This document shows positions 1-64,000 of a stretch of DNA of 64,000 nt, in pieces. This stretch comes from Pseudogymnoascus verrucosus. Taxonomy: Eukaryota. The stretch is from the NCBI GenBank assembly GCA_001662655.1, contig KV460209.1; one strand, 5' to 3'. The position numbers and the translations under genes are program-made. Numbering within the stretch: the stretch's first letter is position 1; every line of letters begins with the position of its first letter. A model generated the notes under the pieces. That model made no database searches and was not told the origin of the DNA. It worked only from the letters and a program-made list of their open reading frames with translations.

Positions 1-2371
1 GGGCAAGCAACAGCCTCACAATCGCCTCATGGCCTTTTCCAGCAGCGAAATATAGAGATGTCACCCTTAGGCCAGTAAGCTTTGACGATGGGTCGACACC
101 ATCTGTTGCAAGTAGCAACTTTACAACCGCTTCGTGCCCATTCTCAGCTGCGTAAGAAAGCGGTGTTCGCTCGTTGCTATCCTTTGCATCTGGACTCTGC
201 CTGCCAACTAAAAACTGCACAGCTTTCTCGAGCCCAAAGTATGCCGCTAAATGTAGCCCCGTCATTTTTCGTGGTTGGTGAAGCCTAACTATGGCTATTT
301 GGGTTATTACTCCATATAGTTGTGATTGACTCGCGGCCTCAACCTGATCTTGTTTGTCGAGGAAAGTGGCAACTTCTGGGATAAGTGTCGAATCCTCGCG
401 AGCATGGAGCCCCCAATTATGTGCCGCGTAGCTGTAGAGCACATTATCCTCCTCCCGTTGTTGTAGTTGCTTGTCTTCTAGCCAAATTCCACTCCCAAAC
501 TGTTCAAATGAGAGATATGTGCAGCATATTGCTGCCATATTGGTCTCTATTTGAGGAAACCATTTCCCTTGCGTCCGCTTGAAGTATTGCTGTGCTGTGT
601 AGTGGACTAACCGGATGATACCGCTCTCTTCATCGATTGTAACCAACCCGGCGCATACAGAGACCATGTCTTCGACTGGACATATATTATCTTCGTCAAA
701 TTCAAACGATTCTCGCTCGATAGCAAGTGCGACCTCAAGTTGAGATGTGGTAAGAGGTGTCTTTGCGCAAGTGATCCAATAGATAACCTGCACGGCAAGC
801 TCCCTTTCGTCACTAATCTGACCTTCAATTCTCTCCATGGCATCCTCGTACGCCTTGTCATATGTCTCATCGTACGCTTGAAACCCGCTCGGCAAGTCTT
901 CTAAAGCTTTCCGAATAGCCTTTGGTGACTTTTTGCCTTTTATCGCATCAAGGTAGAGCTTTGCAAGTAGGAACCTAGATGTAGATTAGAGTTATTTCTC
1001 CAGTATATGAGCATAACATACATTCCATCAACAGCATTCGCAATCCTCTTCTTTATCTCATCCTGTAGGTCTGGGCTCTGACGTACACACCTAGGGAGAC
1101 CTTGGATATGACCGTCGATGTATCTGCGTACATCGTCCGGGTGTGCAACGATCTCTCTCTGAATAGCATCCGTAAACCTTTCCCTGATTTCAGGGATAAA
1201 TCTCGACGTCGCAAATATGTTTATGCGTGTTTTACACTCAGCCTGGAGATTAAGGATGGCTTCCAAGAATTTTGTTCGGCCACTGTCGGATACTTGACAC
1301 TCATCTAGGGCGTCGACGATAATGAAGACCCTCGAATATATGGTTGTAGCCACCAACCTAAGACTGCTTAAAATTTCGGCAAAAGACATCTGCTTCTTTT
1401 CCCACTTATAGCGATTATAGAGGGTCTGCACATTATTCGGGATAGAACGCTGGCGTTGAATTAGCTGCTTCAGCAGGCTCGCTAGGAGCTCTTCGGCCCT
1501 CTGCTCGTGTTGCCGCCGGAAGTTACAATAAAGGTACGCAACGCCAATGCTCTTGTCATCCTGGAAGCGATTATTCAGCTCGTCAATTGCGACAGAGGTG
1601 AGTATCGTTTTCCCAGCTCCAGGCATACCAGGGCAAAACAATGTCTTGCTAGTCTCTACCCACTCTTTGAACTCGGGGGATTCCAAAAGCCACTTTCCAG
1701 TTCCTACATGCCGCCGATTAATAAAGTCGTTATGCTGAGGTCCATAGTTGAGTGGGGTAATCCAGTCAAGAACAACATCATGTTCTTTATGCCGTTCTTG
1801 ACTGTCTTGCCGCACATGCAACTGATCCAAGCTGGCTAGTATCCCTACAGATATTTGACTAAGATTTTTTAGTCAACTGCTCATCTTCAGAGGATATACT
1901 TAATTACCTGTCAAATTTCCCTTGAAATGCGTTCCAGAGGGTAACATTCACGATAATACGACTTCGAAGCTCCTTTATATCGTCCGGTTCCCATTTAAGT
2001 CTATTCCAGATTCTTTTCGCTCTGCTCCCGGCACCTGCATAGCCCGACTTTAGCTCACTGTACTTGTCCAGCGTTCTTTTCAGCTCACTAAGAACGTCAC
2101 AGCAGCTATTGGTGATTTCCCTCAGTTCCTTCGCCTGTTTCTCATCGAGATCCGGTCCAGACAGTCGATCTTCAACATCTTGAAGCACGATAGAAAGACT
2201 TCTCGCCCTACATAACCCGAATAGTTAGCCATGGCTAAAGAATTGTTGGGATGTTACACACTCGTCAGAGATGGCCTTAAATTGACTTGGCGCATTGACG
2301 AATTCCTTTCGGATTCTGTTGGCAAGCTCGACCGCTGCAATAATGTCGCCTACGCTGAAACCAAAGCTCAT
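1..2371 (-). CDS. Fungal NLR: N-terminal HeLo-like/SesA-type domain + NACHT + ankyrin repeats (multi-exon, 3' end beyond window)
   Basis: Starts MSFGFSVGDIIAAVELANRIRKEF (ATG 2371). Walker A GMPGAGKT, YLYCNFRR and Walker B FIIVDALDE. Downstream IIRLVHYTAQQYF, GLHLAAYFG and RTPLSYAAENGHEAVVKLLL ankyrin repeats stay open to position 1. Confidence 0.9.
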
Positions 2372-2978
2372 TGTGATTTTGACCTACTCGTTCTTCGTGG
2401 AGGGGAATGGTGGTGGAGGGGTTGTTACACTCATGCAAATGAGCTTATCGCTTGCGCTTAACCCGATGAGGGTTGCTGCGCACTGAACGAGCACCCCCAA
2501 GTAATAAAGATGTAGTCAAATCCCGTCACACAAGGTAAATGGTTCGTGCCTGGCTGTAGAAGGCTCCACAGCGGCAACGGCACCGGGTGGTGTTCCAAAC
2601 TTTTTAGCGGGGATCCCAGAATATGGCAGCGCAATCGGAAGATCTTTACTTCGTACCCCGCCTATTTCAATTCTAGGGCTTGTCGAACATGGACTCCAGA
2701 TTCCACTTGCGGAACAGAACAGTTAAAAAACAATTCTCTCTGATGGTAGTATATTCAAAGTGAAATGTACAATTAGATAAAATCTACAGGCCTTGTAGGT
2801 GGCTGTGGTGAGTCCGTTAGGGTATGTAAGTAGTACAGTACCAAGATTATTTGAGATGCCAAGATCTCAGCCGATGGAGAGAAATAACCCCAACCTGGAA
2901 GCAGAAACATTACTTTCCACTCAACGAAGGACTGGAAACCCGCCCAAGACAAAAAAATACTAGACACATAACTGCAAA

Positions 2979-3770
2979 ATGGCACAGCAGTACGGCCACA
3001 TATCCGCCCAGTTTGAGAGCACCATATCAAGCTTCACTAACGAATCGGGATTCGTGGTGGTGCGCACCGCCTATGCCGACGACGATGCCACCGACGCTGC
3101 ACAGTGGTCCACGGCACTTGCCAAGCTACAAGAACTCACACTGCCCTCCGACAAGTTCGCTCTTCCAGTCATCGCCGATCCAGCTCTCAAGGGAGCCTCG
3201 TATGATGCAGTCCGCACGGCCTTCAACACCTGGGTGAACAACTACGAGGAGGGGCACATGTGGCAATCAGACGTGCGTCGGGATTGCTGCCTTGTCCTAG
3301 ACGGCCCGGCACTAGCATCACTCCTCCAAGCACCCGAGCAAGGGGGGAGTCCTAAACAAGCAACCGGGCAAACACGGAGGTCCAAACAACCCGCCCCAGT
3401 GCCGTGGGTCGTTGTTGTCGATGGAAATCATCCTTCTACAATACCTTATAACGGAGGCGGACCGTATCTGGGCTGGATGCGGGTGCCTGCCCATACAGTG
3501 GAAGATCTATTTGTGGACATTGAGGTGACTTCGTTAGTAGAAGCGTGTCCGACACGGGTATACGATGGACAGCTACCGCTATACGGCAGGGAGTTGATTG
3601 ATCCTGAGGGAGGCGTCGAGGGCCGATACAAGTTCCCTCAGGGCACCCCCCGAGGCGTAGACGCAGGCAACGCTATGCTAGACGACATTGAACGGGCTCT
3701 TGGTAAGGAGGCGGTCACACAGTCACGCGGCGTTAGCGGAAAAGTAAGACAGAGGGGTTCTGTTGCGTAA
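2979..3770 (+). CDS. Hypothetical protein (263 aa, intronless)
   Basis: Long ORF with plausible ATG context and protein-like composition. The GFVVVRTAY motif resembles an uncharacterised fungal family; no function recognised. Confidence 0.65.
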   Translation: MAQQYGHISAQFESTISSFTNESGFVVVRTAYADDDATDAAQWSTALAKLQELTLPSDKFALPVIADPALKGASYDAVRTAFNTWVNNYEEGHMWQSDVRRDCCLVLDGPALASLLQAPEQGGSPKQATGQTRRSKQPAPVPWVVVVDGNHPSTIPYNGGGPYLGWMRVPAHTVEDLFVDIEVTSLVEACPTRVYDGQLPLYGRELIDPEGGVEGRYKFPQGTPRGVDAGNAMLDDIERALGKEAVTQSRGVSGKVRQRGSVA

Positions 3771-4006
3771 AACTCTTTATAATGTAAGTATGTCATGATT
3801 AAGGGCAAGGCCCACGTTGGAGATGCGATGGCAAGTGGCTGGGGCGGCGGGGCGGCCGGGCTATACCATACGTATGATGGCGTGCAAGTGGACGTAAGTG
3901 GTAGGGCTCTGATTGGAAATAAGCTTGGTGGGATGGACTTCTAGGAATGCTGTAGTTTATGTTATGCACTCTTTAGAAGCCGAATTTATTCAGCCATCAT
4001 TATTAT

Positions 4007-5037
4007 CTATTCAAAGCCGGAACTTATAACTAATCGGCGTGAATCTAATTTAAGGCATAACCTATTGTCTAATTTGACACCTTTACTAAAGAAACCTTGC
4101 CTTAATCCATCAAGGTACATCTCGTAGGCGGGCATATAGCCATCCACTAGGAATGTTAGTAACAGCACTGATAAGCCAAAATACTACAAGACCTACCAAA
4201 TTTCCGAACCTCGAGCTCCGTCATACCCAACCCACCCGTTCTTTGCCGGAGTTTCTGTTCCTGCTCTTCTCGCCACATGTAAATAGTTTCTAAGCTCTGA
4301 ACATCAAGATGAACCATGAAGTCAAGCATCGAGCTACTCATAAAACTATCACAGTAGTTTTTGAGTTCATCATCGAGCAGCAACACATCCTGCAACCGCG
4401 TAGAAGCAAGTTTTTTATCTGTTCCTTGAGCGTCTCTCCATATGTTCTTGACCTCGGTGTGGCCTAAGGGTTGGAATCCTATACACCAACCTTCGAATAT
4501 TATCACGTCTAGCGCAGGGTGACTATCCGTCTTCTTCCAGTTCGCCTGGGTAACCCGGTCTCCCTTTCCGTTGAACAGGCTCTTGTCGAACGCTGGCCAG
4601 AATCATGCCCCGGATTTGCCATCGCCCACCATATCATCTGTCTCTGGACGGAATTGGCGAAAGAATGCCTTAGCTAGCTGGACATCATGTGTACCAAGTT
4701 GACCTCGTGTCCGCAGCAAAGAGTTTTCCGGGTTCGCTAGTATTATTCGTTTTTGCTCAGCATGAGTGTGGTATAAGTCGTCCAAGGAGATTTCTGCAAC
4801 ATCGAGATTATAACTTGTGGATAACTTGGTTACAAGTCGTGACGCTACTGTAGACTTTCCGGATCCCTGACATCCGGAGATTCCGACAATAATTGTATGG
4901 TTGCGTTGGTCTCTAGACGAACAAATATTTAGTGTGTGTTGTGCTTTTTGTTGTCTTTGCTCCGCTTTGAGCTGGAGAAGTCGAGGTACGAGGAACTCTA
5001 AAATGATATCCTCCGTATGATTCATAATGAACAGCAT
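4007..5037 (-). pseudogene. D-glycerate 3-kinase-like P-loop kinase (Tda10/GLYK family) interrupted by one in-frame TGA at 4603-4605
   Basis: Motifs IVGISGCQGSGKST, SLDDLY, LLRTRGQLGTHD, PAFDKSLFNGKGDR, IIFEGWC, WREEQE and a last exon DGYMPAYEMY. ORFs 4603-5037 and 4156-4506 are in the same frame, separated only by the TGA. Confidence 0.8.
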
Positions 5038-5711
5038 ACATAAAGAATAATCTCTAATCCTCTGCGTTACTATACCTTTATATGAGCTTAACGTACTGCG
5101 TGAGAAAGTTGCAATTAAAAGCTTGAAGCCCCTTAAGCCCTTTCACGGCTAATAGATCAACCGACGGCTAAATTAGTGGTTATACTCTCGGCCACGGCCA
5201 ACAATAAATTTGCATGGAGGTAGTATTTAATGCTAGATGATCTAAAGTGAGAATGCAGTGACAGAAGCAGGCCTCAATGAGAGAAATCATTATTTAACAT
5301 GGGCGTATGTATATTCCATCTCTGCTGCTTCGTTTATCGATACATAGCATCCACCAGCCCCCTTCGTCTTGATGGACGTCTCCATTAAGAATACATAGGT
5401 GTTATCCATGCGCATACCACAAACTAAATATGTTGGTTTACTATTATATTGTCTGTTCTACACTCAACCGATATGAGTGCCTAGATATGAACGCCGGGAA
5501 AGCCTTGAAGTTGAGACATTCTAGCAACTTAAACTAGTTCGGCAACAATGTCATAATTCGAAATAGCTAAAAGGGCATCATGGTACATTGACCTTTAATT
5601 GTAAAAAATAAAGAATAGAAGTATTCCATTAAATTAAAAGGGGTTTCTTTGCATGATGGTTCTTGGTATCGTCGTAAACTCAATTCGCATTATTCTAGAA
5701 TGGCAGTGCTA

Positions 5712-6793
5712 TTACCAAAACAAGTCTTCTTCCTGTTGTCTTGACAAGTCCGAATTGCTCCATGGATCGATTGTACTTGGCCCAACAGATGAATTCAAAG
5801 GACTAGATTTGTGAGATGGCAGAACTGGTAACACTTCTTTTCTGGTAAGAACATCTGCACTGTTAGGGATAGCTTCCGCAGGGCCTCCAATCGATGTATT
5901 AGAAGGATCAGCCGTTGCAGTCGTCGTGTTGTTATGTGGATCGGCCATTGTAGCCGTTTTATCGTCGTGAGTCGGTCGTATCGCGTCACGATTTTGAGGC
6001 TGATAGTCGAACGTATCCGGCATGGATTGGAGCATTTGAGGGTTTCCAACTTCCCATGATCCTTGCTCAAACGGGGTGCCTAGATCCATCTCATCTGGAA
6101 CTGGAGAATCCTGTCGAACTTTGCGAGGTGTGGAGGACGTCACGCCCGCAGTATCGTAGTCTACCTGCCACCTACGAACTTCAGCAACAGTGCTTAGAGG
6201 GGCGTCGTCCCAGACTGATTTCCTTGGCCCGAACGATGCTAGTTGAGCAGTCAAAAGATCATTATCTTTTGATGAAGATGCTGCTTCTCTTTGTCTTTGC
6301 GCGGATGGGCGTAACTCCATTCCGTCGGCAAGTAGTTCATCGGGGATTACACGGAGAAGGCCCACAAGAAGGTCTTCTGTCTCCTCTAGTCGTCTCTGAA
6401 TCATCTTCTTCTCCTCTTTCACTGGACCCCTACGTGATATGAGCATCATTGCATAAATGTTGCAAAGGGTTGAAATATTGGCCGTACCTTCTCTTTTGGT
6501 CCGTCCATGTGCAATTTCTCCCTGAGGTGCGACATTGGCGGCAAATGGGCCTTTCCCACCACAACTCAATAATCAGCGCCAATTCTTATTTTCTACGGAA
6601 GAGTATATAATGGTAACAGGAGGAACAAAACTAGTTACACACTTTTCTCCGCTACACTGTACAGGTATAAGCATGAAGTAGAATCAGACTAATTTTGCTA
6701 GTGAGATCTTACCTTTTGTCGTCTGTTGTGGCAGTCGATGCAGGCGACAGAGATGCGGTGTTGCCGAGGCTTCTGAGTGGATTCGGATGCCAT
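5712..6793 (-). CDS. Zn(II)2Cys6 transcription factor with DNA-binding domain and coiled coil, no middle homology region
   Basis: Spliced N-terminus MASESTQKPRQHRISVA-CIDC-HNRRQK-C-SGEKPI-CRQC-RTSGRN-C fits CX2CX6CX6CX2CX6C. It is followed by a heptad segment (IQRRLEETEDLLVGLL) and a disordered tail ending EEDLFW. Confidence 0.85.
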
Positions 6794-7014
6794 CGATTAA
6801 TCCCTTAGCAGTCTTTGGAAGTGAGTCTGTGGGAAAGGTAGATCGATCGCTAGAAAACGCAGGAGATAAAGAGGGTAAAAGTTTAAGGGTATATTAGTGC
6901 CTCTGCCTACTTATCTCGGCTAATCTTTTAACCTCAACCATGTCTGGATGTGTCCCACGCTGGCCCATCCCAGCCAACCTCATCAGAACGTCCGCCTAAT
7001 CACCAATTGCTGGC

Positions 7015-9217
7015 ATGTCCGCAAGTTCGATTTTCAGCGCGCCCGAGATAGGATGTCTTACTGCAACCAAGCCGCAGGAGACCAGGTTCACCGGCAGCAG
7101 CAGTGGCGTTTTCTTTGTCAACACTGTGAAGCAAGCATTCGCTTCTCTCGCCCACGGTTCGCCACAGGCTCAGAATCTCCCTCCTAGCGAGGAGACGCTC
7201 GTCAGCATCGATGACAATAATGGTCGAACCACTTATCGAGCAGATGGCCATGGCCAGTATCATTCCTCGGGCGTGTCAGGGCTCGGCATCTTGCCGCCAC
7301 GAGACGTCGCGCAAAACCTAACTACGGAGTACTTCAGAGATTGGCATCCATTATTCCCCTTCCTCTCTGGACCAGACTTTCTTTCAGACCTCGGGGCAGT
7401 CTATGACGACCAAGAACGAGATCCAGCCAAAATGTCAGGTCCACAGCTATCCCGCTTCGTCATTGTACAAGGCGTTATCAACATCGCTGGGTCACAGTCA
7501 CCCGGCGTCCTACCAGTTGCTTGCCAATTCTCCGACCCTACGTCGTTGCTACAAGCATTGGCTCCCCTCGCGTTTCGCTACCAGACGAGTTCCATCCAAG
7601 CGTACTTAGTGGTGCAACTTTATCTCACTTTGAACATGTCATTGAGGCATGCTGCATCCATAGGCGGATTTTTGTGGCGGTCTTTAGCCCAATGCGGTCT
7701 CCACAGATGTCCGTTTCGATATGGACAACTCGAGCCTCAAGACCAGATTATGCGCCAGCGTATCTTCTGGAGCGCTTACGTACTAGATCGCTACCTTAGT
7801 CAAGCAATTGGAATTCCTCTTGGTATTTCTGATTCGGATGTTGATGTGTGTATCCCTACAAGGATAGAGTTGCATGGTTCGGCTGGAACATCTCAACATC
7901 ACTTAAATGGCGGTTCTAGCCATGACCCTAATGTCTCATCTACCGACGCAAATACAGCAGAGGATGGAATATTTGTCGCTAAGGAGCAGACTAAAGACCA
8001 GTTACCGTTCCAGAAGGAAGAGATCCTTGCGAACTTTGTTGAATATGGCCGACTGCTTGGCCGCATCGTTGAAACATTTCACAAGTCAATACACGTCCGA
8101 GGCTGGGACAACCAATCCGTCCTCGTCCTTCGTTCTGATGTGGATCGTTGGTTTAATAACCTGCCAGATGCTTTGCAAACTTCCAGAATGCATAGCAACC
8201 CAATGGCACCCGGTCTCGTAGCTATTAAGGCTCGTTTCGGCCCATTCTTTTTGATTCTTTATCAACAACTAATTATCTTACTCAATCGACCAAGTCTTTC
8301 TGTTAGAGACCACAGCGGCGAATTCCAGACCGCTTTACAATCTTCTATATCAGCTGCCTGCCTCACAATATCTGCAGTCCAGACTGAAGATCGACTTCTA
8401 TGGTCTGGATATCTATCTTCGGTGTGGATGTCTGCTCTAATCATTACCTTCGCTTGCCAGCTAGGATTATACAACCGTAACAAGAGCATTCGGTAAGCTA
8501 TGCGTGTTTGATCGTCTGTTCGCTTTTTCACTTTCTCGTTCAGGGGTCGTGTACTTTCTCTGTTTCTCTGCCCATTATGTGCATTTCAATCTCCGTAAAC
8601 GGTCTGGCTAAGGCATTTTTTTAGTGGAATTCAGACATGCTTGACCATCCTGCAAGGGATGGCTCCACGTTGGCCTACAGCTCAACACTGCTCTGAAACC
8701 TTAACAGCCCTGCTCAAGGGTTTAATTACCTCGAAATCCGGAAATTCCATGCATCCGCCAGGAATGAGCAATTATATGCCCTCTCGAATTATTTCAACGC
8801 AAGACACGCCAGCATTTAAAAGAACAAGGCTTGCTATGCAAGATGAGGGTTCTGACAGACTCACAAACTCTCTGGTAGGGTGACTCGTCGACAAGATTGC
8901 TTTCACATAACATTAGCAATGACTATTACTAACTGATACAGGAGACACAAAACAACGTGGCCGACAATAATATATCGTACCTAAGCAGACAAGCCACGGG
9001 TTCGGAGAGCGTGCGGCACGTCAACCGCTTTGCTGGACCGAACGGAAGACACCAGAATGAACTTATGTATGATTCGCAGCTTATGAATGCATTTAATGGA
9101 GTTTCTCGAGGCACACTTCCACATGATCACGGAATTGTTCAAAATGGCCAGGAATATGATATTTTTAGCAGTATTAGCTGGGAAGCACTGTACGAACAAG
9201 ATATCGATCAGATTTAG
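7015..9217 (+). CDS. Fungal-specific transcription factor (Fungal_trans/MHR domain) with no visible Zn cluster
   Basis: Motifs RFTGSSSGVFF, YFRDWHPLFPFL, GLHRCP, RQRIFWSAYVLDRYLSQAIGIPLGISDSDVDV and an acidic C-terminal activation-like tail. Introns at about 8493-8624 and 8876-8941. Confidence 0.85.
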
Positions 9218-9320
9218 TACTATTAAATAAACAATCTAATTTATCAAAGGTTTAATTCATCTTATTTCCATGGCACTAGACCTGGTCGCTCCCGCCAAAC
9301 CAGTGAGCACATTCATGTGT

Positions 9321-10401
9321 CTAATTGCAGTGTTCGGGCACCGGTGTCAAGAGCTGTTCACCACTTATGGCTCTTCTTGCATTCTCCATCGCCATCCGTT
9401 CCATCTTCGCTAACGTCTCAGTCGTATGCGTGCCAAGATGGGGAACAAGAAGTGCCCGTTCGTTGGATATGAGCTTCTCATTCACGATAGGCTCCTTTTC
9501 ATACACGTCCAAACCGACACTAGTGATATGGCCGCTCTCTAACGCATCCGCCATGGCAGATTCGTCGATGATGGCACCGCGAGCCGTATTAACGATAACT
9601 ATTCCTTTCTTCATCTTGTCGATCTCGGGCTTGCTAATCAGGTGCTTCGTCGCAGCGAATAGAGGAACATGTACTGAGATGACATCGCTCGTGCTCAGAA
9701 GCTCATCGAAGCCTACATAAGTACCTTCTTCGGCCTCGGTCGTCGTAGGCTTTGTGCGAGTGTAATAGATGATATTCATCCCAAATGCCCTAGCTCTTTG
9801 AGCGACAGCTTTACCGATCCTGCCCATGCCTAAGATGCCTAAGGTCTTTCCTGATGGATCATTACCGAAACCGACGTCCTTCTTGAAATTCCCTTGGCGG
9901 AGTCTCAGCAAACCAGGGTTTAGCTGTCGTAGGGCTCCTAAAAGAAGGAAGATGGTGAGATCTGCAGTGGCTTCTGTAACAGGATCAGGTGCATAGGTCA
10001 GGGTGATACCTCGAGCCTTGCATGCTGCGGTGTCGATTTGATCATAGCCCGCACCATTGTGACATATGGTTAGAAGAGAGTCTGGAAGGCGGTCAATGAA
10101 GGCCTTATCGAAGTTGCCAGCGACCTGTGCATCAGTCAGTTTAAGCTGATATCATGCAATATTAATAAGCAAAATGAATAAGAGCGAACAATAGACGTGA
10201 ATTTTTGCATACTGCTCCACTAGCCGATGTGCGATAAATGACCTGTGCACTTTGATATTTCGTACTAAGGTCCTGGAAAAACTCTTCTCGGGATTTACTT
10301 GTAACCGTCTGTGTGTCCGCTACCTTTCCCAGTGCCTGATAGTCGGCAAGAGCGTGGCGAACAGGGTTAAAAAAGAGGATTAAAGGACGTGGTTGCACCA
10401 T
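9321..10401 (-). CDS. D-isomer-specific 2-hydroxyacid dehydrogenase (glyoxylate/hydroxypyruvate reductase-like)
   Basis: Motifs ICHNGAGYDQID, VTEATADL, GKTLGILGMGRIG, VNTARG, GLDVYEKEP and PHLGTHT; one intron at about 10126-10210. Confidence 0.9.
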
Positions 10402-11116
10402 TTTGGGATTTAGTGGAATATGTGTGTGGTTGGTAAAACTACTCGGCACATATATTTTCTTAGAAAGAGATATAGCAATTGTGGTTTAACATTTCCGTTC
10501 TTATATTCCCCTAGGCAGTTCTCCGGTTGTTCACGAGGATGGGACAGGTCTGGGTAGGATGTGTGAGGCGTGCACTCGAATCATAGTTGAGGCTAAAAGT
10601 ATAGCCACCCCAAAAACACTAACCAAGAAAATTACATGAGGTATATTAGATGTACAATTCGTCATGTACGGATCCAGAGCGATATCTGTAGAAATAGAAC
10701 GTGTCTTTATGTATTAGGGCAGAGATAGTACATCGTTAGCATCATTAAAATATATCTGTGTTCTAAGTATCTGAATGCATTTCAAAACTGGAAGGTGGTT
10801 GGTTCTATGGTCTTTTCGCAAAGACGAATAAATGAGGATTAGTAGCATGAAACCTGTACGTATGATCGCTTGTACTGTGCCATGTAATAGTTTAGCTTCC
10901 TTGATTAGAAAAGATACCCATAAGATACGTAATAATTCATAATTCACTTCAAGATATGTACGATTATCGATTTTAACGGACAAGTTTTTGATAACTCTAC
11001 ACCCAAAACCAGTCCTAGAGCCGTCGCAAAGTGGCCGAGATAACACCCACGTAGGTTGTCATGCCAAGAAATACTCATGAACAGATATATTAATTTCTAT
11101 ATATAGTATCTAGAAC

Positions 11117-12334
11117 CTACGAGCTGCAAAATGCAATGCCCTTCTGGATATTACCCTTTAACTCCGCTATTGCGGTAGCTAGCAAGGTCTCTTCATGTTT
11201 AGAGATTTCGCTAACAGACAGTGCCTTCTCTGCTCCAGAAACGCCAAACTCAACTGGCACCGCAAAGTAGTCTACACCAAGTGACTTGGCTATTTTGTCT
11301 CCGCCTGGAATGCCAGGTAGGTACAGATAGCATTCCTCCTTAATGCCCTTCTCCCCCGAAGCAGCCTTTAGGATAGACTGAACGAACCTAGGTGAAATCT
11401 GGTTAACTTTACATCTGACGAAGGAATCACTTAGGAGAGACATACCTAAATCCTGCATATGCCATGCAAGTGGTGGCTGACCCTGCACCGGCCTTGGCCT
11501 TGACGATCTCATCGCCGCCAAATTGGACGCCTTTGCTATATGTTAGATTGTAGATTCATGTGTCATGTGTATTGGTACTTACGGTAGGTGATTGCATCTC
11601 TTTGATCATCAGTCAGTTTGACTAGAGGGTTGGCCTGGCTTAGCAGAGGCAAAATGGTTGCACCGCTGTGACCTCCCACCACGGGGATTCTCAGGGACTT
11701 AGGGTCTGAGATCTGGAGTGCCTGAGCTGTGAAAGTAGACGCCCTCACAACGTCGAGGGTAGTAACACCGAATACCTTCTTGGGGTCATAGACGTTGTGT
11801 TTCTTTAGCGTCTCAACGGCAATTGGTAAAGTGCTGTTGACAGGGTTTGTGATTATGAGAACAAATGCCTTGGGGCACACCTTAGCAATCTCAGTTACAA
11901 GATCACGAATGACAGAAGCGTTCGTCTCGAAGAGTTCTAGGGCACAATTGTTAGGTAAGAGGCCTCTATCATAAGACTTATGGCGAGATTCTCACGGTCA
12001 CGCGTCATGCCTGGCTTGCGAGCAATGCCGGCAGGTATCACGACAAGATCTGCGCCAGTCAATGCCTTACGAAGACCATCGTCTGCTGCGAGAAAACCAT
12101 TGACGGGCGCGGGGGTGTCGATGTGGTTAAGATCTATGGCGACACCAGGGGCGTGCACAATGTCGTAGAGAGACAATGCGGACACTAATGGGCTCTATTG
12201 ATACCATCATATGTGAGAAGAGTTCCACTTTGTAGTGTATAATTTGGTTAGGTGTTTAGGCTTACAGTCTTTAGAAGCAGACTTAGTGGTTGGCCAATCT
12301 GGCCGGCGGCCCCTAGAACAGAAACTTTATGCAT
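11117..12334 (-). CDS. NAD-dependent malate dehydrogenase paralog (divergent)
   Basis: Motifs [58 protein letters not shown] and [19 protein letters not shown]; about 5 exons. Confidence 0.9.
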
Positions 12335-12785
12335 TTTAAGGTTTGATATTCTTAATGCCGAGATAATCAGTGTAGTGCGTGCTGCAAGTCAATGCTTAAT
12401 TACTCGGCGAGGAAAACAGCCGGAAGGTGTGTTTTATAGATTCGCCAGCCGTCCAATTCGGTTGATATTTGTGCCTAAACCATTATCCTCCCTGTGTTAG
12501 CCACGATTCTTAGTCTAACTAATCTGTCCGGGCGAGACTCAGCCAGCTGCTGACTGTGTCGTCTTGCCCAGCCTCCTGTCACACAGATTGGGAAAGATCA
12601 AAGTTCTAAGGGAATCCGGGGAATATGCGGGGAAGTAGTGGGTTGCGAATCTATTCCCCGGATTTCAGTATTACCCCCTGTACTTGAAACCCTTATAAGT
12701 CCACTAAGTCCATTCGTAATCCATTGTAATTTCCGACTATTGCCCTTCAGAAGCCTCGTTGTTCATTTCCATCTTCATCTTCATC

Positions 12786-14667
12786 ATGACCTCCAAAGTC
12801 GATATTGAGCCAAACGCTCACCACCTTGAGTCCGTGGACATGGCTGAAAAGGATACCAACACCCCTCGAGATTACGCCGGTGCTGTTCTTACACGAACCC
12901 CAGCAGAGACCAAACTTGTGAAGAAGTTGGACTATCGAATCATGGCATGTTTGCATAATGAAATGGCAACGACACGCCAGCTAATATTACCAGCCAATCT
13001 TGTGGCTCATGTTCTGGTTGAACTACCTCGACCGTAATGCCATCGCCATTGCAAGACTCAACTCACTTGAAAGTGACCTGAATCTCAAAGACTCCGGTAC
13101 GTCTACTCCTTAAATTATGTCGTTGTCGTAGAAACTGCTAATATGTTCTTGTTCGTAGAGTACCAAACTTGCGTGTCGATCCTTTTCGTCGGATACATCT
13201 TCGGAGGCATTCCCTCTAACATGTTGATTACTCGTGTCAGACCCTCTATTTATATGGTAAGGCAATTCGTACACATCCCTTCAAAAAGTATTGACTCGTG
13301 ATTAGGGCAGCGTCATGGCGGTCTGGGCAATCGTGTCTGCCTTAACGGCAGTCGCGAATAACTACATTGGCCTTCTTCTTGTTCGATTCTTCTTGGGCAT
13401 TACCGAGGCACCTTACTATCCGTAAGAATCCATCTGGGGACCATGAAAAGCTGAGGCTAATGTAAAGTACAGTGGCGCACTCTACCTTCTGTCCATTTTC
13501 TACAGTAAGTGCTCCATGTCCCATCCATTCTTTCTTGTACATGAAGTAACGTTAGTGTGATTAGCCCGTAAGGAAGTTGCAACCAGAATGGCCGTACTCT
13601 ACACCGGAAATATTATAGCGACGGCGTTTGCTGGCCTTATCGGCGCTGGTGTGTTCCATGGCATGGATGGTCTAGCCGGTCTCGCTGGATGGCGGTATGT
13701 TTCACCATTTAAGGGATATCATTATTATACTGACTTTAGATAAAGATGGCTCTTCATTCTTCAGGGTGCGGTTACATTTGTTGTCGCCGTTGGGGGAATC
13801 TTCCTCTTGCCCGATGACCCTTCAGTTACTAAGTGGCTAACTCCAGAGGAAAGGGTCATTGCAGTGCACCGGATTCATCAGGACACTGTTGGCGAAACTG
13901 GGGAAGCTACTAGTTTTGGCGGTTTTAAAGGACGCCTTAAAGGATCGCAGAGTTTGGCTGTTCGTTTTCATCCAGCACATGCATCTCGCAGCCAACGGTT
14001 TCAAGAACTTCGTAAGCTATTCCCATTGACACCATTTTTCGCACTAGTGAACTAACACATTACTTTCAGTTCCCAACTGTTGTTGAAACCCTCGGCTTCG
14101 ATACCACCATCACCTTGGTTTTGACATGCCCTCCATACCTTATCGCAGGAGCAATTAGCGTATACTGGTCATGGTCTTCCGGAAAGTACAACGAGCGGAC
14201 ATGGCACATTACAATCGCCAAAGGTGTTGCAATCCTCGGCTTCGTTCTGGGCTGCGCTACTCTCAATATGGGCGCCCGATACTTCGCTATGATAGTTTTC
14301 TCTGTGGGCACATATGCCGTTAACAGCATCGTGCTTGGATGGGTTAGTTCCACATTCGGTCAGACAAAGGAGAAAAGGGCCGTTGCCATTTCTATAGTGG
14401 TTAGCACTAGCAACATCAGCTTCATTTGGACTCCGGTATGTACTCTATTCTCTGTTATTCGAATGCGCCTCGTCCAAATGCTAACATTACTTTTAGTATC
14501 TTTGGCCAAAGAGCGACGGCCCACAATACGTCACGGCACTTGCTTCCTCGGCAGCGTTTTCGTTTGCGACCCTTGCGGGTGCCTGGGCGATGAAGTTTAT
14601 TCTCATGAGACAGAATAAGAAGATTAGACAGCGAGAGGGTGATGCGACTCTCTTCTTTGCCTATTAG
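12786..14667 (+). pseudogene. MFS anion:cation symporter (Tna1/Dal5/TtuB-like carboxylate permease) with an apparent frameshift at about 13910-13930
   Basis: Motifs LVKKLDYRIM, WLNYLDRNAIA, RFFLGITEAPYYP, GLAGWRWLFILQG and HMHLAANGFKNF. The reading frame shifts inside an exon between GEATS and LKDALKDRRVWLF. Confidence 0.75.
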
Positions 14668-15287
14668 CTAATTAAACCCCATTAGTCTCTATCTATTGCC
14701 TCAAGCCTTTGCGCCCATCATTACTAGGTGCGAAGATTACATAGTTATAGTACCACAAACAATCACTTAGTTTAGCGGTCTTCTGTCTTGGGTTGTTTGT
14801 AATTAGAAGGGTGTATTTGCAAAAGATACGCATCGCTGTATATACCAAGCATCAACACGACGGGCTGTAATTTATCTTCGACGTACGCCTCGTCGCTCAT
14901 GTGAAGCGCATCATAGTCTTTAGTCAAATCGCCTAACACAGCTCTCACAGCGTGTATGGATGCAACCCTGCCTTCGTTACGGCATTCAGCTTCGTAGAAT
15001 CTCTAGATGATTAATACAAACGGGCCTTCATTGCCTCAGTGGTTCAAACCAGCAAGCCGACCTCGATACCATTATATCTAGAGAATAACTCAGGTTAGCT
15101 CTATAAGAGACAGGTATCACAATGCTAAGTCGGTCGGTCGGAACTTTCTAGCTCGTAATTGCTAGCCACAAGGAGAATTTTAGTTGAAGATAAAAAAATT
15201 ATAAATTGTTCAAGGCTGATACTTAAAAATAAAAATAATCTAAATCTACGCTATGCAGCCCCTCTTCATGGGTTTCTTATCTACTAC

Positions 15288-16422
15288 TTATTTGTTCTCC
15301 TTGATGTCCTCGCAAATAGCCGCCGTCACCTCTTTGGTGTTATACTGTCCTCCTAGATCAGCTGTCACAACGCCTTTCGAGCATACTCTCTCTACTGAAG
15401 CCATAAGAATGTCAGCTGCCTCGGCCTCTCCTATCCACTTCAGCAACTCCGCTGCCGACCAGATAGCCGCGACAGGGTTCGCAACACCCTTGCCAGTAAT
15501 GTCAAAGGCAGATCCATGCACAGGTTCGAAGATGCTAGGGTTCTTCCTTGTAGGATCTAGGTTGCTTGAAGGAGCAATACCGATAGAACCAGCCAAGGCA
15601 GCTGCGAGATCTGAAATAATATCCATGTGTAGGTTCGTGCCTAGGACGGTATCGAGAGAATGAGGGTTCGTAACCATGCGTACAGTCATTGCGTCAACCA
15701 ACATTTTATCCCATATAACGTCAGGGAAATCTTTGGAGACCTCGGCGGCAATCTCATCCCAAAGAACCATACCATTGCGCATGGAGTTCGACTTGGTAAC
15801 AACCGTGAGTAACTTGGCCGGACGCGAACGAGCCATCTCAAATGCAAATTTCATGATGCGCTCAATGCCCACGCGCGTGAAGATGGCGACTTCGGTGGCT
15901 GTCTCCCATGGCTGACGAAGATGCGAGCGTCCACCTTGTCCAGCGTACTCACCCTCTGAGTTCTCGCGAACGATCATCCAATCGATTGGCTTTGTCATGG
16001 ATGTTAAGTAGGCTCTTGTGCCAGGAAAGGACCTGACAGGCCGTACGTTGGCATATAACTGCATAGGACCTCGCATAGCAAGCAGTAATCCCCATAGTGA
16101 TATGTGGTCGGGTACATCTGTAATAGCCTGTTAGAAACAAGTGGACGGAAGTAATGGACAACGGATGTGTACCTGGTGCTCCAACGGAACCGAAAAGGAT
16201 AGCATCATACTGTTTCAGTGACTCTACACCACCTTCAGGGATATATCTGCCATGTTTCTTGTAGTGATCGCTACCCCAAGTAAGATCCGTAAACTCGAGA
16301 CTAAATGTCTTGAGAGTGTCTGTCAAGACTTTCAGCACGTCAACTGCTGCACTGATGACCTCCGGTCCGATACCATCGGCTGGTATGCAGGCGATTTGAT
16401 AGTTCTTGCTTTTATTAGTCAT
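15288..16422 (-). CDS. Tartrate dehydrogenase/decarboxylase (D-malate dehydrogenase; TtuC/DmlA family)
   Basis: Motifs IACIPADGIGPEV, PDHISLWGLLL, QLYANVRP, IVRENSEGEYAGQGGR, VTKSNSMRNGMVLWDE, LVDAM, TNLHMDIISDLAAALAGSIG and FEPVHGSAFDI. HISLWGL and TKSN are typical of the TDH branch rather than IPMDH. Confidence 0.88.
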
Positions 16423-17313
16423 GTTAAGTCGATACCAAGTAATATGTGCTGAGCTGGGGCTAGAAGGCATAGGATAATGGATTCAACGACAACTATTGTG
16501 GCGCGGATTTAGCATAACTTGTCAAACAGGGTGAAGGCTATATAATTTAAAGTTGAACTCTAGAAGTAGCCTCTGTTTCGTAAATCAGTGCGGCCGAAAG
16601 ATTAGCAGCGTTACTACATAATCCTGTGTGGTCTTCAAGGTTATTTGTTTAACCGCCTCACGTGGGAGTGTCATTTTCCAAGTCGGACTTTGTGGATGGT
16701 ACCATTAGCTTGTGTTAAAAGTTTAACCGACTTCGGAGCCTAATCTTATCGAATGTAGAACTTCTACGAGACTAGTTAAAATATAAAAACGATGGTTAAT
16801 TGCATACATAAGAAACGGTAGAGCTAGTAAGAATAGAATCCTTGTATAGCTCAAAGTTGGGAAACGTCGATTAAAAAATCCAATCCTGAAGCTCTGGTAA
16901 TAATAATAAAAACTAACGAAAAACGGCACTGGTTTTTAGTTCCATGGTACCCTCGCCGCCCTGATCCCATGTCTACGCCCATTAGTCTTGATGTTCTAAT
17001 GCGGGGGTGCGACTTAGGAGTCTGGGCTTTTCAACCTGAGTATCGGCGGAACCCCGCGAGCAGCGGCGATCATCCCGCCTGCTGCTTCGGGCGTTGCGGG
17101 TAGGGGTGACTGAAATAGCATATAGCACCGTTGGCGGTTGACTAGGCGCCTTAGTGTTTGACCGTGAACTTTGTTATGATCTAATCTGGGTATAAGACTC
17201 ACCTTGCGTACATAAATGGGCTTCGGGTAATCATAAGCCCATTCCCACATCATTACGTATAGTTTTTGTAATGGAGCATGGCCCCTCCCACTATGCCATT
17301 CTGAAGTACATTT

Positions 17314-17883
17314 CTATGATGTCTTCTTCGTGGCCCTGGTTCGGATTTTCATCATCAGAAACACGAGCGCATAAGATCTCACACAAAACAGGGCAGCAAT
17401 GGCAACTTAGTAGACGAATCAGTAAGGGATCATAACCTTATGAGGTAACTTTTGACATATGCGGACAGCTTACTCCTCTCCAACCGTAACTAGGGCCGTT
17501 GATGTTGATAGTCTTCAGGTAATCTCCCCCCACCTTATAGGGACAGTAATCACAAGAAGTAGTGTTACCAGGGTCTACCACGTAACCGCTATTCTCTGAT
17601 AGAAAATCCGCCATATACTCGCCACAGGATGTAGAGGGTAGAAGTAGAACATTAGTCAGTTCGCTCAGCTTACAGTGTATCTCAAGGTCCCAAACCACAG
17701 GCTGCAACAAGCCTTGGATCAGGTAGGTAAATGGGTTGAGGTAGTAAAGCCAATACCTCCAGAACGCCTTGATCTGGGAGTAAGGAACCACTACCCCTAA
17801 AAAATTGATGAGTACAGCACCAATCACTATTGGATTAGCTAAGGCGCTGAAATACGCATCAGGACTACACACAGCAATTGCCT
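17314..17883 (-). pseudogene. 3' fragment of a PDR-type ABC transporter
   Basis: AIAVCSPDAYFSALANP...FWRYWLYYLNPFTYL...TCGEYMADFL...CDYCPY...YGWR...LVFLMMKIRT; no upstream NBD or TMD present. Confidence 0.8.
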
Positions 17884-18015
17884 ACGGCGAGGGAGAATCG
17901 CCGCCGGGACCAGGCCGCCTGTTCTGCAGACCCAGCACAGGTCGACGCTGCAACGATGGCCAACTTGATGGATCTTACAGATAAGGAAATTCCCCAGTTT
18001 AGATATATCTACTAA
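17884..18015 (+). pseudogene. 3' fragment (last ~43 codons) of an allantoate/ACS-family MFS permease
   Basis: Translates ARENRRRDQAACSADPAQVDAATMANLMDLTDKEIPQFRYIY*, which matches the ENxRRD...DLTDxE.pxFRYxY C-terminal signature of the family. Confidence 0.7.
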
Positions 18016-18755
18016 ATATAATTTTGGGATTGCACCATTGGCAATATAGAGCGGGATATTGCCAATGGTGCTAGTTTGCCACTAGGTGTATTAAGATTGA
18101 AGTATTATGGGGTGTCAGACTAGTCTATGCGATAAATCATATGTCTTATTGCTTAACTCATATGTAAATGGTGATAATAGGGAGAGGGAGGGGCTGGTTA
18201 CTATGTTCGACGGGTGAGTGAATACTATATTTGTTCTTGGTGACTTACCTACGGATTTAAACTAATGATTTTCATAGAGTTTGGAATAACGATAAAATCA
18301 AGACCGAAAATCCAGTGAGGGTCATGTAGGAGAGCCATACAGGAAGAGGGGCGGTTTGGGAGCTTAGGATGATTATTCGAGCTGAGAAGCGGTGTTGGAT
18401 TAATAACCTGGCGAGCGATGTGTATAGTGGGGTCGCCTGGATTGTTTCGAGAATCAAAAAATACGATAGCAATATGATACGTTACATCTTGTTTCTATGA
18501 GCATTCATTCCTAAGCTGTCTTCACCTGTATGTACCTGTACAAGTTTTTTGATCCGTCCGCAAGCGTCAATGGCCCACCCCTCATATTGTGTTTCTCAAG
18601 TACAATTGTGTAGATCCGTAAGCGATCCGTATCATGGAGGATGATCAATATGAGGGACTTCGCACGGTGCGGAGACACAACCGAGGCTGACGCTAAAGCT
18701 GCAGATAAAAGCGTCAGGAGGAAACATGCCGCCACTAACGGACGGCCTAGTGTTT

Positions 18756-19299
18756 GCGGGGGTTGAGAGCGGAGCCGGAGCTTCATTCCCCGCGGGTTGC
18801 GGGGTGTGAATAGGGGCCAGTAGTTTCCCAAGTGGAGAAATCTAACATGGAGACAAAAGTATTCAAGCTGATACCCGCCCATTCGGCCCATTCGGCCCCT
18901 GACAGAGAAGTTGTTTCGCGTTGCAATCATATAGAATCCGTAATTTATTACTACATCGTCTAGATTTGAGGGGTGTGGGGTTGGGGTGGGAGCAGGGGCC
19001 TGGAGCTTCCCCGCGTGGAGAAGCCCTAAGTTGAGGCAAGATCATCGACGATCCAAGCCGATTCGATGAGAGCTGCTCGGACCGGTACGGAACGAATTGT
19101 TAATTTACGCTAGAGTTAGGGTTTATGACAGTGCATCCCGCTCTGAGATCCGCTCTAGGGTACAACATTAGCACTTCACACGCATAGTAAGGTATTTTAT
19201 TAGTGCCCGCCTCGCTGAACCCCAACCTTGAGAGCATATATCGCGGGGATAGGCTTCCCGGAGACAGGCTTCCCCGCTATGTTTATTTTCAATGCGGGG
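18756..19299. promoter_or_regulatory. Cluster of CreA/Mig1-type SYGGRG sites upstream of the GH43 gene
   Basis: GCGGGG/CCCCGC at 18756, 18788, 18799, 19009, 19243, 19272 and 19294, plus GTGGGG/CTGGAG/GTGGAG variants. Confidence 0.45.
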
Positions 19300-19576
19300 G
19301 TGCTAAGCCCATTGAAGTCTAAGGCTGTTGGTAAAACACAAGAATATTACACTCGCACGAATAAAACTTCACCAACAAATAATTTTCGGGTCCACATGCG
19401 GCGTCGAATTGTCGTTGAATTGTCTAGCGTAGGTAAAGTCCAAAGATATGCAAAAATTAGCGAATGTTCCATTTCCTTCAAACATATATATATATGTGGA
19501 AGAATCTACGTAAGTGATGGCATCTTCCAACATCATCTTCCAACATCATCGCAGTTATTCATTGAAATTCCCCAAG

Positions 19577-21478
19577 ATGTTGTCTTTCATTCCACTAGGA
19601 GTTGCTTTGTTTATAAGCTCAGCATTGGCATCGAAGCAAATTGCAAGTTAGATATTCCATTACATAAAAAATAGCTAACGGTTGAGGCAGGTTCCTGGAG
19701 CGACTTGGACTGCAAAGGGGACAAACCAGCATGTTCAAGCCCATGGAGGAGGTGAGATCGCCCTTTAATAAGAAATGTCAATGAGAGAAGTGAAAGGCTA
19801 AGATTCTCCAGAAATCACCAAAGTTGGCTCAACGTACTATTGGATTGGGGAGAACAAGCTTTCTGGGAGCGCATTCCAATCGATCAACTGCTATTCCAGT
19901 ACCGTATGTATTCAATTCAGCTTTACAGAACCATACTAACTTTCTCAAGGATCTTGTTCAGTGGACCTTTGTGAACGAACTCCTCACATTGCAACCGGAT
20001 GGGGATCTTGGGCCAAACCGTGTTGTCGAAAGACCACACATTATCTACAACTCTCAAACATCAACATATGTCATGTGGATGCATATTGATTCTAGCGATT
20101 ACCAAGAAGCCAAAGCTGGAGTTGCTACTTCAGCAACAATTTGTGGCGATTATTCGTATCTGTAAGACTCGGATTCCATTATTCGTTTCACAGGGGTAAT
20201 ATCTAATATGACGTGATTTTAGAGGCTCTTCTCGGCCGCTTGGTTTTGAATCAAGAGATATCGGCCTTTTCAAAGGTTTGCAGTCTATGTTTCCTTTCCA
20301 ATGTTAAAGGAGTTGCGGAAGCCAATACTTATCAATGCTTATAGATACCGATGGCAGTGGCTATCTCCTTTCTGAAGACGCATGTCCTCCCGCACTATAT
20401 ACAGAAGTCACACATCTAACTCTTTTCTCTAGCGATCTAATGGCCTTCGAATTGATAAGCTATCTCCAGATTACCTAACCGTGGAATCCACAGTCCATAT
20501 CCTTGATGATTATGAATCGCCCGCCATGTACAAGTCTAATGGCATTTATTTCATGTTTGGTTCAAGCATGACTGGTAAGATTCTCCTTTCTACACTCCTC
20601 CTATGGACAACAGCTGATATCAAAACTATAGGATGGAGTAAGAACACATCTATGATATCCTCAAATGGCACCTAACATACGTCGTTAACAGACGCGAATG
20701 ACAACGTCTACAGCACCGCCACCAGTCTCAGTGGCCCGTGGTCAGGATGGAATAAGTTCGCAGCCCCTGGTTCTAATACGTATTACTCTCAAACTACCGC
20801 TGTGGTTTCTATTAATGGGGTTCTTATGTACATGGGCGATCGCTGGGAACCTAACAACCTTATGTCATCAACTTACATCTGGCTACCATTGACAATCTCA
20901 GGCACTACTGCCACAATGGTATTACCTGTACCTGTCTTATCATAAAATGGTGCTAACGCATCCACAGGACAACAGGAATAGTTGGATAATCAACCCCTCT
21001 GCTGGAACCTGGTCACCAGCTCCCGCGGAAACAGTTACAGAAGCCGAAGCCAAAACGAACACCCTCACAGGGTCCGCTATAATCGTATCATGCTCAGGAT
21101 GCTCCGGTTACCAAGCCGTTGGGTGGCTTGGCGGCTCCGGAAACGGTGCCCTAAAATTCCCTAGTATTGCCAGTTCGGCTTCTACCACTACGACGATTCG
21201 GATCCAGCAAGAGAATGGGGACACGGAGCAGAGATACGGGAATGTGACGGTCAATGGTGTCTCGAACATCGTCGCTTTTTTGCCATCTCGGAATGGGAAT
21301 ACTCCGGGGACTTCGGTCTTGACTGTTCCGCTCAAGAAAGGCTCGGCAAATGTAATCAAGTTTGAGGCGTATAACGGTGGATATGGTTAGTATCATCTTC
21401 TATTGTGATTGCCGATTAATAGTTTGCTGACCTTTCGAAGTTGCCGATATCGATCAATTGATACTGCCCAGTTCTTAA
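19577..21478 (+). CDS. Secreted GH43 (subfamily 24-like) exo-beta-1,3-galactanase with C-terminal CBM35
   Basis: Signal peptide MLSFIPLGVALFISSALA; motifs VQAHGGG, YYWIGENK, VVERPHIIYN, VMWMHIDS, ESRD, ESPAM, SQT and YMGDRW; C-terminal EAE...CSGCSG..AVGWLGG; many short introns. Confidence 0.88.
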
Positions 21479-22649
21479 GGTAGGGCGCCCGCCGATATGT
21501 GTACGGATTGGCCTTCAGCGATTTATCTTACACTGGATATCAAAGCCTCAATAAAGCAATCTGGCAATGGCAGTGTCACAGTTAAAACAGCGTTGTAGCA
21601 TTGTTTCCATGTTTTACATTCTATATAAAGTGGCAGCATTTTGAAGTTTTATATCTACAAAGAGCAAATACAATACATTCATTTATATTTTTCAACCATT
21701 TATGAACGGTTCAGTTGTGGTTATCTTGCATCTGTAACTTGTAAATTAAAAGAAGGAGTAGTGTTTAGTAATTGGGACAGGCCTCTACATATTCCACTAC
21801 TGGACCACGGCTATATCCTTGGGATTTTAGACCTGGCACTGTGCCATATAGCAAGCGATCGTTTTCGAAGAGGTTGGAGGACCAGCCAGGAAGGCCCATC
21901 AATAGATCAAACTCGTCATCTATAATTTTTTTGCTAATATCTATGATCCTCAGACAGTTTGGCCCACCACGAGTGGCGGAAGCACAGCACAAAGATTATC
22001 TGATTCTATCACCAGAACCTGGAGAAGCGAGCTGTGATAACAATCAATGTATTTAACGTTTGCGATTGCGCTTTGATCCCCTAGTCGGCATACCACTACC
22101 TGATGACCACATATCCTGAGCTGAAAAGACAGAAATCAGCTAGTCATTTGTGTTTCAGAAGCACAGGAAACACACTCATGGAGCTCGAAAGAGGGATTTC
22201 AGAATCGTCTAATTATCTCTCATTTGTAAGCGCTTATAGACCCGCCATTTCCGTTCTAGGCCCTCTATGATCCATCCAACAATCGCACCTTTAGTACGGA
22301 AAACAAGAAACCGAGCTGTACATAATTTCAAGGGCAGTTCTTTTATGCAAGCCAGAACCTAAGTTGAAAGCGGAGATGACGAAAATCCGACCCTGAAGCC
22401 ATGGGAAACTAGCTCCGGAAAAGCTACGAAAAAACAGCACGAGGTCTTGATTCCTGTTATCCCCTTTCCATTCAAAGACTTTGATGGCGACGACGCAGCT
22501 ACTTTTCCACCACATCAAGAAAACATGAGGTGCGCATGGTGCATTCTTGGTACATTGGCGTAACCTCAACCTTCGGAGATATCTCAATATCGACTGTGAG
22601 TCTCCATTTTGATTTGCGACGTGCGGTAAATATGAGAATTGATATATGC

Positions 22650-25600
22650 CTAGTTATGCTTAGCAGCACGTAATTTACTCAGTATCTTTTTTCTGCACTC
22701 TGATGTTACATCTGGTAAAAATTCCAGGCTTTTCCATTTCGGCGTCCCCAAGGAAAATCTTCCAGACACTGCCTTAGTTGGCAAGCATGATGCACCTTCC
22801 GCGATCAAGAGGTCTAAAATCTCCTCATGGCCACCCCTAGCTGCGAAGTAAATGGCATTTTCACTTAATGTCTTGCTAGACTGAATATCCAACTGGGGGC
22901 TTTTCTCTAGCAAACTTTTGCAGGCGTCAAGATGTCCCATTTCTGCCACCGCCATTAGGGGAGTATATCCATCATTGTTCGCCAAGTCAACTTCTGCATC
23001 ATAGCGAAGTAAGAGATCGACTATGGTGCTTGCAGTTTCGTGGTCCTCGATTCTGCAAGCAAGGATAAGAGGTGTTTCCAGATTTCCACGGCTTTTGCAG
23101 TTCACATTAGCTCCAGCAACCAAGAGGGCTTCGACACATTTGTGGCTTTTCGGCTCCCCAATTGCCCTGCAAAGAGGAGTTCCATTATCACTCGGCGCGT
23201 CAATTTCGGCCCCTCTTCGAACCAGAAGAGTGACTATGTGGTACATAACGCAAGAAGCAGCAAGGTGTAGTGCTTTCGTGCCAAGTTTGCCATATGTTAT
23301 TTCAATGTTTGCACCACCGTCCAAGAGGATCTGGGCGATTTGAATCTGATTAGCGTCAACGGCGGTGTGAAGTGGCGTATGGTCCAGGTGATTCCTAGTT
23401 TCAAAAAGCGCACCGCATTCAATTAGCAATGCAGTGCCTTCTGCAAGGCCTAGTTGTGCTGCGACATGGAGAGGGGTAAACCCTAGCCGATCTTGCGAAT
23501 CCAGGAGAGTTCTGATCTGTGCATATTGTCTTAACCTTACTAGGTTATTTTGCTTAAGAGCTCGAATTAGCTCGTTATCTTCGGTAGTGACGTTAGGATC
23601 AACATAGAATATGCCAAACACGGTATCCCAGGGCTTAAAGTCTCGTTTCAGCAACTTTTTGTGATGAATCCGGCAGTTCTCAATTAGGTCGTAGCATTCC
23701 TGGCAAATGAACGGCGTGAATTCGCATTCCGGACAAGAGTAATGGTAGCCCAAGGCAGCCATCACATCCCCGCATCGTTTACATTCTACATCTTGTGCAT
23801 TCTTTAGATTATCTCTAAAGCCTTCCTTAAACTCTCGTGACATTGCTTTTAAATCGTCATCCAATTCAGCAAGGTATGTGGACTCTTTAGCCTCGAATAA
23901 AGATGTCACATTAGCCCCCTTGACCATTGCGGCATGTGAAGTTTCATTTTGTTCTTGTAACTGAGTAGGGGATGTGATTAAAACATCGGAATTCTTGGAC
24001 TTCGGTGTGCAAGGTGGAGAGCTGTCTTTAGGATTCGTCGTCGTTGTTGATGTAGGTTCAGCCTCGAGTGTGATTGAAGGCTCTTGGACTGGATCAGGAG
24101 CAGTTCCAAAAGCAAGGGGAAATTCTCCACCAGGTTCGATAGCTGACTCTCTTGATCCAGAGTCATTGAGATTACCAGGCGGGTAGGGAGGCGGGGATGA
24201 TTGATTAGGTCCAATGTGTAAGTCTCGGAACTGATTATATTTGTAAGCATACCACGTTTCAACAACATCGTTGGTTTAAATATCTCGTACCTTCGATTCA
24301 AATCGCGAACTTTCATTCATTGCAGCTCCTGCTCCAGCAACAATCTTTGCTGTGCTGACAAGCCCATGTTTTACGGCTGCCTTGACAGCAGGGTAGATCC
24401 CGTTCTGGCCTCTCTTGATCTTCGCAATTTGAGAATGATCACAATCTGCAGATACCAGTTTCTCTCTAGGATAAAACTGTTGGGCCGAATCGCGACTAAC
24501 CATCATAACAGGTGGCCCTTCGCGTACCCAGGCGCCATCAGCCTGGACGAAACTTCAGTAGCCATTAACTTTAGTCAGAGAAGAACTTACATCGATTGCT
24601 GTTTTTGTCGGTTTAGTCTCGTAGCAGGTTAAGATATCAATATCTCGTGCAAATCGAGTAAAACTCTGGTTCAGCCAGGTTAAAGTCGGAGACTCTGATT
24701 GGAGCTCTAAAACCATTTGCTCGGTTGCTTCTCCCTTGACCAAGGTCTGGAGGGCGGTGATATTCAGACCACGGTGTGGAGCTGCTAGGAATATGATCTC
24801 TCTAACAGGTATACGGGAGCTGTTACTATAGATATTTAGTCTCTTCGTGGCACTGCAATCGTAAATATCAACTTACATTCCAAGAGATATGGCATCAGTT
24901 AAAGTCTGTTCATTTATTAGCCGTTTTCTAACATTATCGAATATAATATTTATACCTTTTTGATAATCAGGCAGCCCAGACTATGGCCGATGAAAATGAT
25001 TGGCCTACTGTCGCACTTGCGTTACTGTTAGCTTGTCCTGAACCCCAGGATAGACAAAGGTTTACTTGGCCCTCCTCTCGCATATCGATTAGGCTGTGAA
25101 CAAATTTGTTGGTATGATCTTGTAGGATGCTGACTGAGTCGCTGCCCTGTAGTTTAGAGTGATAACCGTAGGTCAAGATCCGCGCATTTGGTGCATCCCT
25201 TGGTAGATAGTCTCTCAGCCACATGTGCGTTTCGGAGTGTGCCCATGAGCCAAACGCATGGCCTGCAAGTCCTGTGACGGCGATGACGCTGTTTGTAGTC
25301 AGACATCACCAACTTTTATATAGATAGGTTCTGGATGTAGTAGAAGATTAGTAAGTATAGCTTACTCTGCGACAATAGGTCCCTTCTCTACTGGTGGAAC
25401 ATATACAGGTGTGAACCCACGAAAGTCCTTGTCTACTGTAATAGAATCGTCCTGAACTCTTGGACCACCTGGAATCGACTCATAGGGGTGGAACATAATA
25501 GTAGCTGTAAGGTCACCATCTTCGCCTTCGATAGTTTCGACGGCAGGAACCAACGATTTTACCGTGATATCCGCCTGATCTTTGACATAGAAGTAATTCC

Positions 25601-25679
25601 TAACGAGCTGTTCTTTGGTTGTTCCAAAGGGGATATTCTCCACTCGATAGGTCAGAGCCTTTGGTTTCTGAGCCGACAT
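22650..25679 (-). CDS. SesB/SERAC1-like alpha/beta-hydrolase + Cys-rich ZZ-like finger + ankyrin repeats
   Basis: Motifs VIAVTGLAGHAFGSW, MWLRDYLP, ARILTYGY, IIFIGHSLGC, FLAAPHRG and DCDHSQIAK; then CKRC..YHYSCPEC..ICQEC..CRIH; then about 7 ankyrin repeats (TPLHVAA, TPLHTAV, TPLMAVA). Confidence 0.85.
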
Positions 25680-25984
25680 GGCGAAGGAAGAGTAGTTTTC
25701 CAAGTCGATCTATGGAAGCAGTTGTCTTCATAGCATCTTTCATTGAAAAATAGTACGCTGCAAAGTAGGTTTTACGAAAGCCTTGGTTAATTACACTCTC
25801 AAGCAATAAGTAATAAAATAGATGGGCGGGGATTCCCTCACCTGGAATCCCTCAGTTAATAATAGTGGTGTTGGATCTTGGCTGCATATTGCTCCATGTA
25901 CAGTGCAATGGGACCAGCCAACAGTCTTCCGTTTCCGTGCATGTGTAAGAAGTAGATTCATACCTTCCAAGGTTGCCATCAGAA

Positions 25985-26060
25985 CCAGCCAACCATCTCT
26001 CGTTTGTAAGCGCTTGTAGACAGACCAGTCTCCTCATTCCCAACTGCAGGAACTATGGCC
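25985..26060. repeat. Diverged dispersed repeat, copy 1 (copy 2 at 28512-28568)
   Basis: CCAGCCAACCATCTCTCGTTTGTAA vs CCAGCCAACCACCTCTCGTTTGTAA (24/25 identical), followed by a second collinear block of 19/25. Confidence 0.6.
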
Positions 26061-26879
26061 CTTCCGAAAACACGGGAAACAAGGCTAGCATTATACATAA
26101 CCTTGAAAGCGGGGGTTTTTTTTTCGAGCTGCGAAACTCAAAGTTGGGAAACGGATATTAATGAACCCCCAGGCCTACAAATAGCGTACGTACACCCGTA
26201 GTTTAGTTAGTAATTCAATTGACTATATCCTACTGTGAAGCTTCTGTGGCGTTGCCTGAAGAGATCGATTACGGTCGCCGGAGGCTCTCATACGATTTTG
26301 TGTGTGGTTCCCTAATTACTCCCAACAAAATGCAGTCTTAGTTATGCCAGTGTAGAGTGAGTGGCTTTTCTTTGTATACCATGGGGTCATTACCCGCCCC
26401 CCTCTATCGCTGAACGCTCTTCTAAACTCTCTCTTCTCTTTTTTTATATTTCTGCAGTTCCTGTCGCTTTCACTCCTCAATCAAAAATTCCTGTCCCTTC
26501 AGTTCTCGCTACATCTAACTGCCCACAATGATACCTGGCGATAATGAGTGGCTTCGTTCTCAATTTGCTAGGTTAGGGGCATCGCCAGTGCCAAAAACAA
26601 CAGCAGCCTGTGAGAGCAAAAAAAGAGATTATAGGTGCCACTGAACGACTCTACAAGGTTGAGGCCAAGTGTTAGGACTGTGAGATATCCCATGCTCATA
26701 ACAAATTGCAAAACTAAGAGACTTCAAGGGTACTGGCTTTCCCGAGTCTGGTCAAAGCGTGCCTTTGCTAGTCGATGATGGTGGTTCGACCCCCAATTAG
26801 GCGCATCCGTATGTAGGTTTCGCAAATGCTGCATTTTTTTTTTGCGATGTCAGTTTGTTCTTCAAATCGGAGGATTGTT

Positions 26880-27864
26880 TTAAACGCTCTCGCGCTCTGA
26901 CTCGCTGGCTGCCTTCTCGCGGGCCTTGGCAGACCATGGGAAATGCGCAACGGGGACAACGAAGAAGGAGTTACTACGGAATGGCCGGTTAACTTAGTTC
27001 AGGACGGAGTAAAGGATAACTGTACCTGCTATCTGCAATACCAGCGAACGCATTGTACCACGCCATAAAGGCAGTCATGAGACCAAAGTAACCACCAGCC
27101 TTAATACAGTTGGCATTTGGTTCGCCCCCCTCGGCATTTAGGTATCCAATAGCGAGCATCAGGAAGGCCAGGTCGACAGTCAAAAACACCAGGAAGAAGG
27201 CGACGGTAGAGCGCAGAGTGCAGAGGAGCATTAAAGTAGTAAAGATGAACCAACCGATGAGGAAGAAGCCAAACGCGTTGGCGAAGTCGTTGGCGTCTCC
27301 CCCATCAAATGCAGCTTTGATGTCGAAGCCGCCAGGGGTGAAAACGATAGCAAAGGACATCCAAAAGCCGCCATACGACGATAGTGCAGTGGCACCAAAG
27401 GTGTTTCCTATAGCCATCTCCCTATCTAATGGTTAACCCTGCGGTAGATAGCCAGTGCATGAGAGCATAGGATGCGGAGTAAATACAAACCACATGCCAG
27501 CTAACAACTGGATAAGTCCACCATATCCAAATGCCAACCCAACGACAATGTTAGGCTCAGTAACGTTCTTGGCCTGGACGTTGATGAGAGAGAGAACGAA
27601 GCTGGTCAAGGCAAAAGCGCTCAGTCCGAGAGGAGCGGGGTTGCCAAACTTCCGGCTAGTGGTAGGTTTGTAGAGACCTGGCTGGAACTCTCCTCCAAAG
27701 GCAGCATATCTGGCTGATTCCCCCGTATTCATGTGAGCCAGCGGGTTTCCTCCGTAGGAGCGCATCGTAGCCTCTTGTCCATTGGCACTACGCCACCGGC
27801 GTACCTCATCGTTCTCTAGCTCCTTGTGAAGGGCATGGTCTATAGTTGCAGTTGTAGAAGCCAT
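26880..27864 (-). CDS. GPR1/FUN34/YaaH (Ato/AcpA) acetate/ammonium transporter
   Basis: Motifs AFGGEFQPGLY, FGNPAPLGLSAFALT, YGGLIQLLAGMW, GNTFGATALSSYGGFW, AWYNAFAG and a last exon NSFFVVPVAHFPWS. Confidence 0.93.
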
Positions 27865-28029
27865 AGCAAGTCTCGAGCAAGAGCAACTTTCAGAAAAAAG
27901 GTAGAAAAGTAAATTACGGAAGGCGCTTAAGGTAGGAAAACACAGCCGGAGGAAAGAAATAGGGAACTTTACGAACTGGAGTTAAGGAGAATACGGTTAC
28001 TTATACGTACCGACAAGAACATGCTGATC

Positions 28030-28222
28030 GCGGGGAGGGTGTGTGGAGAGGCATGTGCGGCGAGGGGGTTCAACACCAAAGCTTCTTCTTGCGAGCGAGA
28101 CGTGGGGTAGTGAAGAAAGGTGGGGATCCCAGAATTCGGTAGTTATTCTTCGGTAGTAAACAGTTAACGAGGCCGAATAATATAGGGGCGGCGGGGAGGC
28201 GGCGGGGATCGGTGACGCGGGG
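28030..28222. promoter_or_regulatory. CreA-type GCGGGG sites upstream of the acetate transporter
   Basis: GCGGGG at 28030, 28191, 28202 and 28217. Confidence 0.4.
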
Positions 28223-28511
28223 AATAGTCGTAGCGTCGGGGTGACGCAAGAAATACCTAATTCAACCCAAACAGTTCCTGGCCAAACCATAGTAGTTATG
28301 AACAAAAGATATGTCTTGATAAGCTCAAAGGCAGTCAGCTAATTTTAACAATGGATCCCCAGAAGTGGGAAGGACCCGGTAAAGATGTTCTGCCTTCTAT
28401 CAGTTCCGAGGCAGATTTCGGCCAGCATCCCGTATCTCATTTGGGTGATGATCACAAGGCAATTCCTAGAGCTAGAGAGCAGGAAGCAGTGCGCCTGAAA
28501 CAGATATCAAC

Positions 28512-28568
28512 CCAGCCAACCACCTCTCGTTTGTAAACCCAATATTTCCAAGTACAGGGACCATGGTC
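28512..28568. repeat. Diverged dispersed repeat, copy 2
   Basis: Same orientation as copy 1 at 25985-26060. Confidence 0.6.
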
Positions 28569-28746
28569 ACAAGAAGTCGAGTTGTACATAATTATAAAAA
28601 CAAGCTTTTTCCCAGCCGGGATTCGAAACCTTGAATTTTTGTATCGACATTTGGGTCGCTTAGCGCGGGAAAAAACTAAGGAAAGAAAAAAAAAAGCAGA
28701 GATGTGACCAGTTATTTAGTTCTCATTTCTCCTCTCCCATCAACAA

Positions 28747-28828
28747 TCTTTGATGGTCTAACGGTCATGATTTCCGCTTGTCATTCGACAAAGCGCGGGA
28801 GACCGGGGTTCGACTCCCCGTCAGAGAG
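28747..28828 (+). tRNA. tRNA-Asp(GUC) with a ~10 nt intron
   Basis: Acceptor stem TCTTTGA/TCAGAGA plus G discriminator; D arm TGGTCTAACGGTCATGA; anticodon arm TCCGC-TT-GTC-A then the intron; T loop GGTTCGACTCC; T-runs downstream. Confidence 0.93.
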
Positions 28829-29091
28829 CTTAATTCCTCTCTGAGCTCATGGCTCAGAATATGTTTTTTTGCATTTTTTTAGAATTTTTCAATCTAGAAA
28901 AAAAATCTTCACAACGGATAGATTAGTATGAAGGTGTATCTCACGTATACATCAAGACCGCACATTATAGGCTTCAGTGACTTTTTTGGGGGGTCAGAGA
29001 TGGCACATCGGGTGTGAAAACGAGAGTTCACAAATCTATCTAAACGATGATTCTATATGTTCTTCAAATTTTAAATAGCACTCTATGCGAG

Positions 29092-31422
29092 TTATATCTC
29101 AACCAGCGCCGGTTTTGTCTCCACCTTCACCTCCGCCTCCTCCCCCTCAACCCTTAAAGGCACCTTATTCTTCCCCTTCCTATACACCCTCTCATCCCTA
29201 GGATCAAACCCGCCATTCCCCCACGTCGCCCACTCCGGCGTCTCAGGCCCCATATAATCCTCCGGCGTAAACGGCTTCCCACTCTCCAAATGCTCAAAGA
29301 ACTTCGCATAGTCGATCCTCGTATGCCACTTCCCCTCCTTCTTAAACCTATCACTCGCAATCAGGATACAGCAGCTGTGCGCGTGCTCAGCCGCGATGCC
29401 GTACTTGAGACCGCGCTTGTCGAGCGCGGCGGTGAGGGCGAGCACGAAGGCGCAGACTTCCTCGTAGAAGGGGACGTTTTGCATGGTTAGGCCCGCGGCG
29501 CCGCTGGAGGAGGTGCCGCAGTATGTTACGCCCTTGACTTCGACGAAGCAGGGGAGACCCTTCTCGACTAGATCCGCGTATCCCTCTGCCTCATCCTCGA
29601 TATTAAACCCCTTCACGAGGGTAAGACGGAAGACAGTGCGCTGTTCAAACCGCTTCTCTCTTAGGATCTCGAGACAACGCTGGAAGCGTTCCCAGAAATC
29701 GCGATGCAGCGGTCTATCGATCTTGCGCAAGGACTCGCGGTTCGAGGCGTCGATGCTGACGTAGAGCTGTGTGACGGGTTTGAGGGTGGCTAGCTGGTCG
29801 GGGTGCTGCGCGTTGCAGACGAGGAAGGAGGAGATGTGCTCTTTGTGCAGCATAGCGGTGAATTCGTTGAGGTAAGGGTAGGAGATCGGTTCGCCGACGA
29901 GGGAGAGCGCGCAGTGCCTGATTCGCATTGCTTCTGCGAAGCGCTCGGCCCGGACGCCGGGGACGCCACGCATCATTTTGATCTTTTGGTAGTGCCCAGC
30001 TTTAACGCCGTTGAAGATGTCTTCGGGTTGGTCGACGACCCAGCGCCAGGTGGTGCCGACGGGGTTGGTGCCGTGGCGCCAGCAGAAGACGCATTTGTTG
30101 GAGCAGGAGAGGGAGGGGGTGGTTTCCATGCATTGGTGGGAGGCGATGCCGTAGAAGGAGTATTTGTAGCAGGAGCCGCGGCCGCGGAGGGCGGATTTGG
30201 TCCAGCGGCAGATCTTGACTCCGGAGTGAGAGCCGACGATTGTGTAGCCCTGCTTAGTGAGGGCGTTGTAGGTGGGTGATCCCTTTGGAACCATTTCCTT
30301 CGGTGCAGCTGTAGGCTTGGGGTTCTTCTTGCCATATGTGGTGAAGTCGATTGCCCCTTCATCTTCGTCCTGCTCCTCTGACTCGTCTTGGCCCTTTTGC
30401 AGGATGCGACCGATATCTTCCACATCATCCATGCTACTGGTCACCTTCTTCTTACTTTTCCTCTTGAGTTTAACCGCGCCATCAGACTGCACCTCCACGT
30501 CGTCGTCTTCCGCTTCTTCAACATCACTCTCATCAGCGTCACCACTCCCAACAACCCCCTCGCCGAGATTGCCCGTTTGCCCCAGGTTCTGGAGAACATC
30601 CTCAACACCCTGCCTCCACTCATCCAATCGCTCCTTTGCATCAACCTTTGTATCCCCCATACCGAGAGGGAACGCCCTCTTCCTCGCAGTAAGCTTAGCC
30701 ATCCACCTATCAACCTCAGTCGCCTGCGAGCAAAACCCCTCCGCCTCCGTAGGCCAGCCCTCCCTATCACCAAATCCAAACACCGCATATCCCAACAACG
30801 CCGACATCGGCGCCGTATCGATGCGGAAATCGTTGTGTGTCTCCTGGAGATGCTCGATAAAGGTATCGGTCATGGTGTCGATGTTATACGTCGGCAGGAG
30901 GAGAATGTAGAAGTATTTGATATCCTGGCTGTCATCTTCGGGCTTTGGGAGGCCGAGGAAGTATTCATCGTAGTCCTCGAGCTCGGCGAGGTCGTGCGCT
31001 ATGGGTGCGAGAAACTCATATTGGCTTGACTCGGCGTTCGCCTTCAGGGTATCGGCGAGTTTGGTGGTGAGTGTCTGCGCGGTTCTCTCGGTGCTGCCGG
31101 CTAGTGTTGAGTAAAAGACCAGTACCTGGAACTTTACATCCTTGCTCGCTGGCTTGTACCCCAGAGGCGACTTCTTGCGGGTGACTTTTCCGACAACTCG
31201 TTTTGGTCCTGCCTTCTTCACTTCCGCGGAGATGGGCGCTTTCTCGACCAATTGCTCCCGCTGGGGATTGGCGGCGAGGGGTGCTTTCTCGGATGGAGTT
31301 GGCGGGGGTGTGTATACAATCTTCTCGCGACCGACTTTGAGGTGTAGTACCGTTCTAGTAATCAGTAGCAATGCGAGCGCCGTCAGGATCAGCGGAATTC
31401 GATAAGTATGCCATAGCGCCAT
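29092..31422 (-). CDS. TYW1: S-adenosyl-L-methionine-dependent tRNA 4-demethylwyosine synthase
   Basis: N-terminal TM segment, flavodoxin-like domain, YTIVGSHSGVKICRWTK, radical-SAM CSNKCVFC, CALSLVGEP and FVEVKGVTYCG. Confidence 0.96.
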   Translation of the reverse strand: MALWHTYRIPLILTALALLLITRTVLHLKVGREKIVYTPPPTPSEKAPLAANPQREQLVEKAPISAEVKKAGPKRVVGKVTRKKSPLGYKPASKDVKFQVLVFYSTLAGSTERTAQTLTTKLADTLKANAESSQYEFLAPIAHDLAELEDYDEYFLGLPKPEDDSQDIKYFYILLLPTYNIDTMTDTFIEHLQETHNDFRIDTAPMSALLGYAVFGFGDREGWPTEAEGFCSQATEVDRWMAKLTARKRAFPLGMGDTKVDAKERLDEWRQGVEDVLQNLGQTGNLGEGVVGSGDADESDVEEAEDDDVEVQSDGAVKLKRKSKKKVTSSMDDVEDIGRILQKGQDESEEQDEDEGAIDFTTYGKKNPKPTAAPKEMVPKGSPTYNALTKQGYTIVGSHSGVKICRWTKSALRGRGSCYKYSFYGIASHQCMETTPSLSCSNKCVFCWRHGTNPVGTTWRWVVDQPEDIFNGVKAGHYQKIKMMRGVPGVRAERFAEAMRIRHCALSLVGEPISYPYLNEFTAMLHKEHISSFLVCNAQHPDQLATLKPVTQLYVSIDASNRESLRKIDRPLHRDFWERFQRCLEILREKRFEQRTVFRLTLVKGFNIEDEAEGYADLVEKGLPCFVEVKGVTYCGTSSSGAAGLTMQNVPFYEEVCAFVLALTAALDKRGLKYGIAAEHAHSCCILIASDRFKKEGKWHTRIDYAKFFEHLESGKPFTPEDYMGPETPEWATWGNGGFDPRDERVYRKGKNKVPLRVEGEEAEVKVETKPALVEI

Positions 31423-31959
31423 AAAATCTGAATAAATCGTAAGTTTTCCCTACCAGCGGAATATAAATACGGCAGAAACTTACAATTCTCGGATGCATGA
31501 GAGGCAATATCAGCCCCAAAGTATTCGTTGTTCGCCATATTCGCCCTCAGTCATGTTGCTTCCAAACCAAAAATCATCCAGGAACTATCGACAGAAATTC
31601 CATGGTGGGGAAGTTTGAGCAAACGATGGCCCCTCATATTTAAAAGTGGGGAAAACAATCGCGGAAAGGCGCTTATTTAGCTCGGTCGGGATAAACGCCA
31701 TACTTTGAGCGTGTGCTCACTACGGTAGCCATGTTATAACCACTACCGCAATATTTCGATTCCGAAATGGACGGAGATACTATTTCTCCGACCTTCGGCA
31801 CTTTTATTTCTCAGCCTCGCAGTCAGGGACAACCTTGCGAGAAAGATATAGCTCCACCACCAACCTAACAACTTCCATTACACGCCGCATCGTCGACACG
31901 AATAGATCAGATATCTCTTTCTCTCCATTCTCTCCAGCTACACCACCGCCACCTCGGCA

Positions 31960-33102
31960 ATGGCGCCCATAAACCCAACCCCCGCCCCCGCGGCACCATT
32001 CGAGTGAGTCAAACCCCTCCCCCTCCTCCCCACCTTCACTAACCCCCCCCCCAGCATAGTCCAAACCTACCACCACCTCCTCACCTCGGACCCCGACCTA
32101 ACCATGCCCGTCGCCGCCATCGAAGCCCTCATCCAGCTCCTCCAACACTCCCATAGCACCACCGTCTTCGAGACCCTCGACCTCCTCGCCGCGCAATCCA
32201 AACTCCTCCAATCCCGCGTGCGCAACCCGATTGGTCTGTCTGCAGGCACGGATCTGTTTCAGCGGTATATGATTTCCTCCCTGCGAGCGAGCGGGGAGAG
32301 GAGCTTTGATGCTGTGCGCGCGCATTTGTTGGCGAATGGACGCGTTTTTGTGTCCAGGGCGAAGGCGGCGAGGGAGAGGATTGCGGGACATGCGGGGGGG
32401 TTGGTGAGGGATGGGTGCACGGTTTTGACGCATGGGGGTAGTCGTGTGGTGTCGGCTGTTTTGGCGCGTGCTGCGGAAGCGGGGAAGGGAGGGGGAACGG
32501 TGCGGTTTAAAGTCATCTATGTCGACTCTGGCAACGGCGCCGGAGCCGGGGAGTCAAGGGATATTGTGAGGAAATTACGCGCCAAGGGCGTACCCGTCGC
32601 TGTTATCGGGGAAGGCGCAGTAGGCTACGCGATGGGGATGGTTGATCTGGTCATCGTCGGCGCAGAAGGCGTCGTCGAGAACGGCGGCGTGATTTCGCGG
32701 ATGGGGACTTATCAAATTGGCGTCCTCGCTCGCGCAGCCGGGAAGCCGTTTTACGTCGTGTCAGAGACGCATAAGTTTGTCAGGCTGTATCCGTTGGGAC
32801 AGTATGATCTGCCGATTGTGCAGAGGGTTGTGGAGTTTACTACTAATACGGGGAAGGAGGGGGAGGGAAAGAAGGCGGGTGAGAAGGGGGAGGAGGCGCT
32901 GGGTGTGGCGGGGGAGGTGCCGAGTCAGAAGAGCTCGGTTGATACGGAGGGGTGGAAGGAGTATTTCACCACGGAGGGGGGGAGGGGAGGGGAGGACGCG
33001 GTGGATTATACGCCGCCGGATTTGGTGTCGGCGCTGATTACGGAGAATGGGGTTTTGACGCCGAGTGCGGTGAGTGAGGAGCTGATTAGTGTGTTTGTTT
33101 GA
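31960..33102 (+). CDS. GCN3: Translation initiation factor eIF2B subunit alpha
   Basis: Short first exon (MAPINPTPAPAAPF) and an intron, then DPDLTMPVAAIEAL, LSAGTDLF, VLTHGGSRVV, IVGAEGVVENGG, ETHKFVRLYPL and VDYTPP...LTPSAVSEEL. Confidence 0.94.
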
Positions 33103-35771
33103 AGGTGGTTTTTGTTTGAGAGGGGAGGGTGGGAGTTGATGTCTAGGATGTGGGAGTTGGGTTGTGGTGTTTGGTGGTTGGGAGGGTAGTGCTCTGGGAT
33201 TTGGAAAACAAGATATCAAGAAAGAAGGATATATCTCGCACCACCACCATCACACATAGTCTAGTCTGGTTGGTCTAGACTACCGTGCAGGGAAGTGGAG
33301 ATCTAAGAGGTTCACGCACATTGATGATTCGGGGGGGTGCTTGCAGAAGTGGGGAAAAAATCGGAGGAGGGGGGTCTGAGCGCGCGTTGCTGACGCCCGA
33401 GAGTGATGGTGCATGTCGATGAGGTAGTTAAGGGATGGCTGTTGATGATGAGATACTGATTATGAGTTTGTTTATGGGGATGACGATGCGTTTTTTTTGA
33501 AATGTCTGGAGTGATTGGGAAGGGGATGTAGGATAATAGTCTGGATCTGATATTGATCTCGTATTGCGGGTTGGAATGTCACAGAGTAGGGATAAAAGAT
33601 GGGATAGATGGGGATTTTAGTACCACAGTTGAGATGGAGAAAATTAATAGTCCCGTGTTTACCTACCTACCTATCCATGCCTTCCCTAACTTGCCCCGTA
33701 ACCCTATCAATCCTCCAGTCTTGAATCTCCAATCTGCCGTCTCCAATATTCGCCCATACACCTCCCTTCCTTCCTCCGTTGATAATCGCCACCCCCGCCT
33801 CAACACCACCACCAACCACCCCCCTCCCAATCCATCCATTAACCCCACCACGTCACCGCTCCAAAAATAAAAAAAGCCTCCTTCACCCCGTTTACCCCTC
33901 CCGTCCCTCCCTCACTAAGTTGTTCGCCCTAAGAAAAAGCAAAATATCTTCACGCACGTCATCGCCCTTCTAGCCTATCAGAACCCTTCCCAACACCACT
34001 ACCGCCACTACTAACACTACTAACACTTCTAACACTACAAACACTACCACCGTTTCCCCTCCCCGAACATCGATTTACCATAGTTAGCCAGTGGTTAGTT
34101 AAGTTAGTCCTAACATCCCGCCCGTTGAACACCCATAACGTTTATAAATACTACACTGTATAAAACAGCATTATCTCATCACCTACCATATACACTCCAG
34201 TGCAGCGGTATATCATTTACGCGGACGGACTGGACTGGGCGGCGGATTAGAGACACGGGCTGGGCTGGGGGTTGCAAACGGGTGGATACGGGACGGCATG
34301 CTAACTAACGACGACTGCCACACGCGACCATTGTCTCTCTCTTTCCCCATTCCACTGCCCCATTCCACTGCCGAAGAGGTATATCCACAGTGAGGTTGTT
34401 CCCGCAACCAATTATGGAATACGCTTGTGTGCGCTGCGGTATTGCTGTGTGGGAGAGCGGTTAGTGTTAGTAGTGTGGTTAGTTGTTGGTGTGAGTGGTT
34501 TGGACAGTGTGTGGTGTACTGGTGGTGGTTGGTGTGGTGGGGGGCAGTTTGTCGGTGTAGGACCGGTGAGGGAGAGGAGGGGAGGAGGGGGTATATGGGT
34601 GTTTGTTTTATTATTGTGGTATTTCTGTTATTATTTATTTGTTTATTTTTTTATTTATTTCGTGAATGACTTGCTAGTGAGTGGATTATTAGCAATTATT
34701 TGACGCAGCTATGATGATGGCTATTGGAATTATTTTGAGGGTGTGTATGTATGTATTTATTTACGGATGAACTGTGAATATCCCTCTCTATTTATTAAAC
34801 ATCTATTTTAAATACCAACTCTATATGACTATCTATATGTGTAACCCCAAATAAAAGCCAGATATCTATCTTACAGCCAATAACCAATACAATAGCCAAA
34901 TAATAGAATAATCAATAAATCAATACCCCTAATACCCGATCACTTTTATTATCCCCATACCCCAAGTACGACTCGCACTCGGCATAACGGTAATCATTGT
35001 CCGGATTTGCCCCGTATCCCGATGACACTTTCCCCCGTCGCTGGATTGATATGATTGACTATGATCTCGTATGATTTGCCTGATTGACATATAGCACAGC
35101 ATGGTATAGTATGGCGTGCATACAACTCGCATATGCTGGATGATTATGATTCCCGGTGTGTGGTGGTGGGTGTAGTGCTGCGGAATTTAACTTGGTAGGT
35201 GGTGGTAGGTGGTTGTTGCCCAGCCTCGCCCCCTCTTCACCGCTCTTCACTCTGTCATCACATCCCACCGCGGACACCGCTCTCTCTCCACACACACCCC
35301 CCATCACCCATCCACCCACACCACCACATACCACACCACACACCCATCTACCTTCATCCACACCCTCCACACACACCCTCCCACACCTCCGACTTCCGCC
35401 CCCCGCCTCACCTTCGTCCTCGTCCTACTTAAGCTTTTGATACACCTCTCCGCGCGCTGATCTTGGCGCCGAAGATTCATCGTATTCACCTCACCACCAC
35501 ACCACCACTACCTCGATCTCCGCTCTTTCACACTTACACTCACCTCATCCTAATCAGCGACGACAACTCTCCACTCTACACATACATCCCGCGAGATATC
35601 TACTGGCGCATAAACACATTGCCCATAACACCCGCCTCGAGCGCATCATCATCGACCACCCCATCCGAACCCCAACATCACAGCGTGTCATTCAACCTCA
35701 CGACAACCCACGACAACCCACCAACCACCCTCTCAACGATACACCAACTGCCACCCGCAGAAACCACCACA

Positions 35772-35807
35772 ATGGCGCGCCTCTACCCATCCAATCTCGC
35801 CATCTAA
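35772..35807 (+). other. Candidate upstream ORF (MARLYPSNLAI*) 66 nt before the FNIP-like start
   Basis: ATG in strong context (ACAATGG), 11 codons, TAA at 35805-35807; main ATG at 35874. Confidence 0.4.
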
Positions 35808-35873
35808 TCACCCCCTCGCCAAACCTTCACACCACCCTACCCACCCACGCGCGCGCGCGTGCCCACCGCCATC

Positions 35874-38800
35874 ATGCTCGGCAAGCTCTTCTCGAACGCC
35901 GCCTCGAGCCTCACCCCCTCGCGCGGCTCCCCCTCCCCCTCCCGCCCAACCTCCTCCCTCGACTCCGTCCAAGAGGACATCCACACACGCAACCTGATCT
36001 TCCCCGACGCCGAAGCCCTCTACGCACACCAACACGATCAAGTCTTCCCCATGACCTCCTCCACCGTCAGCATGCTCACCGCCGCCCCGGGGTCCTTCGA
36101 CACGAACCCCGAGATCGAGCTCGAGGCGCGAGATGTCAGGGTAGTGGTCATGCAGGAGGCGACATCGACGTTTAATTCCGCCGCGCTGATGTACGACAGC
36201 CACCCTCACCTCGACGCGGCCGCCTGCCCCGTGCTGAATACCAGCTTCGCGACGTCCGGGCGCGGCGGGCGCGGCGCGGGCGCGGGGGGGGCAAATACGA
36301 CCGCCACCGCGCGGCGCACGAGCATCGGCGCCAAGCCCGTGGTGATTACACAAGAAGCGCCCCGCTTTGGGGCCTTTGACCGGCGCCCGAGCGCGCATTC
36401 ACGGCAGGGGAGTTATGTGGAGACGGAGGGACAGAGGACGAGTAGAGAGTATAGGGAGGAGATCGCGACGATTGCGAATTGTATGTTTGGCGCCAGCGAC
36501 GTCATGGCGCATAAGGGCACGGGGAGTAAAGTGCACATCCTCCCCACCGAGCCGCGGGGCGCGCAGTACCCGTTTGAAGGCGGTCATGGGTCGCTCGGCC
36601 GGTCGAGTATGAGGAGTGGGAGTCGGCTGGCGCAGAGTTTTACGTCGGAGAGTTTGGGGAGGGGAGAGGGGAATGCGGGGGGGGGGAGGAAGAGGGTCCT
36701 TGTTACGAGGATCTTTCCAGTGCCGTTGTTGGGGGATGGAGAGGAGGAGACGCCGGGGGGGTTTGAGGGGCAGGGGGGGTTTCCGTTTCCGAAGGCGGGG
36801 GAGGGGGGGGAGAGGGAGAAGGAGAGGAAACCGAAGCAGAAGAGGACGCCGATGTATGCGATTGGGTTGGTTATTCAGCTGCCTGCGACGCAGAATTCAC
36901 CGTCTACACCGAGATCAGCGTATCGTGGTGTCGGGTCATATGCAGAGAACGAGTCGGTCTCCTCGTCATTCAACTCGCTGCGGCCGAGCTGGACGGTGCT
37001 AGGATCAGGATTCGGCGTCGAATCCCTGGACTCATCATTCATCAGCGACGTAGACGACCGCATCGACATGGTCACCCAACATTGGGACATCATAATCCGC
37101 ACCCTCGACCACCTCCAAGCCGTCGCCTCCTCCGACATCATCGCCCTCCTCAAACAAGTCGACGTCGCCTCCCCCGACCCCACCGCAGGCCGCGCCCCGC
37201 ACCACACCCGCACCGCCAGCATCTCCGTCTCCGGCAAGCGCGTGGAAGAGAACATCAACGTCAAGCCGCTGAAACCTATCCGCACAAACGTCAAGACCGT
37301 GCAGTTAATGCCTTATGCCTTGGCGCACAACCATAAGCTGCGCGCGGAGATTGAGTTCGCGCGTCATCGCATTGTGGGGGGGATTAAGAATCTGCAGGTT
37401 ATTACGAGGCAGGGAAGATGGGGGATTTGGAGGGACGAGGCCCGCTGGGTTAGGAGGTGGGCGGGGGGAAAGGAACAGGGTTTCTTTTTTTATAACCTCC
37501 TCACCGTCTTCCTGGGGACGCATACAGAGTGGCTCGAAGCCATCGGACCGACCTGGTACAGGAGACGGAATTACAAACAACAGCGCGGCGGCGGACGGGA
37601 TGAGGACATGCCTATCAAAGCACGCACCATCATCGTCGCGGCTGATAAGATGGCAGCGCGAAGACTTATATTTCTGTTATCGGCGTTTTTGCCGAATAAT
37701 CAACATCATCAGGTCCCCTTTGTGCGCCAACATCGCCCCGGGACTTCGGTGTCGGGGGGGGCGTTCTCGCAGTCCCCGCCGTCATATGTACCGCTTAATC
37801 CGAGGGAAGAGTCGTTGAGGAGACGGGTTAATAGACCGAAAATCAAACCCTCCACCGCCAATTCAGCACAACAAGCGCCTATCGTCGTAGCGAACCAAAC
37901 TACAGAACAACCACATCACACACACCAACGACGACCCTCTGATGCGCCATCTTTACCACCTGGCGCCCTACCCGTCCCAGCAGCTTACAACCCATCCCGC
38001 CAACCTGGCCTCGCTACAACATCCACCGCTAACCCCATCCCGGCCTTACCGCATTTCTCAACCCGTCGCCCCGTGCGCGGCACCGGTCCCGCGCCTCGAC
38101 CGGGGAGTAGCGGTAGTCTCGCAGCAGACGATCTGATTCGGAGTTTAAAGCGGGGGGATACGGGGGAGGAGAGCTCGTCGCGGTGGAGTGGGGTGTTAGG
38201 CAGTTTATGGGGAGGGAAGAGAAGAGGGAGTACTGATGTCAGTGCCCCGCAGCCTAGCCAGGGAGCTGGGGGAGAGGAGAGGGGGAAGTTGGCGGAGATG
38301 ATGCATGCGCAGCGTCGCGAGGAGAGGAGGGGCGGGACGGACAGAGACGGGGGGGTGAGGGAGACGACGAGTACCACATCCCCGCAACCCGTCGCACCGC
38401 CACCGCCCTCCTCGGCGGGGGCGACGCAACCCATCCACCCTAGCGGCGCCTACGAATCCCCCGTCAAAACCTCAATCACAGAAGACGGCGTAATCGACAT
38501 CGACGTCCCCCTCCCCTCTCTCTTCCCCTCCTTCCCTCCGCCGCACTCCGCCTTGTCCTCCCCCTGCTCTAGTGGGATTTTCTCTTCGAGTGCGGGGATG
38601 GGGGTAGGGGGGGAGTTGGAGGGATTTGAGAATTTCACTGGCGGGGGGGGAGGGGATGATGAGGGCGCGCTTAATGTGGGGGGGTGGGTAGGGAGGTTTC
38701 ATCCTGATTTCGTACTGCAGGCTCTTCCGGTTTCCACTGTGGAAGCTGCGCCGGCTGCTACTTCGAATTCTAACCCGAAATCACCGACGCAGCCGGCACC

Positions 38801-39686
38801 GCCGCAGCCGTCGCTGGAGGATCAGATTCGTGCGACTATGGCGGCCGAACCTACGCCGCCGGTTCCGGTATCAGCTACGCGCAATGGGGAGGAGGAGAGG
38901 TGGATTACTATCTCCACTGCCCTTATCGCTGATACAGTGGCGTTCACGCTCAAACGCCTCATCCTCCGCCGTCTCATCCGGCTTCCCACCTCTCCACCAG
39001 CATCAGCAGGTGAATCAGCAGGGAACTCGTATGACGGCCGCGCAAGCATCTACGGAAACCCATACCCCGGCGTCCTCGGGAGCACAAGCCCTGCAGAAGG
39101 TGGTGGGGGTGGTGAAGTAATCAAAGAAGAGTGGGAGGTGGAGATGTGCATCTCCTTCGATACTGCACTTATCGAGGCGGTGGAGAGGGTCATGGCTTCA
39201 CCTGCTGGGATGGCGGGTGCGCAGATTGCAGCTGGGGGAGTGATGGGGGTGCAGAAACAGAGATCTGCTAGGGCTAGTAAGAATCCCAGCGCTGGCAGCT
39301 CAGCAGGTAGTTCGAGGAGTGGGAGTCGAATCCGCGTTGTTGTGCCTGCGCCTTTGCCGTCACCCGCACCTGTTCTGGTTAGCGGTGCTGGTCCTAATTC
39401 CTCTTCCGCCCCCCCTGGTTCCTCCGGTGCTACTGGCAACGGAAACGGAGCAGTAGGGGAGAGGAGAGGGGAAACTGGGACAGCTGGGGAAGTGAAGGAA
39501 GAAGAAGTTCCACGCGCGGAGGTGAGGACGGTATTGTTATCGGCGCTGGAGGGGATCGCGAATGAAGTCGCGGAGGCGAGATCTAGTGTGCCTGAGGGAG
39601 CGTTGGTGGGGGGGGAAGGGGATAGTTTTTTGAGAGAGGGGGTGGGGAGGTGGTTGGAGGGGGTTGATGAGGGGGTTCTTGGGTGA
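35874..39686 (+). CDS. Folliculin-interacting protein (FNIP/Lst4-like)
   Basis: Starts MLGKLF; motifs DVRVVVMQE, CMFG, KVHILP, VLVTRIFPV, WRDEARW, FFFYNLLT, RTIIVAADKMAARRLIFLLSAFLP and VGGWVGRFHPDFVLQA recalled from fungal FNIP proteins. Confidence 0.75.
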   Translation: MLGKLFSNAASSLTPSRGSPSPSRPTSSLDSVQEDIHTRNLIFPDAEALYAHQHDQVFPMTSSTVSMLTAAPGSFDTNPEIELEARDVRVVVMQEATSTFNSAALMYDSHPHLDAAACPVLNTSFATSGRGGRGAGAGGANTTATARRTSIGAKPVVITQEAPRFGAFDRRPSAHSRQGSYVETEGQRTSREYREEIATIANCMFGASDVMAHKGTGSKVHILPTEPRGAQYPFEGGHGSLGRSSMRSGSRLAQSFTSESLGRGEGNAGGGRKRVLVTRIFPVPLLGDGEEETPGGFEGQGGFPFPKAGEGGEREKERKPKQKRTPMYAIGLVIQLPATQNSPSTPRSAYRGVGSYAENESVSSSFNSLRPSWTVLGSGFGVESLDSSFISDVDDRIDMVTQHWDIIIRTLDHLQAVASSDIIALLKQVDVASPDPTAGRAPHHTRTASISVSGKRVEENINVKPLKPIRTNVKTVQLMPYALAHNHKLRAEIEFARHRIVGGIKNLQVITRQGRWGIWRDEARWVRRWAGGKEQGFFFYNLLTVFLGTHTEWLEAIGPTWYRRRNYKQQRGGGRDEDMPIKARTIIVAADKMAARRLIFLLSAFLPNNQHHQVPFVRQHRPGTSVSGGAFSQSPPSYVPLNPREESLRRRVNRPKIKPSTANSAQQAPIVVANQTTEQPHHTHQRRPSDAPSLPPGALPVPAAYNPSRQPGLATTSTANPIPALPHFSTRRPVRGTGPAPRPGSSGSLAADDLIRSLKRGDTGEESSSRWSGVLGSLWGGKRRGSTDVSAPQPSQGAGGEERGKLAEMMHAQRREERRGGTDRDGGVRETTSTTSPQPVAPPPPSSAGATQPIHPSGAYESPVKTSITEDGVIDIDVPLPSLFPSFPPPHSALSSPCSSGIFSSSAGMGVGGELEGFENFTGGGGGDDEGALNVGGWVGRFHPDFVLQALPVSTVEAAPAATSNSNPKSPTQPAPPQPSLEDQIRATMAAEPTPPVPVSATRNGEEERWITISTALIADTVAFTLKRLILRRLIRLPTSPPASAGESAGNSYDGRASIYGNPYPGVLGSTSPAEGGGGGEVIKEEWEVEMCISFDTALIEAVERVMASPAGMAGAQIAAGGVMGVQKQRSARASKNPSAGSSAGSSRSGSRIRVVVPAPLPSPAPVLVSGAGPNSSSAPPGSSGATGNGNGAVGERRGETGTAGEVKEEEVPRAEVRTVLLSALEGIANEVAEARSSVPEGALVGGEGDSFLREGVGRWLEGVDEGVLG

Positions 39687-41594
39687 GGATGGTATACTGA
39701 GGGCGATCAATGGAGTTTGGAGGGGATGGGAGATGAGAGGGGGGCGTGAGAATTTTTGGGAGCGGTTTTAGCGGATTGAATTTTTTTTAAGGGGTGGTGC
39801 GGGAGTGTGGAGTGTGGAGTGTGAGGGGGGGCATATTTGCTGACTTTTATGGGGTTGAAGGGTTGAGAAGATGCTTGCTTGGCTGGCTTGTGCTGGGGTT
39901 TTTATTTGATTTTAAGGCCGGAGGGGGGCGTTTTAAGGGGGTGTGGGGGGCTAATGGGGGGTGAGAAGGGATGTGGGCATGGGGTGGGCATGGGAATAGA
40001 GAAGATCTTGTATTGTACATAGATTCTGGGGGAGATACGACAGGCAATATGAAGAGAGTTAGAAGCTATATCTGGTCTACGATTATTGCTGCCCATGACT
40101 TGTAACGAAAGCCAACCAGACCAAGAAATAACGAGATGGCCGTCAACCATCGGGCTTGAATGGTCGTCGGACGAAAATACTATATAATCCAACACGATCC
40201 AGGACCTTCTTCCTTCTTCATCACAACAGGTACAGGAGGAACCGGGCTCAACATCTCATGTGCGCTCGTTGGTATTGCTGCGAAGGGGAGGGGTGTGGGT
40301 GGGCGCTGCGTGGGCTGGGAGGTGGATGGGGTGGTTCTCGTCATGGCTTGTGGTGGTGGTGGTGGGAGGGTGGAACGGTGACAGGTGGAGAAGTGACAAG
40401 ATGAGCGGTGATAGAGAGTGAACAATGACAGAGAGTGAGAGGCGACAGCATACCCCCACCAACAGCACCCCCCTCCAACACAACCCCTACACACCTAGAC
40501 GCCATACACTACCCTGTCACCATGACGGGGAAAAAAAAGAACCGACCAGTCTACATCTCGGGGAGGACTGTTGTTTGTCAGATCGTTGCCTTTCGTTATG
40601 GAGAGTGGGGGTTTATACTTTTTTTAATGGTGCGTGGATGGCTTGTGCGGTGGTTGGGGTGTTGGTGGTGGGATGTTTGGCTTGAGATGGCGGATGTGGG
40701 GGAGGGAGGGGATGGGAGGTTGAGGAGCTGGGTGTGAGGGGAGGGAGGGGATGGGAAAGGGATGATGGGTGGCGTTCGGAGGAATGGATTACTGAAGCGG
40801 TTGGAGGGTGGACGAAGGACACGGCATGTAGGCACCTGGGAAGGGAGTGGGACGGGAGGCCATTTTCAGGGGGTTCTGTTGCAAGACTAACGGGTTGAAG
40901 TGGTAAATTTGGTGAGCTGACAAAAAACACACTATAATGATAAACTGCGCGTGTGAATAACTAGATGTGATATGATAAATAGCACTATACCAAGCTAACT
41001 TGAGATGGGAGATTTTCATCGGCAACTCAACTAATGCAAGTTTGCGACCATCTTGTCCCCGAGCATCAATTCTGTTGTTACACAGAGCAGAGCCAGACTT
41101 GTTGTCTAGCGTTTTGGTTGGAAACAGTTTCCGACATCGGATAGCCTTGGCGCATATCTTTGGCAGGTTCGTCGTCTCTGTTAAATATACTGTCCAGTGT
41201 CTCTTCTGGCCACTGACTAATCGTGACGAGCGGTACGTCCTACCTGCACACTTTATGTCGTCGTACTCGGGAAAGGTTCCCGGGTTATGTTATGTGGTCC
41301 TCGGCCACGTTGAACACTTGGGTTGCCGGAGATTGAGTTCACATCAGGCGATGATAAAGAGCTTGTACCAGTGCCACTTCTAATGGCCTCGCGGATGTGC
41401 GTGACGATTTCTGTATAGTCTTAGGCTGGCGATTGGTGTGGTCTTCATCGACTCCATCCTGGGTGTTGTTCCCCTCGGTCGCAATCAGATGGTGGAGACG
41501 AGGGCGGAGTGTTAGGAGATTTTGAGAGATTCCTGCCACCGATGAAACACTACCTCTGATGTGCTGGATGTCTACCATTGTAGAATATATCCGT

Positions 41595-42085
41595 TTAACA
41601 CAGCTGACTCCCGCTGATGGGATCTTTGAACTCGATTAGATACCCCTGACAACTCATCGTAGTCATTGTGAGACGAGGAGGTCCACTGCAAAGCCAAGAA
41701 TGTGTTCGGCCTCCTTGGAGAACTTGTAGGTCTTCCGTTGGAGATACCCCTCGACGGATGCCATGGCAAGGACCCTGCAGACTGTGTGGCTGCGAGGAAG
41801 CTTCGAGGCGGCGAGAATATGTTCCGGTGTGATGTGCAACGTGTTGCTATCCGCGTTGCGCGGCCTACTCCATGAGCTTGTAACAGCTTGAGGATGTAAG
41901 GGATGGTTTGTGATTTCAATCCCGTGATTTCCCATAATGACTGAGTTTGAGTGCCTTAGTCGTGGGTTCTTTCGTCGTTGCTTATTTGATGACAACGTGC
42001 CCGACGCAAAGCCACTATATGGGGGTTTCGAAAGCTCGAATGCAGACGACTCCATCGATAAGTTCCAATACTTCAACGTCGTTTA
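41595..42085 (-). pseudogene. Degenerate tandem copy of the adjacent BTB-domain gene
   Basis: Fragments LELIDGVVCIRAFE, NTLHITPEHILAASKLP..H.V..VLAMASVEGYLQRKTYKFS and IEFKDPIS lie in different frames with stops, collinear with 42349-43056. Confidence 0.8.
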
Positions 42086-42348
42086 TAATAACTTGCCATA
42101 TATTTTGTCCTAAACGTTTGGTTGCAGTCGAATTCAATGTGCTTGGTTGAGCTGTGATAGATGCGGATGTGTTCGTCCTTGCGCCCCTACTTTTCTCCTC
42201 CGAGCATTTAGGTCTGAGGACCTCATGGACCACCAGGAAAGCAAGGCGTTGCTGTCAAAGTACAACAGCCGTAAAAAAAGAAAGAAATCGCAATGTACCA
42301 ATACAGAAAGCAATATATGGCCCGCTGTGGAAAGCAGTAGCAATAGTA

Positions 42349-43207
42349 TCACCGCCAACCTTGATTTTCTGGACCGTCCAGCGGCAACGACCCATAAAGC
42401 ACAAATCTCTCTTCACTCATTGGGTCCTTGAATTCAATTGTGTGCCCGCCCATGGTGAGAGTCAGTAGCGTTTCCTTAACCGCTAGGAGTAAATCAGCAG
42501 CAAACTCAGGGATATCGTAACATTCCTCTGAAAACCTGTGACTTTTCCGCTGTATGTACCCTTCTACTGAGGCCGCGGCCAGAATATCTCGGACAGCGTG
42601 GCCATGGGGAAGCTGTGACGCAGAAATGATATGTTCTGAGGTGATATTTTGAGTATTCGTTTCAAGTTCCCCTGCAGAATAAGACCATGAATCTTTGACC
42701 CGGCCGTCTCGAATTACAACTCTGAGGCGCTCGGCGACCTGGTCCTCTGTTCCCATGACTCCGCACATGTCTGCAAGGCGACTAAACTCAATTCCCACGC
42801 TGATTGATTCCCCACGAGTTGCTTCTTTGATTGTGACTTGACCGGTGAATAGCCACTGTATTAGGATTTCAAACGCACGAACCGTTACAATACCGTCAAT
42901 CAGTTCCAACGTTGTAGTCTGCTCGATGCCTTCGTTGAAACCTCTTTCGAACATCGCCGCAAAATATGGACTTCGTAGGGACAAAATGGCCTTCGGGAGG
43001 ATAAACTTGTTGTCAGCAGAGCCAATATAGATAGTGACAGGTGCCCCAGAGTACAAGGGGAGGATTCTAACGCATATTTTAGTATAGTATTATTGTATAA
43101 GTTGTAGCTACTCACGTTTTGGCAAATTCCGAGGATTGCATTTCAGTAATACTCTCTTGAACATGTTTATTAGGCATGTCTACAGCTGGAAGATCATGCG
43201 CTGACAT
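42349..43207 (-). CDS. BTB/POZ domain protein
   Basis: VTIYIGSADNKFILPKAILSLRSPYFAAMFERGFNEG...AFEILIQWLFTG; short first exon with a GTGAGT donor at about 43114. Confidence 0.85.
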
Positions 43208-44347
43208 AGCTGGTGATAGTATATTTGAAATTGTTGCCAGTGATGTTGTCATATCAGGAATTATGTAGTCCGAAATATGTTGTCGATATTGTCATGTGTG
43301 TTGTCGTCTGATGCTTACGAGTAATGAGCTTTTATGGCAAGAGAAGGTTCTAGAACGCACCCCTATTGAAAAATATGAAGAAATCTAGGACCCAAAAGCA
43401 AGGCTGAGGCTACCATGTTCTCTATATTGAATAGGAAGTACTTTATGAGGCATTGTATTATTATATAGCTGTCTGCGGATCATCGAGACGGAAACAAATC
43501 ATTTATAATCGTTCGATACCCCACGAAAAGCAAAAACATGATAAAATACTTGTTAAAAATTGTATAAATCTCCAATACAGCCCCTTCTATACGTACCAAA
43601 GAAACAATAATTATATATCAAACATACATGTAAAGAATAAGTTGAAGAATGAAAGAAAGTGGGAAATGAGGGACTATATTGCATAATGGCGAGGAAGCGA
43701 AGAAACAAAGGAAATCATCACCTCCGAATACTTGCCCGATATTTTCATCGGTCTAGGTTCATCTATATCTAATTTATTATACAGCGGTACTCACAGAGTT
43801 TGCTCCCAAGCGACAGCTTGCTCTCTTGAGCAGTTTGATATCACATGAGATACCATGATGCAAACTCGCTTGCGTTTCTTAACTCGACGGTCAACGTCAG
43901 CTCAACCCCGCCGAACAAACAACCCTTTCAATCAGTTTTCGGTCTACCGTACAAACAATTCCGGCAAGATCATCTGAATGCATACATACAATGGGCCACT
44001 GTTGTCGAAAGAGATTGCTTATTCAAGTCGCCGGATCGGGGCGCTGGTTGGCAGACAAAGAGATTGGCATTCCACAAGCCTCCCAGGCTTGCCGTTCGCG
44101 GCATGCGGGTTTTCTCGTAGGAATCAGTATTTCTTTATTCATCTTTTGAGTTAACTTTCGCTGCCGTCTATTATGTTTTCCACTCCTTGCTTTCCTCGTC
44201 CTTCCTCCATTTCACTTCTGGTTTTCATCTCTCATCTTCGCTGGCATCTCGCGTTATTTCGGATCAAAATCCCTCCTACAAACACGCGAATTATCCTGAT
44301 TGGAGTTTACAGTCCAATACTAGAATTGAAGATACGCTACCATCGAA

Positions 44348-46453
44348 ATGTCGGATCACGCAACACCTGCCCAAGACGAGCTCGGCGGAGCCGCAGCACC
44401 AGGTAGCCAACAGGTTGTTCAAGATCCCAACCCGGGCTCCTCTGGAACAAATGCCACTGATGATGCGGGCGCAAACACCCTTGCTGGACCTTCGGGAGCA
44501 GCAGCTGCGCAAACTGTAACATTAGCTGCCGCGGCAACAGGCACAGGAGCTACAGAAAGCACGGGTCCTTCGCAGACTACAGTGCCTGCCACAGCCACAG
44601 CAAACATGGGGCAATTGAAGATTACAGTCCCCGGCCCATCTACAGAAAGCACAGAACCTCCTGATATGACGCTGGCTGAATTAGCTGCAGCAGACCCGAA
44701 CACACTGTTGCCTTCTAATGCTGCCACAGCAAGGTTGGCAACGGGAGGGGGGCTGCCTCTCCCAGCAGCAAACCCGCTGACTAGAGAAACCACCGGAAAC
44801 AATAACTCCTCATCCTCCGGCCACATCAACTCCACAAAGCGACCCGCAACCACCGAAAATGGTGAAAGCACCAACTCTGCAAAGCGCCGGCGCCTCGCCC
44901 ACTACCGCGACACAGTCCCCCCGCCGGGCTATGGCAACGATCCCGCCGCCACCTCGTCCCCCTCCCATGGCCCTGTTGTTACTCAAACCCCTTTCGCACC
45001 GCCCTACCAATCCGTTTTCCTACGACAAAACCCAGACCTTGCCAGGGCCCTTGCCCATGTAAACTGCAGCTATCTCACCACCCACGACGCCGCCGACCCC
45101 AACGACCGTGACAGCCGCGCCAACACGGCTCCCACCCTCGCGGAACTCAAGGCGCACGCTCGCAGCCTCCTGCTCCTCATCCGCTCCATGAGCATCAGCT
45201 CGAGCGCGACACTCACAGACAACGCCGCCTTCCAAGACCCTACGCCTGAGGGTCAAGACAGCGCCTCGATCCCGTCAGACTTCTATTCCAACCTCGACGC
45301 CTTTGAATTCCTCAACGATCTCTCCTCTCCCTATCGCTGCAGAGACCCCGCCGAAAACGAACCCCTGACCAATCTCCTCAACCAACTCATCCCCGACCAC
45401 TCCCGCAAGATCCCCGCATCAACCGAAGCCTGCCCTCTTGCCACCGTAAAAGTCATTACCAAAGGTAGCGACCTATCTACCTTCCGCCCAGGCGTCAACC
45501 CACTGCCACACTCACAAATCAACCGCCTAATGGCCCACGCCGATGAGTTGCTTCTCCAGATTGACGCTGCGCTCTCCACATCCGGCGGCCTCCTCGCCGC
45601 CCTACCGCTCGACCTCCCAGCCTCCGATCCACGCCGCCAGACATACATCGGGCAGCTCATCCACTTCATGCGCACCCTTGTTGGCCGCCTCCATGTCCTC
45701 GACCGCGACTACGGACAAGCCCTCGGTCTCCTGGCAGGCGAGGCCACCATACCCGCTGAGCTAAAACTCAACATCGAACACCCCGGGCAGATCGAGGCAC
45801 CCCTCGTTGCTGTACAGCACAAGTTCATCATCAACACCGCCTCTGACACATACAATAAGATCTGGCTCCACTTGCGGAACTGCGCCAGTGACAAGGCAGT
45901 GAGGACGTCAGGGATGGGGTTGCTGGATGTGGAGATTACGACGAGGTATAGGGCGTTGAGGGGTGGGAAGACGATTTTTGTGACCCCTATCCCTGATGAA
46001 CCGATGGCGAGCGAGGTGGTTGGGCGCCCGACGGTGGTTGCGTGTACTCAGCCTGGATTTGGGACGCGGACGAGCGAGTGGGAACGTAAGAAGGGGGCGG
46101 CGCTGAGGGAGACAGGGGAGTTGAGGGCTAGGGCGGAGATGGCGGAGGCGGAGGTGGAGAGGTTGAGGAAGGATGTTGAAGCGTTGGTCCCGGAGGGGGT
46201 GTGGGCGAATGGGGAAAAGGAGGACGTTCTGAAGATGTGGGGGAAGGTGAAGGCAGAGAAGGATGCAATGGCGGGGGAGAGAAAGCAGATGGAGTTGTTT
46301 AAGTCAAGATGTAAGGTTTTGGAGAAGAAGAATTCGGAGTTTGGAATGGAGTTGGTGAAGGAGAAGGAGAAGATGAAGAAGAGGAGGGAAGGGGTGGAGG
46401 AGGGACTGAGAGCGGAGCTTCATAAGTTGATGAACCAAGCCGGCGCGAAATGA
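44348..46453 (+). CDS. Uncharacterised protein (disordered N-terminus, NLS-like KRRR, C-terminal coiled coil)
   Basis: 701-aa intronless ORF with a helical core (TLAELKAHARSL, HADELLLQID, LGLLAGEA) and E/K-rich heptads. Confidence 0.75.
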   Translation: MSDHATPAQDELGGAAAPGSQQVVQDPNPGSSGTNATDDAGANTLAGPSGAAAAQTVTLAAAATGTGATESTGPSQTTVPATATANMGQLKITVPGPSTESTEPPDMTLAELAAADPNTLLPSNAATARLATGGGLPLPAANPLTRETTGNNNSSSSGHINSTKRPATTENGESTNSAKRRRLAHYRDTVPPPGYGNDPAATSSPSHGPVVTQTPFAPPYQSVFLRQNPDLARALAHVNCSYLTTHDAADPNDRDSRANTAPTLAELKAHARSLLLLIRSMSISSSATLTDNAAFQDPTPEGQDSASIPSDFYSNLDAFEFLNDLSSPYRCRDPAENEPLTNLLNQLIPDHSRKIPASTEACPLATVKVITKGSDLSTFRPGVNPLPHSQINRLMAHADELLLQIDAALSTSGGLLAALPLDLPASDPRRQTYIGQLIHFMRTLVGRLHVLDRDYGQALGLLAGEATIPAELKLNIEHPGQIEAPLVAVQHKFIINTASDTYNKIWLHLRNCASDKAVRTSGMGLLDVEITTRYRALRGGKTIFVTPIPDEPMASEVVGRPTVVACTQPGFGTRTSEWERKKGAALRETGELRARAEMAEAEVERLRKDVEALVPEGVWANGEKEDVLKMWGKVKAEKDAMAGERKQMELFKSRCKVLEKKNSEFGMELVKEKEKMKKRREGVEEGLRAELHKLMNQAGAK

Positions 46454-46933
46454 CGCGGAGGTTGAGAGGCTGAAGAGACAGGTCGTTGATCTGCAGGCTC
46501 AGTTGGCCCAGGCGAAACGTGAAGGCGGTGGCCCCGAAAAATAACTGGCGTTCTCGAAGGCTGAGGTGTCAAAGTTGCAGAGAGAGGTTAAGGAGTTGAA
46601 GGCGCAGGTGCAGGTGCAGGGTGGAGAGAAAGGGGGTGAAGAGGAGGAAGGTGAAGAGGATGACGGTGGAGAGGAGGGCGATGAGGAAGAGGAGGGGGGT
46701 GAGCGAGGAGATGGGTGGCGAGGTTGAGTAGAGGTTGAATAGCGGTTGGTTATGGGATATACAAAGGGAGAGAGATGGTTTGTTTATGTTTTGAGTGGTA
46801 ATTGTGCTTTTGGGTATTACTACTAGTGTTTTTGCAGTTGTATTTCTTCTCCGGATTGATATGGTAGAAAGTAAGGGCCGTAGTCTCAGTATATCTCTTA
46901 TTCATCAACCTAGTCTGTCTTGTCTGTTCTCTC

Positions 46934-64000: not shown

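What the first reader, a model, noticed from the sequence alone, without database searches (positions are those of the whole stretch)
4007..16422. Candidate fungal tartrate (and D-malate) catabolic gene cluster, a eukaryotic analogue of the bacterial ttu operon
Seen: seven contiguous genes in 12.4 kb, namely a glycerate-kinase-like P-loop kinase, two TFs, a hydroxypyruvate/glyoxylate reductase, an extra MDH, an ACS-family MFS permease and a tartrate dehydrogenase/decarboxylase. Known: TDH oxidises L-tartrate to oxaloglycolate, decarboxylates meso-tartrate to D-glycerate and converts D-malate to pyruvate. Oxaloglycolate decarboxylates to hydroxypyruvate, which HPR reduces to D-glycerate, and plant-type GLYK (homologous to yeast Tda10) makes 3-phosphoglycerate. 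Agrobacterium vitis ttuABCDE groups a regulator, MFS permease, TDH and glycerate-processing enzyme in the same way. Inference: a self-contained route from uptake through tartrate and glycerate into glycolysis, built from fungal genes. I know of no characterised fungal cluster of this kind, but have not searched.
Basis: partly seen in the sequence, partly recalled or inferred. Interest (0 to 1): 0.88.

Follow-up and report, generated by a model that had tools for sequence, protein, structure and literature searches.

The report
Candidate fungal tartrate-breakdown gene cluster
Seven neighbouring genes of a soil fungus, five of which also sit together in other fungi, probably break down tartaric or D-malic acid, an ability whose fungal genes I found described in no paper; two of the seven are broken in this strain.

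Summary
Window 4007-16422 (Pseudogymnoascus verrucosus, by a 100% match to VE01_01638) carries seven intron-bearing genes. They are a class-III glycerate-kinase paralogue, a small Zn2Cys6 protein (TF1), a Fungal_trans-only protein (TF2), a glyoxylate/hydroxypyruvate-reductase-type dehydrogenase, an extra malate dehydrogenase, an ACS-like MFS permease and a tartrate dehydrogenase (TIGR02089, 476.6 bits against a cut-off of 470.4).

TDH lies beside the MDH in four other fungal lineages from metagenomes, beside TF1/TF2 and the reductase there, and beside a TF2 orthologue in two Aspergillus species. It lies three accession numbers from the MFS in two Paraphoma loci.

The conserved core is therefore TDH+MDH+TF1/TF2+reductase. 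The MFS is unlinked in 10 of 11 other species compared, and the kinase was seen linked only in Pseudogymnoascus.

In this strain the kinase has an in-frame TGA (relatives have Leu) and the MFS has a 1-base insertion. Both lesions stand in an independent assembly of the probable source run's reads.

Only TDH and the MFS are homologous to bacterial ttu genes, so this is an analogue, not a member. The substrate is inferred, with no expression or enzyme data. Ten paper searches found no characterised fungal cluster. A fold test supports binding of TF1's conserved C-terminal LFW to TF2.

The parts
4007..5025 (-). Class-III (GLYK/Tda10-type) glycerate-kinase paralogue. Exons 5025..4197 and 4146..4007, 322 codons, Walker A present, broken by an in-frame stop.
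   Evidence: Model. Solved relatives 6ckg, 7xpc and 1odf. Close relatives are few, and ordinary fungal GLYK is only about 43% identical.
4603..4605 (-). In-frame TGA in the kinase. Relatives at 96%, 95% and 75% identity have Leu at this position.
   Evidence: The TGA is present in X1 and X2 contigs. X3 and X4 read A for C at 4604, which gives TTA.
5712..6793 (-). TF1: small Zn2Cys6 protein, 297 aa, four exons including an 18-nt micro-exon. It has a coiled-coil-like stretch and a conserved C-terminal LFW, and no Fungal_trans domain.
   Evidence: Model. Zn_clus hit on exon 3. Homologues in L001 and L002 share the LFW end.
7015..9217 (+). TF2: 667-aa Fungal_trans (PF04082) protein without a zinc cluster, transcribed divergently from TF1.
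   Evidence: Model. Pfam. Orthologues lie next to TDH in L001-L003 (34-35% identity), A. pseudoustus (41%, 4e-90) and A. ellipticus (39%, 3e-104).
9321..10401 (-). D-2-hydroxyacid dehydrogenase of the glyoxylate/hydroxypyruvate-reductase type, 330 aa, one intron, intact.
   Evidence: Model. Pfam and NCBIfam. 3wnv at 3.6e-84. A 70%-identical fragment lies at the end of L002.
11117..12334 (-). Extra malate dehydrogenase (mitochondrial/glyoxysomal type, without presequence or PTS1), 325 aa, four introns, intact.
   Evidence: Model. TIGR01772 on three exons. Solved relatives. Other contigs of the same assemblies match a conserved 42-nt stretch, which points to paralogues elsewhere.
12786..14667 (+). 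ACS-like MFS permease, nine exons: 12786-12944, 12994-13096, 13159-13256, 13306-13421, 13473-13504, 13565-13694, 13746-14011, 14070-14435 and 14497-14667. The first intron is GC-AG. The gene is frameshifted in exon 7.
   Evidence: Coordinates read by hand. The intact orthologue P0242 is collinear. It is 28% identical to an Agrobacterium TtuB-like MFS.
13923..13926 (+). Run of four T where three related assemblies have three. This 1-nt insertion shifts the MFS frame.
   Evidence: 'Left out 1' at 13923 in X2, X3 and X4, but not in X1.
15288..16422 (-). Tartrate dehydrogenase/decarboxylase-family enzyme, 359 aa from the ATG at 16422, one 55-nt intron, intact.
   Evidence: Model, which agrees with annotated P0001. 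TIGR02089 at 476.6 against 470.4. 3flk. About 60% identical to plasmid-borne bacterial TDH.
6794..7014 (.). Divergent TF1/TF2 intergenic region of 221 nt. The same head-to-head arrangement occurs in L001 and L002.
12335..12785 (.). Divergent MDH/MFS intergenic region. In L001-L005 the MDH instead shares such a region with TDH.

Best explanation
This is a conserved fungal catabolic gene cluster built around a tartrate dehydrogenase/decarboxylase-family enzyme.

Conserved core: TDH, a dedicated malate-dehydrogenase paralogue, a glyoxylate/hydroxypyruvate-reductase-type D-2-hydroxyacid dehydrogenase, and a two-gene regulator. The regulator is TF1, which has a zinc-cluster DNA-binding part, and TF2, which has the Fungal_trans regulatory part. 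In Pseudogymnoascus an ACS-like MFS permease and a second class-III glycerate kinase have joined the core.

Most likely route (inferred):
1. A C4 hydroxy-dicarboxylate is taken up: L(+)- or meso-tartrate, or D-malate.
2. TDH oxidises L-tartrate to oxaloglycolate, or decarboxylates meso-tartrate to D-glycerate, or converts D-malate to pyruvate.
3. Oxaloglycolate, or the hydroxypyruvate it gives, is reduced to D-glycerate by the reductase.
4. Glycerate is phosphorylated to 3-phosphoglycerate.
5. The MDH paralogue probably handles the (S)-configured centres: L-malate, and possibly D(-)- or meso-tartrate.

Shown here: gene identities, integrity, conserved linkage, and a predicted TF1-TF2 interface. 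Inferred: substrate, order of steps, co-regulation.

In this strain the permease and the kinase are inactivated. The locus is therefore at best partly functional here, relying on other transporters and on an ordinary GLYK such as the roughly 43%-identical one seen in another strain of the genus.
For: Enzyme families:
- TDH passes the NCBIfam equivalog cut-off (476.6 against 470.4). Its best solved relative is P. putida TDH.
- Reductase: 3wnv glyoxylate reductase at 3.6e-84.
- Kinase: 6ckg and 7xpc D-glycerate 3-kinases.
- MDH: TIGR01772 on three exons.

Linkage in metagenome loci (one search fetched 13 TDH loci):
- 5 of 13 (L001-L005) carry the MDH head-to-head with TDH. These are four distinct lineages at 79-86% nucleotide identity.
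- 3 of 13 carry TF2, 2 of the distinct lineages carry a TF1-like gene, and 1 of 13 carries the reductase.

Linkage from annotated proteins:
- TDH and TF2 are merged into one gene model, so adjacent, in A. pseudoustus and A. ellipticus.
- TDH and the MFS are three accession numbers apart on the same contig in two Paraphoma chrysanthemicola loci.
- Locus tags place the kinase and the MFS 4 and 5 genes apart in two other Pseudogymnoascus strains.
- The whole stretch is collinear in contigs of three other runs.

Regulator pair: complex prediction scored TF1 with TF2 at 0.63, best of 3 controls 0.01. That mark was reached by 51 of 78 solved complexes and 2 of 108 mismatched pairs. Partner pLDDT was at least 42 and contact agreement at least 9%. 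The interface joins TF1's conserved C-terminal LFW to TF2 residues 100-123, of which 6 of the 12 named interface residues are invariant, against 87 of 492 overall.

Bacterial precedent: LysR-MFS-TDH-glycerate kinase-pyruvate kinase on an Agrobacterium plasmid.

Literature (passages read): Botrytis cinerea degrades L-tartrate and raises a TDH transcript in noble rot. Many yeasts assimilate L-tartrate (PMC7970118).
Against: No expression, enzyme or growth data. No RNA holder was listed.

The TDH family also contains D-malate dehydrogenases, so the name does not fix the substrate. TIGR02089 is passed by only 6 bits.

Of the 13 metagenome TDH loci, 8 show no other cluster gene. Two of these (L008, L010) are larger and look bacterial (only L008's neighbours were checked). 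Six are contigs of 3.6 kb or less, with at most 2.9 kb of flank.

The MFS is not next to TDH in 10 of 11 non-Pseudogymnoascus species compared by accession or locus tag. The MFS picked there may be a paralogue.

The kinase paralogue was seen linked only in Pseudogymnoascus. It is broken in all four assemblies laid: TGA in X1 and X2, a 1-nt insertion behind 4930 in X3 and X4. It is therefore dispensable.

No promoter word or CGG-spacer site is shared beyond chance.

A canonical MDH has no obvious place in the textbook tartrate route.
Confidence: 0.5

Rival explanations
1. This is a D-/L-malate locus, or a general 2-hydroxy-dicarboxylate locus, rather than a tartrate locus. The TDH-family enzyme works as a decarboxylating D-malate dehydrogenase, as E. 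coli DmlA does (recalled). The MDH takes L-malate. The reductase and kinase serve glyoxylate and glycerate side reactions.
For: It explains the conserved head-to-head TDH-MDH pair better than the classical tartrate route does. The TDH family includes D-malate enzymes (recalled knowledge). The kinase is dispensable and broken.
Against: It gives the conserved reductase and the recruited glycerate kinase no necessary role. TDH passes the tartrate-dehydrogenase equivalog model.
Confidence: 0.2
2. This is a cluster for another acid that ends in hydroxypyruvate, tartronate semialdehyde or glycerate. Candidates are a breakdown product of ascorbate, threonate or an aldaric acid, or a 3-substituted malate. 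The TDH-like enzyme would then act on a substrate not yet described.
For: Substrate specificity in the isocitrate/isopropylmalate dehydrogenase superfamily shifts easily. The fungal clade is only about 60% identical to characterised-type bacterial TDH. A different TDH-containing cluster exists in Cryptococcus (PMC8022950, passage read).
Against: No enzyme that would make such a substrate (dehydratase, aldolase, lactonase) lies in or next to the cluster.
Confidence: 0.2
3. The genes are chance neighbours in a variable genome region and share no function.
For: The flanks are accessory-type (an NLR-like gene, an ABC remnant). Two genes are decaying. No shared promoter motif was found.
Against: TDH is linked again with the MDH, TF1/TF2 and the reductase in lineages whose TF2 is only 34-41% identical. 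It is linked with the MFS in Paraphoma.
Confidence: 0.07
4. The TDH-like gene is an isopropylmalate-dehydrogenase paralogue of a secondary-metabolite pathway that makes homo-amino acids.
For: Such paralogues exist in fungal biosynthetic clusters (recalled).
Against: No isopropylmalate-synthase, aconitase-like, NRPS or PKS gene lies in 4007-16422. The leuB model scores 245 bits against 477 for the TDH model.
Confidence: 0.03

Closest known systems
Bacterial tartrate utilisation operon ttuABCDE (Agrobacterium/Allorhizobium vitis). A copy was seen here on an Agrobacterium tumefaciens pAt plasmid, locus L014.
   Same: A regulator, an ACS-family MFS permease, a TDH and a glycerate kinase are grouped. 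The fungal TDH is about 60% identical to such plasmid TDHs. The fungal MFS is 28% identical, 1e-41, to the neighbouring bacterial MFS.
   Different: The regulator is a Zn2Cys6/Fungal_trans pair, not a LysR protein. The kinase is class III, with no detectable similarity to the bacterial class-II kinase. There is no pyruvate kinase. The fungal cluster adds an MDH and a hydroxypyruvate/glyoxylate reductase. The genes are separate, intron-bearing transcription units.
Pseudomonas putida tartrate dehydrogenase/decarboxylase (PDB 3flk) and the classical tartrate-to-glycerate route through oxaloglycolate, with oxaloglycolate reductase (decarboxylating), EC 1.1.1.92 (route recalled).
   Same: It is the best solved relative of the window's TDH (4.9e-75). 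A hydroxypyruvate/glyoxylate-reducing D-2-hydroxyacid dehydrogenase is the enzyme type expected for the second step.
   Different: No fungal enzyme of this clade was found assayed in the papers searched. The fungal reductase's activity on oxaloglycolate is unknown.
Class-III glycerate 3-kinases (plant GLYK 7xpc, Cryptococcus 6ckg, yeast 1odf).
   Same: Homologous over both halves, with Walker A kept.
   Different: The cluster copy is a divergent paralogue, about 43% identical to ordinary fungal GLYK. It is a pseudogene here.
MGC-like cluster CNAG_04468-04473 of Cryptococcus neoformans (PMC8022950, figure legend read).
   Same: A putative TDH is grouped with an MFS and a Zn2Cys6 factor in a fungus.
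   Different: The other members are a GABA transaminase, a haloacid dehalogenase and an FAD oxidoreductase. There is no MDH, reductase or kinase. It is uncharacterised too.
Classical fungal catabolic clusters with their own permease and regulators, such as the quinate (qut/qa) clusters (recalled, not tested).
   Same: Enzymes, a permease and two regulatory genes lie side by side.
   Different: The chemistry differs. Here the two regulatory genes look like the two halves of one zinc-cluster factor.

Membership tests
Tartrate dehydrogenase/decarboxylase (NCBIfam TIGR02089 equivalog) | Whole-protein score at or above the curated cut-off of 470.4 bits | tested here: met
   P0001 scores 476.6 bits and the relative P0007 scores 497.3. 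The next model, NF006048, scores 391 against a cut-off of 501.
Tartrate dehydrogenase/decarboxylase | Closest solved structure is a TDH rather than an IPMDH or IDH | tested here: met
   3flk at 4.9e-75 against the best IPMDH, 1w0d, at 5.6e-57.
Tartrate dehydrogenase/decarboxylase | Oxidises L-tartrate, decarboxylates meso-tartrate, converts D-malate to pyruvate | not testable with these tools
   This needs an enzyme assay.
ttuABCDE-type tartrate operon | TDH (TtuC) homologue present | tested here: met
   About 60% identity to plasmid TDHs that sit in ttu-like operons.
ttuABCDE-type tartrate operon | TtuB-type MFS permease | tested here: inconclusive
   28% identity, 1e-41, to the L014 MFS. TIGR00893 scores 184 bits, below its cut-off of 395. 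The superfamily branch is the same, but orthology is not shown.
ttuABCDE-type tartrate operon | Class-II (MOFRL) glycerate kinase TtuD | tested here: not met
   No similarity between the cluster kinase relative P0121 and the L014 glycerate kinase (E 22). The fungal kinase is class III.
ttuABCDE-type tartrate operon | LysR regulator TtuA and pyruvate kinase TtuE | tested here: not met
   No LysR or pyruvate-kinase domain among the ORFs of 4007-16422.
Class-III glycerate 3-kinase (GLYK/Tda10) | Homology to solved GLYKs across the P-loop half and the substrate half | tested here: met
   6ckg at 6.4e-14 and 2.1e-12. 7xpc and 1odf also hit.
Class-III glycerate 3-kinase (GLYK/Tda10) | Uninterrupted reading frame | tested here: not met
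   TGA at 4603-4605 where relatives have Leu. It is confirmed in two assemblies.
Malate dehydrogenase, eukaryote/gammaproteobacterial type (TIGR01772) | Score at or above 273.05 bits, with the substrate arginines and the catalytic His/Asp | tested here: inconclusive
   Three of five exons give 77.1, 154.4 and 40.1 bits. The conserved Arg, Asp/Arg and His stretches are visible in the model and the alignment.
Glyoxylate/hydroxypyruvate reductase (D-isomer 2-hydroxyacid dehydrogenase) | 2-Hacid_dh and 2-Hacid_dh_C domains, with closest relatives that are glyoxylate/hydroxypyruvate reductases | tested here: met
   Pfam 9e-58 and 5.9e-18. 3wnv at 3.6e-84, followed by other glyoxylate/glycerate enzymes. 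The NCBIfam bacterial equivalog cut-offs are not reached.
Zn2Cys6 transcription factor | Six-cysteine binuclear cluster (PF00172) | tested here: inconclusive
   TF1 exon 3 alone gives Zn_clus 19.4 bits, E 0.0012, on profile positions 16-35. The first three cysteines lie in exon 1 and an 18-nt micro-exon of my own model. TF2 has no zinc cluster.
Fungal metabolic gene cluster | Linkage of the same genes conserved across distant species | tested here: met
   Conserved for TDH, MDH, TF1/TF2 and the reductase. Not conserved for the MFS (adjacent in 1 of 11 other species) or for the kinase.
Fungal metabolic gene cluster | Co-regulation by the substrate | not testable with these tools
   No RNA run was listed. 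The motif search was blank.

The most novel reading that the evidence does not exclude
Two linked novelties.

(1) The TDH and the dedicated MDH paralogue form a stereo-complementary pair. TDH acts on (R)-centres (L-tartrate, D-malate). The MDH acts on (S)-centres (D(-)- and meso-tartrate, L-malate). Together they would let fungi funnel every tartrate isomer through oxaloglycolate to glycerate. This would be the first genetic basis for the tartrate-assimilation traits long used in yeast taxonomy.

(2) The pathway is controlled by a zinc-cluster factor split into two genes. The DNA-binding half (TF1) would recruit the Fungal_trans half (TF2) through a C-terminal LFW peptide.
Probability: 0.15. 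Interest if true: 0.8.

Novelty: new variant of a known kind. Interest (0 to 1): 0.62.

Why it matters
Growth on L-, D- or meso-tartrate is a classical diagnostic trait of yeasts and moulds. Botrytis removes tartaric acid from grapes. Yet in the ten searches I could run, no paper named the fungal genes.

This locus and its conserved core give concrete candidates: an enzyme set, a regulator pair, and in some fungi a permease. These can be knocked out and assayed in tractable species. The A. niger TDH orthologue is An01g03030.

The work also shows that the full seven-gene version is lineage-specific and already decaying in Pseudogymnoascus. That is a useful caution for anyone choosing a strain.

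If the TF1-TF2 contact is real, it would be an example of a zinc-cluster regulator whose DNA-binding and regulatory parts are separate proteins.

Tried and rejected
- Whole genome: none is held, so paralogue counts and genome-wide searches were impossible.
- Earlier findings of the scan: nothing on this genome and nothing fungal.
- RNA evidence: no RNA holder was listed. All runs laid are contigs, so expression cannot be read.
- Promoter motifs: CGG-N12-CCG occurs 14 times in the window against 11.3 expected. CGG-N11-CCG occurs 17 times against 10.9, and none of these lies in a cluster promoter. No 7-9-mer is shared between at least 3 window promoters and at least 3 related intergenic regions. 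A CGG-N11-CCG site is kept in the MDH-TDH spacer of L002, L004 and L005, but these lineages are close.
- A lesion in TF1's zinc cluster: I first thought the third cysteine was lost. An 18-nt micro-exon restores it, and related assemblies show no indel there. The idea is withdrawn.
- An apparent in-frame stop in the GPR1/FUN34 gene at 27433 lies in an intron.
- L008 is bacterial and has no ttu-like neighbours. The neighbours of L010 were not examined.
- Long MFS proteins as hints of fusion: P0257 is only several MFS units. P0336 is a TF+MFS merge of unknown relation.
- Linkage of the kinase with TDH by accession numbers in Cadophora sp. and P. capsulatum: different contigs, but those kinases are the ordinary 40% type.
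- Blanco-Ulate 2015 (PMC4677888) is not held. Gene-id searches (An01g03030 and others) found nothing relevant. Supplementary tables of transcriptome papers were not searched and may hold expression data for these ids.
The coordinates were read by hand instead and are not machine-checked.

Full report
**Source and anatomy.**

The TDH exon is 100% identical to 'hypothetical protein VE01_01638 [Pseudogymnoascus verrucosus]' (P0001). The MFS exon is 100% identical to VE01_01637. The window is therefore from that Leotiomycete. No whole genome is held.

I built intron-aware models from three-frame readings and checked the splice sites.

| Gene | Strand | Exons | Size and state |
|---|---|---|---|
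| Kinase | - | 5025..4197, 4146..4007 | 322 codons, in-frame TGA |
| TF1 | - | 6793..6713, 6656..6639, 6564..6488, 6429..5712 | 297 aa |
| TF2 | + | 7015..8492, 8625..8874, 8942..9217 | 667 aa |
| Reductase | - | 10401..10213, 10124..9321 | 330 aa |
| MDH | - | 12334..12266, 12194..11996, 11936..11583, 11530..11446, 11387..11117 | 325 aa |
| MFS | + | nine exons, 12786-14667 | frameshifted in exon 7 |
| TDH | - | 16422..16173, 16117..15288 | 359 aa |

The MFS exons were read by hand. The TDH model agrees with the annotated protein. The finding's two end coordinates are exactly the kinase stop and the TDH start.

**Gene identities.**

- TDH scores 476.6 bits on TIGR02089 (cut-off 470.4), against 245 on leuB. 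Its best solved relative is P. putida tartrate dehydrogenase/decarboxylase 3flk.
- The kinase matches D-glycerate 3-kinases 6ckg and 7xpc and yeast 1odf in both halves.
- The reductase has both 2-hydroxyacid-dehydrogenase domains. It is closest to a glyoxylate reductase, 3wnv, at 3.6e-84.
- The MDH hits TIGR01772 on three exons and canonical MDH structures. It has no obvious presequence or C-terminal peroxisomal signal (read).
- The MFS belongs near the ACS family. The intact orthologue P0242 scores 184 bits on TIGR00893, below its cut-off.
- TF2 has only the Fungal_trans domain.
- TF1 has the zinc cluster. Exon 3 alone gives Zn_clus at E 0.0012, and the first three cysteines lie in exon 1 and an 18-nt micro-exon. 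It has no Fungal_trans domain.

**Lesions.**

*Kinase.* The kinase frame holds a TGA at 4603-4605. Relatives of 96%, 95% and 75% identity are collinear there and have Leu.

*MFS.* The MFS frame shifts in a run of four T at 13923-13926. The 99%-identical orthologue of Pseudogymnoascus sp. 24MN13 reads straight through. The annotated P. verrucosus protein P0241 is a garbled model around this place.

*Check against public runs.* Contigs of four public runs were laid on 4007-16422.
- X1 is the probable source, at depth 215. It is identical, so both lesions stand in an independent assembly of those reads.
- X2 comes from another study and shows 14 substitutions and 1 gap. It lacks the extra T but keeps the TGA.
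- X3 and X4 are about 97% identical. They read TTA (Leu) and lack the extra T. They carry a 1-nt insertion behind 4930, inside the kinase's N-terminal coding part.
- All other X3/X4 indels fall in introns or between genes.
- Annotated kinase models of two strains (P0124, P0401) omit the P-loop half, which fits such a break.

So the kinase is inactivated in two different ways within the genus. The MFS is broken only in this strain. Intact kinase ORFs exist in other assemblies (P0121, P0122).

**Is the grouping conserved?**

*Metagenome loci.* A scan of metagenome contigs with the TDH gave 13 loci.
- Five of them (L001-L005) carry the MDH paralogue head-to-head with TDH, at 64-82% identity. They represent four distinct lineages at 79-86% nucleotide identity (L002 equals L003).
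- L001, L002 and L003 carry a TF2 homologue at 34-35% identity.
- L001 and L002 also carry a small gene between TDH and TF2, divergent from TF2. It has a zinc cluster, the same coiled-coil-like stretch and the same C-terminal LFW as TF1.
- L002 ends in a reductase fragment that is 70% identical.
- L004 and L005 end just past TDH.
- The other eight loci show none of the cluster genes. L008 is bacterial, and L010, at similar identity, probably is too (its neighbours were not examined). Six are short contigs.
- No MFS or kinase is in any of the 13 loci.

*Annotated proteins.*
- TDH and a TF2 orthologue are merged into one gene model, so they are adjacent on one strand, in Aspergillus pseudoustus (41% identity, 4e-90) and A. 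ellipticus (39%, 3e-104).
- In Paraphoma chrysanthemicola, TDH and the MFS orthologue are three accession numbers apart on the same contig, at two loci.
- In two other Pseudogymnoascus strains, locus tags place the kinase and the MFS 4 and 5 genes apart.

*Species where TDH and the listed MFS are not neighbours.* These are A. terreus, A. wentii, A. calidoustus, A. mulundensis, Penicillium mononematosum, P. canescens, P. arizonense, Plectosphaerella plurivora, Bisporella sp. and Cadophora sp. DSE1049. That is 10 of 11 non-Pseudogymnoascus species. The MFS chosen there may be a paralogue.

*Conclusion.* The conserved core is TDH + MDH + TF1/TF2 + reductase. The permease and the second kinase are lineage-specific additions.

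**Regulator pair.**

TF1 and TF2 look like the two halves of one zinc-cluster factor, and they are kept head-to-head in three lineages.

A complex prediction gave 0.63, with the best of 3 controls at 0.01. That mark was reached by 51 of 78 solved complexes and 2 of 108 mismatched pairs. Partner pLDDT was at least 42 and contact agreement at least 9%. The tool's verdict was that the model supports binding but does not show it.

The confident contacts join TF1's last four residues, which include the invariant LFW, to TF2 residues 100-123 and 334. Six of these 12 residues are invariant among five TF2 homologues, against 87 of 492 overall.

The partner is largely disordered, and such peptide-type interfaces were not part of the tool's calibration. 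I take this as moderate support.

**Mechanism.**

From established knowledge of the families (recalled, not tested here), TDH does three things:
- it oxidises L(+)-tartrate to oxaloglycolate;
- it decarboxylates meso-tartrate to D-glycerate;
- it converts D-malate to pyruvate.

Oxaloglycolate, or the hydroxypyruvate it yields, is reduced to D-glycerate by an enzyme that also reduces hydroxypyruvate and glyoxylate (EC 1.1.1.92). Class-III kinases make 3-phosphoglycerate (PMC2063504, passages read). The conserved TDH-reductase linkage fits this route.

The MDH is not part of the textbook route, yet it is the most tightly linked partner of TDH. My inference is that it serves (S)-configured substrates: L-malate, and perhaps D(-)- or meso-tartrate. 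This rests only on stereochemical reasoning and on the recalled note that MDH accepts other 2-hydroxy-dicarboxylates.

**Comparison with what is known.**

An Agrobacterium plasmid shows the canonical order: LysR, MFS, TDH, glycerate kinase, pyruvate kinase.
- The fungal TDH is about 60% identical to such enzymes.
- The MFS is 28% identical.
- The kinase is unrelated.
- The regulators are of another family, and there is no pyruvate kinase.

The fungal locus therefore works like a ttu operon but is not a member of it.

*Literature.* Ten searches found no characterised fungal tartrate or D-malate cluster. What they found:
- a differently composed, uncharacterised TDH cluster in Cryptococcus (PMC8022950, legend read);
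- gene-family counts of TDH in plant pathogens (PMC3087541, passages read);
- a review stating that Botrytis degrades L-tartrate, that a Botrytis TDH transcript rises in noble rot, and that many yeasts assimilate L-tartrate (PMC7970118, passages read).

**Verdict.**

This is a real, conserved fungal metabolic cluster whose substrate is most likely tartrate and/or D-malate. I put that at about 0.5, and at about 0.9 that it is a functional cluster of some hydroxy-acid pathway.

The complete 'uptake to glycolysis' version is confined to Pseudogymnoascus as far as seen, and it is damaged in this strain.

It is a new variant of a known kind of system. Its interest is moderate to high, because it makes an old physiological trait genetically testable and because of the possible split regulator.

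Noticed in passing
window 5712-9217; L001 11354-13727; L002 11222-13831: A zinc-cluster-only gene and a Fungal_trans-only gene are kept head-to-head in three lineages. A fold test (0.63, best control 0.01) places the first protein's conserved C-terminal LFW on a conserved patch of the second. This may be a zinc-cluster regulator split into two proteins.
   Followed up: partly
window 12945-12993: The first intron of the MFS gene appears to be a GC-AG intron of 49 nt. It is the only in-frame solution that keeps the conserved residues of orthologues.
   Followed up: partly
window 6639-6656: An 18-nt micro-exon in TF1 supplies the third cysteine of the zinc cluster. This is my own model and is not confirmed by RNA.
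   Followed up: partly
window 14458-14843: Between the MFS and TDH, the contigs of two related assemblies (X3, X4) break at a short tandem repeat. This is a variable spacer.
   Followed up: no
window 2-2224 (-): An NLR-like gene (weak SesA-type N-terminal hit, NPHP3_N/NACHT, ankyrin repeats) flanks the cluster. Another ankyrin-repeat ORF lies at 22650-24275.
   Followed up: no
window 16500-22600: A gene-poor stretch holds only a C-terminal fragment of an ABC-2-type transporter (17438-17881, -). It is probably a gene remnant.
   Followed up: no
window 26989-27981 (-): A GPR1/FUN34/YaaH-family (acetate/carboxylate channel) gene lies about 10 kb from the cluster. Its apparent in-frame stop lies in an intron.
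   Followed up: partly
window 29092-31449 (-): A wyosine-synthesis radical-SAM/flavodoxin gene (TYW1-like).
   Followed up: no
window 35800-40000: A GC-rich block (about 0.60 GC against about 0.46 elsewhere) with strong GC skew and one 1292-aa open frame (35808-39686, +). Not examined.
   Followed up: no
P0001 versus plasmid records: The fungal TDH is 59-62% identical to alpha- and gammaproteobacterial plasmid TDHs, which is high for a cross-kingdom pair. An old gene transfer is possible but was not tested with a tree.
   Followed up: no
Paraphoma chrysanthemicola proteins: This species has two TDH-MFS loci on different contigs, each with two unidentified genes between the pair.
   Followed up: no
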